Assembly (NCBI GenBank): GCA_964639295.1 | Contig: CAZXDT010000002.1 | Coordinates: 2,609-66,608, forward strand | Reading direction: 5' to 3' | Length of the DNA stretch: 64,000 bases | Source: an uncultured Candidatus Saccharibacteria bacterium | Lineage (GTDB): Bacteria > Patescibacteriota > Saccharimonadia > Saccharimonadales > JALRHH01 | In this document: positions 1 through 64,000 of the stretch, piece after piece | Layout: every line of letters begins with the position of its first letter | Position numbering within the stretch: the first letter of the stretch is position 1 | Program-made: the position numbers and the translations under genes | The notes under the pieces: generated by a model | The model's input: the letters and a program-made list of their open reading frames with translations, nothing else | The model's database searches: none | What the model was told of the DNA's origin: nothing

Positions 1-2
1 AG

Positions 3-584
3 GGTCAAGTCCTGATACTCAATGGTGACGAGGCGGAATACGTTTACCACTTAGAGACGGGAAGCGTTAAGCAATACGATGTTACGTATCGAGGTGATGA
101 GATCATCCTAAATATCTTCAAGCCACCTGCTTTTTTCCCTATGTCGCTCGTAATCAATAAAATGACGAGCCCTTATATATATGAAACAGACTCCGAAGTT
201 GAGCTACGACAGGCGCCAGCAGGTGACGTTGTGGCGTTTCTACATGCCAACCCTGATGTGGTATACAACTTGCTGAGTCGTGTATACCGTGGGACCGATG
301 GATTACTTGGCCGCATGACATACCTTATGGCAAGTAGCGCAAAGAGTCGTTTGATATATGAACTCATCATAGAAGCTCGGAGGTTTGGAAAACCCGAGGA
401 AGACGGCAGTTGTATGCTGTCAGTTAGTGAGAAGGACCTCGGAGCCAGAGCTGGATTGAGCCGTGAAACCGTTAGTAGAGAAATCGCGAAACTTAAATCG
501 GGAAATCTCGTAAAGTTGCAGGGGAAAAATATTCAAATTACAGATATGCCTGCATTAGAGAAAAAGCTCGGCCAAGAAGTCTAG
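3..584 (+). CDS. Crp/Fnr family transcriptional regulator (5' end cut by window edge)
   Basis: The frame is open from base 3. The upstream part reads GQVLILNGDEAEYVYHLETGSVKQYDVTYRGDEIILNIF, consistent with a cNMP-binding barrel. The C-terminal HTH reads RAGLSRETVSREIAKLKSGNLV. Confidence 0.85.
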   Translation, partial: GQVLILNGDEAEYVYHLETGSVKQYDVTYRGDEIILNIFKPPAFFPMSLVINKMTSPYIYETDSEVELRQAPAGDVVAFLHANPDVVYNLLSRVYRGTDGLLGRMTYLMASSAKSRLIYELIIEARRFGKPEEDGSCMLSVSEKDLGARAGLSRETVSREIAKLKSGNLVKLQGKNIQITDMPALEKKLGQEV

Positions 585-681
585 CCAATAATTGACTGTG
601 AGCACTATCACATATCCGTTTTGACGCGCATCAACACATGTTCTAGATACTAGTGATTAAATAGGGGTAGAAGGAGCACGT

Positions 682-1197
682 ATGTATGCACTACCTAAAT
701 CAAACTATTTAAAGCGAAGTTTACTCGTAAACGCCCGGGGTCAGGTGTACGACGTAAACCCTACCCTGCTTACCCATAGCCAACGGATCAAGAATGATCT
801 CCACCGGCTTGGGGTTAGCCCATACGCAATGTGGCGATCCGAGAGCAGATTCCTACCTCACATTATTCGTCCTGACGAACAGTTAGGAGGAATCGTGTAC
901 GGACACTGTAAAGAAGGCTTTGCTATGCTGATCGCTACTGATCGGAGAGTTGTGTTCTTAGACAAAAAGCCATTATTCATAAATCAAGACGAGTTCAATT
1001 ACTTTGCAATCACCGGTGTCACATTTAGCCAAGCAGGACCAGGCTGCAAAGTAACACTCCATACACGTATCAAGGACTACGAACTACAGACATTTAACGA
1101 AGTTTGTGCGAGAAACTTTGTACAATACATAGAGTCTCAGTGTCTGGATTATCAAGGAGAGACTATCCCGACCAGGCAAACTGCAGTGCGTACCTGA
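682..1197 (+). CDS. Bacterial PH-like (YokE/bPH-type) domain protein, function unknown
   Basis: AAGGAG lies upstream of the ATG. The 171-aa product has a core GGIVYGHCKEGFAMLIATDRRVVFLDKKP that resembles bacterial pleckstrin-homology-like domains. Confidence 0.6.
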   Translation: MYALPKSNYLKRSLLVNARGQVYDVNPTLLTHSQRIKNDLHRLGVSPYAMWRSESRFLPHIIRPDEQLGGIVYGHCKEGFAMLIATDRRVVFLDKKPLFINQDEFNYFAITGVTFSQAGPGCKVTLHTRIKDYELQTFNEVCARNFVQYIESQCLDYQGETIPTRQTAVRT

Positions 1198-1226
1198 CAT
1201 CAGTAACAATAAATAAGGAAGTATGT

Positions 1227-2024
1227 ATGAAAATCCGACAAATAAGTAAGTTGCTGGATCTATCCGGTAGTTCAGCCATTGTTACAGGTGGTGCCAAAGG
1301 TATAGGTTACGGTATCAGCTACCGTTTGGCTGAGGCAGGTGCATCCGTTATTATCGCTGATATTGATATTACAACCGCAGACAAAACGGCTAAGGAGTTC
1401 CAGTCAAATGGCTGGATAGCGGAGGCTCTGGAAGTTGATGTATCTAATGAGCAAAGCATCAAAACCATGATTGAAACATGCCAGCAAAAGTTTGGATCAG
1501 TTGATATTTTGGTTAACAATGCAGGTATCTATCCACCCTCACCAATTAGTGCGATGAGTGGAGAGCAGTTTGAGCGTGTCATCAATGTCAATCTACGCAG
1601 TGTGTTCCTGGCAACGAAATATGCCGCAGAAGTTATGAAGAAACAGATTGGCGGAAAAATTATTAATATCACCTCCATTGACGCGTTACATCCGTCTATG
1701 GTGGGGCTGGCACATTATGATGCTTCAAAGCATGGACTCTGGGGTTTTACTAAGAACTCTGCCCTAGAGCTAGCTGAACACCACATCTGGGTAAACGCCG
1801 TGGCGCCTGGAGGCGTTACAACGCCCGGGGTTGCTGCCATGAGCGCGGGCGCATCGGCCGAACAAATGGAGGCTGCACAGGCAACATTTAAAGCAAAAAT
1901 TCCGATGCACCGTATGGGCGAACCTGATGAGATTGGTAAAGCGGTCTTGTTCTTAGCCTCTGATATGGCTTCTTATATGACCGGCGCCCAGATTGTAGTA
2001 GACGGCGGCGCCTTACTTAACTAA
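1227..2024 (+). CDS. SDR family oxidoreductase (FabG-like)
   Basis: Motifs TGGAKGIGYG, NNAG and YDASK are present. I chose the ATG at 1227, preceded by AAGGAA, rather than the ORF-track start at 1104, which overlaps the previous gene. Confidence 0.9.
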   Translation: MKIRQISKLLDLSGSSAIVTGGAKGIGYGISYRLAEAGASVIIADIDITTADKTAKEFQSNGWIAEALEVDVSNEQSIKTMIETCQQKFGSVDILVNNAGIYPPSPISAMSGEQFERVINVNLRSVFLATKYAAEVMKKQIGGKIINITSIDALHPSMVGLAHYDASKHGLWGFTKNSALELAEHHIWVNAVAPGGVTTPGVAAMSAGASAEQMEAAQATFKAKIPMHRMGEPDEIGKAVLFLASDMASYMTGAQIVVDGGALLN

Positions 2025-2589
2025 ACGGTAAAACGCCCCTTTTCAGGAGTTTTGATAGACGGATAAGTTCTTCAATGAGATCGTCTGCTCGTTCCATAAT
2101 TTTTGGGTTCATGAGTACCAGTTTCCCGTCTTTTTCAACGTAGTCCTCGTCGGTAGTCCCTATTTGGCCCTGTGTTGAGTAGCCACCTAACGAGCGTACG
2201 ATCGGACGGAGATTATCGCATGGTATAACGCAGCTTCTGGCATTACTACTATGACTAACCATACCCACTGGCTTGTGGTGAAAAGCTTGTGGCGGAAGAT
2301 TATCAAGCGCATTCTTTAGTACACCTGAATATGACCCATGGTACAATGGCGAGCCTAGAATAAAGCCATCAACACCTTCAATGGCTTGGTTGAATTGTTT
2401 CACGGCACTGCTTGGGTTCCTAGCGGTTTGGTTGTGGTATTCAGGGATAGCAATTGGCAACGGGTTATCTCCCATATCCCACCAGACGGTTTCAACACCC
2501 CGTGCAGATAACAGCTGGTCAAGATACTTCAACATAGTACGAGTACATGATTTCTCACCTACACTACCACTGAGTATTAACACCTTCAT
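2017..2589 (-). CDS. NAD(P)H-dependent FMN reductase family protein
   Basis: The N-terminus MKVLILSGSVGEKSCTRTML and the flavodoxin-like length of 190 aa fit this family. It overlaps the convergent SDR gene by 8 nt. Confidence 0.8.
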   Translation of the reverse strand: MKVLILSGSVGEKSCTRTMLKYLDQLLSARGVETVWWDMGDNPLPIAIPEYHNQTARNPSSAVKQFNQAIEGVDGFILGSPLYHGSYSGVLKNALDNLPPQAFHHKPVGMVSHSSNARSCVIPCDNLRPIVRSLGGYSTQGQIGTTDEDYVEKDGKLVLMNPKIMERADDLIEELIRLSKLLKRGVLPFS

Positions 2590-2668
2590 CCTTTAATGGT
2601 AGCATGCATTGATTAACTCAAATCAAACTATGTAGAATTTTCTAACACTACTCTGCTATTGTTAATCC

Positions 2669-3214
2669 ATGGATGAACTTGCAGACGTTATTGGTAACTA
2701 CATACATTTTTTGGACGATATTTTAAGCCGAGTTGAAGCACAAGGCTTCGATACGGGTGACTTCAGCCAGATAGACCACATGTGCTACCGTACAACCTCC
2801 ATGGAGAATTACCTCCAGAAGAAAGACGAGCTAGCTTCTGTGGCAACATTATTGGGTGAAACTACAGTTAACCATCGGCCAATATCCACATTCCGTTTAC
2901 ATAAGCCTGTCATTCATGGTCAATGGCGAATAGATGCCATAGAACTACCCGCTCCAAAAGCTGGTAAAGATCTGCCGGAAGGGTTAGAGCACATTGAGTT
3001 TGTGCTATTTGACGACATCCCAACGTTTCTAAACAAATACGAAGGTAAGCCGTTCCAGTTGCAAGCTGCCGACCGTGGGATAAACCCTGAAGTTGGACTC
3101 AAACTAAACGAATATACAGTAAAGTTCCATTTACTGAACCTGCCGACCGTCGTGTACCTAGAGCATAAACTCGGCGTAACAGAAGTAAGCGATGAGCAAA
3201 AAAGCGTACTGTAA
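2669..3214 (+). CDS. VOC superfamily / YecM-like protein
   Basis: The 181-aa product has IDHMCYRT and LEHIEFVL segments typical of YecM-type VOC folds. The family call is from memory only. Confidence 0.6.
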   Translation: MDELADVIGNYIHFLDDILSRVEAQGFDTGDFSQIDHMCYRTTSMENYLQKKDELASVATLLGETTVNHRPISTFRLHKPVIHGQWRIDAIELPAPKAGKDLPEGLEHIEFVLFDDIPTFLNKYEGKPFQLQAADRGINPEVGLKLNEYTVKFHLLNLPTVVYLEHKLGVTEVSDEQKSVL

Positions 3215-3247
3215 GTAATGCGTAAAAACTTACTCTCAGAAGGATAC

Positions 3248-3991
3248 CTAGTTGGCGTCGCGCCGGGAGAATAGTACTGCGCTGACCGCAAGACCCACTA
3301 TAACGTATGCCATAACAACAATAATATTATGTTGCAAACTAGCAGCATTCGTTACTGTGCCTGCAGGCGTGATAAGTTGTAAGCTCATGAAAGGCATATA
3401 GTGAACTGTGCTTTTAAAAATATTGGCCAGAATATTCTCGCCAATAAGAGGAATCATAAGGTAGGTAACTATAGCTCCTACTTGGCTTCTAATAATTGCA
3501 ACGAGAATGAACGCAAACATTGCGTAGCCCCAGCCGACGAACATACAGTGCCACAGCACTTGCCAGACATCAAAGACCTGTGGACCGAGTGTGTTCCCGG
3601 CCAAATGTATACCAATAATTGAGCAAAGTGGGGAGAAGAATGCGAATAATATGCTTGTGACTAGGGCGAACATAGATACTACTAGGACTTTTGCGAGTAG
3701 GCTCTTGAGTCGGCTGTTGCTCGATGTAAGTGTGTACATAATGCTGTTGTAGCGATATTCATGTCCAAAGAGCAGCAACCCTGCAAGTGCAGAGATAAGC
3801 CCAACAAAAGTAATCGCAGAATATGATTCACGTGTTAGCCAATTTGGATCGTGCAAGCCTTCGACTGCCGCCCTATATCCGTCGCCATAGCCAGCAAACA
3901 GTACAATAATTGCTAGGCAGATAAGAAATATAAAGTAGGTTGAGCGTACTGTCAGCAACTTACGAAACTCTGACTTTAAGGTATTTATCAT
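3248..3991 (-). CDS. ABC-2 type transporter permease
   Basis: Six hydrophobic segments are present. The gene overlaps the upstream ATPase gene by 4 nt, indicating translational coupling. Confidence 0.8.
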   Translation of the reverse strand: MINTLKSEFRKLLTVRSTYFIFLICLAIIVLFAGYGDGYRAAVEGLHDPNWLTRESYSAITFVGLISALAGLLLFGHEYRYNSIMYTLTSSNSRLKSLLAKVLVVSMFALVTSILFAFFSPLCSIIGIHLAGNTLGPQVFDVWQVLWHCMFVGWGYAMFAFILVAIIRSQVGAIVTYLMIPLIGENILANIFKSTVHYMPFMSLQLITPAGTVTNAASLQHNIIVVMAYVIVGLAVSAVLFSRRDAN

Positions 3992-4899
3992 TTAGTTGCC
4001 TTATTCTTTCCTACATATTCACCAGCATTTGCTGTTAGTTCCAAGAAGACATCCTCTAATGAATCACGCTGCGGTGACAGTTCATAGATTGGCACATTAT
4101 GCTCAAAGGATAGTTTACCGATTTCGTCGCTAGTGAGGCCCGTGACGTTTAATCCCCCTGCCTTTTTACGGGTGGTGACTTTGGCTGCTTTTAATAACTT
4201 CTCTAGTTGAGATATCTTAGGTGAACGAACATTGACGCTTGCATTCGCATTGTCCGCTAGTAACTTCGAAATAGACGTGTCAGCTATCAATTTACCCCGA
4301 CCAATAACAACGACGTTATCCGCCATTTGTGACATCTCACTAAGCAAGTGAGAGGACACAAATACTGCATTGCCTTCGTCGGCATATTTCTTGAGGAAAT
4401 CACGTAACCATGCGATCCCTTCTGGATCTAGACCGTTGGCAGGCTCATCAAGTAGCAAGTATTTCGGCTGTCCGAGTATGGCTGCAGCAATACCGAGACG
4501 CTGACTCATTCCGAGCGAGAATTTACCGGGGCCTTTCTTCTCTACGTCTTCTAGGCCAACGATGTTCAGTACTTCATTAACGCGACTCATGGGGATACCA
4601 CCAGCGGCAGCGAGGATACTTAGGTGTTGTCTGGCCGAGCGAGTCGGGTGGAAGGATTTAGCTTCAAGTAATATACCCACGACTTTAGATGGCTGACTAT
4701 ACGCATGGAGAGGCTTACCATCAAAAGTCGTATGACCATCACCAGCATCCAGCCCAAGCATCAAGCGCATAGTCGTAGATTTACCGGCGCCGTTAGGGCC
4801 AAGAAAGCCAGTAACCTTGCCCGTTTCTACAGTAAAAGAGATGTCATCGACTGCAAGTTTCTTGCGGTATTTCTTAGTCAGATTCTGGGCTTGGATCAT
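3988..4899 (-). CDS. ABC transporter ATP-binding protein
   Basis: Walker A GPNGAGKST, signature FSLGMSQRL and Walker B LLLDEP are present. Confidence 0.92.
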   Translation of the reverse strand: MIQAQNLTKKYRKKLAVDDISFTVETGKVTGFLGPNGAGKSTTMRLMLGLDAGDGHTTFDGKPLHAYSQPSKVVGILLEAKSFHPTRSARQHLSILAAAGGIPMSRVNEVLNIVGLEDVEKKGPGKFSLGMSQRLGIAAAILGQPKYLLLDEPANGLDPEGIAWLRDFLKKYADEGNAVFVSSHLLSEMSQMADNVVVIGRGKLIADTSISKLLADNANASVNVRSPKISQLEKLLKAAKVTTRKKAGGLNVTGLTSDEIGKLSFEHNVPIYELSPQRDSLEDVFLELTANAGEYVGKNKATK

Positions 4900-4936
4900 T
4901 CACCCCAGTATACCGTACCGTATGGTGCTGTGCTAG

Positions 4937-5578
4937 TTATTGCTTCTGTAGCCAGCGATACAAATGAGCTGTAGCAACAGTGGTCCAAACGCTGCTAAAA
5001 GCAATTGCCCCGGCGCCAATATATGGTATTGAACCGATGATAGCCATGAGGACAGAAACCAGCACCATAACACCGATAACACCCCAAACAATACGTTTGT
5101 GGTCCTGTGTAAGGCGCTTGCTTTCCTTGAGAGCCTTGACTGGGGTCATACCCTTCTCTGCCACAGGGAAAACGACAACCGCAAACCACGCTGCCGTCCA
5201 AATAACCGGCACAATGAGAGCAAGTGCTGACAATAGAATGGCGATACTTGCGAGTAGCGATGTTGCAAGCAGCATGACTAATTTTCTAAAGTCGATCTGC
5301 ATGAACTCTGACACACTCAACTTCTTTTTATCAGCAGCAGCCAGAGCATAGGTAGTTACTGGCAGAACAAACAGTATAAACAGCGCATCTGCATAGGATA
5401 CGTAGCCCTTCTCCCCATAACTTGACTTGCCCTGAATGGACAAGCTAATGATTGATAGAACAGTGTACACCCCAACAAACAGCAATACGGGACGCAAATT
5501 AGCCGTTATTTGTTTAAACGATGTGTCAAAGACCGCGAATGCGCCGGGCCATTCTTTAGATGCTGCTTTGCCTGCCAT
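4937..5578 (-). CDS. Polytopic membrane protein, unknown function
   Basis: The 213-aa product has about five hydrophobic helices and sits upstream of the ABC pair on the same strand. Confidence 0.65.
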   Translation of the reverse strand: MAGKAASKEWPGAFAVFDTSFKQITANLRPVLLFVGVYTVLSIISLSIQGKSSYGEKGYVSYADALFILFVLPVTTYALAAADKKKLSVSEFMQIDFRKLVMLLATSLLASIAILLSALALIVPVIWTAAWFAVVVFPVAEKGMTPVKALKESKRLTQDHKRIVWGVIGVMVLVSVLMAIIGSIPYIGAGAIAFSSVWTTVATAHLYRWLQKQ

Positions 5579-5635
5579 GATATCTCCTTAGTTTAGTAGC
5601 ATAATACGCCACCACAGTGCAGTTACAAAGAGGTA

Positions 5636-6619
5636 TTAGGCAGTTGCGAGGATATCAAGCAATTTATCGGAACTGTCAGCAGCCATTAGGTGCTCACGGA
5701 GCTCTTTGGCGCCATCGAAGCCGTTAATGTAGATTTTGCAGAACTTATTCAGTACATGGATGGGGCGTTCGTTATTTTGCCACGTTGTCGCAAAAAGCGT
5801 CACATGCTTACGATACATTTCAATTCGCTCTTCCCTAGTTAACAGTTCCCATTGCGACTCTTTTGCAAAAATAAACGGATCGTGGAAAATACCACGGCCA
5901 ACCATAATGCCATCAAGACCGTACTGCTCCGCCAGCTCAAGTCCTTGTGCACGTGACTCTACGTCACCGTTACCAACGATCAATGTGTCGGGTGCTAGTT
6001 TGTCGCGGAGCTCGCGGACCTTACCAATTTCATCCCAGTGTGCGGGGACCTTACTCATTTCCTTTTTAGTACGACCATGTACTGTCAGCATATCGAGATT
6101 GTGATCGAGTAAGAATTCAGCCCACGTATGGTCGATTTCGCTCCAGCCAAGTCGTGTTTTAACGCTCACGGGGAGTTTCCCTGCTGCGCCTTCCTGAGTA
6201 GCCTTGATAATCTCACTAGCGAGTGGCCTGTTCTGCATAAGTGCGCTACAAGTACCGTTTTTGACCTCTGATTTAGCCGGACAACCCATATTGAGATCAA
6301 TCCCGACGAAGTTCACGCCTTCTGGCAGGCCAAGTTCACGGGCAAAAGTACCGTCGACGATCTGCTCGGCTGTTTTCCGGAAGTTCTCTGGGTTACTGCC
6401 CCATATCTGGGCAACTAATAAAGTCTCTGATGGAACAAACTGCAGTTTCTTGAGCAATTTAGTCCGTCCGGGACTCTGTAGCCCGTCAACATTTACGAAT
6501 TCTGTGAAATACAAATCAGGTGCAGCGGTTTGCTGCACTATTTGACGGAACACCGTGTCCGTAACATCGTCCATCGGCGCCAATACAAAAAATGGCTTTG
6601 GTAATTCTCTAAAATTCAT
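5636..6619 (-). CDS. dus: tRNA-dihydrouridine synthase
   Basis: FFVLAPMDDVTDTVFRQIV and NMGCPAK (catalytic Cys region) are typical of the Dus family. Confidence 0.9.
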   Translation of the reverse strand: MNFRELPKPFFVLAPMDDVTDTVFRQIVQQTAAPDLYFTEFVNVDGLQSPGRTKLLKKLQFVPSETLLVAQIWGSNPENFRKTAEQIVDGTFARELGLPEGVNFVGIDLNMGCPAKSEVKNGTCSALMQNRPLASEIIKATQEGAAGKLPVSVKTRLGWSEIDHTWAEFLLDHNLDMLTVHGRTKKEMSKVPAHWDEIGKVRELRDKLAPDTLIVGNGDVESRAQGLELAEQYGLDGIMVGRGIFHDPFIFAKESQWELLTREERIEMYRKHVTLFATTWQNNERPIHVLNKFCKIYINGFDGAKELREHLMAADSSDKLLDILATA

Positions 6620-6635
6620 CTTGGATTATTATACG

Positions 6636-7094
6636 TTACTTTATGGGGTGTTTCTCTTCCCATGCACGAATCATTGCCATTTGTTCCGTAACTGGCAAGT
6701 CAATGATTCTACTCAAAAAGCCCGTATAGGATGCCCTGCGGGCTATATCTCTTACTTCAGCTTTAGCCCGTAACCCTTTCTCACTCAGGGGAGCCGCTGG
6801 TTCTTGGTTCTGTGCCTCATCTTTCATGATCTGAAGGCTAATGTCAGTTCCTGAAGGAGTTCCCCGTTCAATTCGACTAGAAGCAACTCTCCGGCGTCTA
6901 TGAGCAGGAACAGTATGACCAGCCTTCACTCCCGCGGCAATAGTATCGTTATCTAGGCTTGATTTCCCTGTAGAGAGTCCAGAGATAATATCAGCTTCTG
7001 TTTGATCTATGACACCTTGGTCGAGCATTACCTCTAGACGCCGCTCTTCGTGCGGGTCTAGTTGTGGTGCTTCTGATGTCATGTTTTCTGGCAT
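6636..7094 (-). CDS. Hypothetical protein
   Basis: This 152-aa ORF has no recognisable motif. It is tightly packed between dus and the ABC-2 permease gene on the same strand. Confidence 0.55.
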   Translation of the reverse strand: MPENMTSEAPQLDPHEERRLEVMLDQGVIDQTEADIISGLSTGKSSLDNDTIAAGVKAGHTVPAHRRRRVASSRIERGTPSGTDISLQIMKDEAQNQEPAAPLSEKGLRAKAEVRDIARRASYTGFLSRIIDLPVTEQMAMIRAWEEKHPIK

Positions 7095-7135
7095 AACACA
7101 TATACTATACCACGCTTATGCTAATTTAGCAATAC

Positions 7136-8266
7136 CTATTCCCAACGGAAGACACGGAAGGCTATGGCGTAGATAACGATCATCCAAACAGCCATAAAAC
7201 CAAGCTGTGCACCAATATCAATCAGATGCTTGCCCTCGGTAGTGAGCAAACGTATGCCATCAATCACAGGCGTCAGTGGCAAGAAGGCAGATACATGCTG
7301 CAGCCACTCTGGCATCAAAAAGCGTGGGAAGAAGGTTCCAGACAAGAACATCATTGGGAAGACAATTAGGTTAGCCAGTGGTGCAGCCTGTCGTTCATTG
7401 CTCGCCCAACCACCAATTGAAAGTCCAATGCCTAAGATCATGAAGATACCCAGCACTATGAAGGCAATTATCTCTAAATAATTCCCTGTCACATGAAGGT
7501 CAAAAGCGGCTATGGCTACCAAAAACATTATCGCCAATGAGAACACACCGATAATTGCCTGCGCCAACATGGTAGACAAGAAATACTGCCAAACCCGGAT
7601 TGGCGTAGTGTGTAAACGACGCAAAATACCTTGTTTTTTGAGTTCCGGGAAGACGTTGATTGGGCCAAAAATACCCAAACCAATAATCGAGAAGCCTAAA
7701 AGCCCAGAGAATGTGTAGTCAAAGTTGCTGAGGCTATTCTCGTTCAGAGATTTGCCCTGAACAGTTAATGGTACTTCGGTACTGACGTACTTACTGTTGA
7801 TGCCCTTGAACGTACCATCGAGCACAGTAGTCAGGGTCTGGCCGGCAGATTCGTTGTTCTTGGTATAGAAAACTTCTGCAGCACCAGTAGGCTTGCTATC
7901 CTTTACGTCACCAAAGCCGGCTGGCAATACAATCGCACCGTCTAGTTGGTTGCGGCCTAATTTTTCCTTGGCTTGTTCAAAGGTAGTTACATCTTTGGCT
8001 ACTTTGAATGTCTTGCTGTCTTTGAACTGGGTTGTAAGTTCACCCGCAAACTGGCTTTGAGACTGGTTGATAACGGCAACGTTGAATGATAGGTCGTTAC
8101 TGCCTTTGTTGAAGTTACCAAAGACAAATAGGAAGATTAGGGGGAATAACACACCAAAAAAGATAGCTAAGCGATCACGGAAAAAGCGCCGAGTGGTAAG
8201 CTTGACGAATACGCGGACAGTGTAGAGTTGCTGTTTGAGAGTAAGTGAAGATTTGCTCATGACCAT
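7136..8266 (-). CDS. ABC-2 type transporter permease with large extracytoplasmic loop
   Basis: An N-terminal TM helix is followed by a ~150-aa loop and then five C-terminal TM helices, a typical ABC2_membrane_3 architecture. Its partner ATPase gene lies upstream. Confidence 0.85.
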   Translation of the reverse strand: MVMSKSSLTLKQQLYTVRVFVKLTTRRFFRDRLAIFFGVLFPLIFLFVFGNFNKGSNDLSFNVAVINQSQSQFAGELTTQFKDSKTFKVAKDVTTFEQAKEKLGRNQLDGAIVLPAGFGDVKDSKPTGAAEVFYTKNNESAGQTLTTVLDGTFKGINSKYVSTEVPLTVQGKSLNENSLSNFDYTFSGLLGFSIIGLGIFGPINVFPELKKQGILRRLHTTPIRVWQYFLSTMLAQAIIGVFSLAIMFLVAIAAFDLHVTGNYLEIIAFIVLGIFMILGIGLSIGGWASNERQAAPLANLIVFPMMFLSGTFFPRFLMPEWLQHVSAFLPLTPVIDGIRLLTTEGKHLIDIGAQLGFMAVWMIVIYAIAFRVFRWE

Positions 8267-8294
8267 GACCTTTCAGATTTTAGTGCAGATTGTT

Positions 8295-8356
8295 CAAGAA
8301 TTGAGCATCGAAGCGCAGCGTACTTAGGTACGTGAGCATCGAAGCACAAATTATTG
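8295..8356 (+). repeat. Module-1-only diverged copy (C) of the structured element
   Basis: The outer stem is caagaatt / aattattg and the apical hairpin is gcgtac-ttag-gtacgt. The 5' arm matches copy B at 16 of 23 positions. An internal direct repeat gagcatcgaagc occurs twice. The copy lies between the ABC ATPase and permease genes. Confidence 0.6.
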
Positions 8357-8385
8357 GGCGATATGTGCAAAATGTGAGATGTCAT

Positions 8386-9144
8386 TTAGTCCTTTAGTGC
8401 CTTTCCGGTGAGGTCAATAAAGACATCCTCCAGATTTGCTTGTTCAACATGTTGCTCTTTCTTGAACCCTCGGGCTAGAAGGTCCTTTATGAGCTTCTTG
8501 GGGGTCTCTAGCGCGACGATCTTGCCACGATCCATCACAGCAATACGGTCGCAGAGCATCTCGGCCTCATCCATGTAGTGTGTGGTTAGAATGACTGTAA
8601 CCCCCTTCTTCTGGATGTCACGAATGAGATCCCAGAGGTTACGACGAGCCTGAGGATCAAGACCAGTAGTTGGCTCATCCAGGAAGAAAACCTTAGGGTT
8701 GTGGACTAATGCCGTTGCGATGCTTAAACGCTGACGCTGGCCCCCAGAGAGGTTTTCTGGGTAGGCGTCTGCTTTCTCGCCTAGATTAACGTCGTCCAGG
8801 AATGCTTTCGGATTTACTCGTTCACCGTAGGTTGCAGAGAACATTTCGATGATTTCTGTCAGTTTTTGCTTATCCTGAAAGGCTGGTGACTGCGGCTGGA
8901 CACCAATGATACGACGAATCGCCCATGGGTCTTCGTGGACATTAATACCATCAATTATTGCGGTACCACCGTCGATTGGTCGCATACCCTCGATCATTTC
9001 AAGTGTAGTCGTCTTGCCTGCGCCATTAGGGCCCAGAATTCCAAATACCTCACCTTTTTTGACCTCGAATGATATACCATCAACAACATTGCGGTCGCCA
9101 TATGTTTTTACTAAATTGTGTACTTTGAGAATTGTTTCTGCCAT
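8386..9144 (-). CDS. ABC transporter ATP-binding protein
   Basis: Walker A GPNGAGKTT, signature LSGGQRQRL and Walker B FFLDEP are present. Confidence 0.92.
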   Translation of the reverse strand: MAETILKVHNLVKTYGDRNVVDGISFEVKKGEVFGILGPNGAGKTTTLEMIEGMRPIDGGTAIIDGINVHEDPWAIRRIIGVQPQSPAFQDKQKLTEIIEMFSATYGERVNPKAFLDDVNLGEKADAYPENLSGGQRQRLSIATALVHNPKVFFLDEPTTGLDPQARRNLWDLIRDIQKKGVTVILTTHYMDEAEMLCDRIAVMDRGKIVALETPKKLIKDLLARGFKKEQHVEQANLEDVFIDLTGKALKD

Positions 9145-9173
9145 CTATCCACGGTACCAGGCAACAGAGTGAA

Positions 9174-9794
9174 TTACAACCAGCGACTGGTTGCTTTGTG
9201 CCGATGATACGTGATGTATGCCATTGCTGCCGTGAGCGTAATACCGTAAAAGAACCAAACGAATCGATACCATCCAGGCAATAGTGAACAACCCAGCTGA
9301 TACGCATGCACAAGAATCAGGTACATAGCTACATCACTTGCCCGTTCAACCCAATGCCACCAGGTTTTGTCGCGATAAAATCGGTGCAGCTCAAAGGCCA
9401 AGAAGGCTAACCAAGCGACTTCCGCAATAATCACATACAACCTGAAGTCAGGTGCCACATAGTTAACTGGTAGTCCTACTCCATCGCGCCAGAGCTGCCA
9501 CGTAAGTAACCCGGGATGGAATAATATTGCTACTAGTACAATAGCCGCGGTTACCGTGAAGTAGTGCGTGACGTGCTTACGGTCAATACCGTAGTACAGT
9601 CGCCCAGCACCTACAATGTAGTGACACCACATAAGACTAAATGCTACTAGTCCAAAGACGGGGAAAATATCATAGATCGCCATCCTATCAAAGGGTACCA
9701 CTAAGCACTGCACCCAAGTCACAACGGCAAGTGTTACGGTGAGGGTACTCAGGCCCCAGGCGGCAGGCAGAAAATACTTTTTCATTGCCCTCAT
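9174..9794 (-). CDS. Polytopic membrane protein with conserved His in TM helices (possibly ferric-reductase/MsrQ-like)
   Basis: There are about six TM segments. I chose the start at MRAMKKYF (ATG 9794), preceded by GAGAAGGGTG. The functional call is weak. Confidence 0.6.
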   Translation of the reverse strand: MRAMKKYFLPAAWGLSTLTVTLAVVTWVQCLVVPFDRMAIYDIFPVFGLVAFSLMWCHYIVGAGRLYYGIDRKHVTHYFTVTAAIVLVAILFHPGLLTWQLWRDGVGLPVNYVAPDFRLYVIIAEVAWLAFLAFELHRFYRDKTWWHWVERASDVAMYLILVHAYQLGCSLLPGWYRFVWFFYGITLTAAMAYITYHRHKATSRWL

Positions 9795-9814
9795 GATACA
9801 CCCTTCTCCGGACA

Positions 9815-9845
9815 GCAAAACACCCCGGCTATAAAACCGGGGTGT
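9815..9845 (-). terminator. Stem-loop terminator after the 65-aa gene
   Basis: A 9-bp GC-rich stem (acaccccgg / ccggggtgt) is followed on the minus strand by TTTTG. Confidence 0.6.
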
Positions 9846-9871
9846 ACTCGCAAATTTGTTCCGAAGAACTA

Positions 9872-10069
9872 CTAGCCGCGCTTAACAGTCAAGAAACCGT
9901 TACGTGGGTTTTCGTTTACAACGAAGCCTGCAGGAAGGTCAGTTGCCTCTGGGCGGTCGTCCTTGCTGAAGTAGTAAATCCTCTGCTCTTTGCCACCGCG
10001 CAATACGACGAGCTTTGAGTTAAGGTGATATGTTACGCCTTTTGAGTTCTGGTGTGTGTATCCAGCCAT
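9872..10069 (-). CDS. Small hypothetical protein (65 aa)
   Basis: GAGGGAG lies 6 nt upstream of ATG 10069 (MAGYTHQNSKGVTYHLNSK...). A stem-loop follows at 9820-9845. Confidence 0.6.
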   Translation of the reverse strand: MAGYTHQNSKGVTYHLNSKLVVLRGGKEQRIYYFSKDDRPEATDLPAGFVVNENPRNGFLTVKRG

Positions 10070-10338
10070 TATAAGGTCTCCCTCTCTTACATTAACTAAT
10101 GGTACTCCTAACATACTCTTGGGTGTTTTAGCTTGTCAACAGGTTTACGCACAAATAACTTCTTAGGATACAAAATGACCCCTGTTAAATTCCAAAGTAA
10201 AAAATGTTTTTATAAACAACGTTCGAAGGGGCAAAACAGGTCTTGACGGATTCTTCCACAGTTAAAATCTCAACAGTGGTTGCGTAACACACCGCTTATG
10301 CATTACACTACCGTTACATAACGAAAGGTGGATTTTAC

Positions 10339-10992
10339 ATGGAATGGATGAATCGTGGCCAAGGCCAAGGTCAACCAGCAGGACAGCCACAAGGAGCTAG
10401 TCCAGCGCCCGCAGGTCATACTGCAAAAAGAAGTCAAGGTGTAGCTGCATTACGCGGTTTGCGCTTTGCACAAGTAGCCTTACTATTTTTGGTTACTATC
10501 TTAGTTGTTGCAACGGTGAGTTACATTGCTGTCGGCGGCCCTAAGAAAGCAGAATCAAGCTTTGTAGACAGTAAGAAGCTGCAGGCAGTCTTCCTCAACG
10601 GTGGACAGGTATACTTCGGTAACATTACCGACCTTAACGGTAAGTTCCTCAGTATGAACAACATCTACTACTTGCGCGTTAACCAGCAGGTACAACCAAA
10701 CCAGAGCAATAGCTCTACTAATGCTAACGACATTTCACTCGTGAAGCTTGGTTGTGAATTGCACGGTCCTCAGGACAGCATGGTTATCAACCGTGAGCAG
10801 ATCATCTTCTGGGAAAACCTAAAGGATGACGGTCAAGTTGCTAAGGCAGTTGCTGAGTACAAGAAGGCTAACCCAGGTGATCAGAAATGTGACACCACAA
10901 GTCAGTCTACTGGTACAAACAACACTGATACTAGTACTACAAACAACTCAACCACGACAAATAACAATACTTCTACCACCAAGAAGCCATAA
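10339..10992 (+). CDS. Membrane-anchored hypothetical protein (Gln/Gly-rich N-terminus, Thr/Asn-rich C-terminus)
   Basis: GAAAGGTGG lies upstream of the ATG. The product has a single TM helix (ALLFLVTILVVATVSYIAV). A strong terminator follows at 11013-11038. Confidence 0.7.
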   Translation: MEWMNRGQGQGQPAGQPQGASPAPAGHTAKRSQGVAALRGLRFAQVALLFLVTILVVATVSYIAVGGPKKAESSFVDSKKLQAVFLNGGQVYFGNITDLNGKFLSMNNIYYLRVNQQVQPNQSNSSTNANDISLVKLGCELHGPQDSMVINREQIIFWENLKDDGQVAKAVAEYKKANPGDQKCDTTSQSTGTNNTDTSTTNNSTTTNNNTSTTKKP

Positions 10993-11012
10993 CACACACA
11001 TCGTGAGTTCAG

Positions 11013-11038
11013 AAAAACCCCGCATCAGCGGGGTTTTT
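11013..11038 (+). terminator. Rho-independent terminator (A-tract upstream, so possibly bidirectional)
   Basis: The sequence is aaaaa-ccccgc-atca-gcgggg-ttttt, 20 nt after the stop of gene 10339-10992. Confidence 0.85.
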
Positions 11039-11063
11039 CGTTTAGTAAAGATCGCTTTTATGC

Positions 11064-11120
11064 ACCACACCAGACAGTGGGTTGCGAGCTCCGCTCGTAA
11101 GTAGGATGGTTGGTGTGGTG
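11064..11120 (+). repeat. Module-2-only copy (D) of the structured element
   Basis: A perfect 10-bp outer stem (caccacacca / tggtgtggtg) encloses gggttgcgagctccgctcgtaag, which is homologous to module 2 of copies A and B. Confidence 0.7.
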
Positions 11121-11127
11121 TGCCTGT

Positions 11128-11724
11128 TTAAGATAAACGGTGTTTAAGCCACTGCACAAAGGCCGTTCGGACAATGAGCGCAAGTGTCAGCACGGCGGTT
11201 AACAGCACACTCCAGCCAGCTAGATCTGGTGACCAAACTGGGGGCACAAAATCAAACTTATACAGTGAGTCAGGAATTGCTGCCTGAGTTGGCGCTGCGC
11301 CATGCGTCAAAATATAGTTCTGTATACAGTCAATTCGATACAATGACCTGCCTGTTGGCATTTGTGCTTCACAATAAGCCTGAGCCTCGGTAGCGAGACC
11401 AGTGTTTGACGCTGTTTTCTGGGTTGCTACAAGCCTGTCGTAGCGATATTTGAGCTGTACGGGAGGATAGGCGCCACCTGGAGAGGCGAGCCCTGTGTTC
11501 ATGTGGCTATACACATAGCCTCGTAGGTTCCGGAGCGCACCTTCTACATCCCCATTGTCTTTATCAGTTTGCAGGACAGTATCCCGCAGTTGGATGGCAC
11601 GTGTATTGTTGTGGCGCAGTGCTAATACGGATATGGAGAACGACACAACTATAGCAATCACAAAGTACCATGCTTTTACTTTACGAAGTTGGACCAGGAC
11701 ATGATGGAGATGACGTTTGTTCAT
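11128..11724 (-). CDS. Hypothetical membrane protein (N- and C-terminal TM helices)
   Basis: This 198-aa ORF starts 3 nt after the stop of the upstream MFS gene, so the two look like an operon. Confidence 0.65.
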   Translation of the reverse strand: MNKRHLHHVLVQLRKVKAWYFVIAIVVSFSISVLALRHNNTRAIQLRDTVLQTDKDNGDVEGALRNLRGYVYSHMNTGLASPGGAYPPVQLKYRYDRLVATQKTASNTGLATEAQAYCEAQMPTGRSLYRIDCIQNYILTHGAAPTQAAIPDSLYKFDFVPPVWSPDLAGWSVLLTAVLTLALIVRTAFVQWLKHRLS

Positions 11725-11726
11725 GC

Positions 11727-12944
11727 TTATGCCTTCTGCTTGGTATTATATACTGCAAACCGTTCAGTGGTGATGCCAAGCGAGGCCACACCGGCAATAG
11801 CAAATGACACGATTAAAACTACTTTTAGATCTAAGGTAGTGGCTAGGATTGCCAAAAAGAACCAAACGGTTGCCTTAGTAATACTATTGGTTGCTTCCAT
11901 ACTCGAAACATAGACAATCCGAAGACCCGGTAAGTCGTCTGCGGCCGAGTAGAAACCCTTCAGCCATGGCATACGGTACCCCGCCGTTACCGCCTCATTA
12001 ACACTGTTAACCGTAAAAACTCCCCAAATATTTGGAACAAACGGCCTAACGACATACGTCAGCATATTTGCTATGGCGCTCATCCGTAGCAACCGCCGCG
12101 CATAGCCGGTATCGGCAATATGCCCAATTAAACGTGCTGAGACGATCGATACCAGTACTGCAACAGCACTCAAGCTTCCAAGTTGTGCGTAAACTGTTCC
12201 GGACAGAACGAATACTGCCACATAAAACGACCATGTATTGATGCAAAGTGTATTTTCAACCCCTAAACAAGCATTGGAAAACAGATCCCGTTTAAGCCTT
12301 TCTACGGGTAGATCTTTGTAGCGAAGCTTTTGCCTCGTCTTGGTTGGCTCAGCTGATTGGAATAGGGGTATAAGGCTCATGAATAGCAAAATGGTCGCTA
12401 CCAAAAAGATATAACGCGGACCCAACACAGAACCAACCACGCCTCCAACAAAAGGACCAATCAGAAAACCAATTTTCTCAAAGGTCTGCATATGGCCCAG
12501 TTCCCTACCGGCCTTAGTAGTGTGTTTTATCTTGGAAAATTCAACATGGTAAGCGATAAAGAAAAAGCTAGCCGAAACTCCCCACGGTAGGCCTAAGAGC
12601 GCAATATTCCAATGGTGAGATGGTACCGATAACAGCAGCCCTGCACTCACAATTTGTAGCGCACAACTTATAATCATGGCGTGCTTAGGGCCATAACGAG
12701 CAACAAAGAAAGCCGAACCAATATCACTGAACGTCCGTGCAACAAAGAAGAACCCATACATGGCCAAGATTGCTGCAGGTGAATAATGCTGTTGGTACAA
12801 ATAGAACGGCACAAAAACCATAAACACACTTAACGCTGTGCTGCGGAGCATATTACTTATGTATAGTTCGCTTAGTTCGTCAAAGCCAACATCACGCCAA
12901 AAGTGAGTTCGTCTGAGTAGTTTTTCTATATTTTTTTTCAGCAT
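11727..12944 (-). CDS. MFS transporter
   Basis: About 12 hydrophobic segments are present. I chose the start at MLKKNIEKLL (12944), because the longer ORF-track start would overlap the divergent murC-like gene. Confidence 0.8.
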   Translation of the reverse strand: MLKKNIEKLLRRTHFWRDVGFDELSELYISNMLRSTALSVFMVFVPFYLYQQHYSPAAILAMYGFFFVARTFSDIGSAFFVARYGPKHAMIISCALQIVSAGLLLSVPSHHWNIALLGLPWGVSASFFFIAYHVEFSKIKHTTKAGRELGHMQTFEKIGFLIGPFVGGVVGSVLGPRYIFLVATILLFMSLIPLFQSAEPTKTRQKLRYKDLPVERLKRDLFSNACLGVENTLCINTWSFYVAVFVLSGTVYAQLGSLSAVAVLVSIVSARLIGHIADTGYARRLLRMSAIANMLTYVVRPFVPNIWGVFTVNSVNEAVTAGYRMPWLKGFYSAADDLPGLRIVYVSSMEATNSITKATVWFFLAILATTLDLKVVLIVSFAIAGVASLGITTERFAVYNTKQKA

Positions 12945-13017
12945 AGTGTTTATCTTTAATCTTTCCCCAAGTGTACCACTGTTAGGGCTTCGTTGCCTAG
13001 TGTCATATACTGGTGTC

Positions 13018-14313
13018 ATGCATATTTACTTTTCAGGTATCGGCGGAGCCGGCATTGGCCCGCTCGCACTCGTTGCTAAACAGGCTGGTTATGAAGTTTC
13101 CGGATCCGATAAACAGGATTCAAGCTATATTAGTTACCTCAGGGACCACGGTATTACTGACGTCCATATTGGTCAGGATTACGATGCAATCGCCGCCATT
13201 CATGACAAAAAATCTATTGATTGGTTCGTCTACACCTCTGCACTGCCCATGGAGGACCCTAATGCCCCTGAATTACGATTCTGCCATGATCAAAGCATAA
13301 AAACGAGTAAACGAGATGAGCTACTCAACCAGATCCTCACAGACAAACAGCTCAAAATGATTGCCATTGCTGGTACGCATGGCAAGACCACCACCACTGC
13401 GATCATGGTGTGGACTATGCAACAACTGGGCGTCCCAATTAGTTATCTTTTGCCTGCTAAGACCAGTTTTGCAGACATGGGTGCTTATACAGAAGATTCA
13501 GAATATTTTGTGTACGAGGCGGATGAATACGACAGAAACTTCTTGGCCTACGAGCCACATATGAGCATTATTACTGGGGTTGATTGGGATCACCCAGATA
13601 TCTACCCAACTCGTGATGATTACAATGCGGCGTTTAGAGAGTTCTTAGAACAAAGTCAGCGATCAATATTATGGCAAAGTGATATTGACCGTTTAGAGAT
13701 AAACGCTCAGGATGCTGCTCTAGTGCTTGATGAAGCTGACCCACTAATCAACAAGCTAATAACCCTCCCAGGTCTCGTAAACCGCCAAAACGCCTGGGAA
13801 GTGGCTCAGACAGTGAGTCTGCTACTGGATAAACCCATCAATGAAGTACTGTCTATCACAAATGAGTTCCCTGGCGTGGCGCGCCGTTTTGAACAAATTA
13901 TACCTGGCATATACAGCGATTATGCCCACACACCTGCTAAGATTCGTGGAGCACTGCAACTTGGCAATGAGATTGCTGGAGATAACCTAGTCGTTGTATA
14001 CGAGGGACTGCACAATACCAGACAGCACTTCATCAAGGATGAGCTTGTACATTTATTTGACGGGGCAAAACAGCTCTATATTGTTCCGAGTTACTTAGCA
14101 CGCGAGGACGAGTCACTTAAGCTTTGGAGCCCCGAAGATCTTAAGAGCATTATGAGTCCAGAAACCCAGGAAGTGACGACCGCATCCCAATTAAATAGTG
14201 ATCTACAGCAAGCCATTGAGCAACATGTGGCTGCTGGCGACACCGTCCTCTGCCTAACTGCAGGTGGCGGCAATAGCCTCGATGAATGGCTCCGCGCTAC
14301 CTTTGCGCAATAA
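13018..14313 (+). CDS. murC: Mur ligase family protein (UDP-N-acetylmuramate--L-alanine ligase MurC / Mpl-like)
   Basis: The N-terminal Rossmann segment is MHIYFSGIGGAGIGPLA and the P-loop is AIAGTHGKTTTT. I chose the start at ATG 13018. Confidence 0.8.
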   Translation: MHIYFSGIGGAGIGPLALVAKQAGYEVSGSDKQDSSYISYLRDHGITDVHIGQDYDAIAAIHDKKSIDWFVYTSALPMEDPNAPELRFCHDQSIKTSKRDELLNQILTDKQLKMIAIAGTHGKTTTTAIMVWTMQQLGVPISYLLPAKTSFADMGAYTEDSEYFVYEADEYDRNFLAYEPHMSIITGVDWDHPDIYPTRDDYNAAFREFLEQSQRSILWQSDIDRLEINAQDAALVLDEADPLINKLITLPGLVNRQNAWEVAQTVSLLLDKPINEVLSITNEFPGVARRFEQIIPGIYSDYAHTPAKIRGALQLGNEIAGDNLVVVYEGLHNTRQHFIKDELVHLFDGAKQLYIVPSYLAREDESLKLWSPEDLKSIMSPETQEVTTASQLNSDLQQAIEQHVAAGDTVLCLTAGGGNSLDEWLRATFAQ

Positions 14314-14340
14314 TTCACAAGTCGACAGCTAACAGATAGT

Positions 14341-14431
14341 GCTTGTATTTAATAAATATAAGCGGCGTTGCTCATAATTTAGGAGTAAACTCCTAATTCT
14401 TCCGCTACTTGCTTATGGTATATTTAAAGTA
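14341..14431 (+). promoter_or_regulatory. Promoter/leader module upstream of the histidine kinase gene (copy 1)
   Basis: An AT-rich hairpin (gcttgtat...ataagc) is followed by block 1 (aagcggcgttgctcataatttagg, containing a CATAAT -10-like hexamer) and block 2 (aattcttccgctacttgcttatggta). Both blocks recur upstream of gene 18281-18958. Confidence 0.6.
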
Positions 14432-15853
14432 ATGAAACTACTCCGAGTGGGGAGCTTAAAACCCGTATTCAAGCCAAAAAAGTACACGACATTTGTCGCA
14501 CTACTTATCATTGTTGCGGGGGTGGCCAGTGCCCTTTTTGCAGCCGTAACCAGTCACTTGCAGCAACGAGAATACCTTGTGGGTCGCGCTCAGACTATTT
14601 CTGACACGCTGCCAATAAATGATATCTACAAGCTAAAAGGCAACCAGACGGATCTTTCCCGTCCCGAATATGCCAAAGTCAAACAGGCGTTGCAGCAGGT
14701 GAGTAATAGTAACACCGACATATCCCGTATCCACTTATTCATTATTAGAGACAGTAAGGTTGAGGTTGCAGCAGATTCTAAGACTCCAGATAGCCCTGGG
14801 TATGTGTCACCAGGAGTAACTTTTAGCGATGCCAGCGAGGCGCTCCGGACCGCATTCAAGACTGATACGCCGCATTATGACAACTTAGTATCTGACTATG
14901 CAGGACGCTGGATCGCGGCTTATACGCCTGTGTACGACGTTCAGAGCAACAAGACAGTGGCAGTGGTTGGAGTGTTCAAGGATGCACGCACATATTACCT
15001 AGAGATACTCCTATATGCCCTAGTACCGTTACTACTTGCCGCGATTCCCTTGGCAGGCATATTACGTGATATTAAAATTCAGGCAAAAGAGCACGAAATT
15101 ATGCAGCTTAAGAATCAGTTTGTATCTATTGCCTCACACGAACTGCGTTCCCCACTTGCCGGTATGCTCTGGGGTATACACACGCTCGGACAAGAAGCCG
15201 ACAAGAAACTATCACCCAAACAACATGACCTGTTAAATGACATGTATCGCAGTACTGAATCTTCACTGACCACTGTGAATGAGATTCTTGATCTGTCTAT
15301 TTTTGAACGTGGGCAAGAACACAATTTACAGCACGACTTACTAGATCTACACAGCGTCATGAAACAGGTTGTTGCCACCCTCAAACTCGGAGCCCAAGAG
15401 AAACACATAACAATCCACTTTGGACATGATTGGCCCAAGCAGGCTTTCGCAACCGGAGACCTAGGTGCGGTAAAGCGAGCCATGATGAACATCGTGTCAA
15501 ACGCCATTAAGTACAGCCCAGAAAAGACGACCATAGCGGTTAACTATCGCAATGCGAATGGCGAGCACATTGTAAGTGTTAAGGATGAAGGTATTGGTAT
15601 CCCCAGTGGTGAGCAAGAAAAGGTTCTAGAAGGATATTACAGGGCAAGTAATGCTTCCGTTATACAAGCCCACGGTACGGGCCTGGGGCTTTGGGTTTCT
15701 AAGAAAATCGTAGAGGAAAATGGTGGCCGTTTATGGCTTAACTCCAAAGTTGGACATGGTACGACTATCTATATCGCGATGTCTGTTTCGAACCCTACTG
15801 GCCCGCTGCTTCAAGGATCTGCTGCGTCAAAGCAGTCGGGTCAAGATTCTTAG
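14432..15853 (+). CDS. Sensor histidine kinase (two TM helices, extracytoplasmic sensor domain, HisKA + HATPase_c)
   Basis: The H-box is SIASHELRSPL and the G-box is GTGLGLWVSKKIVEENGG. Confidence 0.92.
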   Translation: MKLLRVGSLKPVFKPKKYTTFVALLIIVAGVASALFAAVTSHLQQREYLVGRAQTISDTLPINDIYKLKGNQTDLSRPEYAKVKQALQQVSNSNTDISRIHLFIIRDSKVEVAADSKTPDSPGYVSPGVTFSDASEALRTAFKTDTPHYDNLVSDYAGRWIAAYTPVYDVQSNKTVAVVGVFKDARTYYLEILLYALVPLLLAAIPLAGILRDIKIQAKEHEIMQLKNQFVSIASHELRSPLAGMLWGIHTLGQEADKKLSPKQHDLLNDMYRSTESSLTTVNEILDLSIFERGQEHNLQHDLLDLHSVMKQVVATLKLGAQEKHITIHFGHDWPKQAFATGDLGAVKRAMMNIVSNAIKYSPEKTTIAVNYRNANGEHIVSVKDEGIGIPSGEQEKVLEGYYRASNASVIQAHGTGLGLWVSKKIVEENGGRLWLNSKVGHGTTIYIAMSVSNPTGPLLQGSAASKQSGQDS

Positions 15854-16163
15854 CAAGATACACTGTTACACCAGCCTGAAGCGCGTGGTTGACTGAGTCA
15901 TTGGTCTCGTCATTAGTAAGCATCACGATAGGTACATGCTTGCCCCAATCGTCTGCACGGATGGCGTCAACCATCTCGAGACCCGTCATATTTGGCATGC
16001 GTACGTCAGACACTACAAGGTCGGGGTGTTGCTCTAGAGCAACGCTCAGACCTTCTTTGCCATCAACTGCCTCGATTACGGTTTGGCCAGCGTTTTTAAG
16101 GAGAGCTGTTAAGCCCTCACGAATTAGTTTGTCGTCATCAACGACTAGAATAGTTTTGCTCAT
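15795..16163 (-). CDS. Response regulator, receiver domain only (CheY-like)
   Basis: MSKTILVVDDD, DLVVSDVRMP and a conserved Lys region are present. There is no output domain in the 122-aa product. I chose the start at ATG 16163. Confidence 0.88.
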   Translation of the reverse strand: MSKTILVVDDDKLIREGLTALLKNAGQTVIEAVDGKEGLSVALEQHPDLVVSDVRMPNMTGLEMVDAIRADDWGKHVPIVMLTNDETNDSVNHALQAGVTVYLAKNLDPTALTQQILEAAGQ

Positions 16164-16201
16164 AGCCTTAATGATACGGGGTGATCCTCTAGCGAGCAAG
16201 A

Positions 16202-16783
16202 TTATCCTGGAATAATCTCGCCTTTTTCGGTCACTGTAACCGCGCCTTGCCTCAAAACCTCGACTGCATCGTCTACTACCCGAATAACAGTTGAAGGCTT
16301 ATGGCCAGATAAATCACCTCCGTCAACATAAAAATCTACCTCACTACCAAAATATGCCTCTGCAGCTACAAGATTAACTGCCGGCTCCTGCCCTGTGTGA
16401 TTGGCGCTACTCGTTAAGAGCGGTCCTGTTTTTTCAAGTAGCTTCAGGAGATCAGGATGGTCCGGAATTCTACAAGCGAGTGATTGTTTGCCAAGATGGA
16501 GCTCCTCATGTTGTATACCAAGAGGTATGACGACACTGATTGGGTTTGGCCAGAATTGCTCCACAGCAGTCATATAGCGACGTGGGATTCCCAACTCAAC
16601 GAATTGGCCTATGTTAGCAGCGATTACCGTACCTGGCTTGTGGTGACGATGTTTAATATTGTACAAGCGAGCAACAGCTATTGGGTCACTTGCGCTAGCA
16701 ACCACGCCATATATTGTGTCTGTGGGTAACACACCGACTTTCCCATCATTTAGATATGATGCAATAGTATCGATGCTTAACAT
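16202..16783 (-). CDS. tsaC: L-threonylcarbamoyladenylate synthase (TsaC/YrdC family)
   Basis: GVLPTDTIYGVVA and SANHTGQEP motifs are present. I chose the start at MLSIDTIASYL (16783). Confidence 0.88.
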   Translation of the reverse strand: MLSIDTIASYLNDGKVGVLPTDTIYGVVASASDPIAVARLYNIKHRHHKPGTVIAANIGQFVELGIPRRYMTAVEQFWPNPISVVIPLGIQHEELHLGKQSLACRIPDHPDLLKLLEKTGPLLTSSANHTGQEPAVNLVAAEAYFGSEVDFYVDGGDLSGHKPSTVIRVVDDAVEVLRQGAVTVTEKGEIIPG

Positions 16784-16839
16784 GTTAAGTATTACTGACA
16801 CTTTTATTAGTTTCCTCTTATGGTTTATACTATAGCTAT

Positions 16840-17727
16840 ATGATACAAACACCTGTGGACGGCTTAGCCGAAAAAGTAAGCGGTCTCCTTCACCTTGCTG
16901 GCGATTGGCTCTATGATCATGGTATAGACATTCTCATTATACTTATTGGGGCATGGATTCTGCGTCATTTTAGTGCCAAAGTAATAAACAATCTACTCCG
17001 TCACACGCTTCGCTCTGATATGTTCCCTACTAAGGGTGCTCGTGAAAAGCGGCTCAAAACATTGAGCAGTATGACCAACGCCATTGTGCAGATAGGTATA
17101 TCTGGAGTAGCGATCATTTTGATTATCGGGATCATAAACCCTAACTCTGCGAACGCATTATTCGCCAGCGCTGGTCTTATAACTGTTGCACTTGGATTTG
17201 GTGCAAAAGACCTTATTAACGACTTTATTACAGGAATCTTTATCATTAGTGAAGGTCAGTACCGTGTTGGTGACTCTGTAGAGATTGCTGGTGTTAGTGG
17301 CGTTGTAGAAGCAGTAACCGTACGTACTACTGTACTCCGCGATCTTGATGGCAATGTCCATTATGTGCCAAATGGTGACATCGTAGTGGCGACTAACAAG
17401 ACCCAAGGCTACAGCTTAATCAACGAGAATATCGCTTTTGCGCCCGATACAGATATTGAACGCCTCACCCACATCATCAACCACGTCGGTGAAGAACTAG
17501 CCGCCGACCCAGATTATAAGAACAAGATCAAAGAAGCACCACGTGTGGCGCAAGTAGTCGGTTATGGGCCAACAGGAGTAATCCTAAAAGTCACAAGCAA
17601 GGTTGGAGAGAGTGATAAGTTCGCCATTAAGAGCAATATGTACCGCGAGCTACACAAGGCCTTTGCCAAGAACGACATCAAAGTTGCCTTGCAACCCGCT
17701 CCAGCGCCAGCCCCTTCTAAAAAATAG
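16840..17727 (+). CDS. Mechanosensitive ion channel (MscS family)
   Basis: Three TM helices are followed by GDSVEIAGVSGVVEAVTVRTTVLRDLDGNVHYVPNG, which matches the MscS beta domain. Confidence 0.88.
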   Translation: MIQTPVDGLAEKVSGLLHLAGDWLYDHGIDILIILIGAWILRHFSAKVINNLLRHTLRSDMFPTKGAREKRLKTLSSMTNAIVQIGISGVAIILIIGIINPNSANALFASAGLITVALGFGAKDLINDFITGIFIISEGQYRVGDSVEIAGVSGVVEAVTVRTTVLRDLDGNVHYVPNGDIVVATNKTQGYSLINENIAFAPDTDIERLTHIINHVGEELAADPDYKNKIKEAPRVAQVVGYGPTGVILKVTSKVGESDKFAIKSNMYRELHKAFAKNDIKVALQPAPAPAPSKK

Positions 17728-18279
17728 CTACAAGCTAAGTGAAGTATCGCTTAGACTGTTACTGTCAAAATCAGTAGCGTCTGGGGCACCGTTGAGGCTC
17801 TCGTCAACTGCTTTGGTCGTATCGTCAACATCTTTTGTTGTAGCAGTAGCTTGGGTAGTACTTGTAGTTGGCTTGTTGGCAGTCTTTGTTTTGTCCTGTT
17901 GTTTACTATAGGCAAGCACTGCAACAACCGCGAGTGCCACTGCAACAACTAAAGCAATGGCGATAGCGGCTACAGGAGCCCTGTGACTAGGTGCTTTGGC
18001 TGAAGGAGTCGCAATAAGTACGGCTGGTTCTGTTGGTTCAACGGTCGCTGGGTCAGGAGCATCAGCGTCTGGTGGCGCCACTGAAACCTCTGGCTCGGCT
18101 GAGTCCGAAGGAGTCGGGTCAACACTAGCGGATACTGGAGGCGCAGTCAGTGGTTCTGTTGGTGCAGTTGTCTCAACATCTGGTGCGGGTGTAGTAAGCG
18201 GAGCTGTTGGTTGGGAAGCCTGTGGTGGCTGAATATCCATTACTGGTGCAGTTGGCTTTGGTTCTTGGTTATTGTCCAT
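17728..18279 (-). CDS. Pro/Thr/Ala-rich single-TM membrane protein, hypothetical
   Basis: Low-complexity PTAP-type sequence is followed by the TM helix AAIAIALVVAVALAVVAVLAY. I chose the start at MDNNQEPK, 2 nt after the upstream stop. Confidence 0.6.
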   Translation of the reverse strand: MDNNQEPKPTAPVMDIQPPQASQPTAPLTTPAPDVETTAPTEPLTAPPVSASVDPTPSDSAEPEVSVAPPDADAPDPATVEPTEPAVLIATPSAKAPSHRAPVAAIAIALVVAVALAVVAVLAYSKQQDKTKTANKPTTSTTQATATTKDVDDTTKAVDESLNGAPDATDFDSNSLSDTSLSL

Positions 18280-18280
18280 A

Positions 18281-18958
18281 TTAGTTGCTCCCCGTTGTCG
18301 CATTAGTTTCAGCAAGGCTGGCGCGAATCTTCTTGAGCGTAGGCTTAATTGTATCGTTCACGTATGTCTTAATCGCTATCCCATCATCGTGCACTTTCTT
18401 GAGCCCACTACGTGCGTCTTCAAGTGAAGCCTTAAAGCCTGTGGGGTCAGCAACACAATCCATACCAGCAACATCGCTCACCGCCTGTTTGTAAGTAGCG
18501 AGGTCTGTTTTGAAGGTAGCTATCTTGGTCTGTAGCTCAGCGATTTCTGTCTTCAATTCCGTTGTGTTGGCACCCTTTTGATCGAGTTTTTCCTGAAGTT
18601 TTGTTAATCGATCAACGAGGTTGCCATATACCTGGGTACGGCTCGTCTCAATACCTGTTATTCTGCCCTGCAAGCTACTCACAAGTCCTTGTGCATTCTT
18701 ACATCGGGTCTGGAGACGCTTTTCTTGAACAGCTGTTAACTTAATTTTCAGTGCGTCTTTGCGCTTTTGCAAACGAGCGTTCAGCTCCGTTTTCTGAGCT
18801 TCTGTGGTTTTAGTTGTAGTGGGCGTGGTTGTTTGTTCGGTCTGAGTAGTTGTGTCCGATGGTGCGTCACCCACAGAGTCAACTGCTAGCACCGGCGTTA
18901 CAACAAACAGCGGCGTCAGTATGCTGGCGCTCAATATCATTTTTATACGAGATTTCAT
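18281..18958 (-). CDS. Secreted coiled-coil protein, hypothetical
   Basis: AAGGAG lies upstream of the ATG. The signal-peptide-like N-terminus is MKSRIKMILSASILTPLFVVTPVLA, followed by heptad-like Lys/Glu/Leu-rich sequence. Confidence 0.7.
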   Translation of the reverse strand: MKSRIKMILSASILTPLFVVTPVLAVDSVGDAPSDTTTQTEQTTTPTTTKTTEAQKTELNARLQKRKDALKIKLTAVQEKRLQTRCKNAQGLVSSLQGRITGIETSRTQVYGNLVDRLTKLQEKLDQKGANTTELKTEIAELQTKIATFKTDLATYKQAVSDVAGMDCVADPTGFKASLEDARSGLKKVHDDGIAIKTYVNDTIKPTLKKIRASLAETNATTGSN

Positions 18959-18980
18959 CAGTTTATTAGCTCCTTATTGC

Positions 18981-19068
18981 TTAAGTACATTTTACCATAA
19001 GCAAGTAACGGAGTAATTTGAAAATATATTTCCAAATTATGAGTAACGCCGCTTGTATTTTTATAAGC
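18981..19068 (-). promoter_or_regulatory. Promoter/leader module upstream of the secreted coiled-coil protein gene (copy 2)
   Basis: The minus strand reads gcttataaaaatacaagcggcgttactcataatttgg...aattactccgttacttgcttatggta. Order, orientation and spacing match the copy at 14341-14431. Confidence 0.6.
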
Positions 19069-19076
19069 GAAAACTA

Positions 19077-19880
19077 CTAAAGACTGAGTAAGTCGCCCTT
19101 CCGTTGCACTAAGCTTTCATGTACTAAATCATCGATTACGGGAACAAGTCGTTCATCTGTAATGTGTGTTTGTAGCTCTTTGAGGGACAGTGTGCCAGAA
19201 GTGAGTAAGCGTATCACCTTGCCTCTGATTTCACGTTTTGAACCTTTAAATGTGGATTGCTTAGCATAGTGCTTACTATTGCGGGCCGTGTTGCCAACAG
19301 ATGTTTTCAGAAGCACGCCGTAATCCATCAGTGCCCAATACCATTCCCGAGGTTGCTCTTGGTCAAGTGTAGCTTCGATGATCGGAATAAGTTCTTTATC
19401 ACTAACATCCGTGCGATCAGCAAAGAAATGGTGAATATAGACTGTTCGTATATTGGTTTCTACAAACACTACAGGTTTGTTGTAGGCATACACCATGATC
19501 GCCCCTGCAGTATTCACACCAATCCCAGGGAGTCTTACTAGTTGATCCGTGGCTTCTGGAAAGCCACCACTAAGCTCCTTCGCAGCTTGCCAGAGAAACT
19601 TAGCCCGTCTGTTGTATCCAAGCCCACTCCATTCCTCCAAGACATCGGCGAGCGGGGCTTTAGCTAGGACGCTCACGTTTGGAAATCGCTTAATGAAGCT
19701 CAGATATTTTGGGATAACACGTGCGGCTTGAGTTTGTTGCAACATAATCTCACTCACCATGATTTTATACGGATCAAAACTGCTGTCTGGTTCAGCGTCC
19801 CGCCACGGCAAATCCCTCCCAAAATCCAGGTAATAATCCCAAACTATCTGTCTGAAGTCCTGCTTCTGCTGCTCATCCAT
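19077..19880 (-). CDS. mutY: A/G-specific adenine glycosylase-like (MutY/HhH-GPD family), no Fe-S Cys motif seen
   Basis: MVSEIMLQQTQAARVIPKY and the HhH segment LPGIGVNTAGAIMVYAY are present. I chose the start at MDEQQKQDF (19880), which avoids overlap with the upstream gene. Confidence 0.8.
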   Translation of the reverse strand: MDEQQKQDFRQIVWDYYLDFGRDLPWRDAEPDSSFDPYKIMVSEIMLQQTQAARVIPKYLSFIKRFPNVSVLAKAPLADVLEEWSGLGYNRRAKFLWQAAKELSGGFPEATDQLVRLPGIGVNTAGAIMVYAYNKPVVFVETNIRTVYIHHFFADRTDVSDKELIPIIEATLDQEQPREWYWALMDYGVLLKTSVGNTARNSKHYAKQSTFKGSKREIRGKVIRLLTSGTLSLKELQTHITDERLVPVIDDLVHESLVQRKGDLLSL

Positions 19881-19896
19881 TCTGTCTATTGTAACG

Positions 19897-22176
19897 TTAG
19901 TACGTCCAACGATCGACACCCTTGGTATCGGTGACATCTGTGATCTTTTTAGAAGATCCGCCGTCGAGACTAGCAGCGTAGTCAGCTGACTCTTTACCGG
20001 ACACAACTCTAAACACGACTGAGCTACTGTTAAGCCACCTGACGGGGCCCTTAAGCCCTGCCTGGGCGTACAGTACCTTTTCTTCTTTTGTTGCAGTATC
20101 GTATACGACTAAAGTACCTTTTCCATCCCTGGTATCAATCCAGATGCTGTGTTTTCCATCTGGGCTATCAACATATACTCTGGTGCTAGTATTGCTGGGC
20201 TGGCCGCTCAGTTTAGTAGGCTTGCCACCAAGCTGATAGTCATACCAGTCCTGCTGCACGGCCAGGGTCAGCTTGTCATAGCCAGTACGAAAGATGTTCC
20301 AGACTTCTTGGTTAAATAAGGATTGTTTCCCACTTGAGTCCGCGAAAACCACAAACATGCCATTGTTGACCCCGTTTTGGAATGCGCTTGCTGGTGCATA
20401 GTATATTTTCCCGGCAGCAGATACTACGTCGTTAAAGTAGTTAGCAGCTGCTAGCTGGCGGTTATCTCCAGATATGTAGTCGAAGCTCATGAGCTTGCTG
20501 CGCTGTGGTTCCTCGGCACCTGCATTTGATACCATTTGCACATACACAAACCGTGTACCAATCCAATCTACGGCCTTGATCTGCGGTGATTGTATGACCG
20601 ACTTGGTTTTCCCGTCTCTGAGGTCTACAAATGTCAAGGTGCTCAGCAGATTACCCTCGCTATCTCGTTTGTTCTCACGGCTAGAGATCATGACAACGAC
20701 ATCTTCGGATGGGTGGACAGCAAGTGTAATGTTATCTTGTTCGCTACCAGTGCCTTTTAGGACCAGTTGCTCGTTTTTACCATCGGCATCTACTTTATAT
20801 AGATCGTATGCCCCAGATCTCTTAGAAATAAATGCCACCTTGTGTGCTGGTGTTAATGCGACTGAAACAACTTGTTTGGTGGAGGATGGAAGGCTCATGC
20901 TTTCCTCGCGGTACCCAGCAGCTTTGATCTGTAGTTTGGCTTTAAGGTCTGCATTCTTATCGAGTGTTAATTTAATCTCGCCCTTGCTGTCTGCATTGGC
21001 AGTTGCATCACCCATGGTGGCTTCAGCACTTGCAATAGGCTTTCCAGAGAGTACATCAGTAACCGTGAAGGTGTACTGCAGACCAGCTGGCTTCAGACTT
21101 ACGTCTGTAAGTGGGTTACTCCCCCAACCGACTGTTTCTGAACGAGTTTCCGTGGCAAAGCCACGCTTTTCTATGCGGAGCTCTGTTGGGCCAAGCCTCA
21201 ATTTCTGTAGCTGAGCGGTGCCCGTGTCATTAGTTTGAGTCGTTTGTCCGGCAAGCTTAACAGTGACATTTTTGAGTGGCTGTTGAGTGCTTTGATCTAA
21301 CACCACCACAGAGGCGCTACTTCGAACACCAAGTGCATTGAGTAGTGCGTATCGATAATTTGGTGTTGCCCCGACAGCACCACCAACAATTAAAATAATT
21401 AGAAATGTCAGCCACCTGCCAGCTGAGGTTCGGAAAGGCCATGTAAAAATGCTGTGTTTCTTAGTTTTTTTCGTTTTAGCTGGCTTAGTAGATGAAACTT
21501 TCTCGTCCTTCATGACGATGAGTTCATCACTCTCGCTTGCAATTATGTCAGCAACCGCCTGGTCCGTTATAGCGTCCTCTATAGTTGGCTCAAGTGGAGA
21601 TTCTGGGGTCTCATCGTCAGTTACTTCTGTGGGCTCCGCCGCTTCCTCTGGGGTGACTTCTGGTTCTACCTCTTCAACTTTGCTTGGTTCAGGTTCGTCT
21701 GCAACATCTGGAAGTGGTTCTTCTGGTTCATGTGTAGAATCTGGTTCATCAAAGTGAGTAATCGTTACTTTTTTACCCTTTTTTGGAACTACTGGCTCTT
21801 CTGGAATGAGCGGTGCTGTGGCAGCTGACTCTTGTTCAGCTAATTGCTTATTAGCTTCCTCGATGGCAGCAGTGAGTTCAGTATCGGGCTCTGCTGGGGC
21901 TGGTGTATTGAGTACCGGTTCTTCTGGTTCGTCAGCATCGTGGGTTATGGCAATGGAGACAGATTTTTTGACTGCTTTTTTAGGAGTGACGATTGGGGCA
22001 CTCGGCACTTCGTCGGCAGTAACTGATATCTTAGTAGATTTAGGAGAAGCTAGAGGCTCAGGAGTCATTTCTTCACCGGATTCGCCGGTTGCAGTTACAT
22101 CCAGCATATCGTGAACGTGCTTCTCCAAAGCCTCCTCATCAGGCCCACTCAGGTCTTGCTTACGTTCTTTTTCCAT
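19897..22176 (-). CDS. Large single-TM surface protein: acidic/Pro-rich N-terminal tail, Ig-like (carboxypeptidase-regulatory-like) domains, TolB-like beta-propeller
   Basis: The TM helix is WLTFLIILIVGGAVGA. PD40-like motifs include KVAFISKRSGAYDLYKVDADGKNEQ and VDSPDGKHSIWIDTRDGKGTLVVYD. It is a paralog of 23518-25422. Confidence 0.8.
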   Translation of the reverse strand: MEKERKQDLSGPDEEALEKHVHDMLDVTATGESGEEMTPEPLASPKSTKISVTADEVPSAPIVTPKKAVKKSVSIAITHDADEPEEPVLNTPAPAEPDTELTAAIEEANKQLAEQESAATAPLIPEEPVVPKKGKKVTITHFDEPDSTHEPEEPLPDVADEPEPSKVEEVEPEVTPEEAAEPTEVTDDETPESPLEPTIEDAITDQAVADIIASESDELIVMKDEKVSSTKPAKTKKTKKHSIFTWPFRTSAGRWLTFLIILIVGGAVGATPNYRYALLNALGVRSSASVVVLDQSTQQPLKNVTVKLAGQTTQTNDTGTAQLQKLRLGPTELRIEKRGFATETRSETVGWGSNPLTDVSLKPAGLQYTFTVTDVLSGKPIASAEATMGDATANADSKGEIKLTLDKNADLKAKLQIKAAGYREESMSLPSSTKQVVSVALTPAHKVAFISKRSGAYDLYKVDADGKNEQLVLKGTGSEQDNITLAVHPSEDVVVMISSRENKRDSEGNLLSTLTFVDLRDGKTKSVIQSPQIKAVDWIGTRFVYVQMVSNAGAEEPQRSKLMSFDYISGDNRQLAAANYFNDVVSAAGKIYYAPASAFQNGVNNGMFVVFADSSGKQSLFNQEVWNIFRTGYDKLTLAVQQDWYDYQLGGKPTKLSGQPSNTSTRVYVDSPDGKHSIWIDTRDGKGTLVVYDTATKEEKVLYAQAGLKGPVRWLNSSSVVFRVVSGKESADYAASLDGGSSKKITDVTDTKGVDRWTY

Positions 22177-22219
22177 ATCTAGTAATTATGCTTTGATTAA
22201 TTACTTTTAGTGTATCACG

Positions 22220-22636
22220 CTAACGCTTGGATGACTTCTTACGTTTAGTGGATTTTTTCTTGGTTTTCTTGGTCGCTTGGGTTGGTGGAGTTGACACGGG
22301 GAGTGGCTCTGGCTCATCAACTATAGGAGGTAATATTTCGGCTGCTGGTTTCTGAGGTATGAGGAGGAGCGCAAGTACTGCGAGTGGAATAATTAGTAGC
22401 CACAACCACACTACGTTACTTCCCGGGTGCACTGTAGATGGTGCAACCGTAGATGGAGTTGGGCTTGCTGCTGTGGACACTCTTAGCTGACTACTTGGTG
22501 GCGCCTCACTTAATACACTGGATGTATTACCCGCGCTTGTTGGGCTACCACTCTGCTGTAAGTTTGTGGTGTTCTGTTGTAGGTCGCTTCTTGGTTGTTG
22601 CAGCGATGATTGGCCGCCCGTTAACTGATCTTGCAT
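22220..22636 (-). CDS. Low-complexity single-TM protein with Lys-rich C-terminus, hypothetical
   Basis: This 138-aa product has a Ser/Thr/Pro/Gln-rich N-terminus, the TM helix VVWLWLLIIPLAVLALLLI and the tail KKTKKKSTKRKKSSKR. Confidence 0.55.
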   Translation of the reverse strand: MQDQLTGGQSSLQQPRSDLQQNTTNLQQSGSPTSAGNTSSVLSEAPPSSQLRVSTAASPTPSTVAPSTVHPGSNVVWLWLLIIPLAVLALLLIPQKPAAEILPPIVDEPEPLPVSTPPTQATKKTKKKSTKRKKSSKR

Positions 22637-22708
22637 ATAGCTTCAGTATTACAGGTTTTTACGAGCTAGGCTAGGTTTTGAGACAAAAAAGCGTGTACAG
22701 TTATAGAC

Positions 22709-23338
22709 ATGACTTGGGAATCACGAATACAAGAAGCACAGCAACACTTGAGCAAGAATGATCCGATTATTGGTACGCTCATAGATCGTTTTGGTGATTG
22801 TAAGCTCGTGCCCCATACCGACTACTACGGTGAATTAGTTAGTGCCATAATTGGCCAGCAGCTATCAGAAAAGGCTGGCGCGACTATTTATAAACGCTTT
22901 CTTACCCTGTTTGATGGCAAGTTACCAACGCCAGAACAAATCATCACAACCGATACTGAAGCTATCCGTGGTATTGGTTGTAGTTATAGTAAGGCTGGAT
23001 ACATGAAGGATCTGGCCCAACATATTATTGACGGCCGACTGGATCTGGCGCATATAGCAACACTGCCCAATGATGTCGTGATCGAGCAGCTAGTGGCTGT
23101 TAAGGGCATTGGTGAATGGTCAGCACATATGTTTATGATGTTCTGTCTTGGTCGCTTGGACATCTTACCAACTGGCGACTTAGGAATACGTAAAGGTATG
23201 GTCTTGAATTACGGATTGCCAGAATTACCCAAACCAGCTGCCATGCACGAAGTCGCCCTCACCCACCACTGGGCACCCTACCAAACCGTAGCATCCTGGT
23301 ACCTCTGGCAAAGCCTCGACAACCAACCCAAAGACTAA
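22709..23338 (+). CDS. DNA-3-methyladenine glycosylase II family (AlkA-like, HhH-GPD)
   Basis: The HhH segment LVAVKGIGEWSAHMF and the catalytic Asp context LPTGDLGIRKG are present. Confidence 0.85.
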   Translation: MTWESRIQEAQQHLSKNDPIIGTLIDRFGDCKLVPHTDYYGELVSAIIGQQLSEKAGATIYKRFLTLFDGKLPTPEQIITTDTEAIRGIGCSYSKAGYMKDLAQHIIDGRLDLAHIATLPNDVVIEQLVAVKGIGEWSAHMFMMFCLGRLDILPTGDLGIRKGMVLNYGLPELPKPAAMHEVALTHHWAPYQTVASWYLWQSLDNQPKD

Positions 23339-23355
23339 ACTCCAGACCTGCTTTA

Positions 23356-23518
23356 GGCCGTTGTACTTGAGTGTCAGGTGCAATTTCTCTTCGAGAAACG
23401 GACCGAGCCGTACATGTGGTACGGTGAAGGGAGTATCGCAGAAGAAAATTGTGCCTGGCACCAAGAAGTCAGCGGGTCGTGAGCTCCGCTCATGAGCAGG
23501 CTGACTGGTACAGTGGCC
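23356..23518 (+). repeat. Bipartite structured element, copy A (module 1 at 23381-23451, module 2 at 23468-23505, 11-bp closing stem with two G-U pairs)
   Basis: ggccgttgtac (23356-23366) pairs with gtacagtggcc (23508-23518). The interior is homologous to copy B, with compensatory changes in three stems. Confidence 0.8.
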
Positions 23519-25422
23519 TAAAGGCCGCCGTAGCCGCCACCATAGCCGTTGAATGTTGTATTCGGTTTGTGATAATCCGTAACCTTCAAAGGAACCCCAG
23601 TAGCCTTCTGGTTCTTAGTATCTAGAAGCCCGGAGACTCCCATAATGTAGAGCTCACTTGAATTCTTTGAAACTAGCAGGTAGTTATCAGTGAACCAGCC
23701 GTAGACTGTGTAATCACTTAATTCTGCAACTGTTTTGCCGTTATCACCCTCGTTATCACCGACAAATAATGTATTTTTGCCGTCACGTGGCTCGGCCCAG
23801 AAAGTCTGCTTGTTAGATGGATCGTAGAGATATGTTGGGTAGAAGCCATAGAACTGACCGCTCAGATCTCCCTTGGTTTGCACTGCACCATTTTCTACTT
23901 CATAGAAATCAGAGCCACCAAGATTACCATAAACTCGGTAGTAGACTTCACGTGGTTTGTAGAGCTTGGATTCAATACTTGAGACTTTGTTAGCCTCAAA
24001 GCTCTTTAATGTTTTCTTGTCCTGGCCATTTACCTTCACTGTATAAATACCTGATTGTTTGCCAGCTAGGTAGCTGCCATCTGCTGTGTAAATACCTGCG
24101 TTCCAGGTCTTGGCGTAATTAACCGTATCCCCCACAAGAATCGGGCTACTAAAGTACTCTGATTTGTAGTCGGTCCCTGTGTACGAACCAACGCCACTGC
24201 CTTCGCCGGCGGTGTTATCGAGCACGTTCAACTTGTTAGTTTCGGCATCAAAGCTCTTAATACTGTACTTGTTTGGTTGCCAGAACTGTACCTTGTCACG
24301 CTGAACCAGATAGACAAATGTATGTCCACTCCAACCAGTCATCGTAAAGCTTGCATCGCCTTCATCCATGGTGGTTAGTTTGTCGCCTTTCGTCGTGTCG
24401 ATCAGATACAACGAAGCCGGCTTAGCTGCGCTGGCACGCTTGCTCTTAAGTGCCAAATACTTCCAGTCTTGGGATGCTAGCAAAACAGTGTCGCCATCAT
24501 CCTCACTACCCGTTGCAGCGAGCACCGTTTCAGCATTAGTGCCGTCAAGATTTGACTTCATGACGTTGATTTTCCCAGTACGCTTAGACAAGAAGTAAAC
24601 TTTGCCAGCAGGAGTAATAGACAGGTTGTTTTCTGCAACAACTGTTTCTGATTCTGTAACTTTAACCTTTGCAGTTTGTTTGTTAAATCCGTCCTTGGTA
24701 ATAGTCGCATCTTGGGTGTCTTGATCTGCTGGCAACACTATGACTGCTTCACCATTATCTCCAGTCTTTACTTCTGTCCCGGCTGCGCTAACTTGTGCAT
24801 CTTTAACGCCATTGCCATCGATCTTGTTGCTTACCCTCACGGTAACCTGACGGCCTGTGGCATCCAACTTGAGCGTAGCTTGACCACCACTCAGCGATAC
24901 AAGCACTGATGAACTGGTGTCCTTATAGTATTTTTTTGTAGCCTTGAGCTGGTATTTACCAACTGATACCTTATTGAAGGTAACGCTGCCATCCTGGCCA
25001 GTTTTGGCCGTTTTCCCACCGATCACCAAATCTACACTACTAATTGGCTTGTTAGTTTTGGCATCAATGACAGTGACCGAGAAGTTCTTTTTAATAACCA
25101 GACCGAGAACTGGGTATCTAGTGGCAGGAATTGCGCCAACGATCAGTAGGAGCGCAATGATAGTTGCTGGAATACTAACTTTCTTGTGCTTAATATAAGC
25201 CGTTTTCCATTTTGCTAGCTTTTGTTTGAATCCAGATTTTGCCTGTGGTTCTGGAACTTGTTCAGGTTCCACATCACTCTGAGGCTCTTCGTAACTTGTC
25301 TCTTCTTCTGGTTCTGGGGTTGTTACTTTATCGGGTTGTTCTACTTCTTCAACACTATTCGATGGTACGAGTGGCGCGGTTTTCGCCTCGTCATCATCAC
25401 GCTTCGGGTTCTCTAAATCCAT
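23518..25422 (-). CDS. Single-TM surface protein: acidic N-terminal tail, Ig-like domains, TolB-like beta-propeller (paralog of 19897-22176)
   Basis: AAGGGAG lies upstream of the ATG. The TM helix is IPATIIALLLIVGAIPA. PD40-like motifs include KVYFLSKRTGKINVMKSNLDGTNAE and EPRDGKNTLFVGD. The C-terminus is Gly/Tyr-rich (GYGGGYGGL). Confidence 0.8.
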   Translation of the reverse strand: MDLENPKRDDDEAKTAPLVPSNSVEEVEQPDKVTTPEPEEETSYEEPQSDVEPEQVPEPQAKSGFKQKLAKWKTAYIKHKKVSIPATIIALLLIVGAIPATRYPVLGLVIKKNFSVTVIDAKTNKPISSVDLVIGGKTAKTGQDGSVTFNKVSVGKYQLKATKKYYKDTSSSVLVSLSGGQATLKLDATGRQVTVRVSNKIDGNGVKDAQVSAAGTEVKTGDNGEAVIVLPADQDTQDATITKDGFNKQTAKVKVTESETVVAENNLSITPAGKVYFLSKRTGKINVMKSNLDGTNAETVLAATGSEDDGDTVLLASQDWKYLALKSKRASAAKPASLYLIDTTKGDKLTTMDEGDASFTMTGWSGHTFVYLVQRDKVQFWQPNKYSIKSFDAETNKLNVLDNTAGEGSGVGSYTGTDYKSEYFSSPILVGDTVNYAKTWNAGIYTADGSYLAGKQSGIYTVKVNGQDKKTLKSFEANKVSSIESKLYKPREVYYRVYGNLGGSDFYEVENGAVQTKGDLSGQFYGFYPTYLYDPSNKQTFWAEPRDGKNTLFVGDNEGDNGKTVAELSDYTVYGWFTDNYLLVSKNSSELYIMGVSGLLDTKNQKATGVPLKVTDYHKPNTTFNGYGGGYGGL

Positions 25423-25623
25423 GCTACATTACTCCCTTTGCTGCTGATTATAATCCTAAACATAAGCTTGACGCCACAAAAACTGCAGAGTACAGTGAAT
25501 TTTATGATTCAGCGGCCTCGCAAGCACGTTCGAAGCAGGGAGTAATCCCGGGTGGACGTACGATATACTGAGTCTAAAACCCAACATAATAACAGCGTAA
25601 ACAAACCATAAAAACGCCCAAAT

Positions 25624-25650
25624 AACCTCCCAGCATAACGCTGGGAGGTT
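25624..25650 (+). promoter_or_regulatory. Perfect 11-bp hairpin containing the SD-like GGGAGG in the leader of the DUF1345-like gene
   Basis: The hairpin is aacctcccagc-ataac-gctgggaggtt. It ends 13 nt before ATG 25664 and is followed by only a short T run. Confidence 0.5.
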
Positions 25651-25663
25651 TTACGTTATACTT

Positions 25664-26326
25664 ATGGTTATGATTAAGGTGCACATAACTTGGAAAGAGC
25701 TGCTACTAGCTCAAATCGCACTGTACGTAGCGATAGCGCTCCAAGTATTTTCATGGTCTGTCAGTGATAGCCTTACCTACGGACCACACCCCCTTATTAT
25801 CGTGACTGAGATCGTACTGTCAGTGGTCATTGGCATCAGTGCACGACATCCAAAGCTTGTTGCTAAGTCCCTGTACAGAACGTCTTCATTCGTATTACTA
25901 GGGCTTATTTCTGCAGAGAATATCAGCTCGCTCATAGTCGTTTCCCGACTACTTATCACCCAAGGGACCCATCTATCGGGGTATGAACTATTAGCATCTG
26001 CGTTGGCCATTTTCCTGACAAACATTATTGTGTTTGCGCTATGGTACTGGGAGATCGACAGTCCCGGGCTCAGTGGCAAAAAATGGTCCAGACATGAAAA
26101 GGATTTCCAGTTTACACAACAAGACATGTCTCAGGATTTCAAAAATTGGAATCCGAGCTTCTCTGACTACCTATATATGTCGGTTACTAACGCAATTAAC
26201 TTTGCGCCAGCAGATACCAGACCACTTACCTCCCAGGCGAAAGCTTTAATGGGCACCCAGGCGCTAGTATCAGTATTTACACTCGCACTTGTACTAGCCC
26301 GCTCTGTTAGTATCCTTGGCCAATAG
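25664..26326 (+). CDS. DUF1345-like membrane protein
   Basis: Four or five TM helices are followed by WYWEID...FSDYLYMSVTNAINFAPADTRP, which resembles the DUF1345 signature. The family call is from memory. Confidence 0.65.
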   Translation: MVMIKVHITWKELLLAQIALYVAIALQVFSWSVSDSLTYGPHPLIIVTEIVLSVVIGISARHPKLVAKSLYRTSSFVLLGLISAENISSLIVVSRLLITQGTHLSGYELLASALAIFLTNIIVFALWYWEIDSPGLSGKKWSRHEKDFQFTQQDMSQDFKNWNPSFSDYLYMSVTNAINFAPADTRPLTSQAKALMGTQALVSVFTLALVLARSVSILGQ

Positions 26327-26453
26327 CCATTTCTATGGTTCAATACCAGTAACGTAGGTCAATTCCGATATGCGCTTACCGTTTAGCGAACAACATATCT
26401 AGACAACAACTGCGGGCAAACGGCTCTTTACAAATCTAAGTAGGAGTCATCTT

Positions 26454-26633
26454 ATGTCAAAAATGACAAAAGAAGAAATTCAGGACCAATACGGCTGGAA
26501 CCAGGAAGATCACTACAAGCACTGGCGTGCCTGGGGTTCATGGTTCAGCTGGGGTTCCCCAGTTGGGCTAGGATTGTTCTTTCTCGCTTGTGCGGGAGCA
26601 GTCTGGGTCCTCGGCCAAACCTTCAACTGGTAA
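26454..26633 (+). CDS. Small Trp-rich membrane protein (59 aa), absent from the ORF track
   Basis: AGGAG at 26442-26446 lies 7 nt upstream of the ATG. The translation is MSKMTKEEIQDQYGWNQEDHYKHWRAWGSWFSWGSPVGLGLFFLACAGAVWVLGQTFNW. A bidirectional terminator lies 17 nt downstream. Confidence 0.7.
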   Translation: MSKMTKEEIQDQYGWNQEDHYKHWRAWGSWFSWGSPVGLGLFFLACAGAVWVLGQTFNW

Positions 26634-26640
26634 ACCTGTT

Positions 26641-26678
26641 GAAATAAAATAACCCGGACTTCCGGGTTATTTTATTTG
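26641..26678. terminator. Bidirectional rho-independent terminator between the 59-aa ORF and the helicase gene
   Basis: The stem aacccgga / tccgggtt is flanked by aaataaaat upstream and attttattt downstream. Confidence 0.8.
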
Positions 26679-28216
26679 GTAACTTCTACGTCTTCACCGA
26701 AGTGTTTTTCTAGGCGTTTTTTAATGCTGCCGGGGTGGCGACCAAACTCTTTGGTTAACATGTTAAGTGTTTTCTTATCTTCAAACATTTTCTTAAGCTT
26801 AGCGTCATCTTCGTCTTTCCAGGGCATATAGGCATTGGGGTATTCTTCACGCATTTTTGCTAGCTTTTCAGACCAGTTACTGGCGGGCTTTTCGTCGTCC
26901 TCTTCTGGTTCTGGTTCGTTTTTGCGTTTTTCTTCCGACGCCAGCCAAGTTGCAATGTGGTCGGAATGTTCTTGAAGCGCCTTTTCACTACGACTACGAA
27001 GCTCTGTGTCGATTTCGCGGGCAAGTGGGCTTGTCTTCAGCGCCATGCCATTGAGCCCATCAAGCGCAAGTTGGTTCATGCTCTTAACACGAGACAACGC
27101 AACATAACCCATGCCTTCTACGAATGCCCGACGAAGATCGATATGTGCACCATCCAAAGTCATTCCTTGACTCTTATGCACCGTAATAGCCCAGGCTAGG
27201 CGCAGTGGTAGTTGCTTGAGTGTAGCGCGTCGTTTGTCACCATCTATAAGCTCCCAGGTATCAGGCAGCATTGTAATGGTTTTACCGTTATTTAGTTTAA
27301 GGATTGGGTGTTCGTCCTCGTCAAAGCCAGTCACAATTCCGAGTGTGCCGTTGGCGTATCTGCCGTTCTGGCTGTTCTTGATACACATAACGTGGGCACC
27401 CTTTTTCAATTGCAAAACTTCTGGCGCTAGACACGAACGAGTCAGTTGCTCGATAAATTTCTTACCACCGGTTGTTTCCATTTCGTATTCGTATGTGTCA
27501 CCGTCTAGACGATCAAGTTCCGCATCGTTGATACGATCAACATCTGCATTGGTTGTCAGTAATCGGGTGCGGGCAACAAACGGGTCTAAAGTTACATCAA
27601 TACGATTTTGCAGTGTGGTTAATTGGTTGCGGGTTAAGACCCCAGCACGGATACCATTAAGTATCTGTGCATAGGCATCGTCATCACTCTGACGATACTG
27701 TTTTTCAAGATAACAAACGGTGAAGTTACCCGATTGCCATGTGTCGGATGACAGTACAAAACTTCCAGCGCGTGATTCATGTCGGTTAACGGGGGGCAAC
27801 TGGAAGAAATCACCAACCAGCACAACCTGAAGCCCGCCGAATGGCTTGTCATTGCCACGAACTGTACGTGCTACTTCCTCGACCATGTCCAGACGGTAGT
27901 CGTGCAACATGCTAATTTCATCAATGATTAAGATGTCCGCTTTGGCGATCAAACCCTGTCGTTGTTTGCCTACTTTTTGGAAAAAGCGATCTGGCAACGT
28001 ATCATGTACGCCGATCCCTGCCCAAGCGTGGATGGTTGTGCCGTTCAAATGAGTAGCAGCAAGCCCGGTAGTAGCAGTAACGGCAATGCTTTTGCGTCGC
28101 TTCTTGGCACGACGAATAAACTCATTAATGAGATAGGTTTTACCGGTTCCGGCCGCTCCGGTTAACAGAACAGACTGCCCTGATTCCAAAATTGCCAATG
28201 CTTCTTGCTGTGTCAT
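26672..28216 (-). CDS. ATP-dependent DNA helicase, Pif1/RecD-like (SF1B) with ~120-aa charged C-terminal extension
   Basis: Walker A LLTGAAGTGKTYLI, Walker B ILIIDEISML, and the motifs VLVGDFFQLPPV and ITVHKSQGMTLD are present. Confidence 0.88.
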   Translation of the reverse strand: MTQQEALAILESGQSVLLTGAAGTGKTYLINEFIRRAKKRRKSIAVTATTGLAATHLNGTTIHAWAGIGVHDTLPDRFFQKVGKQRQGLIAKADILIIDEISMLHDYRLDMVEEVARTVRGNDKPFGGLQVVLVGDFFQLPPVNRHESRAGSFVLSSDTWQSGNFTVCYLEKQYRQSDDDAYAQILNGIRAGVLTRNQLTTLQNRIDVTLDPFVARTRLLTTNADVDRINDAELDRLDGDTYEYEMETTGGKKFIEQLTRSCLAPEVLQLKKGAHVMCIKNSQNGRYANGTLGIVTGFDEDEHPILKLNNGKTITMLPDTWELIDGDKRRATLKQLPLRLAWAITVHKSQGMTLDGAHIDLRRAFVEGMGYVALSRVKSMNQLALDGLNGMALKTSPLAREIDTELRSRSEKALQEHSDHIATWLASEEKRKNEPEPEEDDEKPASNWSEKLAKMREEYPNAYMPWKDEDDAKLKKMFEDKKTLNMLTKEFGRHPGSIKKRLEKHFGEDVEVTK

Positions 28217-28280
28217 GTCACTTTATTTTACATGCCCAATCTATGCACGCCTACGTAATAACGTAGTGTAAAATACCGAT

Positions 28281-28895
28281 ATGAAGACAGCACAAACAAT
28301 TGGGCTCTACCGTTTAGTAACAAGTATCGTGGTTATCACTGCAGTCATCACGCAGCTGGTATATGGAATGCAGACAATTTATGCGTATTCTGTCGTCAAT
28401 TTCTTTAGCTTTTTTACAATTGAATCAAACGTATTTGGCGCAGCCGTATTCGCTGTAGCTGGCTGGGCCGCATACAAGAACAGATCTATTGCACATCTTG
28501 CAGCAATACGTGGAGCAAGCACTCTATACATGGCCATTACAGGCATTGTTTACAGCTTACTCCTTGCCAATGCTGACGTTCAGACACCTATCCCTTGGAT
28601 TAACGCAGTACTCCACTACATTTTCCCTGTGTTAATCGTTGCTGATTGGCTTATTGACCCGCCCAAGAAAACCATCACTTTCAAGAAAGCACTAATATGG
28701 CTGACTTTCCCTGTTGTATACGCCATTTACAGTCTGGTTCGAGGAGCATCAACGCATTGGTACCCTTACCCATTTCTCAATGTAGATACGCTAGGCTATG
28801 GGCAAGTACTGGCTAACTGCATAGTTGTTGCAATCGGTGGCCTGGCTATCCTAGCAGCCGTCGTCGGCCTACCAAAACTTACAAATAAAAACTAA
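28281..28895 (+). CDS. Pr6Pr-family (FAR-17a/AIG1-like) integral membrane protein
   Basis: Six TM segments and the FSFFTIESNVF motif are present. It overlaps the convergent aspS gene by 4 nt. Confidence 0.65.
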   Translation: MKTAQTIGLYRLVTSIVVITAVITQLVYGMQTIYAYSVVNFFSFFTIESNVFGAAVFAVAGWAAYKNRSIAHLAAIRGASTLYMAITGIVYSLLLANADVQTPIPWINAVLHYIFPVLIVADWLIDPPKKTITFKKALIWLTFPVVYAIYSLVRGASTHWYPYPFLNVDTLGYGQVLANCIVVAIGGLAILAAVVGLPKLTNKN

Positions 28896-30655
28896 GCTTC
28901 TTCCACTGTTGTTTGGATACTGAGTTCAGTGAGCTGATTGTCTTCGACGAGGCTTGGGGAGGACATCATGACGTCTACACCGGAGCCATTTTTAGGGAAG
29001 GCGACGATTTCACGAATGTTTTCTTCGTTCATGAGCACCATAAACATACGGTCTAGGCCAAAGGCACAGCCGGCGTGTGGTGGAGCACCATATTTGAAAG
29101 CATTAATCATAGCGCCAAAGCGACTCTCTACGTATTCTTTGTCGTAATCGAGTGCACCAAAGACTGCATAAAGTACGTCTGGATTGTGGTTACGTACACC
29201 GCCAGAACAGATTTCATAGCCGTTCATAACCATGTCGTATTGATCAGCAAGAATACTTAACTTATCTTCAGTATTAAGTGCCTCAAGCCCGCCTTTTGGC
29301 ATGCTGAATGGGTTGTGACCAAAGTCTGGCTTGCCGGTCTTTTCGTCCTGTTCGTAGAATGGGAAGTCAACAACCCAGGCAAGGGCAATAAGGTCAGGGT
29401 CCTTGAGGTCAAAATGCGTAGCAAACTCGTTGCGCAGGCGTCCAAGGACTTTGTTCACGGTCGTCTTTTTATCTGCACCAAAGAACACAGTATCGCCGTC
29501 TTCTGCACCAGTTTTAGTCTTGATAGCATCAAGTTCTTCGGCAGTCATAAACTTAGCAATTGGTGATTTAACCTCACCGTTCTCCCAGGAAATATATGCC
29601 AATCCGCCAGCACCCTCTTGTTTTGCGATCTCTGTAAAGGAATCAATTTGCGAACGGCTCAATGAGGTACCGTTTTTTACGCAGATAGCTTTCACTGCTC
29701 CGCCGGCTGCAATTGGGTTCTTAAACACGCCAAACTCGCTGCCTTTAAGTTCTTCCGATAGATCAACCAACTCCATACCAAATCGGAGATCGGGTTTGTC
29801 GGTGCCAAATCGGTCCATTGATTCTTGGTATGGGATACGTGGGATGTCTTCTGAAAGTAACTTTTTGCCCGCAAAGTCAGTCACCAGGTTCTTGATAAGT
29901 GGGTCCATCGTGCTGCGAACTTCTTCGCCGTCTTCTACGAATGCCATTTCGAGGTCCAGTTGGTAGAACTCGCCGTACAAACGGTCAGCGCGGGGATCTT
30001 CATCACGGAAACACGCTGCAATCTGGTAGTAACGCGGTACGCCACCAACCATCAACAGTTGCTTGAACTGCTGTGGTGCCTGAGGCAATGCGTAAAATTT
30101 ACCCGGGTGTACACGTGATGGAATCAAGAAGTCACGGGCTCCTTCAGGACTACTGTTGGCCAAAATTGGTGTTGCTACCTCTGTAAATTCAAGATTTTCC
30201 ATGTAGGCACGCATAACTTTGTAGTAGTCAGCGCGTTTTTTGAGCATAGTTTGCATCTTTTCACGACGCAGGTCCAAGAAGCGGTATTTAAGGCGCAACT
30301 CTTCACTCGATTGGTTCTCGCTGTGAATTTGAATTGGCAAAGTCTCTGCCCTGTTTAAAATACTTAACGTGTTAAGTATTACTTCAATTCCACCTGTTGG
30401 GATATTAGGGTTCTTTAACCCTTCGCCTCTTTCTACTACCGAACCTGTTGCTGATATCACAAACTCGTCACGCAACTGCTCTGCTATCACAAATGCCTCA
30501 GCATTATCTGGACGAATAGTAAGCTGGACAAGGCCTGTATGGTCACGAAGGTCAATAAAAATAAGCCCGCCGTGGTCACGACGTGACTGGACCCAGCCTT
30601 TAAGCTCGACCTTTTCACCAACTTTGTTGGCAGAATCAATAGCCAATGTTCTCAT
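28892..30655 (-). CDS. aspS: Aspartate--tRNA ligase
   Basis: The OB-fold N-terminus (FIDLRDHTGLVQL), class II motifs (ACFRDEDPRADR, GLDRMFMVL) and the 587-aa length fit AspRS. Confidence 0.95.
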   Translation of the reverse strand: MRTLAIDSANKVGEKVELKGWVQSRRDHGGLIFIDLRDHTGLVQLTIRPDNAEAFVIAEQLRDEFVISATGSVVERGEGLKNPNIPTGGIEVILNTLSILNRAETLPIQIHSENQSSEELRLKYRFLDLRREKMQTMLKKRADYYKVMRAYMENLEFTEVATPILANSSPEGARDFLIPSRVHPGKFYALPQAPQQFKQLLMVGGVPRYYQIAACFRDEDPRADRLYGEFYQLDLEMAFVEDGEEVRSTMDPLIKNLVTDFAGKKLLSEDIPRIPYQESMDRFGTDKPDLRFGMELVDLSEELKGSEFGVFKNPIAAGGAVKAICVKNGTSLSRSQIDSFTEIAKQEGAGGLAYISWENGEVKSPIAKFMTAEELDAIKTKTGAEDGDTVFFGADKKTTVNKVLGRLRNEFATHFDLKDPDLIALAWVVDFPFYEQDEKTGKPDFGHNPFSMPKGGLEALNTEDKLSILADQYDMVMNGYEICSGGVRNHNPDVLYAVFGALDYDKEYVESRFGAMINAFKYGAPPHAGCAFGLDRMFMVLMNEENIREIVAFPKNGSGVDVMMSSPSLVEDNQLTELSIQTTVEEA

Positions 30656-30701
30656 TGGAACTATTCTATCACCTCTGTTAGTGATCTCATAATAGATATT
30701 A

Positions 30702-31757
30702 CTACTCTTCGGTTACTGTCTCTATGTTGTCGTGAGGAGAATCGTTCACTACGTGTTCTTTGTGTTCTTTGGCGGCCATCTTGGCAGCTACGGCGCGGAG
30801 GTCTTCGTATTGGTCAAACTCATCGACAATTTGCTTGCCGACAATCTCTTCCATGATATCTTCTATAGTCACAATGCCGACGTATTCTTCAAAGCTATTT
30901 ACGACGATGAATAGTTGCTGATGTGTCTTAAGAATTGCGTCAAGCGCCTCCGTTAACGGCTGATCCTCGTGTACATAGCAAACTTGTTTGCTCATGACCT
31001 TAGCAACTGTGCCGCCTGTCTTGGCTCGCACTAGATCCTTAAGATACAGAACGCCAACAATGTTGTCCTGCTTCCCTTCATATGTAGGGAACCTGGAAAA
31101 ACCGCTCTTATGGAGGTCGGTCATTAGAACAGGGCCGATTGTATCGTCAGCGGATACAGCCTTTACAACTCGACGTGGAGTCAGAATATCTGACACCTTC
31201 TTATCAGCGAACTGGAGTGTGTGCTCGACGATCTCTAGTGTCTGACGATCGACTTGATTATCTGATTGAACTTTTTGACGCTCGAATAAGGCCAGTAAAT
31301 CATCCTTGTCGTAGAGGCCGGTATGTACATTTACGGGTCGATGGCGACGAACAAAGCTCACTAGTCGATCAATAACCGGGTGGATATACTGCAAGATCTT
31401 TTCTAACGCTGGGGCAGTTTTGCTTGCTACCCACACACCCATACGCGTGGCATCCTGGGCTGGTAGCCAGATAAATCCGAACCAGAGTACGATCCCGCTC
31501 AAAAGAACCGCAAACCATCCCTCTGTGGCCCCTGCCACGGTCGTGAAGAATATCGAACCAACTAATACGATAAGAACCCATAAGAGTGTTCTTAGACTCG
31601 ATCCGTAAGAAGCAGCCCTAAGGAGTGCGGAGGCAACTTGGTCACCAGTTCGCGCACGACGTTTCAGCTCTTTTACAGGCACACTGCCGTATGTTCTCTG
31701 TAGGCTTATGGAAAACAAGGTTAGCGCTGCCAGGACGAGGATGTAGATGAAACTCAT
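30702..31757 (-). CDS. CNNM/DUF21 + tandem CBS domain membrane protein (hemolysin-family, no CorC_HlyC domain seen)
   Basis: Four N-terminal TM helices are followed by CBS-like repeats (TPRRVVKAVSADDTIGPVL..., VCYVHEDQPLTEALDAI...). The protein ends after the second CBS repeat. Confidence 0.82.
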   Translation of the reverse strand: MSFIYILVLAALTLFSISLQRTYGSVPVKELKRRARTGDQVASALLRAASYGSSLRTLLWVLIVLVGSIFFTTVAGATEGWFAVLLSGIVLWFGFIWLPAQDATRMGVWVASKTAPALEKILQYIHPVIDRLVSFVRRHRPVNVHTGLYDKDDLLALFERQKVQSDNQVDRQTLEIVEHTLQFADKKVSDILTPRRVVKAVSADDTIGPVLMTDLHKSGFSRFPTYEGKQDNIVGVLYLKDLVRAKTGGTVAKVMSKQVCYVHEDQPLTEALDAILKTHQQLFIVVNSFEEYVGIVTIEDIMEEIVGKQIVDEFDQYEDLRAVAAKMAAKEHKEHVVNDSPHDNIETVTEE

Positions 31758-31837
31758 GACTCAATACTAGTCGAGTGTGCCAAGTTTTGAAAGAGGTTGG
31801 GAATCCTTTACAATGGACAAGATAAAAGAGAGGGAAT

Positions 31838-32482
31838 ATGAAATCACGTTTTAGTCTTATTTTAATCGCCTGTGCAGTATTGTTTTTCGGCATTTTATTC
31901 GTTACCAAAAAAGATGCTAAGTCACCATCAGGTGGCAGTAATTCTAGTCAACCAAGTAACCATGTCAGGGGTGAAGGTAAAAGTGGCGTAACACTCACTG
32001 AGTACGGGGACTTCCAATGCCCGGCTTGTGGCGCTTACTATCCGGTTGTTGAGCAAGTCTACGAGAAGTATCACGACCAGATCACCTTCCAATTCCGTAA
32101 CTTCCCACTTCGTCAGATTCACCAGCATGCCATGGTTGCCCACCGTGCAGCTGCTGCTGCAGACAAGCAAGGTAAATTCTGGGATATGTACAACATGCTC
32201 TACAAGAATCAAGATAGCTGGACTAACCAAAGTGACCCAACAACAATCTTCCGTGGTTTTGCGGAGAGCTTAGGGCTTAACATGACTCAGTATGATACTG
32301 ATTTCAAGAGCGAAGCAGTCAACGACATCATCAATGCAGATATTGCCGAGGGTCAGAAGCTCGGTATTAGCGGTACTCCAACATTTGTCATCGATGGCAA
32401 GAAGATCGAGAACCCCAAAGATGCAGATGCCTTCAATAAAATCATTGAGGACGCCATCAAGGCCAAAACCCAAAACAACTAA
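31838..32482 (+). CDS. DsbA-family thiol:disulfide oxidoreductase (membrane-anchored/secreted)
   Basis: The N-terminus is hydrophobic. The active site reads EYGDFQCPACGAY (CPAC). Confidence 0.88.
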   Translation: MKSRFSLILIACAVLFFGILFVTKKDAKSPSGGSNSSQPSNHVRGEGKSGVTLTEYGDFQCPACGAYYPVVEQVYEKYHDQITFQFRNFPLRQIHQHAMVAHRAAAAADKQGKFWDMYNMLYKNQDSWTNQSDPTTIFRGFAESLGLNMTQYDTDFKSEAVNDIINADIAEGQKLGISGTPTFVIDGKKIENPKDADAFNKIIEDAIKAKTQNN

Positions 32483-32492
32483 TAGTTAGCTA

Positions 32493-32662
32493 CTAATCGT
32501 TTCGCACTTAAGCTCCAGATTCAATTTCTCCTTGAGAAACGGACCGAGCCGTACCTAAGTACGGTGAAGGGAGTATCGGAGAGGAAAATTGGATATGGAG
32601 CCAAGAGGCCAGCGGGTCGCGAGCTCCGCTCGTGAGCAGGCTGGCTGGTGCGAAACGATTAG
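32493..32662 (+). repeat. Bipartite structured element, copy B (module 1 at 32522-32591, module 2 at 32608-32645, perfect 15-bp closing stem)
   Basis: ctaatcgtttcgcac (32493-32507) is the exact reverse complement of gtgcgaaacgattag (32648-32662). The interior aligns base-for-base with 23381-23510 at roughly 85% identity by eye. Confidence 0.8.
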
Positions 32663-32670
32663 AAAGTAAA

Positions 32671-32706
32671 AGGCCAGTCTGATGACTGGTCTTTCTTTTT
32701 GTTTTT
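32671..32706 (+). terminator. Rho-independent terminator directly after structured element copy B
   Basis: The hairpin aggccagtc-tgat-gactggtct is followed by ttctttttgttttt. Confidence 0.8.
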
Positions 32707-32971
32707 GACCCTTTAGGGCAGTTCTTAATAAGATAGGAACTGTTGCCAAGAAGGGCGGCGTACTCTAACTTCCACGCGGGTACCTCGTGAATTCATTACT
32801 TTAATTTTAACAGGCATACCCCTGTAACCTCCACATGACCACACGCCTCTCACAGGACATATGATCCACTCATTTTTTGTTGATAGTTGTTTTTGTGTTT
32901 CGTTTAGCCAATTTAAAAGCAGGCTACTCGAACTGATCCCATATTCTCATAAACATAAGGGGATTGTCAAA

Positions 32972-33535
32972 CTATTTCGAATGGTCGTGTTGCGGATCAA
33001 GCTCTTGCTCGAGCCGACGCTCAAGTTCCGCGCTATCAACTGGCCGCAGCATCTTGCGTAGCTCGGGATCATTAGTAATATTGACCCCCTCTTTTTCGAG
33101 TAAGAGTGCAGTCAAATTAATAAGTTTTGTCAGTTCGCCTTCTGCAATAGTGCTCAGCTGTAGTTCAATCTCTTCGCGTAGCTCACTAACACGTGCCTCG
33201 CGGTTCTGGGATATCAACACAATAATAGCCAGGCCAATCGCCTCTAGTGACACAATCATGGTCAGTAGGCCGAATGGGAACGGATCAAAAATCTCTACAG
33301 CCGGGACATGTCCAGTGTTGATGAGAATCCAGACTGTAAACCAAATGAAGTTGAGTGCTAGGAAGGTTACTGTACCGAATTTGGCGGTTAGTAAGTCAGC
33401 GAACTTCTCTGTTGCGGATCGTTTGGCATCAGCTTTGGCCTTGAAGCTCTTAATGACCTTGCGGCGCTTTTGCACACTGTCCTGATGTGACAGAAGTGGT
33501 GCGAGTACGTTTAACGGGTTAAGTGGATTTTGCAT
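32972..33535 (-). CDS. DUF1003 domain membrane protein
   Basis: Two TM helices contain FDPFPFGLLTMIVSLEAIGLAIIVLISQNR, which matches the DUF1003 signature from memory. Confidence 0.75.
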   Translation of the reverse strand: MQNPLNPLNVLAPLLSHQDSVQKRRKVIKSFKAKADAKRSATEKFADLLTAKFGTVTFLALNFIWFTVWILINTGHVPAVEIFDPFPFGLLTMIVSLEAIGLAIIVLISQNREARVSELREEIELQLSTIAEGELTKLINLTALLLEKEGVNITNDPELRKMLRPVDSAELERRLEQELDPQHDHSK

Positions 33536-33586
33536 AATTGCTTATCCTTACGATACAATATTATAGAAGGAATTTAAAACGAAAAC

Positions 33587-35290
33587 ATGCACGGCGACAT
33601 TTTTACCGAACTGAGCCTTACCATAGCTATCGCTGCTGGTATGGCTTTTATCATGCGACTCATCCGTCAGCCATTGATTTTAGGCTACATTCTAGCCGGA
33701 CTTATTGTTGGTCCGTCTTTCCTCGGGATCATTAGTCAGACGAACCAGGAGATGTTCGATACGTTCTCTCACATTGGTATCGCCCTACTATTATTCATTA
33801 TCGGCCTCGGCATGAACGTTTCCGAACTGCGGAAACAGGGTCGATCGGTACTTATAGCAGCTGTCTCGGCCTTCGTTGCCGTTGGCTCACTTGGGTTTAC
33901 CGCTGGTGCACTGCTCGGTTACACCAACACAGAGGCACTCATCATTGGGCTCTCCCTGTTCTTCAGTAGCACCATTATTATCGTTAAGATTCTTAGTGAT
34001 AAAAAGGAGACCAACCGACTTCATGGCCAGCTTGCTATCGGTATTATCTTGTTTGATGACTTGGTCGCCACTCTTGCCCTACTGTTTATTGCCGCCGGTA
34101 AAAGCGGTGGACTTGAACTGGATCAGCTCCTACTTCTGCTGATTAAGGGCTCGTTGTTGATGGCATTCTTGATCATTGCCAACTTGCACATACTTGGTAA
34201 AGTAACCCGATTCATGGCAACTTCACAGGAGCTATTATTCCTTTTTGCTATAAGCTGGGGATTTGGCATCGGCACGCTGTTCGAGCACGCTGGATTCTCA
34301 TTGGAAGTCGGTGCCCTATTTGCAGGTGTTGCGCTAGGCTCACTGCCCTACTCGCAGGAAATTACCGCACGACTTAAACCACTGCGTGATTTCTTTGTCC
34401 TACTATTCTTCATCACCCTGGGCGAGAGCTTAGATATACAAAGTTTAGGTTCAGCAGTGGTGCCGGCCGTTGCATTGGCAGCGCTTGTGATGATTGCTAA
34501 GCCAGGCATTATTACGTTAACACTTGGGCTCCTAGGTTATACCAAACGTGTTAGCTTCAAGGCAGGTATTAACTTATCCCAGATCAGTGAGTTCTCCATT
34601 ATCATATCGGTTCTGGCAGCATCTACTAACATGATCAGGCCAGAGGTAAGTGCCGTCATAACTCTGGTAGCCATGATCACTATCGCCATCTCAACCTACC
34701 TGATGCACTATGACGAACAGCTATTTACGATATTTGATAAGATCAACTTCCGTTTGTTTGAGCGCGAGGCTTCTTACAAAGAACACATCAAGCGAAGAAA
34801 TTATCCGTTTATCCTCTTTGGTTACCACAAGGGTGGTCACGAATTCATTAATACCTTCCAGCAAATGGGCAAACGGTTTGTAGTTGTCGATTACGACCCA
34901 GCAGTTATAGATACACTGGAACAACACGACGTAGCGTTCATGTACGGTGATGCGACTGACCCAGAACTTATGGATGAAATTGGCGTTGAGCATGCCAAGC
35001 TTATTGTCTGTACGTTTACTGACTACGCTATTACTACGCAGCTTGTGTCAGCAATTGTTAAGCTCAACGATAAAGCCGTCATTATATGTCACGCCACCAA
35101 CCAGGAAGAAGCCATCCAGTTATACGAAATGGGTGCTACGTACGTCATGATTCCACACTACATTGGCAGTGAAAAAGTCAGTGCCTTCCTAAAGCGCAAT
35201 GGTATAGACAAGGAACAGTTTGAACAGTTCAAGGCTAAGCACCTGGCTTATCTTGAGTCACATTTCACTCACGTCGCACCAGATATGTAG
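33587..35290 (+). CDS. Cation:proton antiporter (Kef/CPA2-type) with C-terminal TrkA-N (RCK) domain
   Basis: A ~380-aa polytopic Na_H_Exchanger-like region is followed by a Rossmann-like PFILFGYHKGGHEFI segment. Confidence 0.88.
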   Translation: MHGDIFTELSLTIAIAAGMAFIMRLIRQPLILGYILAGLIVGPSFLGIISQTNQEMFDTFSHIGIALLLFIIGLGMNVSELRKQGRSVLIAAVSAFVAVGSLGFTAGALLGYTNTEALIIGLSLFFSSTIIIVKILSDKKETNRLHGQLAIGIILFDDLVATLALLFIAAGKSGGLELDQLLLLLIKGSLLMAFLIIANLHILGKVTRFMATSQELLFLFAISWGFGIGTLFEHAGFSLEVGALFAGVALGSLPYSQEITARLKPLRDFFVLLFFITLGESLDIQSLGSAVVPAVALAALVMIAKPGIITLTLGLLGYTKRVSFKAGINLSQISEFSIIISVLAASTNMIRPEVSAVITLVAMITIAISTYLMHYDEQLFTIFDKINFRLFEREASYKEHIKRRNYPFILFGYHKGGHEFINTFQQMGKRFVVVDYDPAVIDTLEQHDVAFMYGDATDPELMDEIGVEHAKLIVCTFTDYAITTQLVSAIVKLNDKAVIICHATNQEEAIQLYEMGATYVMIPHYIGSEKVSAFLKRNGIDKEQFEQFKAKHLAYLESHFTHVAPDM

Positions 35291-35297
35291 CCACAAC

Positions 35298-35900
35298 TCA
35301 AATGCGAGGATCATGGTAGAGACCGTTGGCTGCTATATACGCGGCCGTAGCACTTGGGATTACTTCTGGCGTCTCTTGCCTCTTGAGCTTTGCTCTCATC
35401 GATCGTGACGTTAGCTTTGGCAAGGGCTGGTCAATCAAGTGATACACGAATGGGAACGCCTTGGTATGCTGCAGAGCATATAGTTTCTCTTGTAAGTCTT
35501 GCTTACCAGCATCGTCCTGTACGCCAATAATAAAGTCGGGCGCTATATCTACTAATTCATCAATCTGCGGCCACGTTGCAATGTGACCCAAGTTCTCTTC
35601 ACCCATTAACATAAATATATCTGCATCACTAAAACGAGCTGTAATCTTGGGCCAAGTGCTATCAACTGAGAACCGGGCCTCCTCCAGCACGATGACGCCC
35701 AAATGAGCATCATTCTGTATACCCGCCTGAGTCATAGCGATCCGATGCTCGAGTGCCCGTACGCCTTGTTTGCGATGTGGCCGAGGCTCTACCAAGAAAA
35801 ATATCTTATCTAACTTGAACCGCTTACCAGCAGCGCACGCAAAGGCAATATGACCCTCATGTATCGGGTCAAAAGCCCCAGGATATATACCAACTCTCAT
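35298..35900 (-). CDS. nadD: Nicotinate-nucleotide adenylyltransferase-like cytidylyltransferase
   Basis: GIYPGAFDPIHEGHIAFA (the HxGH motif) and a C-terminal TSRSMR (ISSTxxR-like) are present. Confidence 0.8.
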   Translation of the reverse strand: MRVGIYPGAFDPIHEGHIAFACAAGKRFKLDKIFFLVEPRPHRKQGVRALEHRIAMTQAGIQNDAHLGVIVLEEARFSVDSTWPKITARFSDADIFMLMGEENLGHIATWPQIDELVDIAPDFIIGVQDDAGKQDLQEKLYALQHTKAFPFVYHLIDQPLPKLTSRSMRAKLKRQETPEVIPSATAAYIAANGLYHDPRI

Positions 35901-35909
35901 GCATCCATT

Positions 35910-37382
35910 CTACTTGGTTTTCTTCAGGTTTTCTTTTTTACAATTCATGCACTTGGTTCTGACTTCTTTATCATTGAATACGTAGACGAGGCCCTTTGTA
36001 TCGCACTCCGGGCAACTACGTTTAACGTCTTTGAGTACTTTATCGCCTTCTTTGCCGCCGAGTTCCTTGATTAATGCTGCAGCTGCTTTGTCTTCTACAC
36101 TCTCGAGCCCACAGACACCACCAGTACAGCCACCACCAAGCTCTACGTTTTCTTTCACAATTGACTGCTCAAGCTGCCGTGTAAGTACATCATCATTGGC
36201 GTACCCAGAAGAACTGCCCGTGCTGTCATTCTGTATCGTCTTCACCAACGCAGCATCAACTTGCTCAATAACATGTTCGTTACCTGTCTTGATAGCAGCC
36301 TTAGTGGCAATAATATTTCGTTTGGCCTTCTCTGCAATGGCGGCAAGTTCCCTGGTCATGAAGAGGCCGTCTTCCGTCACGTGGTTACTCACAAATTCAC
36401 GTACATCTTTTGCCCACAGAGGTGTCACATTATCGATAAACTGATATACCGCCGGTGTTGCTAGCCCGTTTTGCAAACTACGTGCCAGCTCAAGTTCAAA
36501 GTCATACCATTCACTGCCATACTGTTTTGCTTGCTGATTATAGAGCTCTTGATCACTACGGAATTTCTCAAGCTGCAAAAGTACGTTCAGGCGATGTGCG
36601 TCATCCTGGATATATGGCACGACCGCTTCCACGAGTGTTACCGGACCTTCAGCAGCAAGGTCACTTGATAATTCCAGCTCTTTAAATGTCTCCATTACAG
36701 AAAGTGCTGAGACCTGATCATCTACTGTAATTGAGCTGCCGAATATATTATTTTCGTCGGCGAGCATCGTCACCCACGCTTCAAGCGGGACATCCGTTAT
36801 AAGTAACGATTCCATGACGCGGTATGTTTCGTTCCCCGCACTATCAGTAACAATGTATGAGGCACGTATGGAGTCCTGATCGTGCAAATGCTCGGCCTTG
36901 GCAATATATGCTGGTGCATCATGTTCTGACATGCGTGGAGAAAGGAAGAACTGTACCTTACCAGCTTTGAGTGTTTCCTGAGCATGTGCTGCCTCTGCAA
37001 CCTCCACGTCAACACGCTGGATGGCCGCGTCAGAAGAATGGAAATCATAGCCGCTTTTCGCAACTCCTACCGCACACCTGCCAAGCCATCTAAATGTCCG
37101 GTGAGACCTCTGCGCTTCAGCATCCCATACCGTCTCTACCTTATGTGCTGTTCTCGTAACCGCAAAGGGCATTGACACCTCTGCAAGTGCGGTCTCAAGA
37201 TTAGTGGTAACGTCGGCCTTAACCGCTTCGGAAACAGTTCCGGACGATTCGGATGCACTGAGCAAGTGATCTACTTCTGTGAGCAACCTATTGATATCTT
37301 GCTCAAATAGGATTTCCGGTCCTGATTCAGTCATGCCTACTTGCTCGGTAGGATCATGTAATACTTCTTGTAGTATGCTCAT
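35910..37382 (-). CDS. Hypothetical 490-aa protein with C-terminal zinc ribbon
   Basis: The ORF is long and uninterrupted. The C-terminus is CPECDTKG...CMNCKK (CxxC...CxxC). I recognise no other motif. It starts 10 nt upstream of the nadD-like gene. Confidence 0.7.
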   Translation of the reverse strand: MSILQEVLHDPTEQVGMTESGPEILFEQDINRLLTEVDHLLSASESSGTVSEAVKADVTTNLETALAEVSMPFAVTRTAHKVETVWDAEAQRSHRTFRWLGRCAVGVAKSGYDFHSSDAAIQRVDVEVAEAAHAQETLKAGKVQFFLSPRMSEHDAPAYIAKAEHLHDQDSIRASYIVTDSAGNETYRVMESLLITDVPLEAWVTMLADENNIFGSSITVDDQVSALSVMETFKELELSSDLAAEGPVTLVEAVVPYIQDDAHRLNVLLQLEKFRSDQELYNQQAKQYGSEWYDFELELARSLQNGLATPAVYQFIDNVTPLWAKDVREFVSNHVTEDGLFMTRELAAIAEKAKRNIIATKAAIKTGNEHVIEQVDAALVKTIQNDSTGSSSGYANDDVLTRQLEQSIVKENVELGGGCTGGVCGLESVEDKAAAALIKELGGKEGDKVLKDVKRSCPECDTKGLVYVFNDKEVRTKCMNCKKENLKKTK

Positions 37383-37383
37383 T

Positions 37384-37428
37384 GTTTTTGTATAAAAATA
37401 CCCTCATTCTCGAGATAGAAAATGAGGG
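37384..37428 (-). terminator. Rho-independent terminator-like hairpin abutting the start codon of the 490-aa gene
   Basis: The minus strand reads ccctcatt-ttctatctcgag-aatgaggg followed by tatttttatacaaaaaca and then ATG (37382). Confidence 0.65.
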
Positions 37429-37629
37429 TGTAGAAACATACACACGCACTCTTGCTCGAGAGATTTTACAGCTGTATCGGACTTCTGGTTACCCAGTTTA
37501 CCGTTGCGGCACAGTACAGGATTTTCACCTGTTTCCAGCATTGTTTTGTTAACTGTTCGTAGTGTATCACGTGCACGGCACGCTAGCTGTAGTAGTATAC
37601 GCTACATTTAGTACGCTAGAGGTAGCGGA

Positions 37630-38274
37630 CTAAGGAGTGGCTGTTGGGCCAACAATAACTAACAAATCAGCGTCGGTTGGCTTGTCCTCACCGGCTGGGA
37701 GGGTACCAACAGTACCCTTTACGATTTCAGCTAATTTCTTAGCCTGTTCGCCGTTAGTGCCCTTAAGGTCCACGACGATGACGCCACTTACGACTGTCTT
37801 AGGATCTGCTTTTGTAAAGGTCAACTTGTTATCAGTAAGGAGCTTTTGAACTGCTGCCGTATCGGCTTCCTTACCAAGAACTTTGATAGAGAGGCCATTC
37901 TCGATGTTAACCGGCCCGGCTTTAATCACCTTATGGGTACTTGGTCGGTAGAGGATAGCTAGCTTAGCGTCCTTGTAGATCAATACAACGTCATTGTTTT
38001 CTGCTTGGTCAAAGAATGGATACTGTTTCTTTAGAGCTTCTTTGTCTTTGACTGTAGCTACATCTGGTTTTTCGTTCTTAGGAAGTGAGTAGACCTTACC
38101 AACTTCTTTAACGTACTGGTCAGTTTGTGCCTGTTGAATTTTCTCTGGGGTTGAGTTCTTAAGGTCGTCATACTTTTTGAAGTAATACCCAGCCGCACCT
38201 GCAAGTGCCAAGATTACTACGATGTTTACGAGTCGAAATGTTGTTTTAGCGCTTAAAAATGTTCTTTTTGCCAT
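37630..38274 (-). CDS. Membrane-anchored protein with LytR_C-like C-terminal domain
   Basis: The N-terminal TM helix is LVNIVVILALAGAAGYYF. The C-terminal part IKVLGKEADTAAVQKLL...VIVVDLKGTNGEQAKKLAEIV resembles LytR C-terminal domains. Confidence 0.65.
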   Translation of the reverse strand: MAKRTFLSAKTTFRLVNIVVILALAGAAGYYFKKYDDLKNSTPEKIQQAQTDQYVKEVGKVYSLPKNEKPDVATVKDKEALKKQYPFFDQAENNDVVLIYKDAKLAILYRPSTHKVIKAGPVNIENGLSIKVLGKEADTAAVQKLLTDNKLTFTKADPKTVVSGVIVVDLKGTNGEQAKKLAEIVKGTVGTLPAGEDKPTDADLLVIVGPTATP

Positions 38275-38298
38275 ATTCCCTCTTAGCTATATTTACGC

Positions 38299-39126
38299 TT
38301 ATGATATCACACCGGTTGCAAGCAAGGCCATGAGGACCAGACCCAGCCCCACGCGGTAAACGATGAAACTCTTATACGAATGGGTAGCGATAAACTTGAG
38401 CAACCAGGCGACGGCAACATATGCCACGATAAAGGAAACTACGGTAGCAACAATTGTTGGCCGCCAGCCTATACGTTCACTGATGTCACTAGCTTTTGTG
38501 ACGGCCTCTAGGATGCCAGCAGCAATCAATGCAGGTATAGAGAGGAAGAATGACAGTCGCGTGGCTGTCATACGGTCAAAACCGCGCAGGAAGCCTGCAG
38601 AGATGGTTGCGCCACTTCTTGAAACACCTGGTATCAAGGCAATACACTGGGCTACGCCCACGAATAGGGTGTCTTTCCAGGTTGTGCTCTTTTCGTGCCG
38701 TTTCTGGCTAGCGTGCTTCTCTGCCCAATACATAACTAAGCTCCATGCAATCAGTGCCCAGGCTACAAACCATAGGCTACGCAATCCTGTTTCTATCTGA
38801 TCCTTAAAAGCCAGTCCAATAATTGCGATTGGGATGGAACCAACAATAATCCCCCAACCCATTCGGTAATCTGGGGTGTCTTTATTGCCGCCAGTTATTC
38901 CCTTGAACCAAGCAGCCAATACTCGTGCTATGTCTTTGCGAAAGTACAGTACTGTTGCCAATGTTGCACCAACTTGAATAAATGCCGTAAAGGCGGTTAG
39001 TGCTGGATCGTCAATCTGGTAGCCAAGTAATTTCTCAGCAATTGTAAGGTGTCCTGTGCTGGAAATAGGTAGGAACTCAGTAATTCCCTCAATAATCCCT
39101 AAAATAATCGCGTGAAGAATGCTCAT
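38299..39126 (-). CDS. uppP: Undecaprenyl-diphosphate phosphatase
   Basis: IEGITEFLPISSTGHL and PGVSRSGATI motifs are present in a 275-aa polytopic protein. Confidence 0.93.
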   Translation of the reverse strand: MSILHAIILGIIEGITEFLPISSTGHLTIAEKLLGYQIDDPALTAFTAFIQVGATLATVLYFRKDIARVLAAWFKGITGGNKDTPDYRMGWGIIVGSIPIAIIGLAFKDQIETGLRSLWFVAWALIAWSLVMYWAEKHASQKRHEKSTTWKDTLFVGVAQCIALIPGVSRSGATISAGFLRGFDRMTATRLSFFLSIPALIAAGILEAVTKASDISERIGWRPTIVATVVSFIVAYVAVAWLLKFIATHSYKSFIVYRVGLGLVLMALLATGVIS

Positions 39127-39133
39127 TTAAAGC

Positions 39134-39595
39134 TTATTTTACAGTAGATTTGTCTTTTAGCGCAGTGAGTCTCGGTATGAATGAGTGCGCTGCACCATCA
39201 AGACCTAGTACCTTGAGGGCACCGATTAGTACATATAGCTCGTCGATTTGTTCTTGTGGCAGTGCGCTTGATTCTGCCTGGGCAAAAAAGTGTTCTACCT
39301 TCTCTACTAACCATTTTTCCTCTGCGGGCTTAACTTCGTTTGTTCGGAGGGGCTGTTCTGTCTGCTCAACAAGTTCAATCGATCGGGCCGAGTGGTCACG
39401 CTTCCGTAAATGTCCCCGTTTAATCAGGCTATTAACATGTAAAGCAACTGTGGCTACAGAGTTGTAACTCAGGCCATTCATAATTTCACGGTAGCTTGGA
39501 CTGTAGCCGTGTTCACCGATGAACTGCTCAATATATGTCAGTAACTCTCGTTGCTTCTTGGTCGGTCTAACAGATACTGTTTTTTCTTCGGGCAT
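39134..39595 (-). CDS. LexA-N-terminal-type winged-helix DNA-binding protein lacking an S24 peptidase domain
   Basis: LTYIEQFIGEHGYSPSYREIMNGLSYNSVATVALHVNSLIKRGHL matches the LexA DNA-binding domain. At 153 aa the protein is too short for a LexA catalytic domain. Confidence 0.75.
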   Translation of the reverse strand: MPEEKTVSVRPTKKQRELLTYIEQFIGEHGYSPSYREIMNGLSYNSVATVALHVNSLIKRGHLRKRDHSARSIELVEQTEQPLRTNEVKPAEEKWLVEKVEHFFAQAESSALPQEQIDELYVLIGALKVLGLDGAAHSFIPRLTALKDKSTVK

Positions 39596-39606
39596 ATACT
39601 TCTCCC

Positions 39607-40047
39607 CTACGGCGTGTGGTGTTTAATGTGTCGTGGTTTTTCTTTGGCTTTAAACACGTACACTTTGTACCAGTAATAATTCCAGACTGTGAAGAAAGCC
39701 GATGCAATAAACTGACCTATGGCAGGATCTATTCCTACGCTCCTTAAGCCAAGCAGAATCAGGTAGTTCAGACCGAATGCGTTGAGCGCGGTGTATACAA
39801 TGTACCGTTTTGTGGCAACCAATAGCCCTGCTGGCCGTTTGGTTTTGAATGCCCAGTATCGCTCAATGATAAAGTTTAGTGACAACCCGACTGTCTGGCC
39901 CAAAACGTTAGCCCAAAATAGGCCAATATGGTCATCTAGGACCACAATTATTACATAGCCGCTCCAGAACCAGACCCCACCACCAACCATATATTCGGCG
40001 AATCGAGTTAATTCCTTGCGTTGCTTTTTGGTAATCTTTTTTGCCAT
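39607..40047 (-). CDS. GtrA family protein (polyprenol-phosphate-sugar flippase-like)
   Basis: The 146-aa product has four TM helices. The segment NFIIERYWAFK is typical of GtrA. Confidence 0.82.
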   Translation of the reverse strand: MAKKITKKQRKELTRFAEYMVGGGVWFWSGYVIIVVLDDHIGLFWANVLGQTVGLSLNFIIERYWAFKTKRPAGLLVATKRYIVYTALNAFGLNYLILLGLRSVGIDPAIGQFIASAFFTVWNYYWYKVYVFKAKEKPRHIKHHTP

Positions 40048-40115
40048 GTTATGAATGTTTCTCTTTTGTTCAGATTACTCAGAGTATATCACCTTTGATA
40101 CAATGTAGAGAAGAT

Positions 40116-41540
40116 ATGAAAAACAACGCCTCCCTTATTTACTCTCTCATCTTGGTGGCAGGTGATTTCTTAGCGTTAATCGCAGCATTTGCGGCCGCAT
40201 ATATCCTCCGTTTCCGACTACTAGAAGACGGAAAGACAGCAACAGTTGGGGGCGAGAACTTCATTTTTGCCATCCTCAGTATTTTGCCAATCTGGTTGCT
40301 TATCCATGCATTCATCGGCCTATACCGTCAGGAAGTCTACGAAAAACGCTTCTCAGAAATCGGCAGAATACTCATTGGATCACTTCTCGGGACAATGGCA
40401 GTCATAAGCTACAGCTTCTTTATTGACGATACCTTCCTACCTGGCCGATTGGTGCCCCTATACGCGCTTGGACTAGGCTTTGTATTCTTAGTAATTTTCC
40501 GTACTTTAGCCAGGGTAGTTCGCCACACACTGTATCGTTTTGGCAGTGGTGTCAGCAACATCCTTATTATTGGTGATACTACTGTGAGTGAAAGCATGGC
40601 TCTTGTAGCCAGTGATACTCGTCATACAGGCTTGCGCGTACTCGGTATTGTGGGACGTCAACACCCCCGTATCAAATCGTTTGAGTCATTTGAGATAGCA
40701 CTCGCCAAACTCAAGGACACAGCGATTCACGGCATTATTCAAACAGAACTGTACCGCGACCAGCTCAAAAACGATGAGATTTTACGCTACGCTCAGACTC
40801 ACCATATCTCTTACCGATTTGTTCCAGGTAACGGCGACCTGTTTGTTGGTAATATTGCTGTTGAACTCTTCGCGGGCTTGCCAGTTATTGCCGTACACCA
40901 AACTGCGCTTATCGGCTGGGGGCGTGTTATCAAACGATTGTTCGACGTCTTCGTGACCCTTATTGGTATGGTTATAGCTTTACCTGTTATGGCCGTCACC
41001 GGTCTGTGTATCCTCATTAGCGATCCAAAAGGTGGTATTGTGTTCCGTCAGACTCGACTCACCAGATTTAATCGTGAATTCACCGTCTATAAGTTCCGTA
41101 CTATGAAGCAAAAATACAGTGGTATGTCGCCCGAAAAAGCTTTTGAGCTCATGGGTAAACCTGCGCTTATTAAGAAGTACCGGGATAACGGTGACTACCT
41201 CCCAAATGACCCACGTATTTCCAAAATTGGACGTATTTTGCGTGCTTCTAGCATGGATGAAATACCACAATTATTTAACGTTCTAAAAGGCGATATTAGC
41301 CTCGTCGGGCCCCGGGCACTTGTTCCTGAAGAGCTCAACGCTCACGAAAAGAAGCACTCTATTCTCAGTGTTAAGTCTGGTTTAACAGGCCTAGCGCAAA
41401 TCTCCGGACGTAAAGATATAGGCTTTGAAGAACGCCGTAAACTTGATGTCTATTACGTTCAAAACTGGAGCTTCTGGTTTGATCTGTCTATTCTGATTCG
41501 TACTGTACGTGCCGTCCTTACCGGCTCCGGAGCAAAATGA
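40116..41540 (+). CDS. Polyprenyl-phosphate glycosyl-1-phosphate transferase (WbaP/exopolysaccharide sugar transferase family)
   Basis: N-terminal TM helices are followed by a Bac_transf domain (IKRLFDVFVTLIGMVIALP, DEIPQLFNVLKGDISLVGPRA). I chose the start at ATG 40116. Confidence 0.9.
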   Translation: MKNNASLIYSLILVAGDFLALIAAFAAAYILRFRLLEDGKTATVGGENFIFAILSILPIWLLIHAFIGLYRQEVYEKRFSEIGRILIGSLLGTMAVISYSFFIDDTFLPGRLVPLYALGLGFVFLVIFRTLARVVRHTLYRFGSGVSNILIIGDTTVSESMALVASDTRHTGLRVLGIVGRQHPRIKSFESFEIALAKLKDTAIHGIIQTELYRDQLKNDEILRYAQTHHISYRFVPGNGDLFVGNIAVELFAGLPVIAVHQTALIGWGRVIKRLFDVFVTLIGMVIALPVMAVTGLCILISDPKGGIVFRQTRLTRFNREFTVYKFRTMKQKYSGMSPEKAFELMGKPALIKKYRDNGDYLPNDPRISKIGRILRASSMDEIPQLFNVLKGDISLVGPRALVPEELNAHEKKHSILSVKSGLTGLAQISGRKDIGFEERRKLDVYYVQNWSFWFDLSILIRTVRAVLTGSGAK

Positions 41541-42637
41541 AAGATCTTGGCTCCTTGCGTGTCGCGATCACCCATGATTGGTTAATAGGCGGCGGCGCAG
41601 AAAAGGTCGTCTTGGAACTACATAAAATATTCCCCGATGCGCCCATTTACACCTCGTATTCGACCGATGAGTGGCGCAAAAAGTTAGATGGTAAAGTTGT
41701 GACCGGCTGGCTGCAACACTTTGGTAAGTTCCGTAAATTCATGGTCCTGCCACGAATTTGGTGGTTTGGCAGCCTCAAGTTTGATGACTTTGATCTGGTG
41801 ATCAGCAGCTCTGGTAATGGTGAGGCGTTTGGAATCAAAACCGGGCCAAATACCGTACATGTTAACTACTGCCACACACCAACTCACTACTACTGGCGTC
41901 ACTACGATCTCTATATGAAACAGCCGGGATTTGGAGCGTTCAATCCCCTTGTCCGTCTTGCACTTAAAGTACTCGTCGGACTTTTGCGCAAATGGGATTA
42001 TAAGGCAGCTCAACGCCCAGATCTCATGGTCGCAAACTCCACACACATCCAATCAGATATAGAAACCTTCTACGGACGCGATTCTGTCGTTGTTTTCCCC
42101 CCTATTGATACAGAGCGCTTTAAGGACATCCCCTCCAAGGATCGAACTGGCTTTCTCGTCCTTGGACGACAAGTCCCCCAGAAACGTCAGCAGTTGGCTG
42201 TACAAGCCTGCACAGAGCTTAACCTACCCCTCGTAGTTGCCGGTAACGGTCCAGAGAATGGTCACCTGCAGAAAATTGCCGGGCCAACCGTAACTTTTGA
42301 TACAAATGTGTCAGACAAATCTGTAGAGAATTACATGGCCAGTAGTACAGCATTTATCTTCACCGGCGAGGACGACTTTGGCATAGCCCCTGTCGAGGCA
42401 ATGGCCTCTGGCACACCCGTTATCGCCTACAAGGCTGGTGGAGCACTTGATTACGTAATCCCTGGCAAAACTGGCGAGTTCTTCAATGAACAAACTGTAG
42501 AATCCCTCAAAACCGCCCTACAGGCCTTTGACACTACCAAATATAACTCCGATGATATAAAAACCACAGCCCAGAAGTTCTCTATAGACGAATTCCATAA
42601 AAAGTTTCTTACATTGATCAAATCTGTTCTAAAATAA
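41537..42637 (+). CDS. Glycosyltransferase family 4
   Basis: The EX7E region is FGIAPVEAMASGTPVIA. It overlaps the upstream gene by 4 nt. Confidence 0.88.
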   Translation: MKDLGSLRVAITHDWLIGGGAEKVVLELHKIFPDAPIYTSYSTDEWRKKLDGKVVTGWLQHFGKFRKFMVLPRIWWFGSLKFDDFDLVISSSGNGEAFGIKTGPNTVHVNYCHTPTHYYWRHYDLYMKQPGFGAFNPLVRLALKVLVGLLRKWDYKAAQRPDLMVANSTHIQSDIETFYGRDSVVVFPPIDTERFKDIPSKDRTGFLVLGRQVPQKRQQLAVQACTELNLPLVVAGNGPENGHLQKIAGPTVTFDTNVSDKSVENYMASSTAFIFTGEDDFGIAPVEAMASGTPVIAYKAGGALDYVIPGKTGEFFNEQTVESLKTALQAFDTTKYNSDDIKTTAQKFSIDEFHKKFLTLIKSVLK

Positions 42638-42645
42638 ACTCTCGT

Positions 42646-43656
42646 ATGAGTTTAGAAACACGTATAGCGCTACCCCAACCAGTACAAGAAGCATATGAAA
42701 TAGGTGAGCAAGATGCTATATCTCAACTAAGCGGGGGGCAAGTTAACGAAACCTTTTTAGTTGAAGGTCCGGAACGAATATTTATATTGCGGAAACTCGC
42801 GCCGGTGCTTGGTGCTAGCACAATACACACAACTTGCGTGGTAGGGAATCACCTCGCCGCAGCAGGCTGGGAAGCACCCGAGATTTTACCAACAGTTGGG
42901 GGTGATACGTATGCTCAAGACGAATTTGGTTTGCTCTGGCACTCTATGGCACATATCCCTTCTGACGGAGTTCCTTCCTCAAACTATGATGGCAATCTTG
43001 CTCTGAAAGCTGGCGAGATCCTTGCTCGTTGGCACAATACTGTTAAAACGCTCGATTATACACCTGATAGCCTGCCCCACTTTCACGACACTGATTACAT
43101 CGCAAAGAAACTACAATCCGAATCACCATTACTACACCCTGAGATACGTTACCTCGCTGAATCATTCTTGGCTGACTACCGTAGACAGGTGGAGCAGCCA
43201 TATGATGAGGCTCAGATTATCCATGGGGACCCCAAGCTAGACAATATGTTGTACCGCAAAGGCGAGCCATTCACATTCATTGATTTTGACTGTATTATGC
43301 GTGGGTCCGCGTGGACAGATGTAGGTGACTTCTTGCGTTCCCTTAGTGGTAAACTAATTGGCGTCGGCAAAAACTCAGAGAGTGTTATAAGTAGCTTTAC
43401 GCAGGGCTATCTAGAAGTAAGTGATAGCAAACTCGATCCCGACGAAGCTACTTTCTATGCCCTTCAAGCAACACGAAGAATCGCCTGCGAACTTGGCATG
43501 CGTTATCTCAGCGATAGTGTAGACGGCCAATACTACTTTACATGGGACAAGACGTCGTATGCCTCGCGTGACGAGGCGCTTCACGATAAAGCTCGTATGC
43601 AATACAAAATATTACAGACGGTACATAGATACCTAAATACTCGAGGAGGAGAATAA
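42646..43656 (+). CDS. Aminoglycoside-phosphotransferase-fold kinase (APH/choline-kinase-like), substrate unknown
   Basis: The Brenner-type catalytic loop IIHGDPKLDNMLY and the metal-binding FIDFD are present. Confidence 0.8.
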   Translation: MSLETRIALPQPVQEAYEIGEQDAISQLSGGQVNETFLVEGPERIFILRKLAPVLGASTIHTTCVVGNHLAAAGWEAPEILPTVGGDTYAQDEFGLLWHSMAHIPSDGVPSSNYDGNLALKAGEILARWHNTVKTLDYTPDSLPHFHDTDYIAKKLQSESPLLHPEIRYLAESFLADYRRQVEQPYDEAQIIHGDPKLDNMLYRKGEPFTFIDFDCIMRGSAWTDVGDFLRSLSGKLIGVGKNSESVISSFTQGYLEVSDSKLDPDEATFYALQATRRIACELGMRYLSDSVDGQYYFTWDKTSYASRDEALHDKARMQYKILQTVHRYLNTRGGE

Positions 43657-43657
43657 C

Positions 43658-45493
43658 ATGTGTGGAATTGTTGGATGTATTGGTAAAAATAATGCCGTTC
43701 AACCAGTTATTGATGGACTCAAAGCTCTAGAATATCGAGGCTATGACTCTGCAGGTGTCGCGTTTGTGACAAGCGAAAAGCTGCCCACACTTGTAAAGCA
43801 AGCTGGTCGTGTAGACGTACTAGAGTCTGCTCTGTTAGAGCACCAAGACTCAGACCAAGCCTCGGCAGCAATCGGCCACACGCGTTGGGCTACACACGGA
43901 TCGCCTACCACCACTAACGCTCACCCACACAGCAACACAGACGGCACCATTTTCGTCGTCCACAATGGTATTATCGAAAATTACGCTTCCCTCAAATCTC
44001 AGTTGGAAGCAGATGGTTATACCTTTGTTTCACAAACAGATACTGAAGTTATCCCCCACCTAATTGACCACTATTATAATAAGTCCAAAGACCTCACTAA
44101 AGCCTTCGAGCAAACACTCGAGGAGTTGACTGGCGCTTATGCTATCGCTATGGTTAGTAGCCACGAACCAGGCAAACTTTTTGCAGCCAAACTGAGCAGC
44201 CCCCTCATCATTGGTATCGGCGAAGATGCGCTCTACCTTGCCTCTGACCCAACAGCTGTCATGGACAAGACTAAAAACGTCATTTTTGTTGATGATTACG
44301 AGATGGTTGTTTTGGACGGCGATACCTACCACATTACTGATTTAGAAAAAGCCATTAAAGTCGATAAAGTTGCCCAGACGCTCGACTTTGATGTTGAGCA
44401 AGCGCAACTTGGCGACTTCGAGCATTACATGCTAAAGGAGATTTACGAAGGCCCTCAGACTATTCAGTCTGCAATTCGTGGCCGGGTGCGACTTGAGGAA
44501 AATATCGTAAACCTGGGTGGTCTGGCAGAGGTCCGACAACAACTACAATTCGTGGATCGTATTGTGATAGTGGCCTGTGGAACATCATATTACGCCAGTC
44601 TTGTTGGTGAGTACTTAATTGAAGAGATCGCCGGTATTCCTGTTGAAGTTCAACTAGCTTCAGAGTTCAAATATCGTAAAGAACCTTTTTCCCGCAGTAC
44701 GGCACTTATTGCAGTCTCACAATCTGGCGAGACCGCAGATACGATCGCTGCGCTAAAAAAAGTCAAAGATTATGGCGTGTTAACACTTGGTGTTGTAAAC
44801 GCAATCGGCTCAACCATATCTCGTATGACCGATGCTGGAGTATATTGTCATGCCGGTCCAGAACAAGCAGTTGCCAGTACAAAGGCATTTATGGCGCAGG
44901 TTACCGTTCTAGCACTGATTGCCTTGGAACTGAGCAAAGGCAACACCGCACTATACAAGCCCATGCTCGAAGAACTTACTGCTCTACCAGATAAGGTACA
45001 AAAAATTCTAGATCAAGCACCAGAGATTGAAAAAATTGCTAAAAAGTACGCTCACTACAAAGACTTCTTATACATTGGCCGCAATTACGCTTTCCCTTGT
45101 GCGCTAGAAGGCGCGCTTAAGCTCAAAGAAGTCAGCTATATCCACGCCGAAGGTTATTCTGCCGGTGAGATGAAGCATGGTCCGCTCGCTATGATAAGTA
45201 AGGATTTTCCAACTTTTGCTTTAATTAACAATTCTGAATTAGCCGAGAAAACCTACTCTAATATGGAAGAAATAAAGGCACGTAAAGGCCCTCTTGTAGC
45301 TGTAGCCCCAGAAGGTGACAAACACGCTGCAAAGCTCGCAGATGACGTCATATTCATTCCTAAGACTCTAGAGCAAACTGAACCACTGCTCATGGCAGTA
45401 GTTATGCAACTATTTTCTTATTACATTGCTGTAGAGCTCGGCCACAACGTAGACCGTCCCCGCAACCTTGCTAAATCTGTCACTGTCGAATAG
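43658..45493 (+). CDS. glmS: Glutamine--fructose-6-phosphate aminotransferase (isomerizing)
   Basis: The N-terminal nucleophile sequence is MCGIVG. Two SIS domains are present and the C-terminus is KSVTVE. The product is 611 aa. Confidence 0.95.
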   Translation: MCGIVGCIGKNNAVQPVIDGLKALEYRGYDSAGVAFVTSEKLPTLVKQAGRVDVLESALLEHQDSDQASAAIGHTRWATHGSPTTTNAHPHSNTDGTIFVVHNGIIENYASLKSQLEADGYTFVSQTDTEVIPHLIDHYYNKSKDLTKAFEQTLEELTGAYAIAMVSSHEPGKLFAAKLSSPLIIGIGEDALYLASDPTAVMDKTKNVIFVDDYEMVVLDGDTYHITDLEKAIKVDKVAQTLDFDVEQAQLGDFEHYMLKEIYEGPQTIQSAIRGRVRLEENIVNLGGLAEVRQQLQFVDRIVIVACGTSYYASLVGEYLIEEIAGIPVEVQLASEFKYRKEPFSRSTALIAVSQSGETADTIAALKKVKDYGVLTLGVVNAIGSTISRMTDAGVYCHAGPEQAVASTKAFMAQVTVLALIALELSKGNTALYKPMLEELTALPDKVQKILDQAPEIEKIAKKYAHYKDFLYIGRNYAFPCALEGALKLKEVSYIHAEGYSAGEMKHGPLAMISKDFPTFALINNSELAEKTYSNMEEIKARKGPLVAVAPEGDKHAAKLADDVIFIPKTLEQTEPLLMAVVMQLFSYYIAVELGHNVDRPRNLAKSVTVE

Positions 45494-45495
45494 CG

Positions 45496-46269
45496 CTAAA
45501 GTATGTGTAGAACGCCATTCAATATCTGATTGGTGTTGCGCCAATCAGATACCTCGATTGAGTCAATACCATACTCTAGCACCGGATAATCGTTGCCCCC
45601 GGGCTGTAATCGGTCACCCATGAATAAAATTTGGTCCTTAGATAGGCCGAGTATGTCCATAAGCCTCCTCATGCCGTAAGCCTTATCAATACCCGGCTTA
45701 GTAATATCAATTGAGGTTCCCCCGCCTACACGTACTTCAAACTCTGGGATCAAATTTGCTACATAATCCCTGAGTTTGTTTTTCTTTTTACTCTCTGGGT
45801 CCCAAGCCTCCTTTAACTCCACACCTTTGTCTCCAAGATGTGCGACAATGTCCTGCCCAAGTGCAGAAAAAGTAATCTGACTACCCCTGTCTTCAATAAT
45901 CTCACCATAAACTTCTTTTTCACGCAGTCCTAGCTCATCAATACCCTTCTCAAGAGCGTCAATAATGCTTTTCTTCTCTGCTTCGGTAAAGTTCTCTGCG
46001 TATACTTGATCCCATTTTTGACCAACTATGTCATAGGTGTAGTATTGTGTTCCACACGTTGGCATAAGGTGTAGTTTCTGTAGTTTTTCAGGGCTAGTCT
46101 TCAAATCTTTCAGAAGCTGTGTTTCAAATTGGCCTAACTTCCCGCCAGATATAACACACACCTCAAAGTGGTCTAGCAACCTATCAAGCGTCACTGCCAT
46201 TTCGTCATGGAGAAATGATTTACTTGGTGCTAAAGTACCATCCAAGTCAAAAGCTATCAATTTCTTCAT
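45496..46269 (-). CDS. HAD-IIB hydrolase / eukaryotic-type phosphomannomutase-like
   Basis: LIAFDLDGTLAPS (the DxD motif) and GDRLQPGGNDYP are present. I chose the start at MKKLIAF (46269), 2 nt after the upstream stop. Confidence 0.8.
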   Translation of the reverse strand: MKKLIAFDLDGTLAPSKSFLHDEMAVTLDRLLDHFEVCVISGGKLGQFETQLLKDLKTSPEKLQKLHLMPTCGTQYYTYDIVGQKWDQVYAENFTEAEKKSIIDALEKGIDELGLREKEVYGEIIEDRGSQITFSALGQDIVAHLGDKGVELKEAWDPESKKKNKLRDYVANLIPEFEVRVGGGTSIDITKPGIDKAYGMRRLMDILGLSKDQILFMGDRLQPGGNDYPVLEYGIDSIEVSDWRNTNQILNGVLHIL

Positions 46270-46270
46270 G

Positions 46271-47314
46271 TTACCCGTTACCACCAAGCTGCGCTACTGC
46301 GTCCTTTACCTTCTGGCTAATGTCTTTTCGGGTCACCAGTATGCCGTTAGGCGTGTTTATAACAGCAACGTTATCTAGCCCTATAACGGCCAATGGCTTG
46401 TCACAGTAGTTCTGGACAAGTGAATTCTCTACGTCTATTAGCGCAACTTTGTCACCATGCACGCTATTGCCAGCTTCGTCACTCTCTACTGCCTTGTGTA
46501 TATCAGCAAATGACCCAAGGTCCATCCAGTCAAAGGCTGCAGGCACTACGAGCAGATCTGGTACTTTTTCAATTAGTGCATAGTCAATCGCATCGTTTTC
46601 AAACCCAAGATATACATTCTTATAGTCGTCTTCGTTTACTGTAGTTACAAGATTCTCATAGTTTTCGAGTAACTTCGGGGAGTGCTTTTGCATGTTTGTC
46701 TTGAAGGTATTGAGTGAGCCCACAAAGTAGCCACAGTTCCATAGGTAGTTGCCACTCCGTACATATTCTTGAGCTACATCATGGGCTGGCTTCTCTTTGA
46801 ATGAATGCACGTTATATACGAATAGTTCTTCATCGAAGATCCCGTCCTTCTGAATGTATCCAAACCCGGTTGCTGGATGATCAGGTTCAACACCAACGAG
46901 CACTACTCGGCCCGAACGTGCCGAAGCTTCAGACGCTACCTTAAAGCTATGTGCAAAACCTTCCCCGTCACGAATAAAATGGTCAGCAGATAGTACTACG
47001 ATCGGTTCATCGGCATCATGCTTGCCATTGATATGTGCCAGTGCAGCAACAATGCAACTTGCGGTCCCGCGCCTTGCGGGTTCGATCACAAAGTTTTCAT
47101 CAGTTAAATCTGGTAGCTGCTCTTTTATGTGGTGAGCGTGGCTTACCTCAGTAATAACATAAGTAGCATCGCTGATTCGCTTCGCACGCTCATAAGTGTT
47201 TTGTAATAACGACTTACTGTCACCGTTGATTTTCAGAAGGTGTTTTGGGTAGTCTGGGGTGGAAAGTGGCCATAAACGGGTACCTGATCCCCCAGCAATT
47301 ATCACTGTTATCAT
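46271..47314 (-). CDS. Mannose-1-phosphate guanylyltransferase-like sugar nucleotidyltransferase
   Basis: VIIAGGSGTRLWPLS is the NTP_transferase signature. The product is 347 aa. Confidence 0.85.
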   Translation of the reverse strand: MITVIIAGGSGTRLWPLSTPDYPKHLLKINGDSKSLLQNTYERAKRISDATYVITEVSHAHHIKEQLPDLTDENFVIEPARRGTASCIVAALAHINGKHDADEPIVVLSADHFIRDGEGFAHSFKVASEASARSGRVVLVGVEPDHPATGFGYIQKDGIFDEELFVYNVHSFKEKPAHDVAQEYVRSGNYLWNCGYFVGSLNTFKTNMQKHSPKLLENYENLVTTVNEDDYKNVYLGFENDAIDYALIEKVPDLLVVPAAFDWMDLGSFADIHKAVESDEAGNSVHGDKVALIDVENSLVQNYCDKPLAVIGLDNVAVINTPNGILVTRKDISQKVKDAVAQLGGNG

Positions 47315-47447
47315 GCGTCTATTCTACCAAGCTCCCCCTCATAAGCCCAACTGTAGATTTAATTGCACAACACACATAGGCATACATTTTACGAACATCT
47401 ATTGCCCACCCCTACAGTCATTTGGTATACTTATGTCAGGATAAGTC

Positions 47448-48008
47448 ATGAAAAAACAAAAAAAATCCACATACGATAGTAAAAAGATACTGGTAGTCAT
47501 TGTAGTCGCCACTCTAGTAGTCGCAATTGCATGGTTCTTTATTACAAGAAACTCCCAGCCCCCAAGTGGGCAGGCTACTAATGGCCAGAACCAACCCGGT
47601 ACAGAAAAGCTTGATATGTCACCTGCTACCGATAAAGACAAAAAAGATGCCGAGAGCACTAAAGATACAATTATTAAGAAGGATGAACAAACAGCGCAAC
47701 CACAAACCGGGAGTAAAACAGTTACACCGACAATTATTGATGCTGGACAGTATGATCAAAGTATTGAGGTAAGAGCTTTCATAGGTAGCGTGTACGAGGA
47801 TGGCGGAACATGTGTATTTACCTTTAAGTCCAGCAGTCAAACCATTACAAAGAGCAGCCCAGGGCTCAAAGATGCAACAACGACCAGATGTACTAATATC
47901 AGCGTCCCCAAAAGTGAGTTTTCTAATGGCTCTTGGTCCGTCGTAGTCTCATACTCATCTACAACCGCCAGTGGTAGCTCTACAGCAAAGGTATTTGAAG
48001 TTAAATGA
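47448..48008 (+). CDS. Membrane-anchored hypothetical protein
   Basis: A Lys-rich N-terminus is followed by the TM helix ILVVIVVATLVVAIAWFFI. It overlaps the next gene by 4 nt (ATGA). Confidence 0.65.
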   Translation: MKKQKKSTYDSKKILVVIVVATLVVAIAWFFITRNSQPPSGQATNGQNQPGTEKLDMSPATDKDKKDAESTKDTIIKKDEQTAQPQTGSKTVTPTIIDAGQYDQSIEVRAFIGSVYEDGGTCVFTFKSSSQTITKSSPGLKDATTTRCTNISVPKSEFSNGSWSVVVSYSSTTASGSSTAKVFEVK

Positions 48009-50008
48009 TCCTTACTAACAATGTCAAAAGGGTAACTCTCGGGACTATGATAATAGTCTCTTGTTTGGTATTCATCTCCTCTACTCTGGCATCAGCACTG
48101 TCGGGGGCAGATTTCCAAGCCGGCCGCATTACTGATGATGGAGTATTTTTTAATGCAGGGTCGTTAACAACTTCAGATATCCAGGCTTTCCTAAGTGCAA
48201 AAGTTCCGGTATGTGACACGAATGGGACACAGCCGTATGGTGGCACCACACGTGCTGCATATGGTACCAGTAAGGGGTATCCCCCTCCTTACATTTGCCT
48301 GAAGGATTATCGGCAAGATACCCCGGCAAAAGCAGCAGAGGTGGGCTTATGTAATGGAATAGTTGCAGGTAGCAATAAATCTGCGGCACAAATAATCTTT
48401 GAGGTCGCACAAAGCTGTAGTGTTAGCCCTAGAGCACTCATTGTATTACTCCAAAAAGAGCAAGCTTTGGTTACAGACGATTGGCCATGGAGCTCACAGT
48501 ATCGAAGCGCAACCGGATATGGTTGCCCCGACACAGCTGCTTGCGACAGTGCATATTATGGGTTTTTCAACCAGGTATACTCTGCCGCTAGGCAGTTCAA
48601 GAACTACGCAAGAGTTCCAAGCTCATTCAACTACATTGCTGGGCGAAACAACTACATACAGTACAACCCAAATGCCTCGTGTGGTGGCTCAACAGTATTC
48701 ATCCAGAATCAAGCTACTGCTGGTTTGTATAACTACACCCCTTACCAGCCTAATGCATCTGCTCTAAATAACCTCTACGGCACTGGAGACGGATGCGGGG
48801 CTTATGGTAACCGTAACTATTGGCGCCTTTACAACGACTGGTTCGGTTCAACATTTTCTCCCGAGTACGCTTGGGATGTAGTAAGTCAGCAATATACTAA
48901 TAATACCGCTGATATTGTGGCGGGTAGCACCACGCAAGTTACGTTAGTTGCTCGCAATACAGGCTTACAAACCTGGTATAGAGATGGCGCAAATGCAACA
49001 CACCTCGCTACATCAAATCCCAATGACAGAGCAAGCGGTTTCAACGATAGTAGTTGGTTCGGATACAACCGGCCAGCAATCTTGCAAGAGGCAAGCGTCG
49101 CACCTGGGCAGACAGGAACATTCACTTTTATCGCTAAAGCCCCGGCCTCACCAGGGCAATATAGAGAATACGTGAACCTGGTTGCCGAAGGTAGGGCATG
49201 GTTCGCCGGTCCAGCAGTTAACTTCTACTTCAATGTTCTGCCTCGAGTATTCAGCTGGCAAGTTGAATCACAATCGTACTCACCGTCAACGGCTTACCCA
49301 TTAGCTGGGAGTGAGTCGGTACTCACCTTAAAAGCAAAGAATACAGGCAATGTAACTTGGAAAAACTCTGGTCCAGGCGTGGTTAACCTAGGGACGATTA
49401 ACGAGACACTGAGCCAGTATTACCACCCTACATGGATTGGTAAGACAAGACCTGCAGCCCTACAGGAAGCAAGCGTCGCACCTGGGCAGACAGGAACATT
49501 CACCTTCCGTATTAACGTGCCCAAGAATCCGGGAGAATACCGGGAATACTTTAATCTAGTATCAGAAAATGTCGCTTGGATGCAAAATCCAAATATGAAT
49601 TTTTACCTTGGTGTTCAGGCTCGTAATTACAGTTGGAGAATAGTATCTCAGCAGTATTCCCCAAACACTGTCAACGTCAAAGCTGGTACAACGGCACAGA
49701 TCACTCTTATTGCACAAAATACCGGCAATGTTGCATGGAGCAATACGGGACCGTACCCCATACTACTTGGTACCTCAAACTTACAAGACCGTACAAGCAT
49801 ATTCCAAAATTCCAGCTGGATAGGCTATAACCGTCCGACTATATTGCAAGAGCCAAGTGTCGCCCCAGGTTCAAACGGAACATTCACATTTACCGTTAAG
49901 GCTCCTCAGGCAACTGGACAATACCGAGAATATTTTAATCTTGTAGCTGAAAACTTCACTTGGATGCCAAATCCAAACATGAACTTCTTCTTTAATGTAA
50001 CTCCCTAG
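48005..50008 (+). CDS. Secreted protein: Cys-containing N-terminal domain plus three tandem ~126-aa Ig-like (NBR1-like) repeats
   Basis: The signal-like N-terminus is MIIVSCLVFISSTLASA. Three repeats each end in SVAPGQTGTFTF...PGxYREYFNLV. The family call is from memory. Confidence 0.8.
   Translation: MILTNNVKRVTLGTMIIVSCLVFISSTLASALSGADFQAGRITDDGVFFNAGSLTTSDIQAFLSAKVPVCDTNGTQPYGGTTRAAYGTSKGYPPPYICLKDYRQDTPAKAAEVGLCNGIVAGSNKSAAQIIFEVAQSCSVSPRALIVLLQKEQALVTDDWPWSSQYRSATGYGCPDTAACDSAYYGFFNQVYSAARQFKNYARVPSSFNYIAGRNNYIQYNPNASCGGSTVFIQNQATAGLYNYTPYQPNASALNNLYGTGDGCGAYGNRNYWRLYNDWFGSTFSPEYAWDVVSQQYTNNTADIVAGSTTQVTLVARNTGLQTWYRDGANATHLATSNPNDRASGFNDSSWFGYNRPAILQEASVAPGQTGTFTFIAKAPASPGQYREYVNLVAEGRAWFAGPAVNFYFNVLPRVFSWQVESQSYSPSTAYPLAGSESVLTLKAKNTGNVTWKNSGPGVVNLGTINETLSQYYHPTWIGKTRPAALQEASVAPGQTGTFTFRINVPKNPGEYREYFNLVSENVAWMQNPNMNFYLGVQARNYSWRIVSQQYSPNTVNVKAGTTAQITLIAQNTGNVAWSNTGPYPILLGTSNLQDRTSIFQNSSWIGYNRPTILQEPSVAPGSNGTFTFTVKAPQATGQYREYFNLVAENFTWMPNPNMNFFFNVTP
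48866..50005 (+). repeat. Three tandem ~378-nt intragenic domain repeats
   Basis: The repeat units start near 48866, 49244 and 49622. Units 1 and 2 share an exact 35-nt block, gcaagcgtcgcacctgggcagacaggaacattcac (49091-49125 and 49469-49503). Confidence 0.85.
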
Positions 50009-51321
50009 ATACTTTTATCTATGGCGTTATGAATCTGTAGGTAGGTACTGTGCCATGTTTGACTCTTATACATGGCTTTGATTTGAGATTGTTTCGTAAG
50101 TAACTCTTTATCACTAGAGTACTTCACTATCTGATCGAGACAGGTTTGCGCGTCGAAAGGAGCGAAGTAGTCAATCAGATCACCAGCAATTTCAGGCATT
50201 GAAGAGGTGTTTGAAGAAATACATACTTTACCGTAAACAAGACTTTCTGCAATCGGCATACCCCATCCCTCGTATACAGAAGGGTAGACTGTAAACCTAC
50301 AGTTCTCGTATAACCAAACGAGCTGTGCATCAGTCACTCCATTAAGGATTACGATATCACCTTCTATATCAGGATCAGTTGCTACTTCAAAAAGGAGATC
50401 ATCTACAAGCCAACCCGGACGACCTACAATGACGAGTCTTGGCAGTTTAATAGACTGGAGTTTAGCTAGTTTGTATGTTTGGTACAGAAGACGGTGGTTC
50501 TTTCTCACCTCAATCGTACCGATACAGAGTATAAAGTCACCGTCTGGAAGAATAGGGGGCCTTTTTGGTGAAACTCTTGATTCTAGTACATCACTTAAGC
50601 GGACGACCGTTACTGGTTTTTTGGACAGACTTGTTTCTTGAAGGAATTTTAGAATATCCTTCTTGCTTGCTTCAGAGTTAGTCAATACAACGTCCGAAAC
50701 GGATAACGCGTCAAACATGTATTCGGTATACGCTCTCGGAAACCCTGGACCAAAAAATTGTGGGTGGTACACAGGAATCATATCGTGGACAAAGTGAGCA
50801 ATCCTGATTGCAGTATGCTTTTTTATTGCTGATAAGTCGTTAATAATTGTAGGCTTGCCCCAACCAGCACCAATAATTATAACGGTGTCACCTGCTAGGA
50901 AGTGTATCAAACGATCTCGGGAGCCACCCTTAGTCCTTGTAAAACTCTCTTTCAAGGCCTTTGCACCGTAGAAACTTTTTCTAAGGATAGGTCGTGCGAC
51001 GGGAGTTATTCTTTTCCTCAGCTCTGTTGGCACATATCCCGCGTAAATATTTTTTGCACTAACGACAACTTTTAAATACTTTTCCAGGAAGGACTTCTCC
51101 ACCTCCACCGGGTCGTCGTCAGTAGTCGCTACGGGGATAACTGTAGAAAAATCAACTTCATAAAAACTATGTGAGCGTTCGTCATACCAAAAGAAACCAG
51201 CATCGTCACGTTGGCTGTACTCTTTAGCAACACTAAATATTGTTCTCGGTATACCAGTGTAGTTTCCTGTCCAGGTTATAAGATCAGTTAGATCAACCCA
51301 GTATTTCTTGTTCGCGCTCAT
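50005..51321 (-). CDS. Glycosyltransferase family 4
   Basis: YPSVYEGWGMPIAESLVYGKV is the EX7E motif. It overlaps the convergent gene by 4 nt. Confidence 0.85.
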   Translation of the reverse strand: MSANKKYWVDLTDLITWTGNYTGIPRTIFSVAKEYSQRDDAGFFWYDERSHSFYEVDFSTVIPVATTDDDPVEVEKSFLEKYLKVVVSAKNIYAGYVPTELRKRITPVARPILRKSFYGAKALKESFTRTKGGSRDRLIHFLAGDTVIIIGAGWGKPTIINDLSAIKKHTAIRIAHFVHDMIPVYHPQFFGPGFPRAYTEYMFDALSVSDVVLTNSEASKKDILKFLQETSLSKKPVTVVRLSDVLESRVSPKRPPILPDGDFILCIGTIEVRKNHRLLYQTYKLAKLQSIKLPRLVIVGRPGWLVDDLLFEVATDPDIEGDIVILNGVTDAQLVWLYENCRFTVYPSVYEGWGMPIAESLVYGKVCISSNTSSMPEIAGDLIDYFAPFDAQTCLDQIVKYSSDKELLTKQSQIKAMYKSQTWHSTYLQIHNAIDKSI

Positions 51322-52517
51322 ATTGATTCTAGCTCCTCTTTTAGTGGCCTCAACGCTTCATTCCATAAAACATCTTCAACTCTGTCTGCCGGCTTGCCCT
51401 CTGTAGCCGTGCTCCTGATGCTGCGCATTTGCTCATGGAAATCAGACTTACTTTTCGCCAGTCGGACAACCGGTAGCCCCATAAAACTCTCATAGGCCCT
51501 AAATGCATACGGTGTTGCAATGATATTTTTTCCCGACAGTAGAGCCTCCGCGGTTTTAAGGTTGGAGCCCCCGCCTTCAGTAATTGGTAGTAAAATGGCA
51601 TCGCAAACACTAATTAGAGCCGCCAAGCTAGCTTCACTGAGACGGCCCGCAACTTCTGCCCTTTTCCAAAACGTTACTTGATCTGGGCTAAGCCCCCCAT
51701 ACATCCTCTCGGCAAGATCACATACGCTTCCCGCAAGAACAACTCGCTCATCAGCCTCAAGGAAACCCAAACTAGGACCAACCATAGCCTCAAAGCCAAG
51801 CCAGTTTGGAACATGCGCACTACTAACAAAAAGGTATGTTCTGTTAATGCCTCTTTTTTTGAAATATTTTTTCCAATATCTGACCCAGTAACCAGACAGT
51901 GGTACAGATGCAATACCGTTTGGTGCTGTGACTACTTTTTTAGCACCTAAATCCATAAGAGTACTTGCATCTTGGGCACTAACAGCTATCGATAAATCTG
52001 CGTCAGTCGCGAGTAACTTCTCGTAGTTGATAATTGTCTCCACCATTCTTGTTGCCTGGTCAACAGGGATGCCAACGTTAGCGTAAATCTCTTTTTTCAT
52101 CTCATGTTCAATATTATGAGAACTGTAAATAATTCTTGGGGTCAGATTAAGTTCCTTTAGTAGCTCTTTAAGCCCTATATAAGGATAGACCTGTTCAAGT
52201 TGTATAATTTCCGGCCTAAACTTGAGAAGGACTTTTGTGAGTTTCCTCTTAACAATTAAATCTTCGCTGATTGCCTCACCACAAAGAATGTCTTCAGAGT
52301 GTGGGCTTTGCTCTATTTTTTTCAACGTGCCCTGAGATACGGCAATATCGTCAGAGCCATGTGCTGGATGTGCAACTTTATTGTATACGGCAACATACTT
52401 GACCTGGCTAAACATGGACCTGTAGAGCTGGATTATGGCGGCTACCCTCTTAGGACCACCCTGGACCGAACGTGATATGGGATATGTACCGATAACAAGG
52501 ACTTTTGAGCTCAGCAT
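51318..52517 (-). CDS. Glycosyltransferase (GT-B fold, GT4-like)
   Basis: The C-terminal part ITEGGGSNLKTAEALLSGKNIIAT resembles a GT1/GT4 nucleotide-sugar binding site. It overlaps the downstream gene by 4 nt. Confidence 0.72.
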   Translation of the reverse strand: MLSSKVLVIGTYPISRSVQGGPKRVAAIIQLYRSMFSQVKYVAVYNKVAHPAHGSDDIAVSQGTLKKIEQSPHSEDILCGEAISEDLIVKRKLTKVLLKFRPEIIQLEQVYPYIGLKELLKELNLTPRIIYSSHNIEHEMKKEIYANVGIPVDQATRMVETIINYEKLLATDADLSIAVSAQDASTLMDLGAKKVVTAPNGIASVPLSGYWVRYWKKYFKKRGINRTYLFVSSAHVPNWLGFEAMVGPSLGFLEADERVVLAGSVCDLAERMYGGLSPDQVTFWKRAEVAGRLSEASLAALISVCDAILLPITEGGGSNLKTAEALLSGKNIIATPYAFRAYESFMGLPVVRLAKSKSDFHEQMRSIRSTATEGKPADRVEDVLWNEALRPLKEELESI

Positions 52518-52528
52518 GTATTTACCTA

Positions 52529-53734
52529 TTACTTTACTAAACTTTTAACTTTTACGTCCGGTGCAATATCAAACGGTGTAGGCCTGAGCTTATGGACAGA
52601 GAATGTCGTGGCTTCATTCCACCAGTCACAAACGCGTATGTCATCACTGTGTGATGCAGCTACTGACACAAAGTATGTGCCTGTTGCAAAGATGTCCTCG
52701 AATTCCCAATCGACATCTATCTCTTGCCCGGCTTTAACTAGACCAAGTTTATGCCCTTCAATTTTCATGTTTGTGCCAATAAGCGGTGTATTGTCGCCTG
52801 TTTTCACCTGAAAACCTAGGCTAGGATCTTCAAGGTCTGCATTTGCTACGGCTGACACTTTGAGGTGGACCATGCCACTATCGTCGTCGACTTTTGCAGA
52901 AGCTGTTTTGATTGTGATCTGACCATCACCCCACCTATCACCAGCCACTTTCTTTGGGTCAGTGCCTGGCTTGACTTGCCCATCGTCAATAAATAGCTGT
53001 AAGTAGTTTTGGGCTATTTTTTCAGGGTCGCCTTGATGAGTTATTTTACCCTTTTCAATAAGTATAGCTCTATCACAATACTCTCTTATAGCACTCATAT
53101 CATGACTGACGAGAATGACAGTGGTGTTTTCTTTTTTAAGTTTCTTAAAGTAGTCGAAACATTTTCTCTGAAAGTCAGCATCTCCAACCGCAAGTACCTC
53201 ATCAATAAGCAAGATATCTGCCTTTGCCTGTATAGCAAGAGAGAAAGATAGACGGACCTGCATTCCTGACGAGTAATTTTTCAGTTTTTGATCCATAAAC
53301 CTTTCGAGTTCTGCAAAATCAACAATATCTTGATATAGCTCATCGATTTCCTTTTTTGAGAAGTTCAGCAGTGCGCCGTTTAAATAAACATTCTCGCGTC
53401 CTGTTAATTCTGGGTTAAATCCAACTCCAAGTTCAATAAAAGGGACGAGCTTTCCTTCGATCTCGACGTGGCCATCCGTAGATTGATATATGCCTGCAAG
53501 GATTTTAAGCAGGGTGCTCTTACCACTACCGTTCCTTCCAACAATCCCGACAAACTCACCTTCTTTAATGTCAAAAGAGACATCATCAAGTACTTGTTGG
53601 ACCTCGTAAGACCGAACTAATCGTTTTTTTCCGAGCACATTTACAAAGAAGCTTTTTGCGGTATTTACCTTCTCGTGTGGCAGCTTAAAACGTTTTGAAA
53701 CACTGTCAACTTTTATAACTATCTTGTTAGCCAT
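52529..53734 (-). CDS. wzt: Polysaccharide ABC exporter ATP-binding protein (Wzt/TagH-type) with C-terminal glycan-binding-like domain
   Basis: Walker A GIVGRNGSGKSTLLK, signature YSSGMQVRLSFS and Walker B LLIDEVLAVGD are present. An extra ~150-aa beta-rich C-terminal domain (DRWGDGQITI...) follows. Confidence 0.88.
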   Translation of the reverse strand: MANKIVIKVDSVSKRFKLPHEKVNTAKSFFVNVLGKKRLVRSYEVQQVLDDVSFDIKEGEFVGIVGRNGSGKSTLLKILAGIYQSTDGHVEIEGKLVPFIELGVGFNPELTGRENVYLNGALLNFSKKEIDELYQDIVDFAELERFMDQKLKNYSSGMQVRLSFSLAIQAKADILLIDEVLAVGDADFQRKCFDYFKKLKKENTTVILVSHDMSAIREYCDRAILIEKGKITHQGDPEKIAQNYLQLFIDDGQVKPGTDPKKVAGDRWGDGQITIKTASAKVDDDSGMVHLKVSAVANADLEDPSLGFQVKTGDNTPLIGTNMKIEGHKLGLVKAGQEIDVDWEFEDIFATGTYFVSVAASHSDDIRVCDWWNEATTFSVHKLRPTPFDIAPDVKVKSLVK

Positions 53735-54549
53735 TACACATCCTCCGCGAAACTACCCGAATGCTTACGGAAGTACATGAATGAAAGAACTACCGATATG
53801 GCTGCAATACCCACGGGTATGAGTCGTACCCACCAATTACCATATAAGGTTGAGATCGTGTCGGTTTTACTGGTTATCAAACAGTATCTCAGGTCTTGTA
53901 TGATCTGAGCGACTGGGCTTGCTACAAGAATTTTTGCAGCCTTATCAGGCACAAGCGAGAGCGGGTATAGAATCGGGGTGGCATAAAAAGCACCTTGCAT
54001 GATCACCTCCCATATATATCCTACATCTCTCAGCCTGACATAGAGCGCACTCAAGAAAAATGCGATAGCTAGAGAGAACATGAACAACTCAAGCACTAAA
54101 AATGGCGCCAGCAAGCCAGACAGCCGGAAGTCAACGCCATTTATAAACATAAAGAAGAGGACTATTAGAAGATTGATTGCTAAGTTTATCAATGCGGAGA
54201 AAGATCCCGCTAGTACGATTACATACTTCGGGAAGTTCAATTTACGAATTAAATCCCCCCTAGAGACAATGGACGTTACACTTCCAGTCGTGATCTCTAC
54301 AAAGAAGTTCCAAAGAACAATGCCAAGCAGTAAATAAACTGGATAATGTGGTACATCTGCGCCAATTTTCAAGAACTTAACGAAAACAATATAGAGAATC
54401 AAGAATATCGCCAAGGGCCTCAGCAACGACCATAAATACCCTAAAAAGGAACCTTGGTAGCGAAGCTTGAAGTCTGTTTTGACAAGCTGCTTTAATAAGA
54501 TTAACGAGTAGCGGTAACGCTCAGACTGTTTACGTAATATATTTGTCAC
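53734..54549 (-). CDS. wzm: Polysaccharide ABC exporter permease (Wzm/TagG, ABC-2 type)
   Basis: Six TM helices are present. It overlaps wzt by 1 nt. Confidence 0.85.
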   Translation of the reverse strand: MTNILRKQSERYRYSLILLKQLVKTDFKLRYQGSFLGYLWSLLRPLAIFLILYIVFVKFLKIGADVPHYPVYLLLGIVLWNFFVEITTGSVTSIVSRGDLIRKLNFPKYVIVLAGSFSALINLAINLLIVLFFMFINGVDFRLSGLLAPFLVLELFMFSLAIAFFLSALYVRLRDVGYIWEVIMQGAFYATPILYPLSLVPDKAAKILVASPVAQIIQDLRYCLITSKTDTISTLYGNWWVRLIPVGIAAISVVLSFMYFRKHSGSFAEDV

Positions 54550-54591
54550 TTCAGGTGTTATTATACTTGTTTCTTTATTTAGCCACTAGTC

Positions 54592-56703
54592 TTACTTGCA
54601 ACCTAAGTTATCTATTAGAAGTGTTGTTTTCTTGCTTTCGGCTTTTAGGGCTATTGTGTTTGATTTAGTGATGAACTTCACCTCTTGATTCTGTGAAGAA
54701 ACACTAAGTCTAAGGTTAACTTTATCGCCGTCAGTAATCGTAACAGTATCCGCTCCATATTCGGCTCGTAGATCTAGGCACACTGATGAACCACTCGCAC
54801 TATCGTATCCAGGCAAACCCCTAATTGACAGCGTCGTACTATCTGACGCTCTATAGGAGAGACTAACTGGATTGGTGTACAACGGATCCAAGAAGCCAAG
54901 CGAGGGCATCAATACATACCCAACTTTGGGACCAGGAAGTACTTCATAGACAAATATTGGAGTCCACTTTGGGTTGTCACTAATATTAGTATCGGAGTAG
55001 ATTAACTTAAGGCCAGGGTTGTCTATTAGTTGTGGTGCACCATGTGTAACTACCGTATCAATCCCAAGCTGTCTAAGAACCGGCAACGTTTGTGGGTCAT
55101 TAAGATCTCTTATTGAATTTCTCAGAAGTGCTTCTTTGCTATTTGGTAAATAGGCATTCAGTAGGTTCTTACGATGAACAGTCTGCACCGTCGCGTAACC
55201 ACTTGGTAGCGTAGTTTGGGCTGGCTCATCTAGCGGGTATTCAGCAATATTCCGAATACTCTGATTTGCTTTAATATCAAAATAGATAGGGGGTACATCA
55301 CGTTTATAGTTCCATGTAGGTCGAGTTATCCCAAAGGTTTGATAGCTCAAGAATACCGTGAAGAAGATCAGCAAATATGCTACATATTTAATCCATCTTA
55401 GTGCTATTGCCCGTGTGATATAGGTGATACCAATAGAGCTAAAGATAACTAGTGCAATATTAATAGCCACGTATTGTCTCGAAAAAACTCGCCATATTGT
55501 GACATAATCCGTCAGATAGTATGTGGGTGTTTTATGCCCTAGGTACATAGGGGGGAGACTGAGTAAAAATGCCAGAAGCCCTATCGTCAGAGCAACAACA
55601 ATGACAGTACGTGGGTTAATGGCAAACCCGTGGTTCGACTTCCAGACCTTACCTCGTGTCAATTTCTCCCATAGTATGATTACTATGAAACAAAATGATA
55701 TAAACAATAGAGTCCAGCTCAAATAGACAGTAAATTCTGCTGTATTTGAACCGTGATGTTGATAGTTCTGAATAAAGTGCTTACCGGGGAGATGTTCTAC
55801 TAAAGGGCTCGATGCAGGGGGTAGTAGGTACTCAATCGGCCTACTGCTATATATATTTGCATCATACTTTATGTCATTTCTCGAATTAGACACAAACGAG
55901 TTTATAGAGGCGGCGTAGTGCACCCTTACAAACAGAAGAGGTATAAGCAACGTCATTGAGACCAAAGCAGCCAAGCAAACTCTTTGAGTGCGTTGACGTA
56001 AAAGTGGTCGCTCGGATTTTTCTAGAACATTAATTACAAAAAGACTACTTAGGCTTCCGATCAGAATAATGCCAACAAGAAGGATGAAGTAAGGGTCAAT
56101 GTAACCTGATGCTGCAGTTAAAACACCGAGTGATATCGGCCAAAGTCGTTTCTTGGAGCTCCACAGTAACAGCGTTATCCATAACACACCTACCAGTAAC
56201 ATCTGATAGCCATAACTTGGGTGAACACTCACTTTCGTTTGAAAATAAGGTGCAAAACTTAATGCAAAACCAGCCAATAAGGCAACCCAATTATTTCTAG
56301 TTAGCCACTTGATAAAAGCAAACATAACAACTGCAGAGCCCACAAAACCCACAAAGTTCAGTATGTTATATGAACATATCGAACCGAACACATGTGAAAG
56401 TACCCAGTAAAATGTATACAGGAGTATGCTACTCCAGTGAACGGGCTGCCATAAGTTCTCACCAATCGGGAAGTTTGTTGCGTTTGTAAAGCCCCATATA
56501 AGTGAGTGATTGGTTACCGAATTTAACCATATAGGCCCCGCTGTACTATCGCCCATTGACAGAACCGTGTTCGAGCAACTAGTTAATGCTGGACGCATAT
56601 ACCAGAATGCCGCTATAGCATAGAAGACTGTAGCTAGTAACCATGGGGAACTCAATTTTGTTATGAGAGGAGGTTTCTTCAGGATAGCTACTTTGCGCTT
56701 CAT
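54592..56703 (-). CDS. Large polytopic membrane protein, GT-C/YfhO-like putative extracytoplasmic glycosyltransferase
   Basis: The 703-aa product has at least 12 hydrophobic helices in the first ~465 aa, then a ~240-aa soluble C-terminal domain. It sits in the glycan locus. The functional call is inference. Confidence 0.6.
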   Translation of the reverse strand: MKRKVAILKKPPLITKLSSPWLLATVFYAIAAFWYMRPALTSCSNTVLSMGDSTAGPIWLNSVTNHSLIWGFTNATNFPIGENLWQPVHWSSILLYTFYWVLSHVFGSICSYNILNFVGFVGSAVVMFAFIKWLTRNNWVALLAGFALSFAPYFQTKVSVHPSYGYQMLLVGVLWITLLLWSSKKRLWPISLGVLTAASGYIDPYFILLVGIILIGSLSSLFVINVLEKSERPLLRQRTQRVCLAALVSMTLLIPLLFVRVHYAASINSFVSNSRNDIKYDANIYSSRPIEYLLPPASSPLVEHLPGKHFIQNYQHHGSNTAEFTVYLSWTLLFISFCFIVIILWEKLTRGKVWKSNHGFAINPRTVIVVALTIGLLAFLLSLPPMYLGHKTPTYYLTDYVTIWRVFSRQYVAINIALVIFSSIGITYITRAIALRWIKYVAYLLIFFTVFLSYQTFGITRPTWNYKRDVPPIYFDIKANQSIRNIAEYPLDEPAQTTLPSGYATVQTVHRKNLLNAYLPNSKEALLRNSIRDLNDPQTLPVLRQLGIDTVVTHGAPQLIDNPGLKLIYSDTNISDNPKWTPIFVYEVLPGPKVGYVLMPSLGFLDPLYTNPVSLSYRASDSTTLSIRGLPGYDSASGSSVCLDLRAEYGADTVTITDGDKVNLRLSVSSQNQEVKFITKSNTIALKAESKKTTLLIDNLGCK

Positions 56704-57593
56704 TAAAAAAGCTTTTTCTTGGATGTAAATATAAGATTTTCGTTGCTATAGACCGGCATGTCGTCTAGTTGTTTCTTGGTAACAGTCTCTAGTTTGTTGT
56801 TGATCTCATCTACCCTGAAACAAGTTGTATAGTTTGCAAATAGTAGCCTGGTAAATTCTCTTCTATCAAATCCGCATTCCTTCATTGCCCCAGGACTGAA
56901 CTCTATGAATACAACCGGCTTGTGTTTCTTGATCGTTGCGAGCGCACCTCTCAGGGCGAATCCATCATAGCCTTCAATGTCTATCTTCAAAAGATCAACA
57001 TTATTCACATTATTCTTCTTTACATAGTTATCGATTGTAATCTGCTGCACCTCAACTGGCCTGGAACCTTTGCCAGCATTACTCTGTGCAGCAGAATGAT
57101 TGCCAATATTTACATCCGACTGATAAATCACTATCTTCTTGGGCGTGTCACCTACTGCTACATTATTAACCACTATCCTTGACGTCAACTTATTTAAAGC
57201 TGCATTCTTTTTCAGCATAATCACGTTTGCGACTATGGGCTCAAAAGTTATTATTTTTGCTGTCTTAGGAGCAAACTTTGCCCCAAGTACCGCGTAGAGT
57301 CCTATATTCCCACCAACATCCAGGGTGACCTTAGAATTTGCTACAATTTTCTTGTACACATCTAACTCATAAGACTCGTAGTACCCCCCTACGAGTCCGG
57401 GTACCAAAGCCCTGTCAGAGGTTGGAGCTATAAGCTTGATCCCTTTGTAGCTGATTTCAATCTCTTCACCCTTATGACCGGCTTGAAAGATAGCACCTTT
57501 GATCTTACTTGTAATTGTCCAGCTATTTATAGGAGTGTGTACAAAGATTCTTCTAAAGAACTTAATAATACCAAGGGACAAAGAACTCAACAT
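56703..57593 (-). CDS. FkbM family methyltransferase
   Basis: The SAM-binding motif is LDVGGNIGLYAV. FIEFSP and IDIEGYD segments are typical of Methyltransf_21. Confidence 0.85.
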   Translation of the reverse strand: MLSSLSLGIIKFFRRIFVHTPINSWTITSKIKGAIFQAGHKGEEIEISYKGIKLIAPTSDRALVPGLVGGYYESYELDVYKKIVANSKVTLDVGGNIGLYAVLGAKFAPKTAKIITFEPIVANVIMLKKNAALNKLTSRIVVNNVAVGDTPKKIVIYQSDVNIGNHSAAQSNAGKGSRPVEVQQITIDNYVKKNNVNNVDLLKIDIEGYDGFALRGALATIKKHKPVVFIEFSPGAMKECGFDRREFTRLLFANYTTCFRVDEINNKLETVTKKQLDDMPVYSNENLIFTSKKKLF

Positions 57594-57606
57594 GTAGACT
57601 CCATTT

Positions 57607-58437
57607 TTATCTATCTTTAAACCTTAATAGTATATCAAACGTACTACCTTTAACGGATATGGGCGAGGCGTACGTGATATCAAAATCACCAAACTTCTTA
57701 CGAAGAATATCCAGCATTTCACTGTGTTGATAGTCGCGCTCTCGATCAACAGACATTTCCATAAACAGATAATCAAAGTATATATCGTCTAGAGTCTTAA
57801 CAACTGTTTTCTCGAATCCCTCAACATCAATCTTGACGAGGTCATACTTCTTCCTATTGGTTAGTGGTTGGATTGAATCCGTCATTCGTACATCTACCCC
57901 TTCAATTCTCGACAGGTTCTCGGATGCATTTGACTTCAAAAGTGATCCTGTAGCAGAACGTCCAGGTTCATAGTACATTTTTGCCTTTTTATCTGCTGGA
58001 CCAATAGCATATTCGTAAGCTTTCACGTTTGGTAAGCCTGCAATATTTTGCCTAAGCAAAGGAAATACTTCACCGTTAGGTTCAAACACATCAATCTTTG
58101 CCTTCCCATCAAGTGCATAATTCATAGTTACACTGAACTGTCCAAGGTTGCCACCGATATCAAGTACGGTCTTGGGATGTATATGCATATTCGCTAGGAT
58201 CTTTTTATTAATCTCGTAAGGGTAATTCTGAAGGTTCAACGGTGTTGCGATATTATCGAAAACAAAGTCTGTACCCAAGTATGAGATCGTCCTACTTCGT
58301 CCAAACAGTACACCCAATATTGTAAAAGCTATCGACGGATAATAGGTTAGTTTATGACGAAGACGTATGCCTCCGGTGAGCCATTCTCTATTTCTTTCAA
58401 TTGGCATCAAATTCTTAATATAGTGCGTGACTCTCAT
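57607..58437 (-). CDS. FkbM family methyltransferase
   Basis: The SAM-binding motif LDIGGNLGQFSV and the KIDVEGFE segment are present. Confidence 0.85.
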   Translation of the reverse strand: MRVTHYIKNLMPIERNREWLTGGIRLRHKLTYYPSIAFTILGVLFGRSRTISYLGTDFVFDNIATPLNLQNYPYEINKKILANMHIHPKTVLDIGGNLGQFSVTMNYALDGKAKIDVFEPNGEVFPLLRQNIAGLPNVKAYEYAIGPADKKAKMYYEPGRSATGSLLKSNASENLSRIEGVDVRMTDSIQPLTNRKKYDLVKIDVEGFEKTVVKTLDDIYFDYLFMEMSVDRERDYQHSEMLDILRKKFGDFDITYASPISVKGSTFDILLRFKDR

Positions 58438-59468
58438 TACTTTACCTTAGCCTTAACTGATGTGATCAATTTTATTATTGTTGCCTTCCAGATACCAAGT
58501 GCGTAAATAATTGCGAAGATTGGCGAAAGCAAAAATAAAGACAAAGCATCCTTAAATGCCACCCCGAGGGCTATGGCAGTTAATAGTTCAAGCACCCACA
58601 GTATCACTAAAACTACGGTTACAGGTAGTAGTATTGAGGAATTCAGAATTACTGATATAAGGACGGCTGCTGAGCCAATCAAAAAAGCCGTAAGTGGGAG
58701 GAAGAAGCGATTGCCTGGGCTCAAGAATCCCGCAACAAAAGACTGCCCCCTGAACATTGTGTGTCGGACAAATTGTAAGAGATTGGTTCTAGCATGATAC
58801 GTACAGGCAAAATCAGGTGATATATTGATGCGATGTCGTTCTGCTATTAGCCTTATAAGGTGTGTGTCGTCACTAGAGTTACGAATATCAAACGTTTCTT
58901 TCTCAAAGCGCTTGGTGGCTTCAAGGATTATTTTCTTTGGTACAAAAAAGCACGTTGTACCCTTTGGAAAGTAGTCAAATTCCTTGAGGCCATAGGAGGT
59001 AAGCCGAGGGTCAGAAAAGTACCTTCGCCATCCAATAAAAGTTATTGCGTCGCCGAAACGAGCAATAATATTTCCTTCTTTTTTAACATTAACGTGGGAA
59101 TTCCATACTTCTCTCTCGGGGTGCTCTTTAAACTGTGTAGTTAAGAATTTCAACGCGTTCTTATCTAAGAAAACACGACTGTCAATAAATAAGATACTGT
59201 CGAAGCTTGAAGCCATAACGCCAGCCTTTCTAGCCAAATACCTACCTGAGTTCTTTTGGTCAATCACACGCACCTTGACTGATGCTTTCAGTTTGTGCGC
59301 TACGATAGACGTATCGTCCGAAGATCCATCATTGACAATAACTACCTCTGCACGCTTGATTCCAGCCTCAATGAGAGCGATATCAAGCTTTCCTACAGTT
59401 GGCTCAAGCCAAGCTGCAGAATTATAAGCAGGGATTATTATGCTAACTCCAAAAGACATTGCATTCAT
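58437..59468 (-). CDS. Glycosyltransferase family 2 with C-terminal TM helices
   Basis: SIIIPAYNSAAWL and VNDGSSDDT are present, followed by three or four C-terminal hydrophobic helices. Confidence 0.85.
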   Translation of the reverse strand: MNAMSFGVSIIIPAYNSAAWLEPTVGKLDIALIEAGIKRAEVVIVNDGSSDDTSIVAHKLKASVKVRVIDQKNSGRYLARKAGVMASSFDSILFIDSRVFLDKNALKFLTTQFKEHPEREVWNSHVNVKKEGNIIARFGDAITFIGWRRYFSDPRLTSYGLKEFDYFPKGTTCFFVPKKIILEATKRFEKETFDIRNSSDDTHLIRLIAERHRINISPDFACTYHARTNLLQFVRHTMFRGQSFVAGFLSPGNRFFLPLTAFLIGSAAVLISVILNSSILLPVTVVLVILWVLELLTAIALGVAFKDALSLFLLSPIFAIIYALGIWKATIIKLITSVKAKVK

Positions 59469-59528
59469 AATATCATCTGATCGAGATTTGTGCCCTAAGA
59501 TAGGCTTGAGATATCATGTATAGAAGCT

Positions 59529-60788
59529 ATGAGATCAAAGTTTTCAAATTTTTACTTCACATCTGGACTTTTTGCGGTGATTTCTTGTGTTGCCGCCGTA
59601 CTAAACTATCTACTCTACCCGTCAATTAGCCATCTTCTGGATACTGCCAGCTTTGGTAGTTTCACGGTATTGAATGCAATAACAAATCAGTTTTTTGGTA
59701 TTTTACTAGCTTTTAACTTAACAAGTATCTACATCGTGAAGACTTTCCCGGAAAAAGAAGCCAAGGAGAACGCTCAGACTGTGCAAAAGTCCTTGATATG
59801 GATGTTCTGTGTGTTGTGTATTGTTCTGTTATTCTGTTCCCCGATACTAAATCAGAAGCTAAAGATAGAGGAGCCTTTTGCCTTCTTGGTGATTGCGTTT
59901 ACACTTCTCGTGTCTGTACCAGCCGTTGTATGGACAGGTTATCTCCAGGGTCATAAGAAAATACTCCACGTTGGGGTCTTTGGCGTTGTGTCTGCCTTGT
60001 CTAAGTTAATAGCCGCACTTGTCGCAGCAAGTCTGTTTGGTGTAGTTGGAGGTCTCGTTGGCGTCCTGGCTGGATCCCTTGTTGGTCTGGCTATACTAAA
60101 ACTCACTAGCCCAGTGGAGTTACCACGCATTAGCTCAATATTTTCAAGGTTCTCCAAACCACAGCGAGCATTCTTAAAGTCGTCAAGATCTTACCTTATG
60201 GGCTCAGTCGTTATAGTTGGGGTATTGGGTGTCTTGCAAAATATAGATATCACCTACGCAAAGTACCTTTTTAGCCCAGAAGTTGCTGGAGCATACTCTG
60301 GTATTAGCATTCTAAGTTATGCGGTCTTTTTTGGATTCTTTGTACTTTTTTGGATAGTCCTACCAGAAATTGACTTAAACAAACCCCTTCACAACAAACA
60401 GCTTTTAAAGACTACGTATAAAATAGTTGCAACACTTGGAACCACCGCAATACTACTGACACTTGCAGCACAACACCTGATCGTCAGACTATTATTAAAC
60501 GATGACTTTTCGCACCTAAGTAACATGTTGGTATTTGCTGTAACATACCAAATATTTCTGGTATCAGTAACGCTTTATACGTACTATTTATTAGTAATCC
60601 GTAGTAAGTTTAGCTTATTGCTAGCTGCTTGCGTGGCAATACCTTCGTTGTCGCTCCCTTTGACAGCAGACAGTCCTATGCAGCTAATCGTACTATTGAA
60701 CGTAGGTATTCTTACTGGGTTTAGTATTTTTCAGACGATTAAGCTAGTATTAGCTATCAGGAGTAAGTATGTCAAAACAACTCATTAG
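59529..60788 (+). CDS. Oligosaccharide/polysaccharide flippase (Wzx-like, MOP superfamily)
   Basis: The 419-aa product is almost entirely hydrophobic, with about 12 TM helices, and sits in the glycan locus. Confidence 0.72.
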   Translation: MRSKFSNFYFTSGLFAVISCVAAVLNYLLYPSISHLLDTASFGSFTVLNAITNQFFGILLAFNLTSIYIVKTFPEKEAKENAQTVQKSLIWMFCVLCIVLLFCSPILNQKLKIEEPFAFLVIAFTLLVSVPAVVWTGYLQGHKKILHVGVFGVVSALSKLIAALVAASLFGVVGGLVGVLAGSLVGLAILKLTSPVELPRISSIFSRFSKPQRAFLKSSRSYLMGSVVIVGVLGVLQNIDITYAKYLFSPEVAGAYSGISILSYAVFFGFFVLFWIVLPEIDLNKPLHNKQLLKTTYKIVATLGTTAILLTLAAQHLIVRLLLNDDFSHLSNMLVFAVTYQIFLVSVTLYTYYLLVIRSKFSLLLAACVAIPSLSLPLTADSPMQLIVLLNVGILTGFSIFQTIKLVLAIRSKYVKTTH

Positions 60789-61713
60789 TGTTATCGTCCC
60801 CGTTCATAACGAAGCAAGTAACCTAGCGTGGCACCATAAGAAGATCGTCAAGGTCTTGGAGAAGATTCCATTTAGAGCAGAGGTAATATACGTGAACGAT
60901 GGCAGTTCAGACTCATCTCTTGATATCTTGAAAACGCTAAAAGCTAAAGAGATAGACGTTAGATACATAAGTTTCTCGCGAAACTTTGGTAAAGAAGCCG
61001 CCACCTCAGCTGGCCTGCAAAACTGTAAGGGGGATGCGGCTATTATGATTGATGCAGACGGACAGCATCCAATTGACATGTTGCCTCAGTTCATTAAGGA
61101 ATGGCTTGCTGGCAACCATGTAGTTATTGGAGTAAGGACCCAGAACACAAACGAAGGTTTAGTAAAAAAATACGGGTCTCTTGCTTTTAATAAGGTATTG
61201 AACTCCTTCACGGGAGGTAATACTAAGCCGGGTTCGACCGACTTCAGACTCTTGGATCGACGAGTCATTAACCAATTTAATACCCTAACCGAACACAATC
61301 GCATTACACGGGGTTTAATTGACTGGCTCGGATTTAAACGTAGTTTTGTTGAGTTTATAGCCCCCGCACGGCACAGTGGTGAGGCGTCCTATGGTGTTGG
61401 CAAACTTATTAAGCTTGCTTTTCACGCACTTGTTTCACAAACAACAAAGCCCCTACAGGTAACAGGTCTTCTGGGTGTCTTAGTGATGGCCCTTTCTGCT
61501 ATTGTAGGAATCGCTATAATTTTCGAGAAGTATGCCCTAGGGGATCCACTGGAACTTGCGATCACCGGGACGGCTCTTTTGGCCTTGTTTATCAGCTTCT
61601 TGGTTGGCCTTGTTATGATAAGCAATTGGTTACTAGCTTTGTACATTGAGAGTATTCACAGCGAGACACAGAATCGACCACTGTATATCGTAGAAGAGTC
61701 GTCTGACGAATAG
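60769..61713 (+). CDS. Polyprenol-phosphate glycosyltransferase (GT2; GtrB/ArnC/Dpm1-like)
   Basis: AGGAG lies upstream of the ATG. ISVIVPVHNEASNL, YVNDGSSDSS and MIDADGQHP are present, plus two C-terminal TM helices. It overlaps the flippase gene by 20 nt. Confidence 0.88.
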   Translation: MSKQLISVIVPVHNEASNLAWHHKKIVKVLEKIPFRAEVIYVNDGSSDSSLDILKTLKAKEIDVRYISFSRNFGKEAATSAGLQNCKGDAAIMIDADGQHPIDMLPQFIKEWLAGNHVVIGVRTQNTNEGLVKKYGSLAFNKVLNSFTGGNTKPGSTDFRLLDRRVINQFNTLTEHNRITRGLIDWLGFKRSFVEFIAPARHSGEASYGVGKLIKLAFHALVSQTTKPLQVTGLLGVLVMALSAIVGIAIIFEKYALGDPLELAITGTALLALFISFLVGLVMISNWLLALYIESIHSETQNRPLYIVEESSDE

Positions 61714-61714
61714 G

Positions 61715-62842
61715 CTAGGAGTTAATGTATCCTTCTTTCATAAAGTAGTTGATAACCACTTTTGATGGTGAAGTCTTATTACTCATCTTTGCAAAATCTG
61801 CCTTATTGCTGTGGTTTTCCAGAAAGTTTGCTACCTTCTTAACATCCATGCGTGAGATGTCGGCATTTAAGCCCAAGCCCTCGCTTCTCTCAGTCCTTCC
61901 GCGATGCACCATAGTAGGAATACCCAAGAAAAATGCATCTTCTTGTAAGCCACCGCCGTCAGTCACAATGTAGTCTGCGCCGTTCACGATCGCCATAAAG
62001 TCAAAGTAGGGTTGTTTGGGAATGGTCAGGAAGCCCTCTTTATTGAAGTAATGCTCAAAGCCGTATGCTGCAATTTTTGCTTTGGTTGTAGTATGTTCAG
62101 TAAACACGACTGGGGTTTTAGCACTAGCGTGCTTATTAAGAACCTTCAGAATAGCCTCAAGATCAGTCTTATTCTCTAATAACTCCGTTCTGTGAAGCAA
62201 AACAAGGCAATAGCTTTTTGGGAGGTTCAGTTTCTTAAGTTCATCACTTTTGTACTTATCTGCTCTCTCTATCGCATCTTTTGCGGTGTTGTAAGTTGTA
62301 TTCACAATTATACCCTTAACCTTTTCGCCCCTAAGGTTTGCCTCCGCATCTTCATTCGGTGCAAAGTGTATGCGTGCAAACTTGGCAGCAATTCTTCTGT
62401 CAATCTCCTCTGGGAATGGGCTCTTCCAGTGTCCGCTTCGTAGTCCTGCCTCAACGTGAGCAACAGGTAGCCCCAGTGCCTTTCCTAAGTAACAGCCCAC
62501 AACGGTAGTAAGAGTATCTCCGTGTACAACGGCAACACTCTTCGTGTTGTGAGCCTTATCATAACTCTTGATTTTTTTCTTTATTGACCTGAATTGTCTG
62601 GCAAATGACGAGTGTGATTGGACCATCATCAAAAGCATCTGCTTCATGTTTGCCACGTCTTTTCCACGCCAGCCCCTAGAGAGGTAAACATCCGGTTCTA
62701 TCCCTAGTTGCTTATGTACCTTCTGTAAGCCGGCATGCTGCTGTGCATTACATATCAACAGCTGTTCTTCTCTGGGGATACCTTTAATAATACCTAGTAT
62801 TTTGATAAGCTCTGCGCTTGTCCCGTAAAATACAACTACCAT
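61715..62842 (-). CDS. wecB: UDP-N-acetylglucosamine 2-epimerase (non-hydrolysing, WecB-like)
   Basis: HVEAGLRSG and VTDGGGLQEDAFFLGIPT...GRTERSEGL motifs are present. Confidence 0.85.
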   Translation of the reverse strand: MVVVFYGTSAELIKILGIIKGIPREEQLLICNAQQHAGLQKVHKQLGIEPDVYLSRGWRGKDVANMKQMLLMMVQSHSSFARQFRSIKKKIKSYDKAHNTKSVAVVHGDTLTTVVGCYLGKALGLPVAHVEAGLRSGHWKSPFPEEIDRRIAAKFARIHFAPNEDAEANLRGEKVKGIIVNTTYNTAKDAIERADKYKSDELKKLNLPKSYCLVLLHRTELLENKTDLEAILKVLNKHASAKTPVVFTEHTTTKAKIAAYGFEHYFNKEGFLTIPKQPYFDFMAIVNGADYIVTDGGGLQEDAFFLGIPTMVHRGRTERSEGLGLNADISRMDVKKVANFLENHSNKADFAKMSNKTSPSKVVINYFMKEGYINS

Positions 62843-62907
62843 ACTAATTCACTGCTTTCGACTATTCTGATTAGAATTTTCTTACCACTATAGAATATTA
62901 TTAATTC

Positions 62908-64000
62908 ATGTCATCTCCAAAGATTAAGTTACTATTCGATGTCAGCCCACTTACAAACAGCAGGAAGTCTGGTGTTGGATTCTATACAGAAAGACTCCTG
63001 CACGCCCTAGCGACCCGGTATCCGAATGAACTTCACATAGTTGGCCACTACTTTAACTTTCTTGACAGAAAGGACGTAGCTCTTCCTGGCTACCCAAATG
63101 TAGAATATCGCCGTACTAAATACTTTCCTTCTAAATTGATCAACATCATGCGTCGTTTTGGCATAGAACCCCCTATTGAGCTATTCTTACGCTATAAGGG
63201 TAACTTTATTATCTACCCTAACTTCACGAGCTACCCATCTCTTAGACACACCCCATCTGCAGCTGTCATCCATGACCTTGGTTACCTGGATTGTCCGGAA
63301 TACCTACAAGCACCTAACCGAAGATTCCTGGAACGATACGTACCAAGATCCCTCAAGCGCACACGTTTCACCATTACGATATCGAAGGTAACTCAGAACG
63401 CCCTGGTAAAACACTACGGTATTGCCAATGATGATTTTCTAATTACACCCATTCCAGTCCCGGCCACTAATGTACAGCCTACCCAGCCAAAAGTTGTAAC
63501 TGGCAAATTCATACTATTCATCGGCACCCTTGAGCCAAGAAAGAATTTTATAAACCTTGTGCGAGCATACATGTTGTTACCAGAAAATGTACGCAATGAG
63601 TACGGTCTCGTACTTGCAGGAGGTACTGGTTGGCACGTGAAGCAAGAAATGGACGAAATAGAGCAACTCCAAAATGACGGTGCAAATATTACGACCACGG
63701 GGTACTTCTCTGATAGCGAGAAGGAATGGATGCTCAAAAACGCAGCCCTATTTGTCCAGCCATCTCACTACGAAGGCTTTGGTATGCCTATTCTTGAGGC
63801 TATGGATGCGGGCCTACCTACTTTAGTAAGTGATATAGAGATTTTTCACGAAGTAAGCGATGACGCAAGCCTGTTTTTTGACCAAGACGAACCACAATCT
63901 ATTGCTGATGCAATTTCCAAAGTTATAAATGATCCTGAGTTGCAACAAAAACTCCGTAAGTTAGGTCACGAACAAACAAAGAAACATGATTGGAATACTA
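62908..64000 (+). CDS. Glycosyltransferase family 4 (3' end cut by window edge)
   Basis: This gene is not in the ORF track because no stop occurs before the window end. I read the frame through by eye without a stop: MSSPKIKLLFDVSPLTNSRKSGVGFYTERLL...FVQPSHYEGFGMPILEAMDAGLPTLVS (EX7E). Confidence 0.85.
   Translation, partial: MSSPKIKLLFDVSPLTNSRKSGVGFYTERLLHALATRYPNELHIVGHYFNFLDRKDVALPGYPNVEYRRTKYFPSKLINIMRRFGIEPPIELFLRYKGNFIIYPNFTSYPSLRHTPSAAVIHDLGYLDCPEYLQAPNRRFLERYVPRSLKRTRFTITISKVTQNALVKHYGIANDDFLITPIPVPATNVQPTQPKVVTGKFILFIGTLEPRKNFINLVRAYMLLPENVRNEYGLVLAGGTGWHVKQEMDEIEQLQNDGANITTTGYFSDSEKEWMLKNAALFVQPSHYEGFGMPILEAMDAGLPTLVSDIEIFHEVSDDASLFFDQDEPQSIADAISKVINDPELQQKLRKLGHEQTKKHDWNT

Follow-up and report, generated by a model that had tools for sequence, protein, structure and literature searches.

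The carbohydrate-binding domain (CBD) of Aquifex aeolicus Wzt binds 3-O-methyl-mannose/rhamnose via residues N313, T346, A348, and W362 (PMC9445017). Separate methyltransferases in ABC-dependent pathways are already known, as are capped glycans in bacteria that lack an outer membrane. In Pseudomonas aeruginosa the methyltransferases PA5457 and PA5459 have no WbdD interaction domains and are partly redundant, at least one of them being required, and are only putative terminators (PMC3560663). For the S-layer glycan of Geobacillus stearothermophilus NRS 2004/3a a 2-O-methyl cap has been proposed as the termination/export signal, and the glycan is transferred extracellularly onto a surface protein (PMC2943079). 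The terminator of Klebsiella pneumoniae O7 employs an AmiN-like kinase of the APH fold (PMC11231755). Three-component extracytoplasmic glycosylation systems include GtrA/GtrB/GtrC, ArnC/ArnT, and Streptococcus mutans Pgf (PMC11127046). Here we describe a Saccharibacteria glycan exporter with a domain that normally checks the finished chain for a chemical cap.

The locus and its Wzm/Wzt exporter

All statements about the host genome rest on the 64-kb stretch of DNA that was analyzed (the window), in which the predicted ORFs were confirmed at the coordinates of the initial annotation. We take the interval to be the core of a conserved envelope-glycan locus of Saccharibacteria (candidate phyla radiation) that follows the ABC-transporter-dependent route, as part of an overall explanation whose chances we consider even. 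GT2a, MTB, MTA, M703, Wzm, Wzt, GT4c, and GT4b form one tightly packed operon on the minus strand, with GT2a as its first gene and GT4b as its last. The locus was found again in 27 + 36 Saccharibacteria contigs (>60 related contigs), and the arrangement is therefore more than chance; related loci carry L-numbers (L002, L039, etc.), and 63 of them are centered on the GT-C gene (M703 orthologs).

Wzt (401 aa; 52529–53734, minus strand; ABC_tran and PF14524 Wzt_C) has a nucleotide-binding domain (residues 1–254; 52973–53734; PF00005, 83.8 bits) that aligns with structures of Aquifex Wzt, TagH/TarH, and mycobacterial Wzt. The initial annotation had proposed that the remainder (residues ~255–401; 52529–52972) is a glycan-binding domain, which our searches bear out: residues 288–381 match PF14524 at 68.5 bits (cutoff 30.4 bits), the alignment with A. 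aeolicus Wzt (8dku), the nearest solved relative, is full length and includes the C-terminal domain (E 2e-65), and a profile of this domain alone matches both the Aquifex CBD (8dky/6o14, E 2.4e-10) and that of E. coli O9a Wzt (2r5o, E 2.6e-3). Judged by its sequence, it is a genuine cap-binding domain of the Wzt type; the lack of similarity that would have told against the initial proposal was not seen. The adjoining ABC-2 permease, Wzm (53734–54549, minus strand; PF01061 ABC2_membrane, 58.2 bits), is 58–59% identical to proteins neighboring Wzt in L002 and L016.

In an alignment of ~20–25% identity, in which the Trp placements of MAFFT and HMMER differ by one residue, the Aquifex pocket residues N313, A348, and W362 are kept (N322, A359, and W371/372) and T346, L300, H350, and H355 are changed (S357, Q309, S361, and D364); of the eight contact positions in Aquifex, four are substituted (L300Q, H350S, H355D, and I299F). 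Like Aquifex, the window protein has an uncharged residue at position 346, a feature shared by only one of 14 related sequences (L030), and of the pockets compared, that of the window comes closest to Aquifex at the methyl-contact residues. All 15 Saccharibacteria sequences that were examined have the pocket Asn, and 13/15 have the Trp. The Trp lid is replaced by Arg in L039, the sole locus with a true WbdD, on which basis the pocket appears to track chemistry in this lineage; among the related loci no significant correlation was found between residue 346 and the type of enzyme that follows wzt.

The GDP-mannose supply genes and several GT4 genes noted initially were recovered by domain matches. 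The former encode a HAD-IIB/PMM-like enzyme (45496–46287, minus strand; PF03332/PF08282) and a mannose-1-P guanylyltransferase-like enzyme (46271–47314, minus strand; NTP_transferase and ManC beta-helix; TIGR01479 E 8e-76, covering the GMP part). GT4b (50005–51321, minus strand; Glycos_transf_1, 63.9 bits) has orthologs of 34–38% identity in many loci. On the plus strand, an initiating WbaP/WcaJ-type polyprenyl-phosphate hexose-1-P transferase (40041–41540; Bac_transf 192.7 bits, TIGR03025 334.8 bits, cutoff 295.55) and GT4a (41537–42637) form a pair that is conserved in related loci.

FkbM methyltransferases and a GT-C membrane enzyme

The two FkbM-family SAM methyltransferase genes that had been noted in the minus-strand block of wzt are genuine. 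MTA (296 aa; 56703–57593, minus strand) scores 68 bits with PF05050 and 103.5 bits with TIGR01444, MTB (276 aa; 57607–58437, minus strand) scores 41.9 and 73.5 bits, all above cutoff, and the two are 29% identical. Both retain intact SAM motifs (LDVGGNIG and KIDIEG in MTA, LDIGGNLG and KIDVEG in MTB), and both are predicted to be soluble, no transmembrane segment having been found in either. A 1-nt overlap joins the MTB start to the GT2a stop, another joins the MTA stop to the M703 start, and both methyltransferase genes share a translationally coupled operon with wzm/wzt. MTA orthologs (35–52% identity) mostly lie immediately upstream of the GT-C gene; MTB orthologs (41–49% identity) occur in L005, L007, L008, L025, L028, and L052. 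No similarity of either protein to WbdD was detectable, and at 276–296 aa they are too short to include a coiled-coil ruler. Several MTA homologs match PF05575, the Pfam family of RfbT, weakly; MTA and MTB do not match it. To our knowledge, no FkbM enzyme of the MTA/MTB clade has been characterized.

The largest gene of the interval, about one third of it, was missed by the initial annotation. It encodes M703 (54592–56703, minus strand), a 703-aa polytopic membrane glycosyltransferase of the GT-C fold. Sequence searches of Pfam, NCBIfam, and the PDB gave no match for M703, and it was its AF2 model (pLDDT 84, pTM 0.86, with a C-terminal beta-sandwich domain) that was matched by Foldseek to STT3, DPY19, AftA, PglB, Emb, and ArnT, with E-values down to 3e-8. 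The family has an invariant motif, GDSTAGPIW, which includes D52, and homologs were found in Saccharibacteria only. GT2a (58437–59468, minus strand; Glycos_transf_2, 54.8 bits), a family-2 glycosyltransferase with C-terminal membrane segments (hydrophobic residues 253–332), has orthologs that in most of the related loci adjoin the GT-C gene. On the plus strand lie o419 (59529–60788), a Wzx-like 11-TM protein with 11 hydrophobic segments whose orthologs carry PF01943, and GT2b (60769–61713), a polyprenyl-phosphate sugar synthase with full-length matches to PgfS (E 4.5e-61) and ArnC (E 1.6e-34). Together o419, GT2b, and M703 probably represent an extracytoplasmic glycosylation module.

Candidate sources of a cap

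The gene directly after wzt encodes a methyltransferase in 9/15 related loci (Methyltransf_23 in eight, an FkbM pair in L021), and FkbM genes occur in the matching position also in L019, L026, L048, and L049. L039 alone has a genuine WbdD methyltransferase-kinase there (PDB 4azs, E 1.3e-43). On the strength of these methyltransferases and of the WbdD in L039, cap-and-export is well supported for the Saccharibacteria lineage. A terminator-type enzyme is missing from the wzt-adjacent position in 6/16 loci, the window included; here GT4c (51318–52517, minus strand), a divergent GT4-like protein, starts 11 nt after wzt in the slot that the terminator enzyme has in relatives. With that position unfilled, MTA and MTB are the sole candidates in view. 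We therefore regard them as candidate cap or decorating O-methyltransferases that may add the cap, and their action as terminators as plausible, with the case about evenly balanced.

It is possible, if rather doubtful, that the Wzt domain reads a terminal signal to which MTA and MTB do not contribute, being strain-variable decorators of internal residues or of a sugar added later through the GT2/GT-C module, and that the cap is a terminal sugar added by GT4c or comes from a methyltransferase encoded outside the window. Both genes are located two genes upstream of wzm, next to GT2a and M703, and their orthologs, always at that site, are linked consistently to those genes rather than to wzt; the GT2a–M703 region is a hot spot that holds 0–3 methyltransferases of differing families in related loci. 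In L028, L032, and L059 the orthologs occur alongside a wzt-adjacent Methyltransf_23 and are probably not the terminator. Moreover, in L004, L016, and L020 the binding domain is present and no methyltransferase was found within 22 kb, which implies non-methyl caps in the lineage. Against this, the window pocket is the one closest to Aquifex where methyl is contacted, no other methyltransferase of related types was found within the 64 kb, FkbM enzymes are wzt-adjacent in L021 and other relatives, and GT4c has no informative homolog (sub-threshold Glyco_transf_4/Glyco_trans_1_4 matches only, no match in NCBIfam or the PDB, and an ortholog of 42% identity in L002 only). The loci that lack a wzt-adjacent enzyme, three of them with no methyltransferase in view, and the absence of a ruler protein would also fit export independent of any cap, the C-terminal domain merely tethering the polymer or regulating ATPase activity and the amount of transporter relative to synthesis enzymes setting chain length, as in K. 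pneumoniae O2a. We consider this improbable, as all characterized Wzt proteins with this C-terminal domain require a terminal modification, cap-independent transporters have no such domain, and the pocket Asn and Trp are so widely kept.

The initial annotation had gone further, envisaging a WbdD-like system of separate polypeptides that includes an APH-like kinase (42646–43656, plus strand). In its full form, the kinase would phosphorylate the sugar at the chain end and an FkbM protein would methylate that phosphate, giving a methyl-phosphate cap as in E. coli O9a/K. pneumoniae O7. This model is supported in part: its exporter and same-operon methyltransferases hold, as does the APH family of the kinase (PF01636, 63.9 bits), which lies within the wider glycan locus; the kinase fold alone is insufficient to exclude a capping role given the O7 terminator, and AmiN also turns up in the fold comparison (TM ~0.6). 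However, this protein matches NahK over its full length (E 1e-13 as a single sequence, 5.6e-45 with a family profile), the top six fold matches of its AF2 model (pLDDT 90.7) are all NahK (TM 0.76), WbdD is absent from the top 50, and neither WbdD nor AmiN was recovered by the family profile at E ≤ 10. Its gene is ~9 kb away on the opposite strand, and no ortholog was found in the 63 related GT-C-centered loci. The gene order PGT-GT4-kinase-GlmS was seen in 3/3 relatives examined, and the orthologs always directly precede glmS, which indicates hexosamine supply. In addition, the window pocket has a Trp lid and an Asp with no basic residue, whereas the WbdD locus has Arg for Trp. A methyl-phosphate cap made in this way is thus disfavored as very improbable, and we judge the kinase to be a relative of NahK-type N-acetylhexosamine 1-kinases that acts in precursor supply with no part in the cap system. 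The idea of a WbdD split into pieces was rejected, as the FkbM enzymes have no WbdD similarity, there is no room for a coiled-coil ruler, and the kinase is NahK-like.

The explanation that we prefer, at even chances, is cap-and-export with a methyl cap made by an FkbM enzyme and the kinase outside capping. The WbaP-type phosphoglycosyltransferase would initiate the chain on polyprenyl phosphate and cytoplasmic GT4/GT2 enzymes would extend it from GDP-mannose and UDP-HexNAc supplied by genes of the locus, the NahK-like anomeric HexNAc kinase alongside GlmS feeding the UDP-HexNAc pool. A soluble SAM-dependent FkbM enzyme (MTA and/or MTB) would then O-methylate the non-reducing terminal sugar, and binding of this neutral cap by the Wzt C-terminal domain, comparable to that in A. 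aeolicus, would license export by Wzm/Wzt. As a coiled-coil ruler is absent, chain length would hinge on how extension and methylation compete. Outside the membrane, M703, supplied by the PgfS/ArnC-like GT2 together with a Wzx- or GtrA-like flippase, may decorate or transfer the glycan.

Comparison with described systems

The closest likeness is to A. aeolicus WzmWzt (8dku, 8dky, 6o14; PMC9445017), with the pocket Asn, Ala, and Trp kept and Thr replaced by Ser; the GDP-mannose genes make a mannose-containing glycan plausible in the window as well. The window host, in contrast, is a member of the Saccharibacteria without an outer membrane or LPS, and the equivalents of L300, H350, and H355 are replaced in its Wzt.

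With WbdD-Wzt of E. coli O9a/O8 (= K. pneumoniae O3/O5) the locus would share a cytoplasmic terminal modification read by Wzt before export, and the O9a CBD is a detectable relative of the window domain. Unlike that system, the window has no WbdD homology, coiled-coil ruler, or membrane-anchoring region, its methyltransferases are of the FkbM type, and its NahK-like kinase is located elsewhere; the true WbdD-type member among the relatives is L039. The common polysaccharide antigen of P. aeruginosa (PMC3560663) resembles the window in having two small stand-alone methyltransferases and a Wzm/Wzt-dependent homopolymer, but is a Gram-negative LPS O-antigen, and PA5457/PA5459 reportedly resemble the WbdD(O8) methyltransferase, not FkbM. 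Vibrio cholerae O1 WbeT (RfbT) is likewise a stand-alone methyltransferase and acts solely on the terminal O-antigen sugar; since Inaba strains lack the methyl group, it is not needed for export. Stand-alone methyltransferases that are terminal or essential have precedents in PA5457/PA5459 and WbeT.

G. stearothermophilus NRS 2004/3a (WsaP, WsaC-F, Wzm/Wzt, WsaB; PMC2943079) matches the window in lacking an outer membrane and in pairing an initiating enzyme of the WbaP type with export by Wzm/Wzt. Its methyltransferase forms one domain of WsaE, a trifunctional protein, whereas the FkbM proteins are free-standing, and its transferase, WsaB, is of another type than the GT-C-fold enzyme of the window. 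The window kinase has a full-length profile and fold match to Bifidobacterium longum NahK (PDB 4ocj, 4wh1), and its glmS context fits amino-sugar nucleotide supply, yet identity is ~21%, the lacto-N-biose operon context is absent, and its substrate is a prediction. Finally, as in the three-component systems, a PgfS/ArnC-like GT2, which has two TM helices at its C terminus, and a GT-C enzyme share one locus, with GtrA-like and Wzx-like membrane proteins, although the GT-C family of the window, which matches no Pfam model, is restricted to Saccharibacteria.

The glycan export locus and its relatives

All of the ORFs listed in the initial annotation were recovered at exactly the same coordinates. 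The minus-strand block to which they belong runs from the glycosyltransferase gene GT2a (58437-59468) through the two FkbM methyltransferase genes MTB (57607-58437) and MTA (56703-57593), each with an FkbM domain by Pfam and NCBIfam, to M703, a 703-aa membrane protein (54592-56703) that the annotation had left unmentioned and that occupies a third of the interval. It continues with wzm (53734-54549; ABC2_membrane, PF01061), wzt (52529-53734; ABC_tran plus Wzt_C), which adjoins wzm with a 1-nt overlap, GT4c (51318-52517), which starts 11 nt past wzt, and GT4b (50005-51321). The junctions from GT2a to GT4b are all short overlaps (1 nt or 4 nt) or small gaps (11-42 nt), and we therefore regard this block as one tightly coupled operon. 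Between 49.5 and 60 kb, predicted promoters and terminators were no more numerous than in shuffled sequence.

Family matches in the wider locus include a WbaP/WcaJ-type initiating transferase, GT4a, an APH-family kinase (42646-43656) and GlmS, all four encoded on the plus strand, as well as a PMM-like HAD enzyme, a mannose-1-P guanylyltransferase, a UDP-GlcNAc 2-epimerase, UppP and a GtrA-like protein (39607-40047, minus strand). A small protein with a LexA DNA-binding domain (39134-39595, minus strand) is encoded a little upstream of the initiating transferase, flanked by uppP and the gtrA-like gene; this arrangement is kept in three related contigs, and the protein may be a regulator of the locus. 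Across positions 50000-64000, G+C falls from ~0.46 to 0.40-0.43 over the glycan operon and its neighbours. Lowered G+C is common in surface-glycan loci that exchange genes.

Scanning an alignment of M703 against genome and metagenome collections yielded 27 and 36 related loci, and the M703 homologs all came from Candidatus Saccharibacteria metagenome-assembled genomes. When the window proteins were mapped onto these loci, PGT, GT4a, ManC, PMM and sometimes GlmS were found to be conserved, as were the Ig-repeat surface protein, GT4b, M703 (at times duplicated), GT2a, the Wzx-like 11-TM protein, the PgfS/ArnC-like GT2, Wzm and Wzt. The recurrence of this gene set indicates that the arrangement in the window is genuine and did not arise by chance. 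Look-ups of the exact Wzt and M703 sequences gave short Logan contigs only, which carried neither taxon nor context.

The predicted cap-binding domain of Wzt and the gene that follows wzt

The nucleotide-binding domain of Wzt (PF00005, 83.8 bits) had its best PDB matches in Wzt, TagH/TarH and RfbE, and is fused to a Wzt_C beta-sandwich (PF14524, 68.5 bits against a cutoff of 30.4, residues 288-381), by which we assign the protein to the Wzt_C family. Over its full length it aligned to Aquifex aeolicus Wzt (8dku) at E 2e-65, and a profile of the C-terminal domain alone, built from 11 Saccharibacteria Wzt proteins, matched the corresponding domains of Aquifex (8dky/6o14, E 2.4e-10) and E. coli O9a (2r5o, E 2.6e-3). 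The three lines of evidence agree in relating this domain to the glycan-binding domains of Wzt proteins, so that the lack of such similarity, which the initial annotation had named as a refutation, is not what was found. The domain is present on every Wzt seen in the related loci, and we propose by analogy that it would read a terminal modification on which export depends.

In Aquifex the ligand of this domain is a 3-O-methyl-mannose/rhamnose cap, with N313 and H350 hydrogen-bonded to the sugar and the methyl group held in a pocket of L300, T346, A348 and W362, where the substitution W362L abolishes binding (PMC9445017). To compare pockets, the Aquifex numbering was rebuilt from the alignment, which reproduced the published residue names, and eight positions were examined (I299, L300, N313, T346, A348, H350, H355 and W362). 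In the window Wzt, N322, A359 and W371/372 are identical to N313, A348 and W362, and S357 is a conservative replacement of T346; four of the eight positions differ, among them Q309, S361 and D364 at L300, H350 and H355, in a mapping that rests on ~20-25% domain identity and in which the Trp shifts by one residue between two aligners. Such a pocket fits, and does not prove, a cap that is small and neutral, O-methyl for instance.

The 3' end of wzt is visible in 16 loci, including the window, and what follows it varies. In half of these (8/16) the next gene is convergent and encodes a conserved Methyltransf_23 protein of 317-352 aa with an N-terminal extension of ~150 aa and 37-57% mutual identity (L002:5201-6259, L003:1268-2269, L015:662-1627, L018:713-1717, L028:298-1251, L032:1078-2040, L050:1305-2309 and L059:1080-2060, all minus strand), and this enzyme is probably the usual terminator of the Saccharibacteria lineage. 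One locus, L021, has an FkbM methyltransferase pair directly after wzt, and FkbM genes occupy the corresponding position in L019, L026, L048 and L049, at the truncated end of each locus. In one further locus the 3' end of wzt is overlapped by a gene for a protein of 530 aa (L039:1379-2971, plus strand) with Methyltransf and Pkinase domains, which matched PDB 4azs at E 1.3e-43 across both catalytic domains and whose N-terminal region is coiled-coil-like with tandem QLSTHDFRIDRL repeats. By homology this is a genuine WbdD homolog, encoded on a Saccharibacteria-type metagenome contig. The remaining six loci (L004, L016, L020, L030, L043 and the window) have no such enzyme directly after wzt, and neither a Methyltransf_23 protein nor a WbdD homolog was found anywhere within the 64-kb window, which by the same searches holds no member of the WbdD family.

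Pocket residues 346 and 300 were tested as predictors of the enzyme following wzt. The Wzt of L039, the sole WbdD-bearing locus, is also the sole one in which Arg replaces the Trp lid, and an anionic methyl-phosphate cap would be expected to need an Arg at this position. Position 346 is small and uncharged in two loci only, the window and L030, both of which lack a wzt-adjacent methyltransferase and carry an MTA-type enzyme; the pairing of an uncharged 346 with an MTA-type enzyme alone, seen in these few related sequences, is only suggestive. In this small and related sample the residue is acidic in all seven Methyltransf_23-bearing loci in which it is visible (7/7), and also in most loci without that gene, so that it showed no significant correlation with the gene that follows wzt. 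The varied cap enzymes after wzt, together with the Trp to Arg change in L039, support cap-and-export as the predicted mode of export in this Saccharibacteria lineage, which we regard as well supported, and the binding pocket of Wzt appears to follow the chemistry of the cap.

Some relatives have no methyltransferase in view and carry a DegT aminotransferase instead (L004, at 5051-6226 and 14832-17107, L016, L020 and L049). Three of them (L004, L016 and L020) add a UDP-glucose dehydrogenase and/or a UXS-like epimerase/dehydratase, a supply route like that of Ara4N, and have a wzt with a visible binding domain. As the binding domain occurs without a methyltransferase in some relatives, the lineage probably also has non-methyl caps or decorations.

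Candidate cap enzymes in the window

By sequence family, MTA and MTB are FkbM members, scoring above the curated cutoffs (PF05050/TIGR01444) at 68/103.5 bits and 41.9/73.5 bits, respectively. They are 29% identical to one another, retain an intact glycine-rich SAM motif and KID(I/V)EG motif, and have no hydrophobic segment; as soluble proteins with intact motifs they could modify a lipid-linked glycan on the cytoplasmic side of the membrane. At 296 aa (MTA) and 276 aa (MTB), each consists of a ~90-aa N-terminal region and the FkbM domain, a length that leaves no room for the ~250-aa coiled-coil ruler of the WbdD type. Such a ruler has been reported on every characterized terminator (PMC11231755; PMC3482155). 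Neither protein showed WbdD similarity in the PDB at E<=1 or to the L039 homolog, the latter serving as positive control for the search by its own match to 4azs (E 1.3e-43). PDB sequence searches of M703, MTA, MTB and GT4c were uninformative, and a Pfam scan at E<=10 gave no match of MTA or MTB to the V. cholerae RfbT family, to which some homologs had weak matches.

The kinase, which the initial annotation had put forward as a separate capping enzyme, is by homology a relative of NahK (N-acetylhexosamine 1-kinase). Its single sequence matched NahK at E 1e-13, and a profile built from 19 family members did so at E 5.6e-45 over residues 12-334 of 336, with homoserine kinase as runner-up (E 8e-7) and with WbdD and AmiN absent from the matches at E<=10. 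The six best fold matches of its structural model (pLDDT 90.7) were all NahK (TM 0.76, 21% identity); WbdD was not in the top 50, although the PDB copy does hold it, as the L039 control showed, and the kinase had no similarity to the L039 WbdD homolog. In the window glmS adjoins the kinase gene, and the PGT-GT4-kinase-GlmS block holds kinase orthologs in all three of the related contigs examined; among the 63 M703-centred loci no kinase ortholog was found, even where glmS is present. The simplest reading is that the enzyme would phosphorylate HexNAc at C1 and so feed UDP-HexNAc. Literature searches on Saccharibacteria with N-acetylhexosamine kinase, and on FkbM with O-antigen, returned nothing useful.

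These results bear on the proposal that Wzt, the FkbM pair and the kinase form a split WbdD-type system. The observation behind it is confirmed and its interpretation partly supported: the Wzt_C domain and the twin FkbM genes of the minus-strand block stand, and the searches gave no WbdD homology for MTA, MTB or the kinase. The proposal also included a methyl-phosphate cap, for which there is a precedent in the K. pneumoniae O7 terminator with its AmiN-like, APH-fold kinase (PMC11231755). Given this enzyme, the APH fold class alone cannot exclude a capping kinase, and the lack of WbdD similarity is not by itself a sufficient ground against one. A capping role is nonetheless disfavoured by the NahK relationship, the glmS linkage, the absence of the kinase from related loci and a Wzt pocket without a basic residue, and we consider the methyl-phosphate model highly improbable.

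We judge the chances to be about evenly balanced that at least one of MTA and MTB makes the cap read by the Wzt domain. It is also possible, though we think it distinctly less probable, that both are non-terminal decorators and that the cap is made by another source, either GT4c or an enzyme encoded beyond the window. Orthologs of MTA (35-52% identity) and MTB (41-49%) were found within this Saccharibacteria locus only, in nearly every case immediately upstream of M703 or beside GT2a, and the order GT2, FkbM, FkbM, GT-C is repeated in L055 and in one JGI contig. In L028, L032 and L059 they co-occur with the wzt-adjacent Methyltransf_23 enzyme, and in these genomes they are unlikely to be the terminator, or at least the only one. 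The GT2a-M703 interval contains zero to three methyltransferases whose families differ between genomes, a variability typical of strain-variable decoration. A suggestive point against a purely decorative role is offered by the window and L030, with their MTA-type enzyme, uncharged position 346 and lack of a methyltransferase next to wzt.

The putative surface module and comparison with known systems

M703 had no sequence-family match in Pfam, NCBIfam or the PDB. Its AF2 model, based on 29 homologs (pLDDT 84, pTM 0.86), matched the folds of STT3, DPY19, AftA, PglB, Emb and ArnT, with a C-terminal beta-sandwich resembling carbohydrate-binding modules, and near the N terminus D52 in the motif GDSTAGPIW is invariant in the 29 sequences, in agreement with the acidic residue that GT-C enzymes conserve in their first extracytoplasmic loop. 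On this model M703 is a predicted GT-C-fold glycosyltransferase of a new subfamily restricted to Saccharibacteria; a few members carry PF19830/DUF6311, and the gene is duplicated in several relatives (e.g., L016, L020, L039 and L050). On the plus strand at 59529-61713 are encoded an 11-TM Wzx-like protein (o419), whose orthologs carry a Wzx-type Pfam family, and GT2b, a polyprenyl-phosphate sugar synthase by its matches to PgfS (E 4.5e-61) and ArnC (E 1.6e-34), with two C-terminal TM helices. GT2b, the 11-TM protein, the GtrA-like protein and M703 suggest a three-component extracytoplasmic glycosylation module beside the ABC exporter. The presence of the GT-C enzyme, GT2b and flippase-like proteins near the ABC genes would mean that an ABC-dependent main chain is combined with such a module, and we infer that M703 may decorate or transfer the exported glycan.

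A 186-aa single-TM protein (47448-48008, plus strand) precedes a 667-aa protein (48005-50008, plus strand) carrying a signal anchor at its N terminus and three Ig-like (N_BRCA1_IG) repeats. This gene pair adjoins the glycan locus in nearly all relatives, and may represent a glycan acceptor or a wall-associated partner.

The new facts come mainly from the relatives: an exchangeable terminator position after wzt, a true WbdD homolog on a Saccharibacteria-type contig, and a predicted GT-C family specific to Saccharibacteria. Tentatively, and with more doubt than confidence, we propose that termination in Saccharibacteria is modular. The slot after wzt would hold a WbdD-type methyltransferase-kinase, a Methyltransf_23 enzyme, FkbM enzymes or nothing; the pocket would shift with the occupant, from Trp to Arg with WbdD and to a small uncharged 346 with an MTA-type FkbM enzyme alone; and the lineage-specific GT-C enzyme would carry out a surface step, attaching the capped polymer to, or decorating it on, the wall or the Ig-repeat surface protein. 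To our knowledge, hardly anything has been described of the surface chemistry of Saccharibacteria, which are ultrasmall epibionts, and a full-text search found no papers naming both Saccharibacteria and Wzt. Putative exopolysaccharide genes were important for growth on the host in a Tn-seq study. Should the modular proposal hold true, no CPR bacterium would have had a surface-glycan pathway defined before this one, and caps that vary between strains could play a part in recognizing host bacteria or in recognition by phages. A conserved ABC-dependent locus whose exporter is predicted to read a cap and whose terminator enzymes are exchangeable offers a concrete, testable handle on the Saccharibacteria surface glycan.

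For the O-antigen and S-layer glycan field a lineage is added and not a mechanism, as cap-and-export, stand-alone methyltransferases and monoderm examples are already known. The window departs from a WbdD-type terminator in its methyltransferases, in its kinase and, judged by length, in the ruler. Among the nearest systems by mechanism is the Aquifex WzmWzt transporter with its methyl cap. Stand-alone enzymes are known from V. cholerae, where WbeT methylates the terminal sugar only, and from the P. aeruginosa common polysaccharide antigen locus, which has two partly redundant methyltransferases without WbdD interaction domains (PMC3560663). The S-layer glycan pathway of Geobacillus stearothermophilus operates without an outer membrane; its initiator is of the WbaP type, its exporter is Wzm/Wzt, its glycan has a 2-O-methyl cap and its transfer step is extracellular (PMC2943079). 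Compared with this slg system, the window has the initiator and the transporter, and its methyltransferases are candidate cappers; it has the putative GT-C enzyme in place of a WsaB-type transferase, and the conserved Ig-repeat surface protein is a possible acceptor.

Follow-up and report, generated by a model that had tools for sequence, protein, structure and literature searches.

A GacIJKL-like glycosylation cassette in Saccharibacteria, predicted around an unclassified family of GT-C-fold membrane proteins

The 64-kb window analysed here (the whole stretch of 64,000 nucleotides, from an uncultured Candidatus Saccharibacteria bacterium) contains a conserved gene cassette, which we classify as a GacIJKL-like multi-component glycosylation system organised around a new GT-C sequence family. 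This kind of system is already known; the lineage in which it was found (Saccharibacteria, TM7) is little studied. It is fairly probable that a GT-C protein, a GtrB-like synthase and a Wzx-type flippase cooperate to decorate an exported surface polysaccharide with sugars outside the membrane, and we infer the donor sugar, the acceptor and the flippase of this system from the gene sequences and their context. Saccharibacteria are obligate epibionts, and therefore their surface decides the choice of host and the quality of attachment. To our knowledge, next to nothing has been described of the envelope glycans of this group. Predicted EPS genes of one cultivated strain were either essential or caused a growth deficit on inactivation, and natural transformation is an established technique for Saccharibacteria (PMC10633639).

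A preliminary description of this DNA had proposed a three-component system formed by a large polytopic protein, a GtrB-like enzyme and a GtrA protein. The coordinates, strands and lengths (703, 314 and 146 aa) of the three ORFs were all reproduced:

54592-56703, minus strand: 703-aa membrane glycosyltransferase, predicted GT-C fold, unclassified family (AlphaFold model, Foldseek, conservation, topology, hhalign)
60769-61713, plus strand: 314-aa GtrB/ArnC-type polyprenyl-phosphate glycosyltransferase (full-length GtrB/ArnC match)
39607-40047, minus strand: 146-aa GtrA-family small membrane protein (PF04138, 7.1e-14)

The 703-aa ORF represents a genuine gene: the 90%-identity database contains 61 homologues, every one of them unnamed and from Saccharibacteria; a profile search with the family retrieved 3,413 representative clusters (50% identity) at E<=1e-3. 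The protein had been left outside the named GT-C families after inspection by eye, and in agreement with this nothing significant was obtained with it against Pfam (E<=0.01), NCBIfam or the PDB (phmmer), nor with the family profile against the PDB. Just stray PMT_2, DUF7657 and GH127M matches were returned by a Pfam scan of 51 family members. The PMT_2 HMM matched two of these 51 (best E 3.7e-4), which falls short of a family assignment, the YfhO HMM matched none, and the single match to Wzy_C was not significant (E=0.053). No match to the STT3 Pfam model was found for the window protein or the family, and hhalign of the family with a GtrII protein gave a probability of 0.5%. The nearest sequence family was DUF6311 (PF19830): hhalign against a genuine DUF6311 protein reached a probability of 91% and E=1e-6 over 364 columns of the TM domain, and the GD, YPxG, H-x-x-x-G and PYF motifs coincide in this alignment. 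A precomputed PF19830 match exists in 3 of the 61 homologues, and the window protein does not match this model at E<=1. These profile comparisons point to a distant relative, not a member, of DUF6311; a DUF6311 protein encoded in the neighbourhood in locus L012 differs from the window protein in having no long C-terminal domain. No paper was found in a literature search on DUF6311, PF19830 and DUF7657.

The AlphaFold (AF2) model of the 703-aa protein had a pLDDT of 89 and a pTM of 0.90. Its best 32 Foldseek matches in the PDB were all GT-C enzymes (E 4e-8 to 4.5e-3, TM 0.40-0.56), namely STT3, AglB, PglB, EmbA/B/C, AftA, DPY19, ArnT, ALG9/12 and Pmt4. Folds of Wzy, ligase or transporter type were absent from the matches listed. 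Since the model matches GT-C enzymes only among these best 32, the central guess of the preliminary description appears to have been right, and the protein is modelled as having a GT-C fold. The Wzy/O-antigen-ligase or transporter identity named there as the opposing outcome emerged neither from Foldseek nor from the Wzy_C HMM, and both readings were rejected on the fold evidence. The OST reading was rejected on fold and motif grounds: the W[WYF]D[YFW]G expression (WWDYG-type motif of OSTs) is absent from the window protein and from all 51 family members.

AlphaFold helices combined with the positive-inside rule predicted an N-in topology with about 11 TM spans, the N-terminus being rich in Lys/Arg and loop 42-86 free of K and R. 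Thus, the polytopic character described earlier was retained, with about 11 spans in place of at least 12 helices. In the first external loop, where SMGDSTAG had been pointed out, the motif of the family reads GDSTAGPIW. Its G51 and D52 do not vary among 51 sequences, and it remains a putative acidic catalytic motif. By topology, the invariant polar residues D52, K157, H161, D203, E323, R405 and R409 all lie on the extracytoplasmic side, and two near-invariant Cys pairs (C43/C110 and C642/C702) lie outside the membrane; D52, K157, H161, D203, R405 and R409 are nominated as candidate catalytic residues for mutagenesis. The extracytoplasmic C-terminal domain, previously estimated at ~240 aa, comprises about 250 aa in the model (454-703, placed outside the membrane) and ends in a CBM-like beta-sandwich, which matched CBM29 and CenC-like modules in the structural search. 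The viral library of Foldseek provided one weak full-length match, together with tail-fibre/CBM-like matches to this C-terminal domain.

Regarding the synthase, the GtrB-like protein was aligned with GtrB 5EKP over residues 6-310 of its 314 (E=4e-50) and with ArnC over the full length (E=2e-29), and shows a GT-A domain followed by two C-terminal TM helices, visible in the sequence as hydrophobic helices. It is, judging by this homology, a genuine polyprenyl-phosphate glycosyltransferase, and we propose it as the synthase of the lipid-P-sugar donor for the GT-C protein. The three genes had been described as dispersed; this holds for GtrA, located 14.5 kb from the GT-C gene, but not for the GtrB-like gene, which is 4.07 kb away from it in a divergent operon. 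Linkage was assessed in 23 species-level Saccharibacteria loci seeded with the GT-C family (GT-C identity 29-38%). In all 17 informative loci, i.e. those with an upstream flank of at least 5.5 kb, the GtrB-like gene was found 4-7 kb from the GT-C gene, so the loss of this gene from genomes that keep the large protein, which had been put forward as an argument against the system, was not observed in them. The linkage of the GtrB-like, MOP (see below) and GT-C genes was seen also in L025 and in many metagenome loci, and their synteny extends over Saccharibacteria that have diverged very far from each other. In most synteny loci the GT-C homologue is the sole large polytopic glycosyltransferase candidate within 10 kb. 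In the rest of the window, the ORFs examined included neither another GT-C candidate nor an LCP-family gene, and no LCP ligase or other final acceptor was identified. Some related loci contain extra GtrII or DUF6311 membrane glycosyltransferases, which might be the partner of GtrB there. Conserved synteny with a GtrB/ArnC-type synthase indirectly indicates a polyprenyl-phosphate-linked sugar as the predicted donor of the GT-C protein. One further gene is convergent with the GtrB-like gene, separated from it by a 1-nt gap, and adjoins it also in L004, L023 and L025; its product is a possible sugar-nucleotide supplier:

61715-62842, minus strand: UDP-GlcNAc 2-epimerase-family enzyme (PF02350, 6.9e-52)

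Two more genes of the window bear on lipid flipping and carrier recycling:

59529-60788, plus strand: 419-aa Wzx/MOP-type polytopic protein (homologues with PF01943; synteny; fusions)
38299-39126, minus strand: UppP/BacA undecaprenyl-pyrophosphate phosphatase, lipid-carrier recycling (PF02673, E=1.8e-89)

The second of these genes is the uppP of the preliminary description. The MOP and GtrB-like genes share 20 nt. Homologues of its product carry PF01943 and the JGI name "O-antigen/teichoic acid export membrane protein"; PF01943 was matched by 7 of 25 family members, the window protein itself staying below Pfam significance, and the family profile found no sequence match in the PDB. By its homologues, the 419-aa protein appears to belong to the Wzx/MOP family. 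Its gene accompanies the GT-C gene in 18 of the 23 loci, and two metagenomic proteins (P0170 and L077) are MOP-GT-C fusions. GtrA, in turn, is encoded in a separate GtrA-LexA-like-UppP operon, and only 2 of the 23 loci (L014 and L017) have a GtrA gene no more than 10 kb from GT-C. Consequently, the earlier triad retains its GT-C and GtrB-like members and not its flippase, the Wzx/MOP-type gene having been overlooked. The MOP protein is proposed as a better flippase candidate than GtrA, by analogy with GacK in streptococci. GtrA is still an alternative or additional candidate, because GtrA-type flippases often act while genetically unlinked. The original arrangement, with GtrA flipping for the GtrB-like/GT-C pair and the MOP protein serving another purpose (e.g. 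an Und-PP-linked unit), would agree with the solid PF04138 membership of GtrA, with CflA and GtcA, which serve unlinked GT-A/GT-C pairs, and with the second GT-C paralogue that adjoins a GtrA gene in L014. We consider it improbable in view of the linkage counts given above, the translational coupling of MOP to the GtrB-like gene and its two fusions to GT-C; in addition, no Wzy-type polymerase, for which a Wzx flippase would be required, was found in the window.

The GT-C gene is part of an operon of eight genes with intergenic gaps of -4 to +42 nt. The other seven, in order of transcription, are:

58437-59468, minus strand: 343-aa membrane-embedded GT2, hereafter GT2s, first gene (AF2, Foldseek)
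57607-58437, minus strand: FkbM-family methyltransferase (PF05050, 1.5e-10; TIGR01444, 2.3e-20)
56703-57593, minus strand: second FkbM-family methyltransferase (PF05050, 1.4e-18; TIGR01444, 1.3e-29)
53734-54549, minus strand: Wzm-type ABC-2 permease (PF01061, 1.1e-15)
52529-53734, minus strand: Wzt-type ABC ATPase with C-terminal Wzt_C glycan-cap-binding domain (PF00005, 2.2e-23; PF14524, 8.2e-19)
51318-52517, minus strand: GT4-like glycosyltransferase, weak match (PF13439, 6.4e-06, below the Pfam cut-off)
50005-51321, minus strand: GT4 glycosyltransferase, last gene (PF00534, 1.7e-17)

The context given in the preliminary description was incomplete, since it missed the Wzm/Wzt, FkbM and GT4 genes of this operon as well as GT2s. 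The stop codon of the second FkbM gene and the start of the GT-C gene overlap by 1 nt, and the GT-C gene is followed after 42 nt by Wzm, an order observed also in L001, L024 and L025. The signature of Wzm/Wzt export is complete in this operon, with the ABC-2 permease, the Wzt_C-bearing ATPase and the two FkbM enzymes as candidate terminal modifiers; the first FkbM enzyme (57607-58437) is a candidate for methylation or capping of the glycan. Given an operon that combines Wzm, Wzt (with Wzt_C), FkbM, GT2s and GT4 genes, an ABC-exported, methyl-capped glycan is the likely acceptor of the GT-C protein. A scan for promoters and terminators between 49.8 and 63 kb was uninformative, because the counts did not exceed those of the shuffled controls (at or below them). 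Three other neighbours are relevant:

40041-41540, plus strand: Bac_transf polyprenyl-phosphate hexose-1-phosphate transferase (PF02397, 5.1e-57)
45496-47314, minus strand: HAD-type phosphomannomutase and ManC-like nucleotidyltransferase (PF03332, PF08282, PF00483, PF22640)
47448-50008, plus strand: 186-aa anchored Ser/Thr-rich protein and 667-aa secreted protein with three NBR1-like Ig domains (PF16158, 9.9e-19)

Bac_transf is a candidate for the initiating enzyme of the acceptor glycan, and the phosphomannomutase and ManC-like pair probably supplies GDP-mannose. Convergent with the GT-C gene in at least 12 loci, the 186-aa/667-aa pair is a conserved feature of its neighbourhood and has no sequence match in the PDB. 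These secreted proteins would be the targets if the GT-C protein glycosylated protein, either PMT-like (from Und-P-sugar) or OST-like (from an Und-PP-glycan flipped by MOP). The best Foldseek matches (STT3, AglB and PglB, with Pmt4 matched too) and the weak PMT_2 scores in 2 of 51 family members are compatible with a protein acceptor, as is the best score of the GtrB-like protein, obtained with PgfS of the S. mutans protein-glycosylation system (NCBIfam, 4.5e-61); this score is 207 bits, however, far under the equivalog cut-off of 500 bits. Foldseek does not favour the OSTs, because its scores are nearly flat across GT-C families (TM 0.40-0.56). Moreover, the WWDYG-type motif occurs in 0 of 51 members, no MIR domain is present, and the GT-C gene shares its operon with Wzm/Wzt and encodes a CBM-like C-terminal domain, which makes protein glycosylation very unlikely.

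Another important question is which GT-A enzyme is the partner of the GT-C protein. The AF2 model of GT2s (pLDDT 93.7) consists of a GT-A domain, an interface helix and a C-terminal TM hairpin, and Foldseek matched it to CvHAS (7sp7; 2e-12, TMq 0.63) and also to XlHAS1 and PcManGT. Its modelled fold resembles that of hyaluronan synthase and minimal cellulose synthase, and GT2s probably builds the acceptor glycan. The gene adjoins the GT-C gene in 12 of the 23 loci, and fusions of GT2s to the N-terminus of the GT-C family were found in at least 8 representative clusters (lineages), with identities of 50% or less to each other; no paper describing GT2-GT-C fusions was found in the literature search. 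As an alternative, GT2s itself might make the lipid-linked donor, which MOP would flip and the GT-C protein would use, leaving the GtrB-like enzyme for another transferase or step. Besides the single-polypeptide fusions, this fits with the position of GT2s directly upstream of the GT-C gene on the same strand, often overlapping it, as in classical GT-A/GT-C pairs (L004, L015, L021), with a general layout shared with GtrB and DPMS, and with the distant loci L066, L077 and L095, which contain GT2s, MOP and GT-C and no GtrB-like gene in the flanks sampled. On the other hand, 10 of 22 GT-C-seeded loci have no GT2s within 10 kb, all of them with a GtrB-like gene, whereas 12 loci carry a GT2s homologue and no GT-C on flanks of at least 10 kb, six of them beside Wzt. 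Furthermore, the nearest folds are processive synthases (HAS, PcManGT), with GtrB, DPMS and ArnC missing from the best 50 Foldseek matches, and the fusion loci L028-L033 retain the GtrB-like and MOP genes within 5 kb. GT2s is therefore an unlikely cognate partner, and the GtrB-like enzyme is kept as the proposed donor synthase. There is no sign of clade-specific co-evolution of GT-C and GT2s, because loci with and without GT2s were not separated in an NJ tree of the GT-C homologues. A TM-less 273-aa GT2 encoded beside GT-C in loci without GT2s was rejected as an orthologue of GT2s or GtrB.

In the mechanism that we propose, Bac_transf would prime undecaprenyl phosphate at the cytoplasmic face, the GT4 enzymes and GT2s would build a glycan, probably mannose-containing, and the FkbM enzymes would methylate it. 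Wzm/Wzt would export the methylated glycan, whose cap would be recognised by the Wzt_C domain. A parallel branch would begin with the GtrB-like enzyme, which would attach a sugar to undecaprenyl phosphate; the lipid-P-sugar would then be flipped across the membrane by the MOP protein, a step to which GtrA may contribute. Outside the membrane, the GT-C protein would transfer the flipped sugar to the exported glycan, by means of D52 and the CBM-like C-terminal domain, and UppP would recycle the lipid carrier.

In streptococci, GacI, GacK (a Wzx-type flippase) and GacL act on an ABC-exported rhamnan (PMC8035078; bioRxiv 10.1101/180810). Deletion of gacL leads to a build-up of Und-P-sugar. The cassette is proposed, by analogy, as the Saccharibacteria counterpart of GacI/J/K/L plus GacD/E. 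In both cases a GT-A enzyme would make the Und-P-sugar, the proposed flippase is of Wzx and not of GtrA type, a polytopic GT-C protein would transfer the sugar outside the membrane to a polymer exported by an ABC transporter (predicted here), and all genes are in one locus. The differences are that the GT-A enzyme is membrane-anchored (GtrB/ArnC type) in this Patescibacterium, so that a GacJ-like helper would not be needed, that the GT-C protein comes from a different, unclassified sequence family, and that the backbone genes encode GT4, synthase-like GT2, FkbM and Wzt_C-bearing Wzt proteins instead of the rhamnosyltransferases of Gac. The logic of synthase, flippase and GT-C is common to GtrA-GtrB-GtrC of phage/Shigella, CsbB/GtcA/YfhO of B. 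subtilis and GtlA/GtcA/GtlB of Listeria; homology to GtrB is full-length and the genome contains a GtrA-family gene. Unlike in those systems, GtrA is not syntenic with GT-C, the GT-C protein has no detectable similarity to the GtrII, YfhO or PMT_2 models, and the predicted acceptor is not LPS O-antigen or LTA. The polymannans of E. coli O8/O9a are made with ManB/C, the WbdA-C GT4s, the terminator WbdD and Wzm/Wzt with a C-terminal CBM. The window shares with them the GDP-mannose supply genes, the GT4s, potential capping methyltransferases, Wzm and a Wzt_C-bearing Wzt, but the methyltransferases are FkbM-type and not WbdD-type, the envelope is not that of a diderm with LPS, and O8/O9a has no decoration module with GT-C, GtrB or Wzx.

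With these results, a large "hypothetical" membrane family (the 3,413 clusters mentioned above) for which there is no Pfam model receives a modelled fold and a role that can be tested, and a conserved cassette is defined, in which the GT-C gene goes together with GT2s and with genes for GtrB-like and Wzx-like proteins. The pairing of a Wzx-type protein with a synthase of lipid-monophosphate-sugars would have its second example in this cassette, one from outside Firmicutes, which bears on the question of which proteins flip Und-P-sugars. The recurrence of the fusions (GT2s-GT-C in at least 8 lineages, MOP-GT-C in two proteins) raises a speculative and rather doubtful idea, namely that the proteins concerned assemble physically into a single membrane machine, which would couple cytoplasmic glycan synthesis directly to lipid flipping and to GT-C transfer outside the membrane; its first part could instead be an as-yet undescribed polyprenyl-P-sugar synthase with HAS fold. 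Such a "cis" glycosylation module, if true, would be new among characterised GT-C systems and widespread in Patescibacteria (3,413 representative clusters).

The three open reading frames that a preliminary description had combined into a glycosylation triad were all recovered exactly where it had placed them. They are listed here with the UppP gene:
54592-56703, minus strand: GT-C, a 703-aa membrane protein
60769-61713, plus strand: GtrB-like GT2, 314 aa
39607-40047, minus strand: GtrA, 146 aa (PF04138, E=7e-14)
38299-39126, minus strand: UppP/BacA (E=1.8e-89)

The window is part of a Candidatus Saccharibacteria (TM7) genome. The 61 close homologues of GT-C all belong to Saccharibacteria/Saccharimonadales and none is named; the 23 retrieved genomic loci with GT-C relatives come from the same group. 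A profile of 51 homologues matched 3,413 representative clusters (50% identity) at E≤1e-3, 483 of them at E≤1e-30. The 703-aa ORF is a real, conserved gene. Neither the protein nor its family profile matched any entry in Pfam, NCBIfam or the PDB, and scans of the 51 members individually gave only stray PMT_2 matches, in two of them. The confident AlphaFold2 model obtained from the 51-sequence alignment (pLDDT 89, pTM 0.90) was compared with the PDB using Foldseek. The best 32 matches were all GT-C glycosyltransferases (E 4e-8 to 4.5e-3), namely STT3/AglB/PglB, EmbA/B/C, AftA, DPY19, ArnT (TM 0.56 on target), ALG9/12 and Pmt4. Wzy, O-antigen ligase, SEDS and transporter structures were all absent from the PDB matches listed. 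This search, the check suggested in the preliminary description, bore out its GT-C type and not a polymerase or transporter. An oligosaccharyltransferase was rejected, the hallmark WWDYG being missing in 51/51 family members. By sequence, the uncharacterised family DUF6311 comes closest (hhalign probability 91%, E=1e-6, motifs aligned), and no similarity to a GtrII-type protein was found. The protein is therefore assigned to GT-C by the fold of its model, outside every named family.

The SMGDSTAG loop pointed out in the preliminary description carries GDSTAGPIW, a family motif in which G51 and D52 do not vary. From the model helices and the positive-inside rule, an N-in topology with ~11 TM spans was predicted, which places all invariant polar residues (D52, N77, K157, H161, D203, E323, R405 and R409) either in external loops or at the interface. 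Outside the membrane lies, by this prediction, the C-terminal domain of 250 aa, as are two near-invariant cysteine pairs (C43/C110 and C642/C702) that could form disulfides. The beta-sandwich that closes this domain is similar in structure comparisons to CBM29, CenC and tail-fibre modules. Conservation within the family is lowest here, many profile matches ending near profile position 565, which fits a variable acceptor-binding module.

Synteny was analysed in 23 species-representative Saccharibacteria loci, in which GT-C identity to the window protein is only 29-38%. Most of them, like the entire 64-kb window, hold no large polytopic glycosyltransferase candidate other than the GT-C homologue; in a few, a GtrII-type or DUF6311 gene is present in addition. 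The GtrB-like gene was located 4-7 kb from GT-C in 17/17 loci with enough upstream flank; a large protein kept without it, looked for at the locus level, was not found among these. Over its full length the 314-aa protein aligns with Synechocystis GtrB (5EKP, E=4e-50) and ArnC (E=2e-29), and it is thus a genuine polyprenyl-phosphate glycosyltransferase. In the window its gene lies 4.07 kb from GT-C, and the scattering originally ascribed to the triad does not hold for it. It belongs to a two-gene operon, divergent from the GT-C operon across a 60-nt gap, whose first gene overlaps it by 20 nt:
59529-60788, plus strand: MOP, a 419-aa polytopic Wzx/MOP-type protein

The window copy of MOP falls below significance in Pfam. 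Its homologues match PF01943 (Polysacc_synt, Wzx/MOP family) and are annotated by JGI as O-antigen/teichoic-acid exporters, and a same-family gene lies between the GtrB-like and GT-C genes in 18 of the 23 loci. GtrA was found within 10 kb of GT-C in only two of the 23. The triad reading is partly supported: its GT-C assignment and GtrB link stand and its GtrA link is weak, and it had missed the fused GT2, the Wzx-like gene and the setting of ABC export. GtrA could nevertheless, though with low probability, act as a flippase here, because GtrA-type flippases often serve unlinked glycosyltransferase pairs (PMC8035078).

The GT-C operon consists of eight minus-strand genes with gaps of -4 to +42 nt, in this order:
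gene 1, minus strand: GT2s, a 343-aa synthase-like membrane GT2 (58437-59468)
gene 2, minus strand: FkbM methyltransferase
gene 3, minus strand: FkbM methyltransferase
gene 4, minus strand: GT-C
gene 5, minus strand: Wzm, ABC-2 permease
gene 6, minus strand: Wzt, ATPase with Wzt_C domain
gene 7, minus strand: GT4-like enzyme (weak match, below the Pfam cut-off)
gene 8, minus strand: GT4

The order GT-C then Wzm is common to the loci of the two closest homologues (L001, L025). Nearby are genes for a Bac_transf initiating transferase, another GT4, GlmS, an APH-family kinase, a HAD-type phosphomannomutase and a ManC-like pyrophosphorylase, and a gene for a UDP-GlcNAc 2-epimerase converges with the GtrB-like gene. 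The gene content is that of an ABC-transporter-dependent, cap-terminated glycan pathway and resembles that for the O8/O9a polymannan of E. coli. Across 52000-60000 (Wzt to GT2s genes), GC content drops from about 0.46 to 0.40-0.41, as is usual where surface-glycan loci are variable or exchanged.

GT2-GT-C and MOP-GT-C fusions recur; they are the most unusual feature found and deserve follow-up above all else. At least eight clusters among the best 150 GT-C profile matches are ~1,050-aa proteins with an N-terminal GT2. This domain is orthologous to GT2s (45-51% identity over 330 residues; profile E 1e-129 to 1e-150) and not to the GtrB-like protein. The MOP family is fused to GT-C in the metagenomic protein P0170 and in locus L077. 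MOP-family ORFs of 662-699 aa, ~250 aa longer than usual, were also seen in L066 (14902-), L067 (2021+) and L071 (1378+) and may be fused to other domains.

GT2s might itself be the donor synthase in place of GtrB. In its model (pLDDT 94), a GT-A domain is followed by an interface helix and a C-terminal TM hairpin. The full length of the model matched hyaluronan synthases (7sp7, E=2e-12, TMq 0.63), and it also matched the 'minimal cellulose-synthase-like' PcManGT, with no GtrB, DPMS or ArnC among the best 50 structural matches. Replacement of GtrB was tested in 80 metagenome loci that had been retrieved with the fusion alignment as seed. Where the flanks of a fusion locus were long enough (L028/29, L030, L031-33), a divergent MOP and a GtrB-like gene were still present within 5 kb, and the cassette GtrB<-MOP<-|->GT2s->(FkbM)->GT-C was found in at least 11 other loci. 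GT2s homologues that are more distant and have no GT-C on flanks of at least 10 kb occurred in 12 loci, with Wzt adjacent in 6/12, which links the GT2s family to ABC-transporter glycan pathways generally. GT2s is absent from 10/22 loci retrieved by GT-C-family seeding, which keep the GtrB-like gene. Hence GT2s and GT-C are separable, and GT2s tracks the ABC-transporter pathway. We read GT2s as a probable acceptor-glycan builder, often physically coupled to the decorating GT-C, and consider a donor-synthase role improbable. In L070, L073, L075, L076, L082 and L086, the distant homologues lie 1-3.5 kb downstream of Wzt, with no GT-C in flanks of at least 10 kb.

In the proposed mechanism, a glycan would be built in the cytoplasm with undecaprenyl phosphate as its carrier and methylated, and Wzm/Wzt would export it. 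In a separate branch the GtrB-like enzyme would make an Und-P-sugar, MOP would flip it, GT-C would transfer the sugar onto the exported glycan, and UppP would recycle the carrier. The analysis shows the enzyme class of the GtrB-like protein and the fold and external active-site face of GT-C; the steps themselves are inferred. We regard the mechanism as a whole as reasonably probable. It mirrors S. pyogenes GacI/J/K/L acting on GacD/E-exported rhamnan, where the proposed flippase is likewise Wzx-type and loss of GacL, a GT-C enzyme, leads to accumulation of GlcNAc-P-Und (PMC8035078; bioRxiv 10.1101/180810).

Some loci carry additional membrane glycosyltransferases. Directly downstream of the GT-C homologue, a GtrII-type enzyme (PF14264, E=6e-29) is encoded in L009 (12176-13690) and a DUF6311 enzyme (PF19830, E=2e-30) in L012 (12152-13831); one locus may therefore provide several extracytoplasmic decorations. 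In L014 (17332-19509 and 19575-20039), from a Saccharimonas genome, two GT-C paralogues share one locus and the second adjoins a GtrA gene, so paralogues may use different flippases. In the window, GtrA, a 153-aa LexA DNA-binding-domain protein and UppP apparently form one operon (38299-40047, minus strand). It diverges from the gene for the Bac_transf initiating transferase, whose start it overlaps by 7 nt, and is odd in joining a phosphatase that recycles the carrier and a repressor-like protein to a member of a flippase family. The APH-family kinase (42646-43656, plus strand) lies between a GT4 gene and GlmS within the glycan locus; N-acetylhexosamine 1-kinases share the APH-family fold, so it may be a sugar-1-kinase feeding nucleotide-sugar synthesis. 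A soluble acidic protein of 490 aa (35910-37382, minus strand), encoded between the UppP region and a cytidylyltransferase-like gene, has no Pfam match and ends in a zinc-ribbon-like pair of CxxC motifs. Two large proteins of 759 and 634 aa (19897-22176 and 23518-25422, both minus strand), with CarboxypepD_reg-like beta-sandwiches as their only recognisable domains, may be surface proteins or adhesins. Finally, a 186-aa anchored Ser/Thr-rich protein (47448-48008, plus strand) and a 667-aa secreted protein (48005-50008, plus strand) form a conserved pair. The latter has a Cys-rich N-terminal domain, with no match in Pfam or the PDB, and three NBR1-like Ig domains (PF16158). The pair neighbours GT-C in convergent orientation in at least 12 of the 23 Saccharibacteria loci, and might bind glycan or itself be a glycosylated surface protein.
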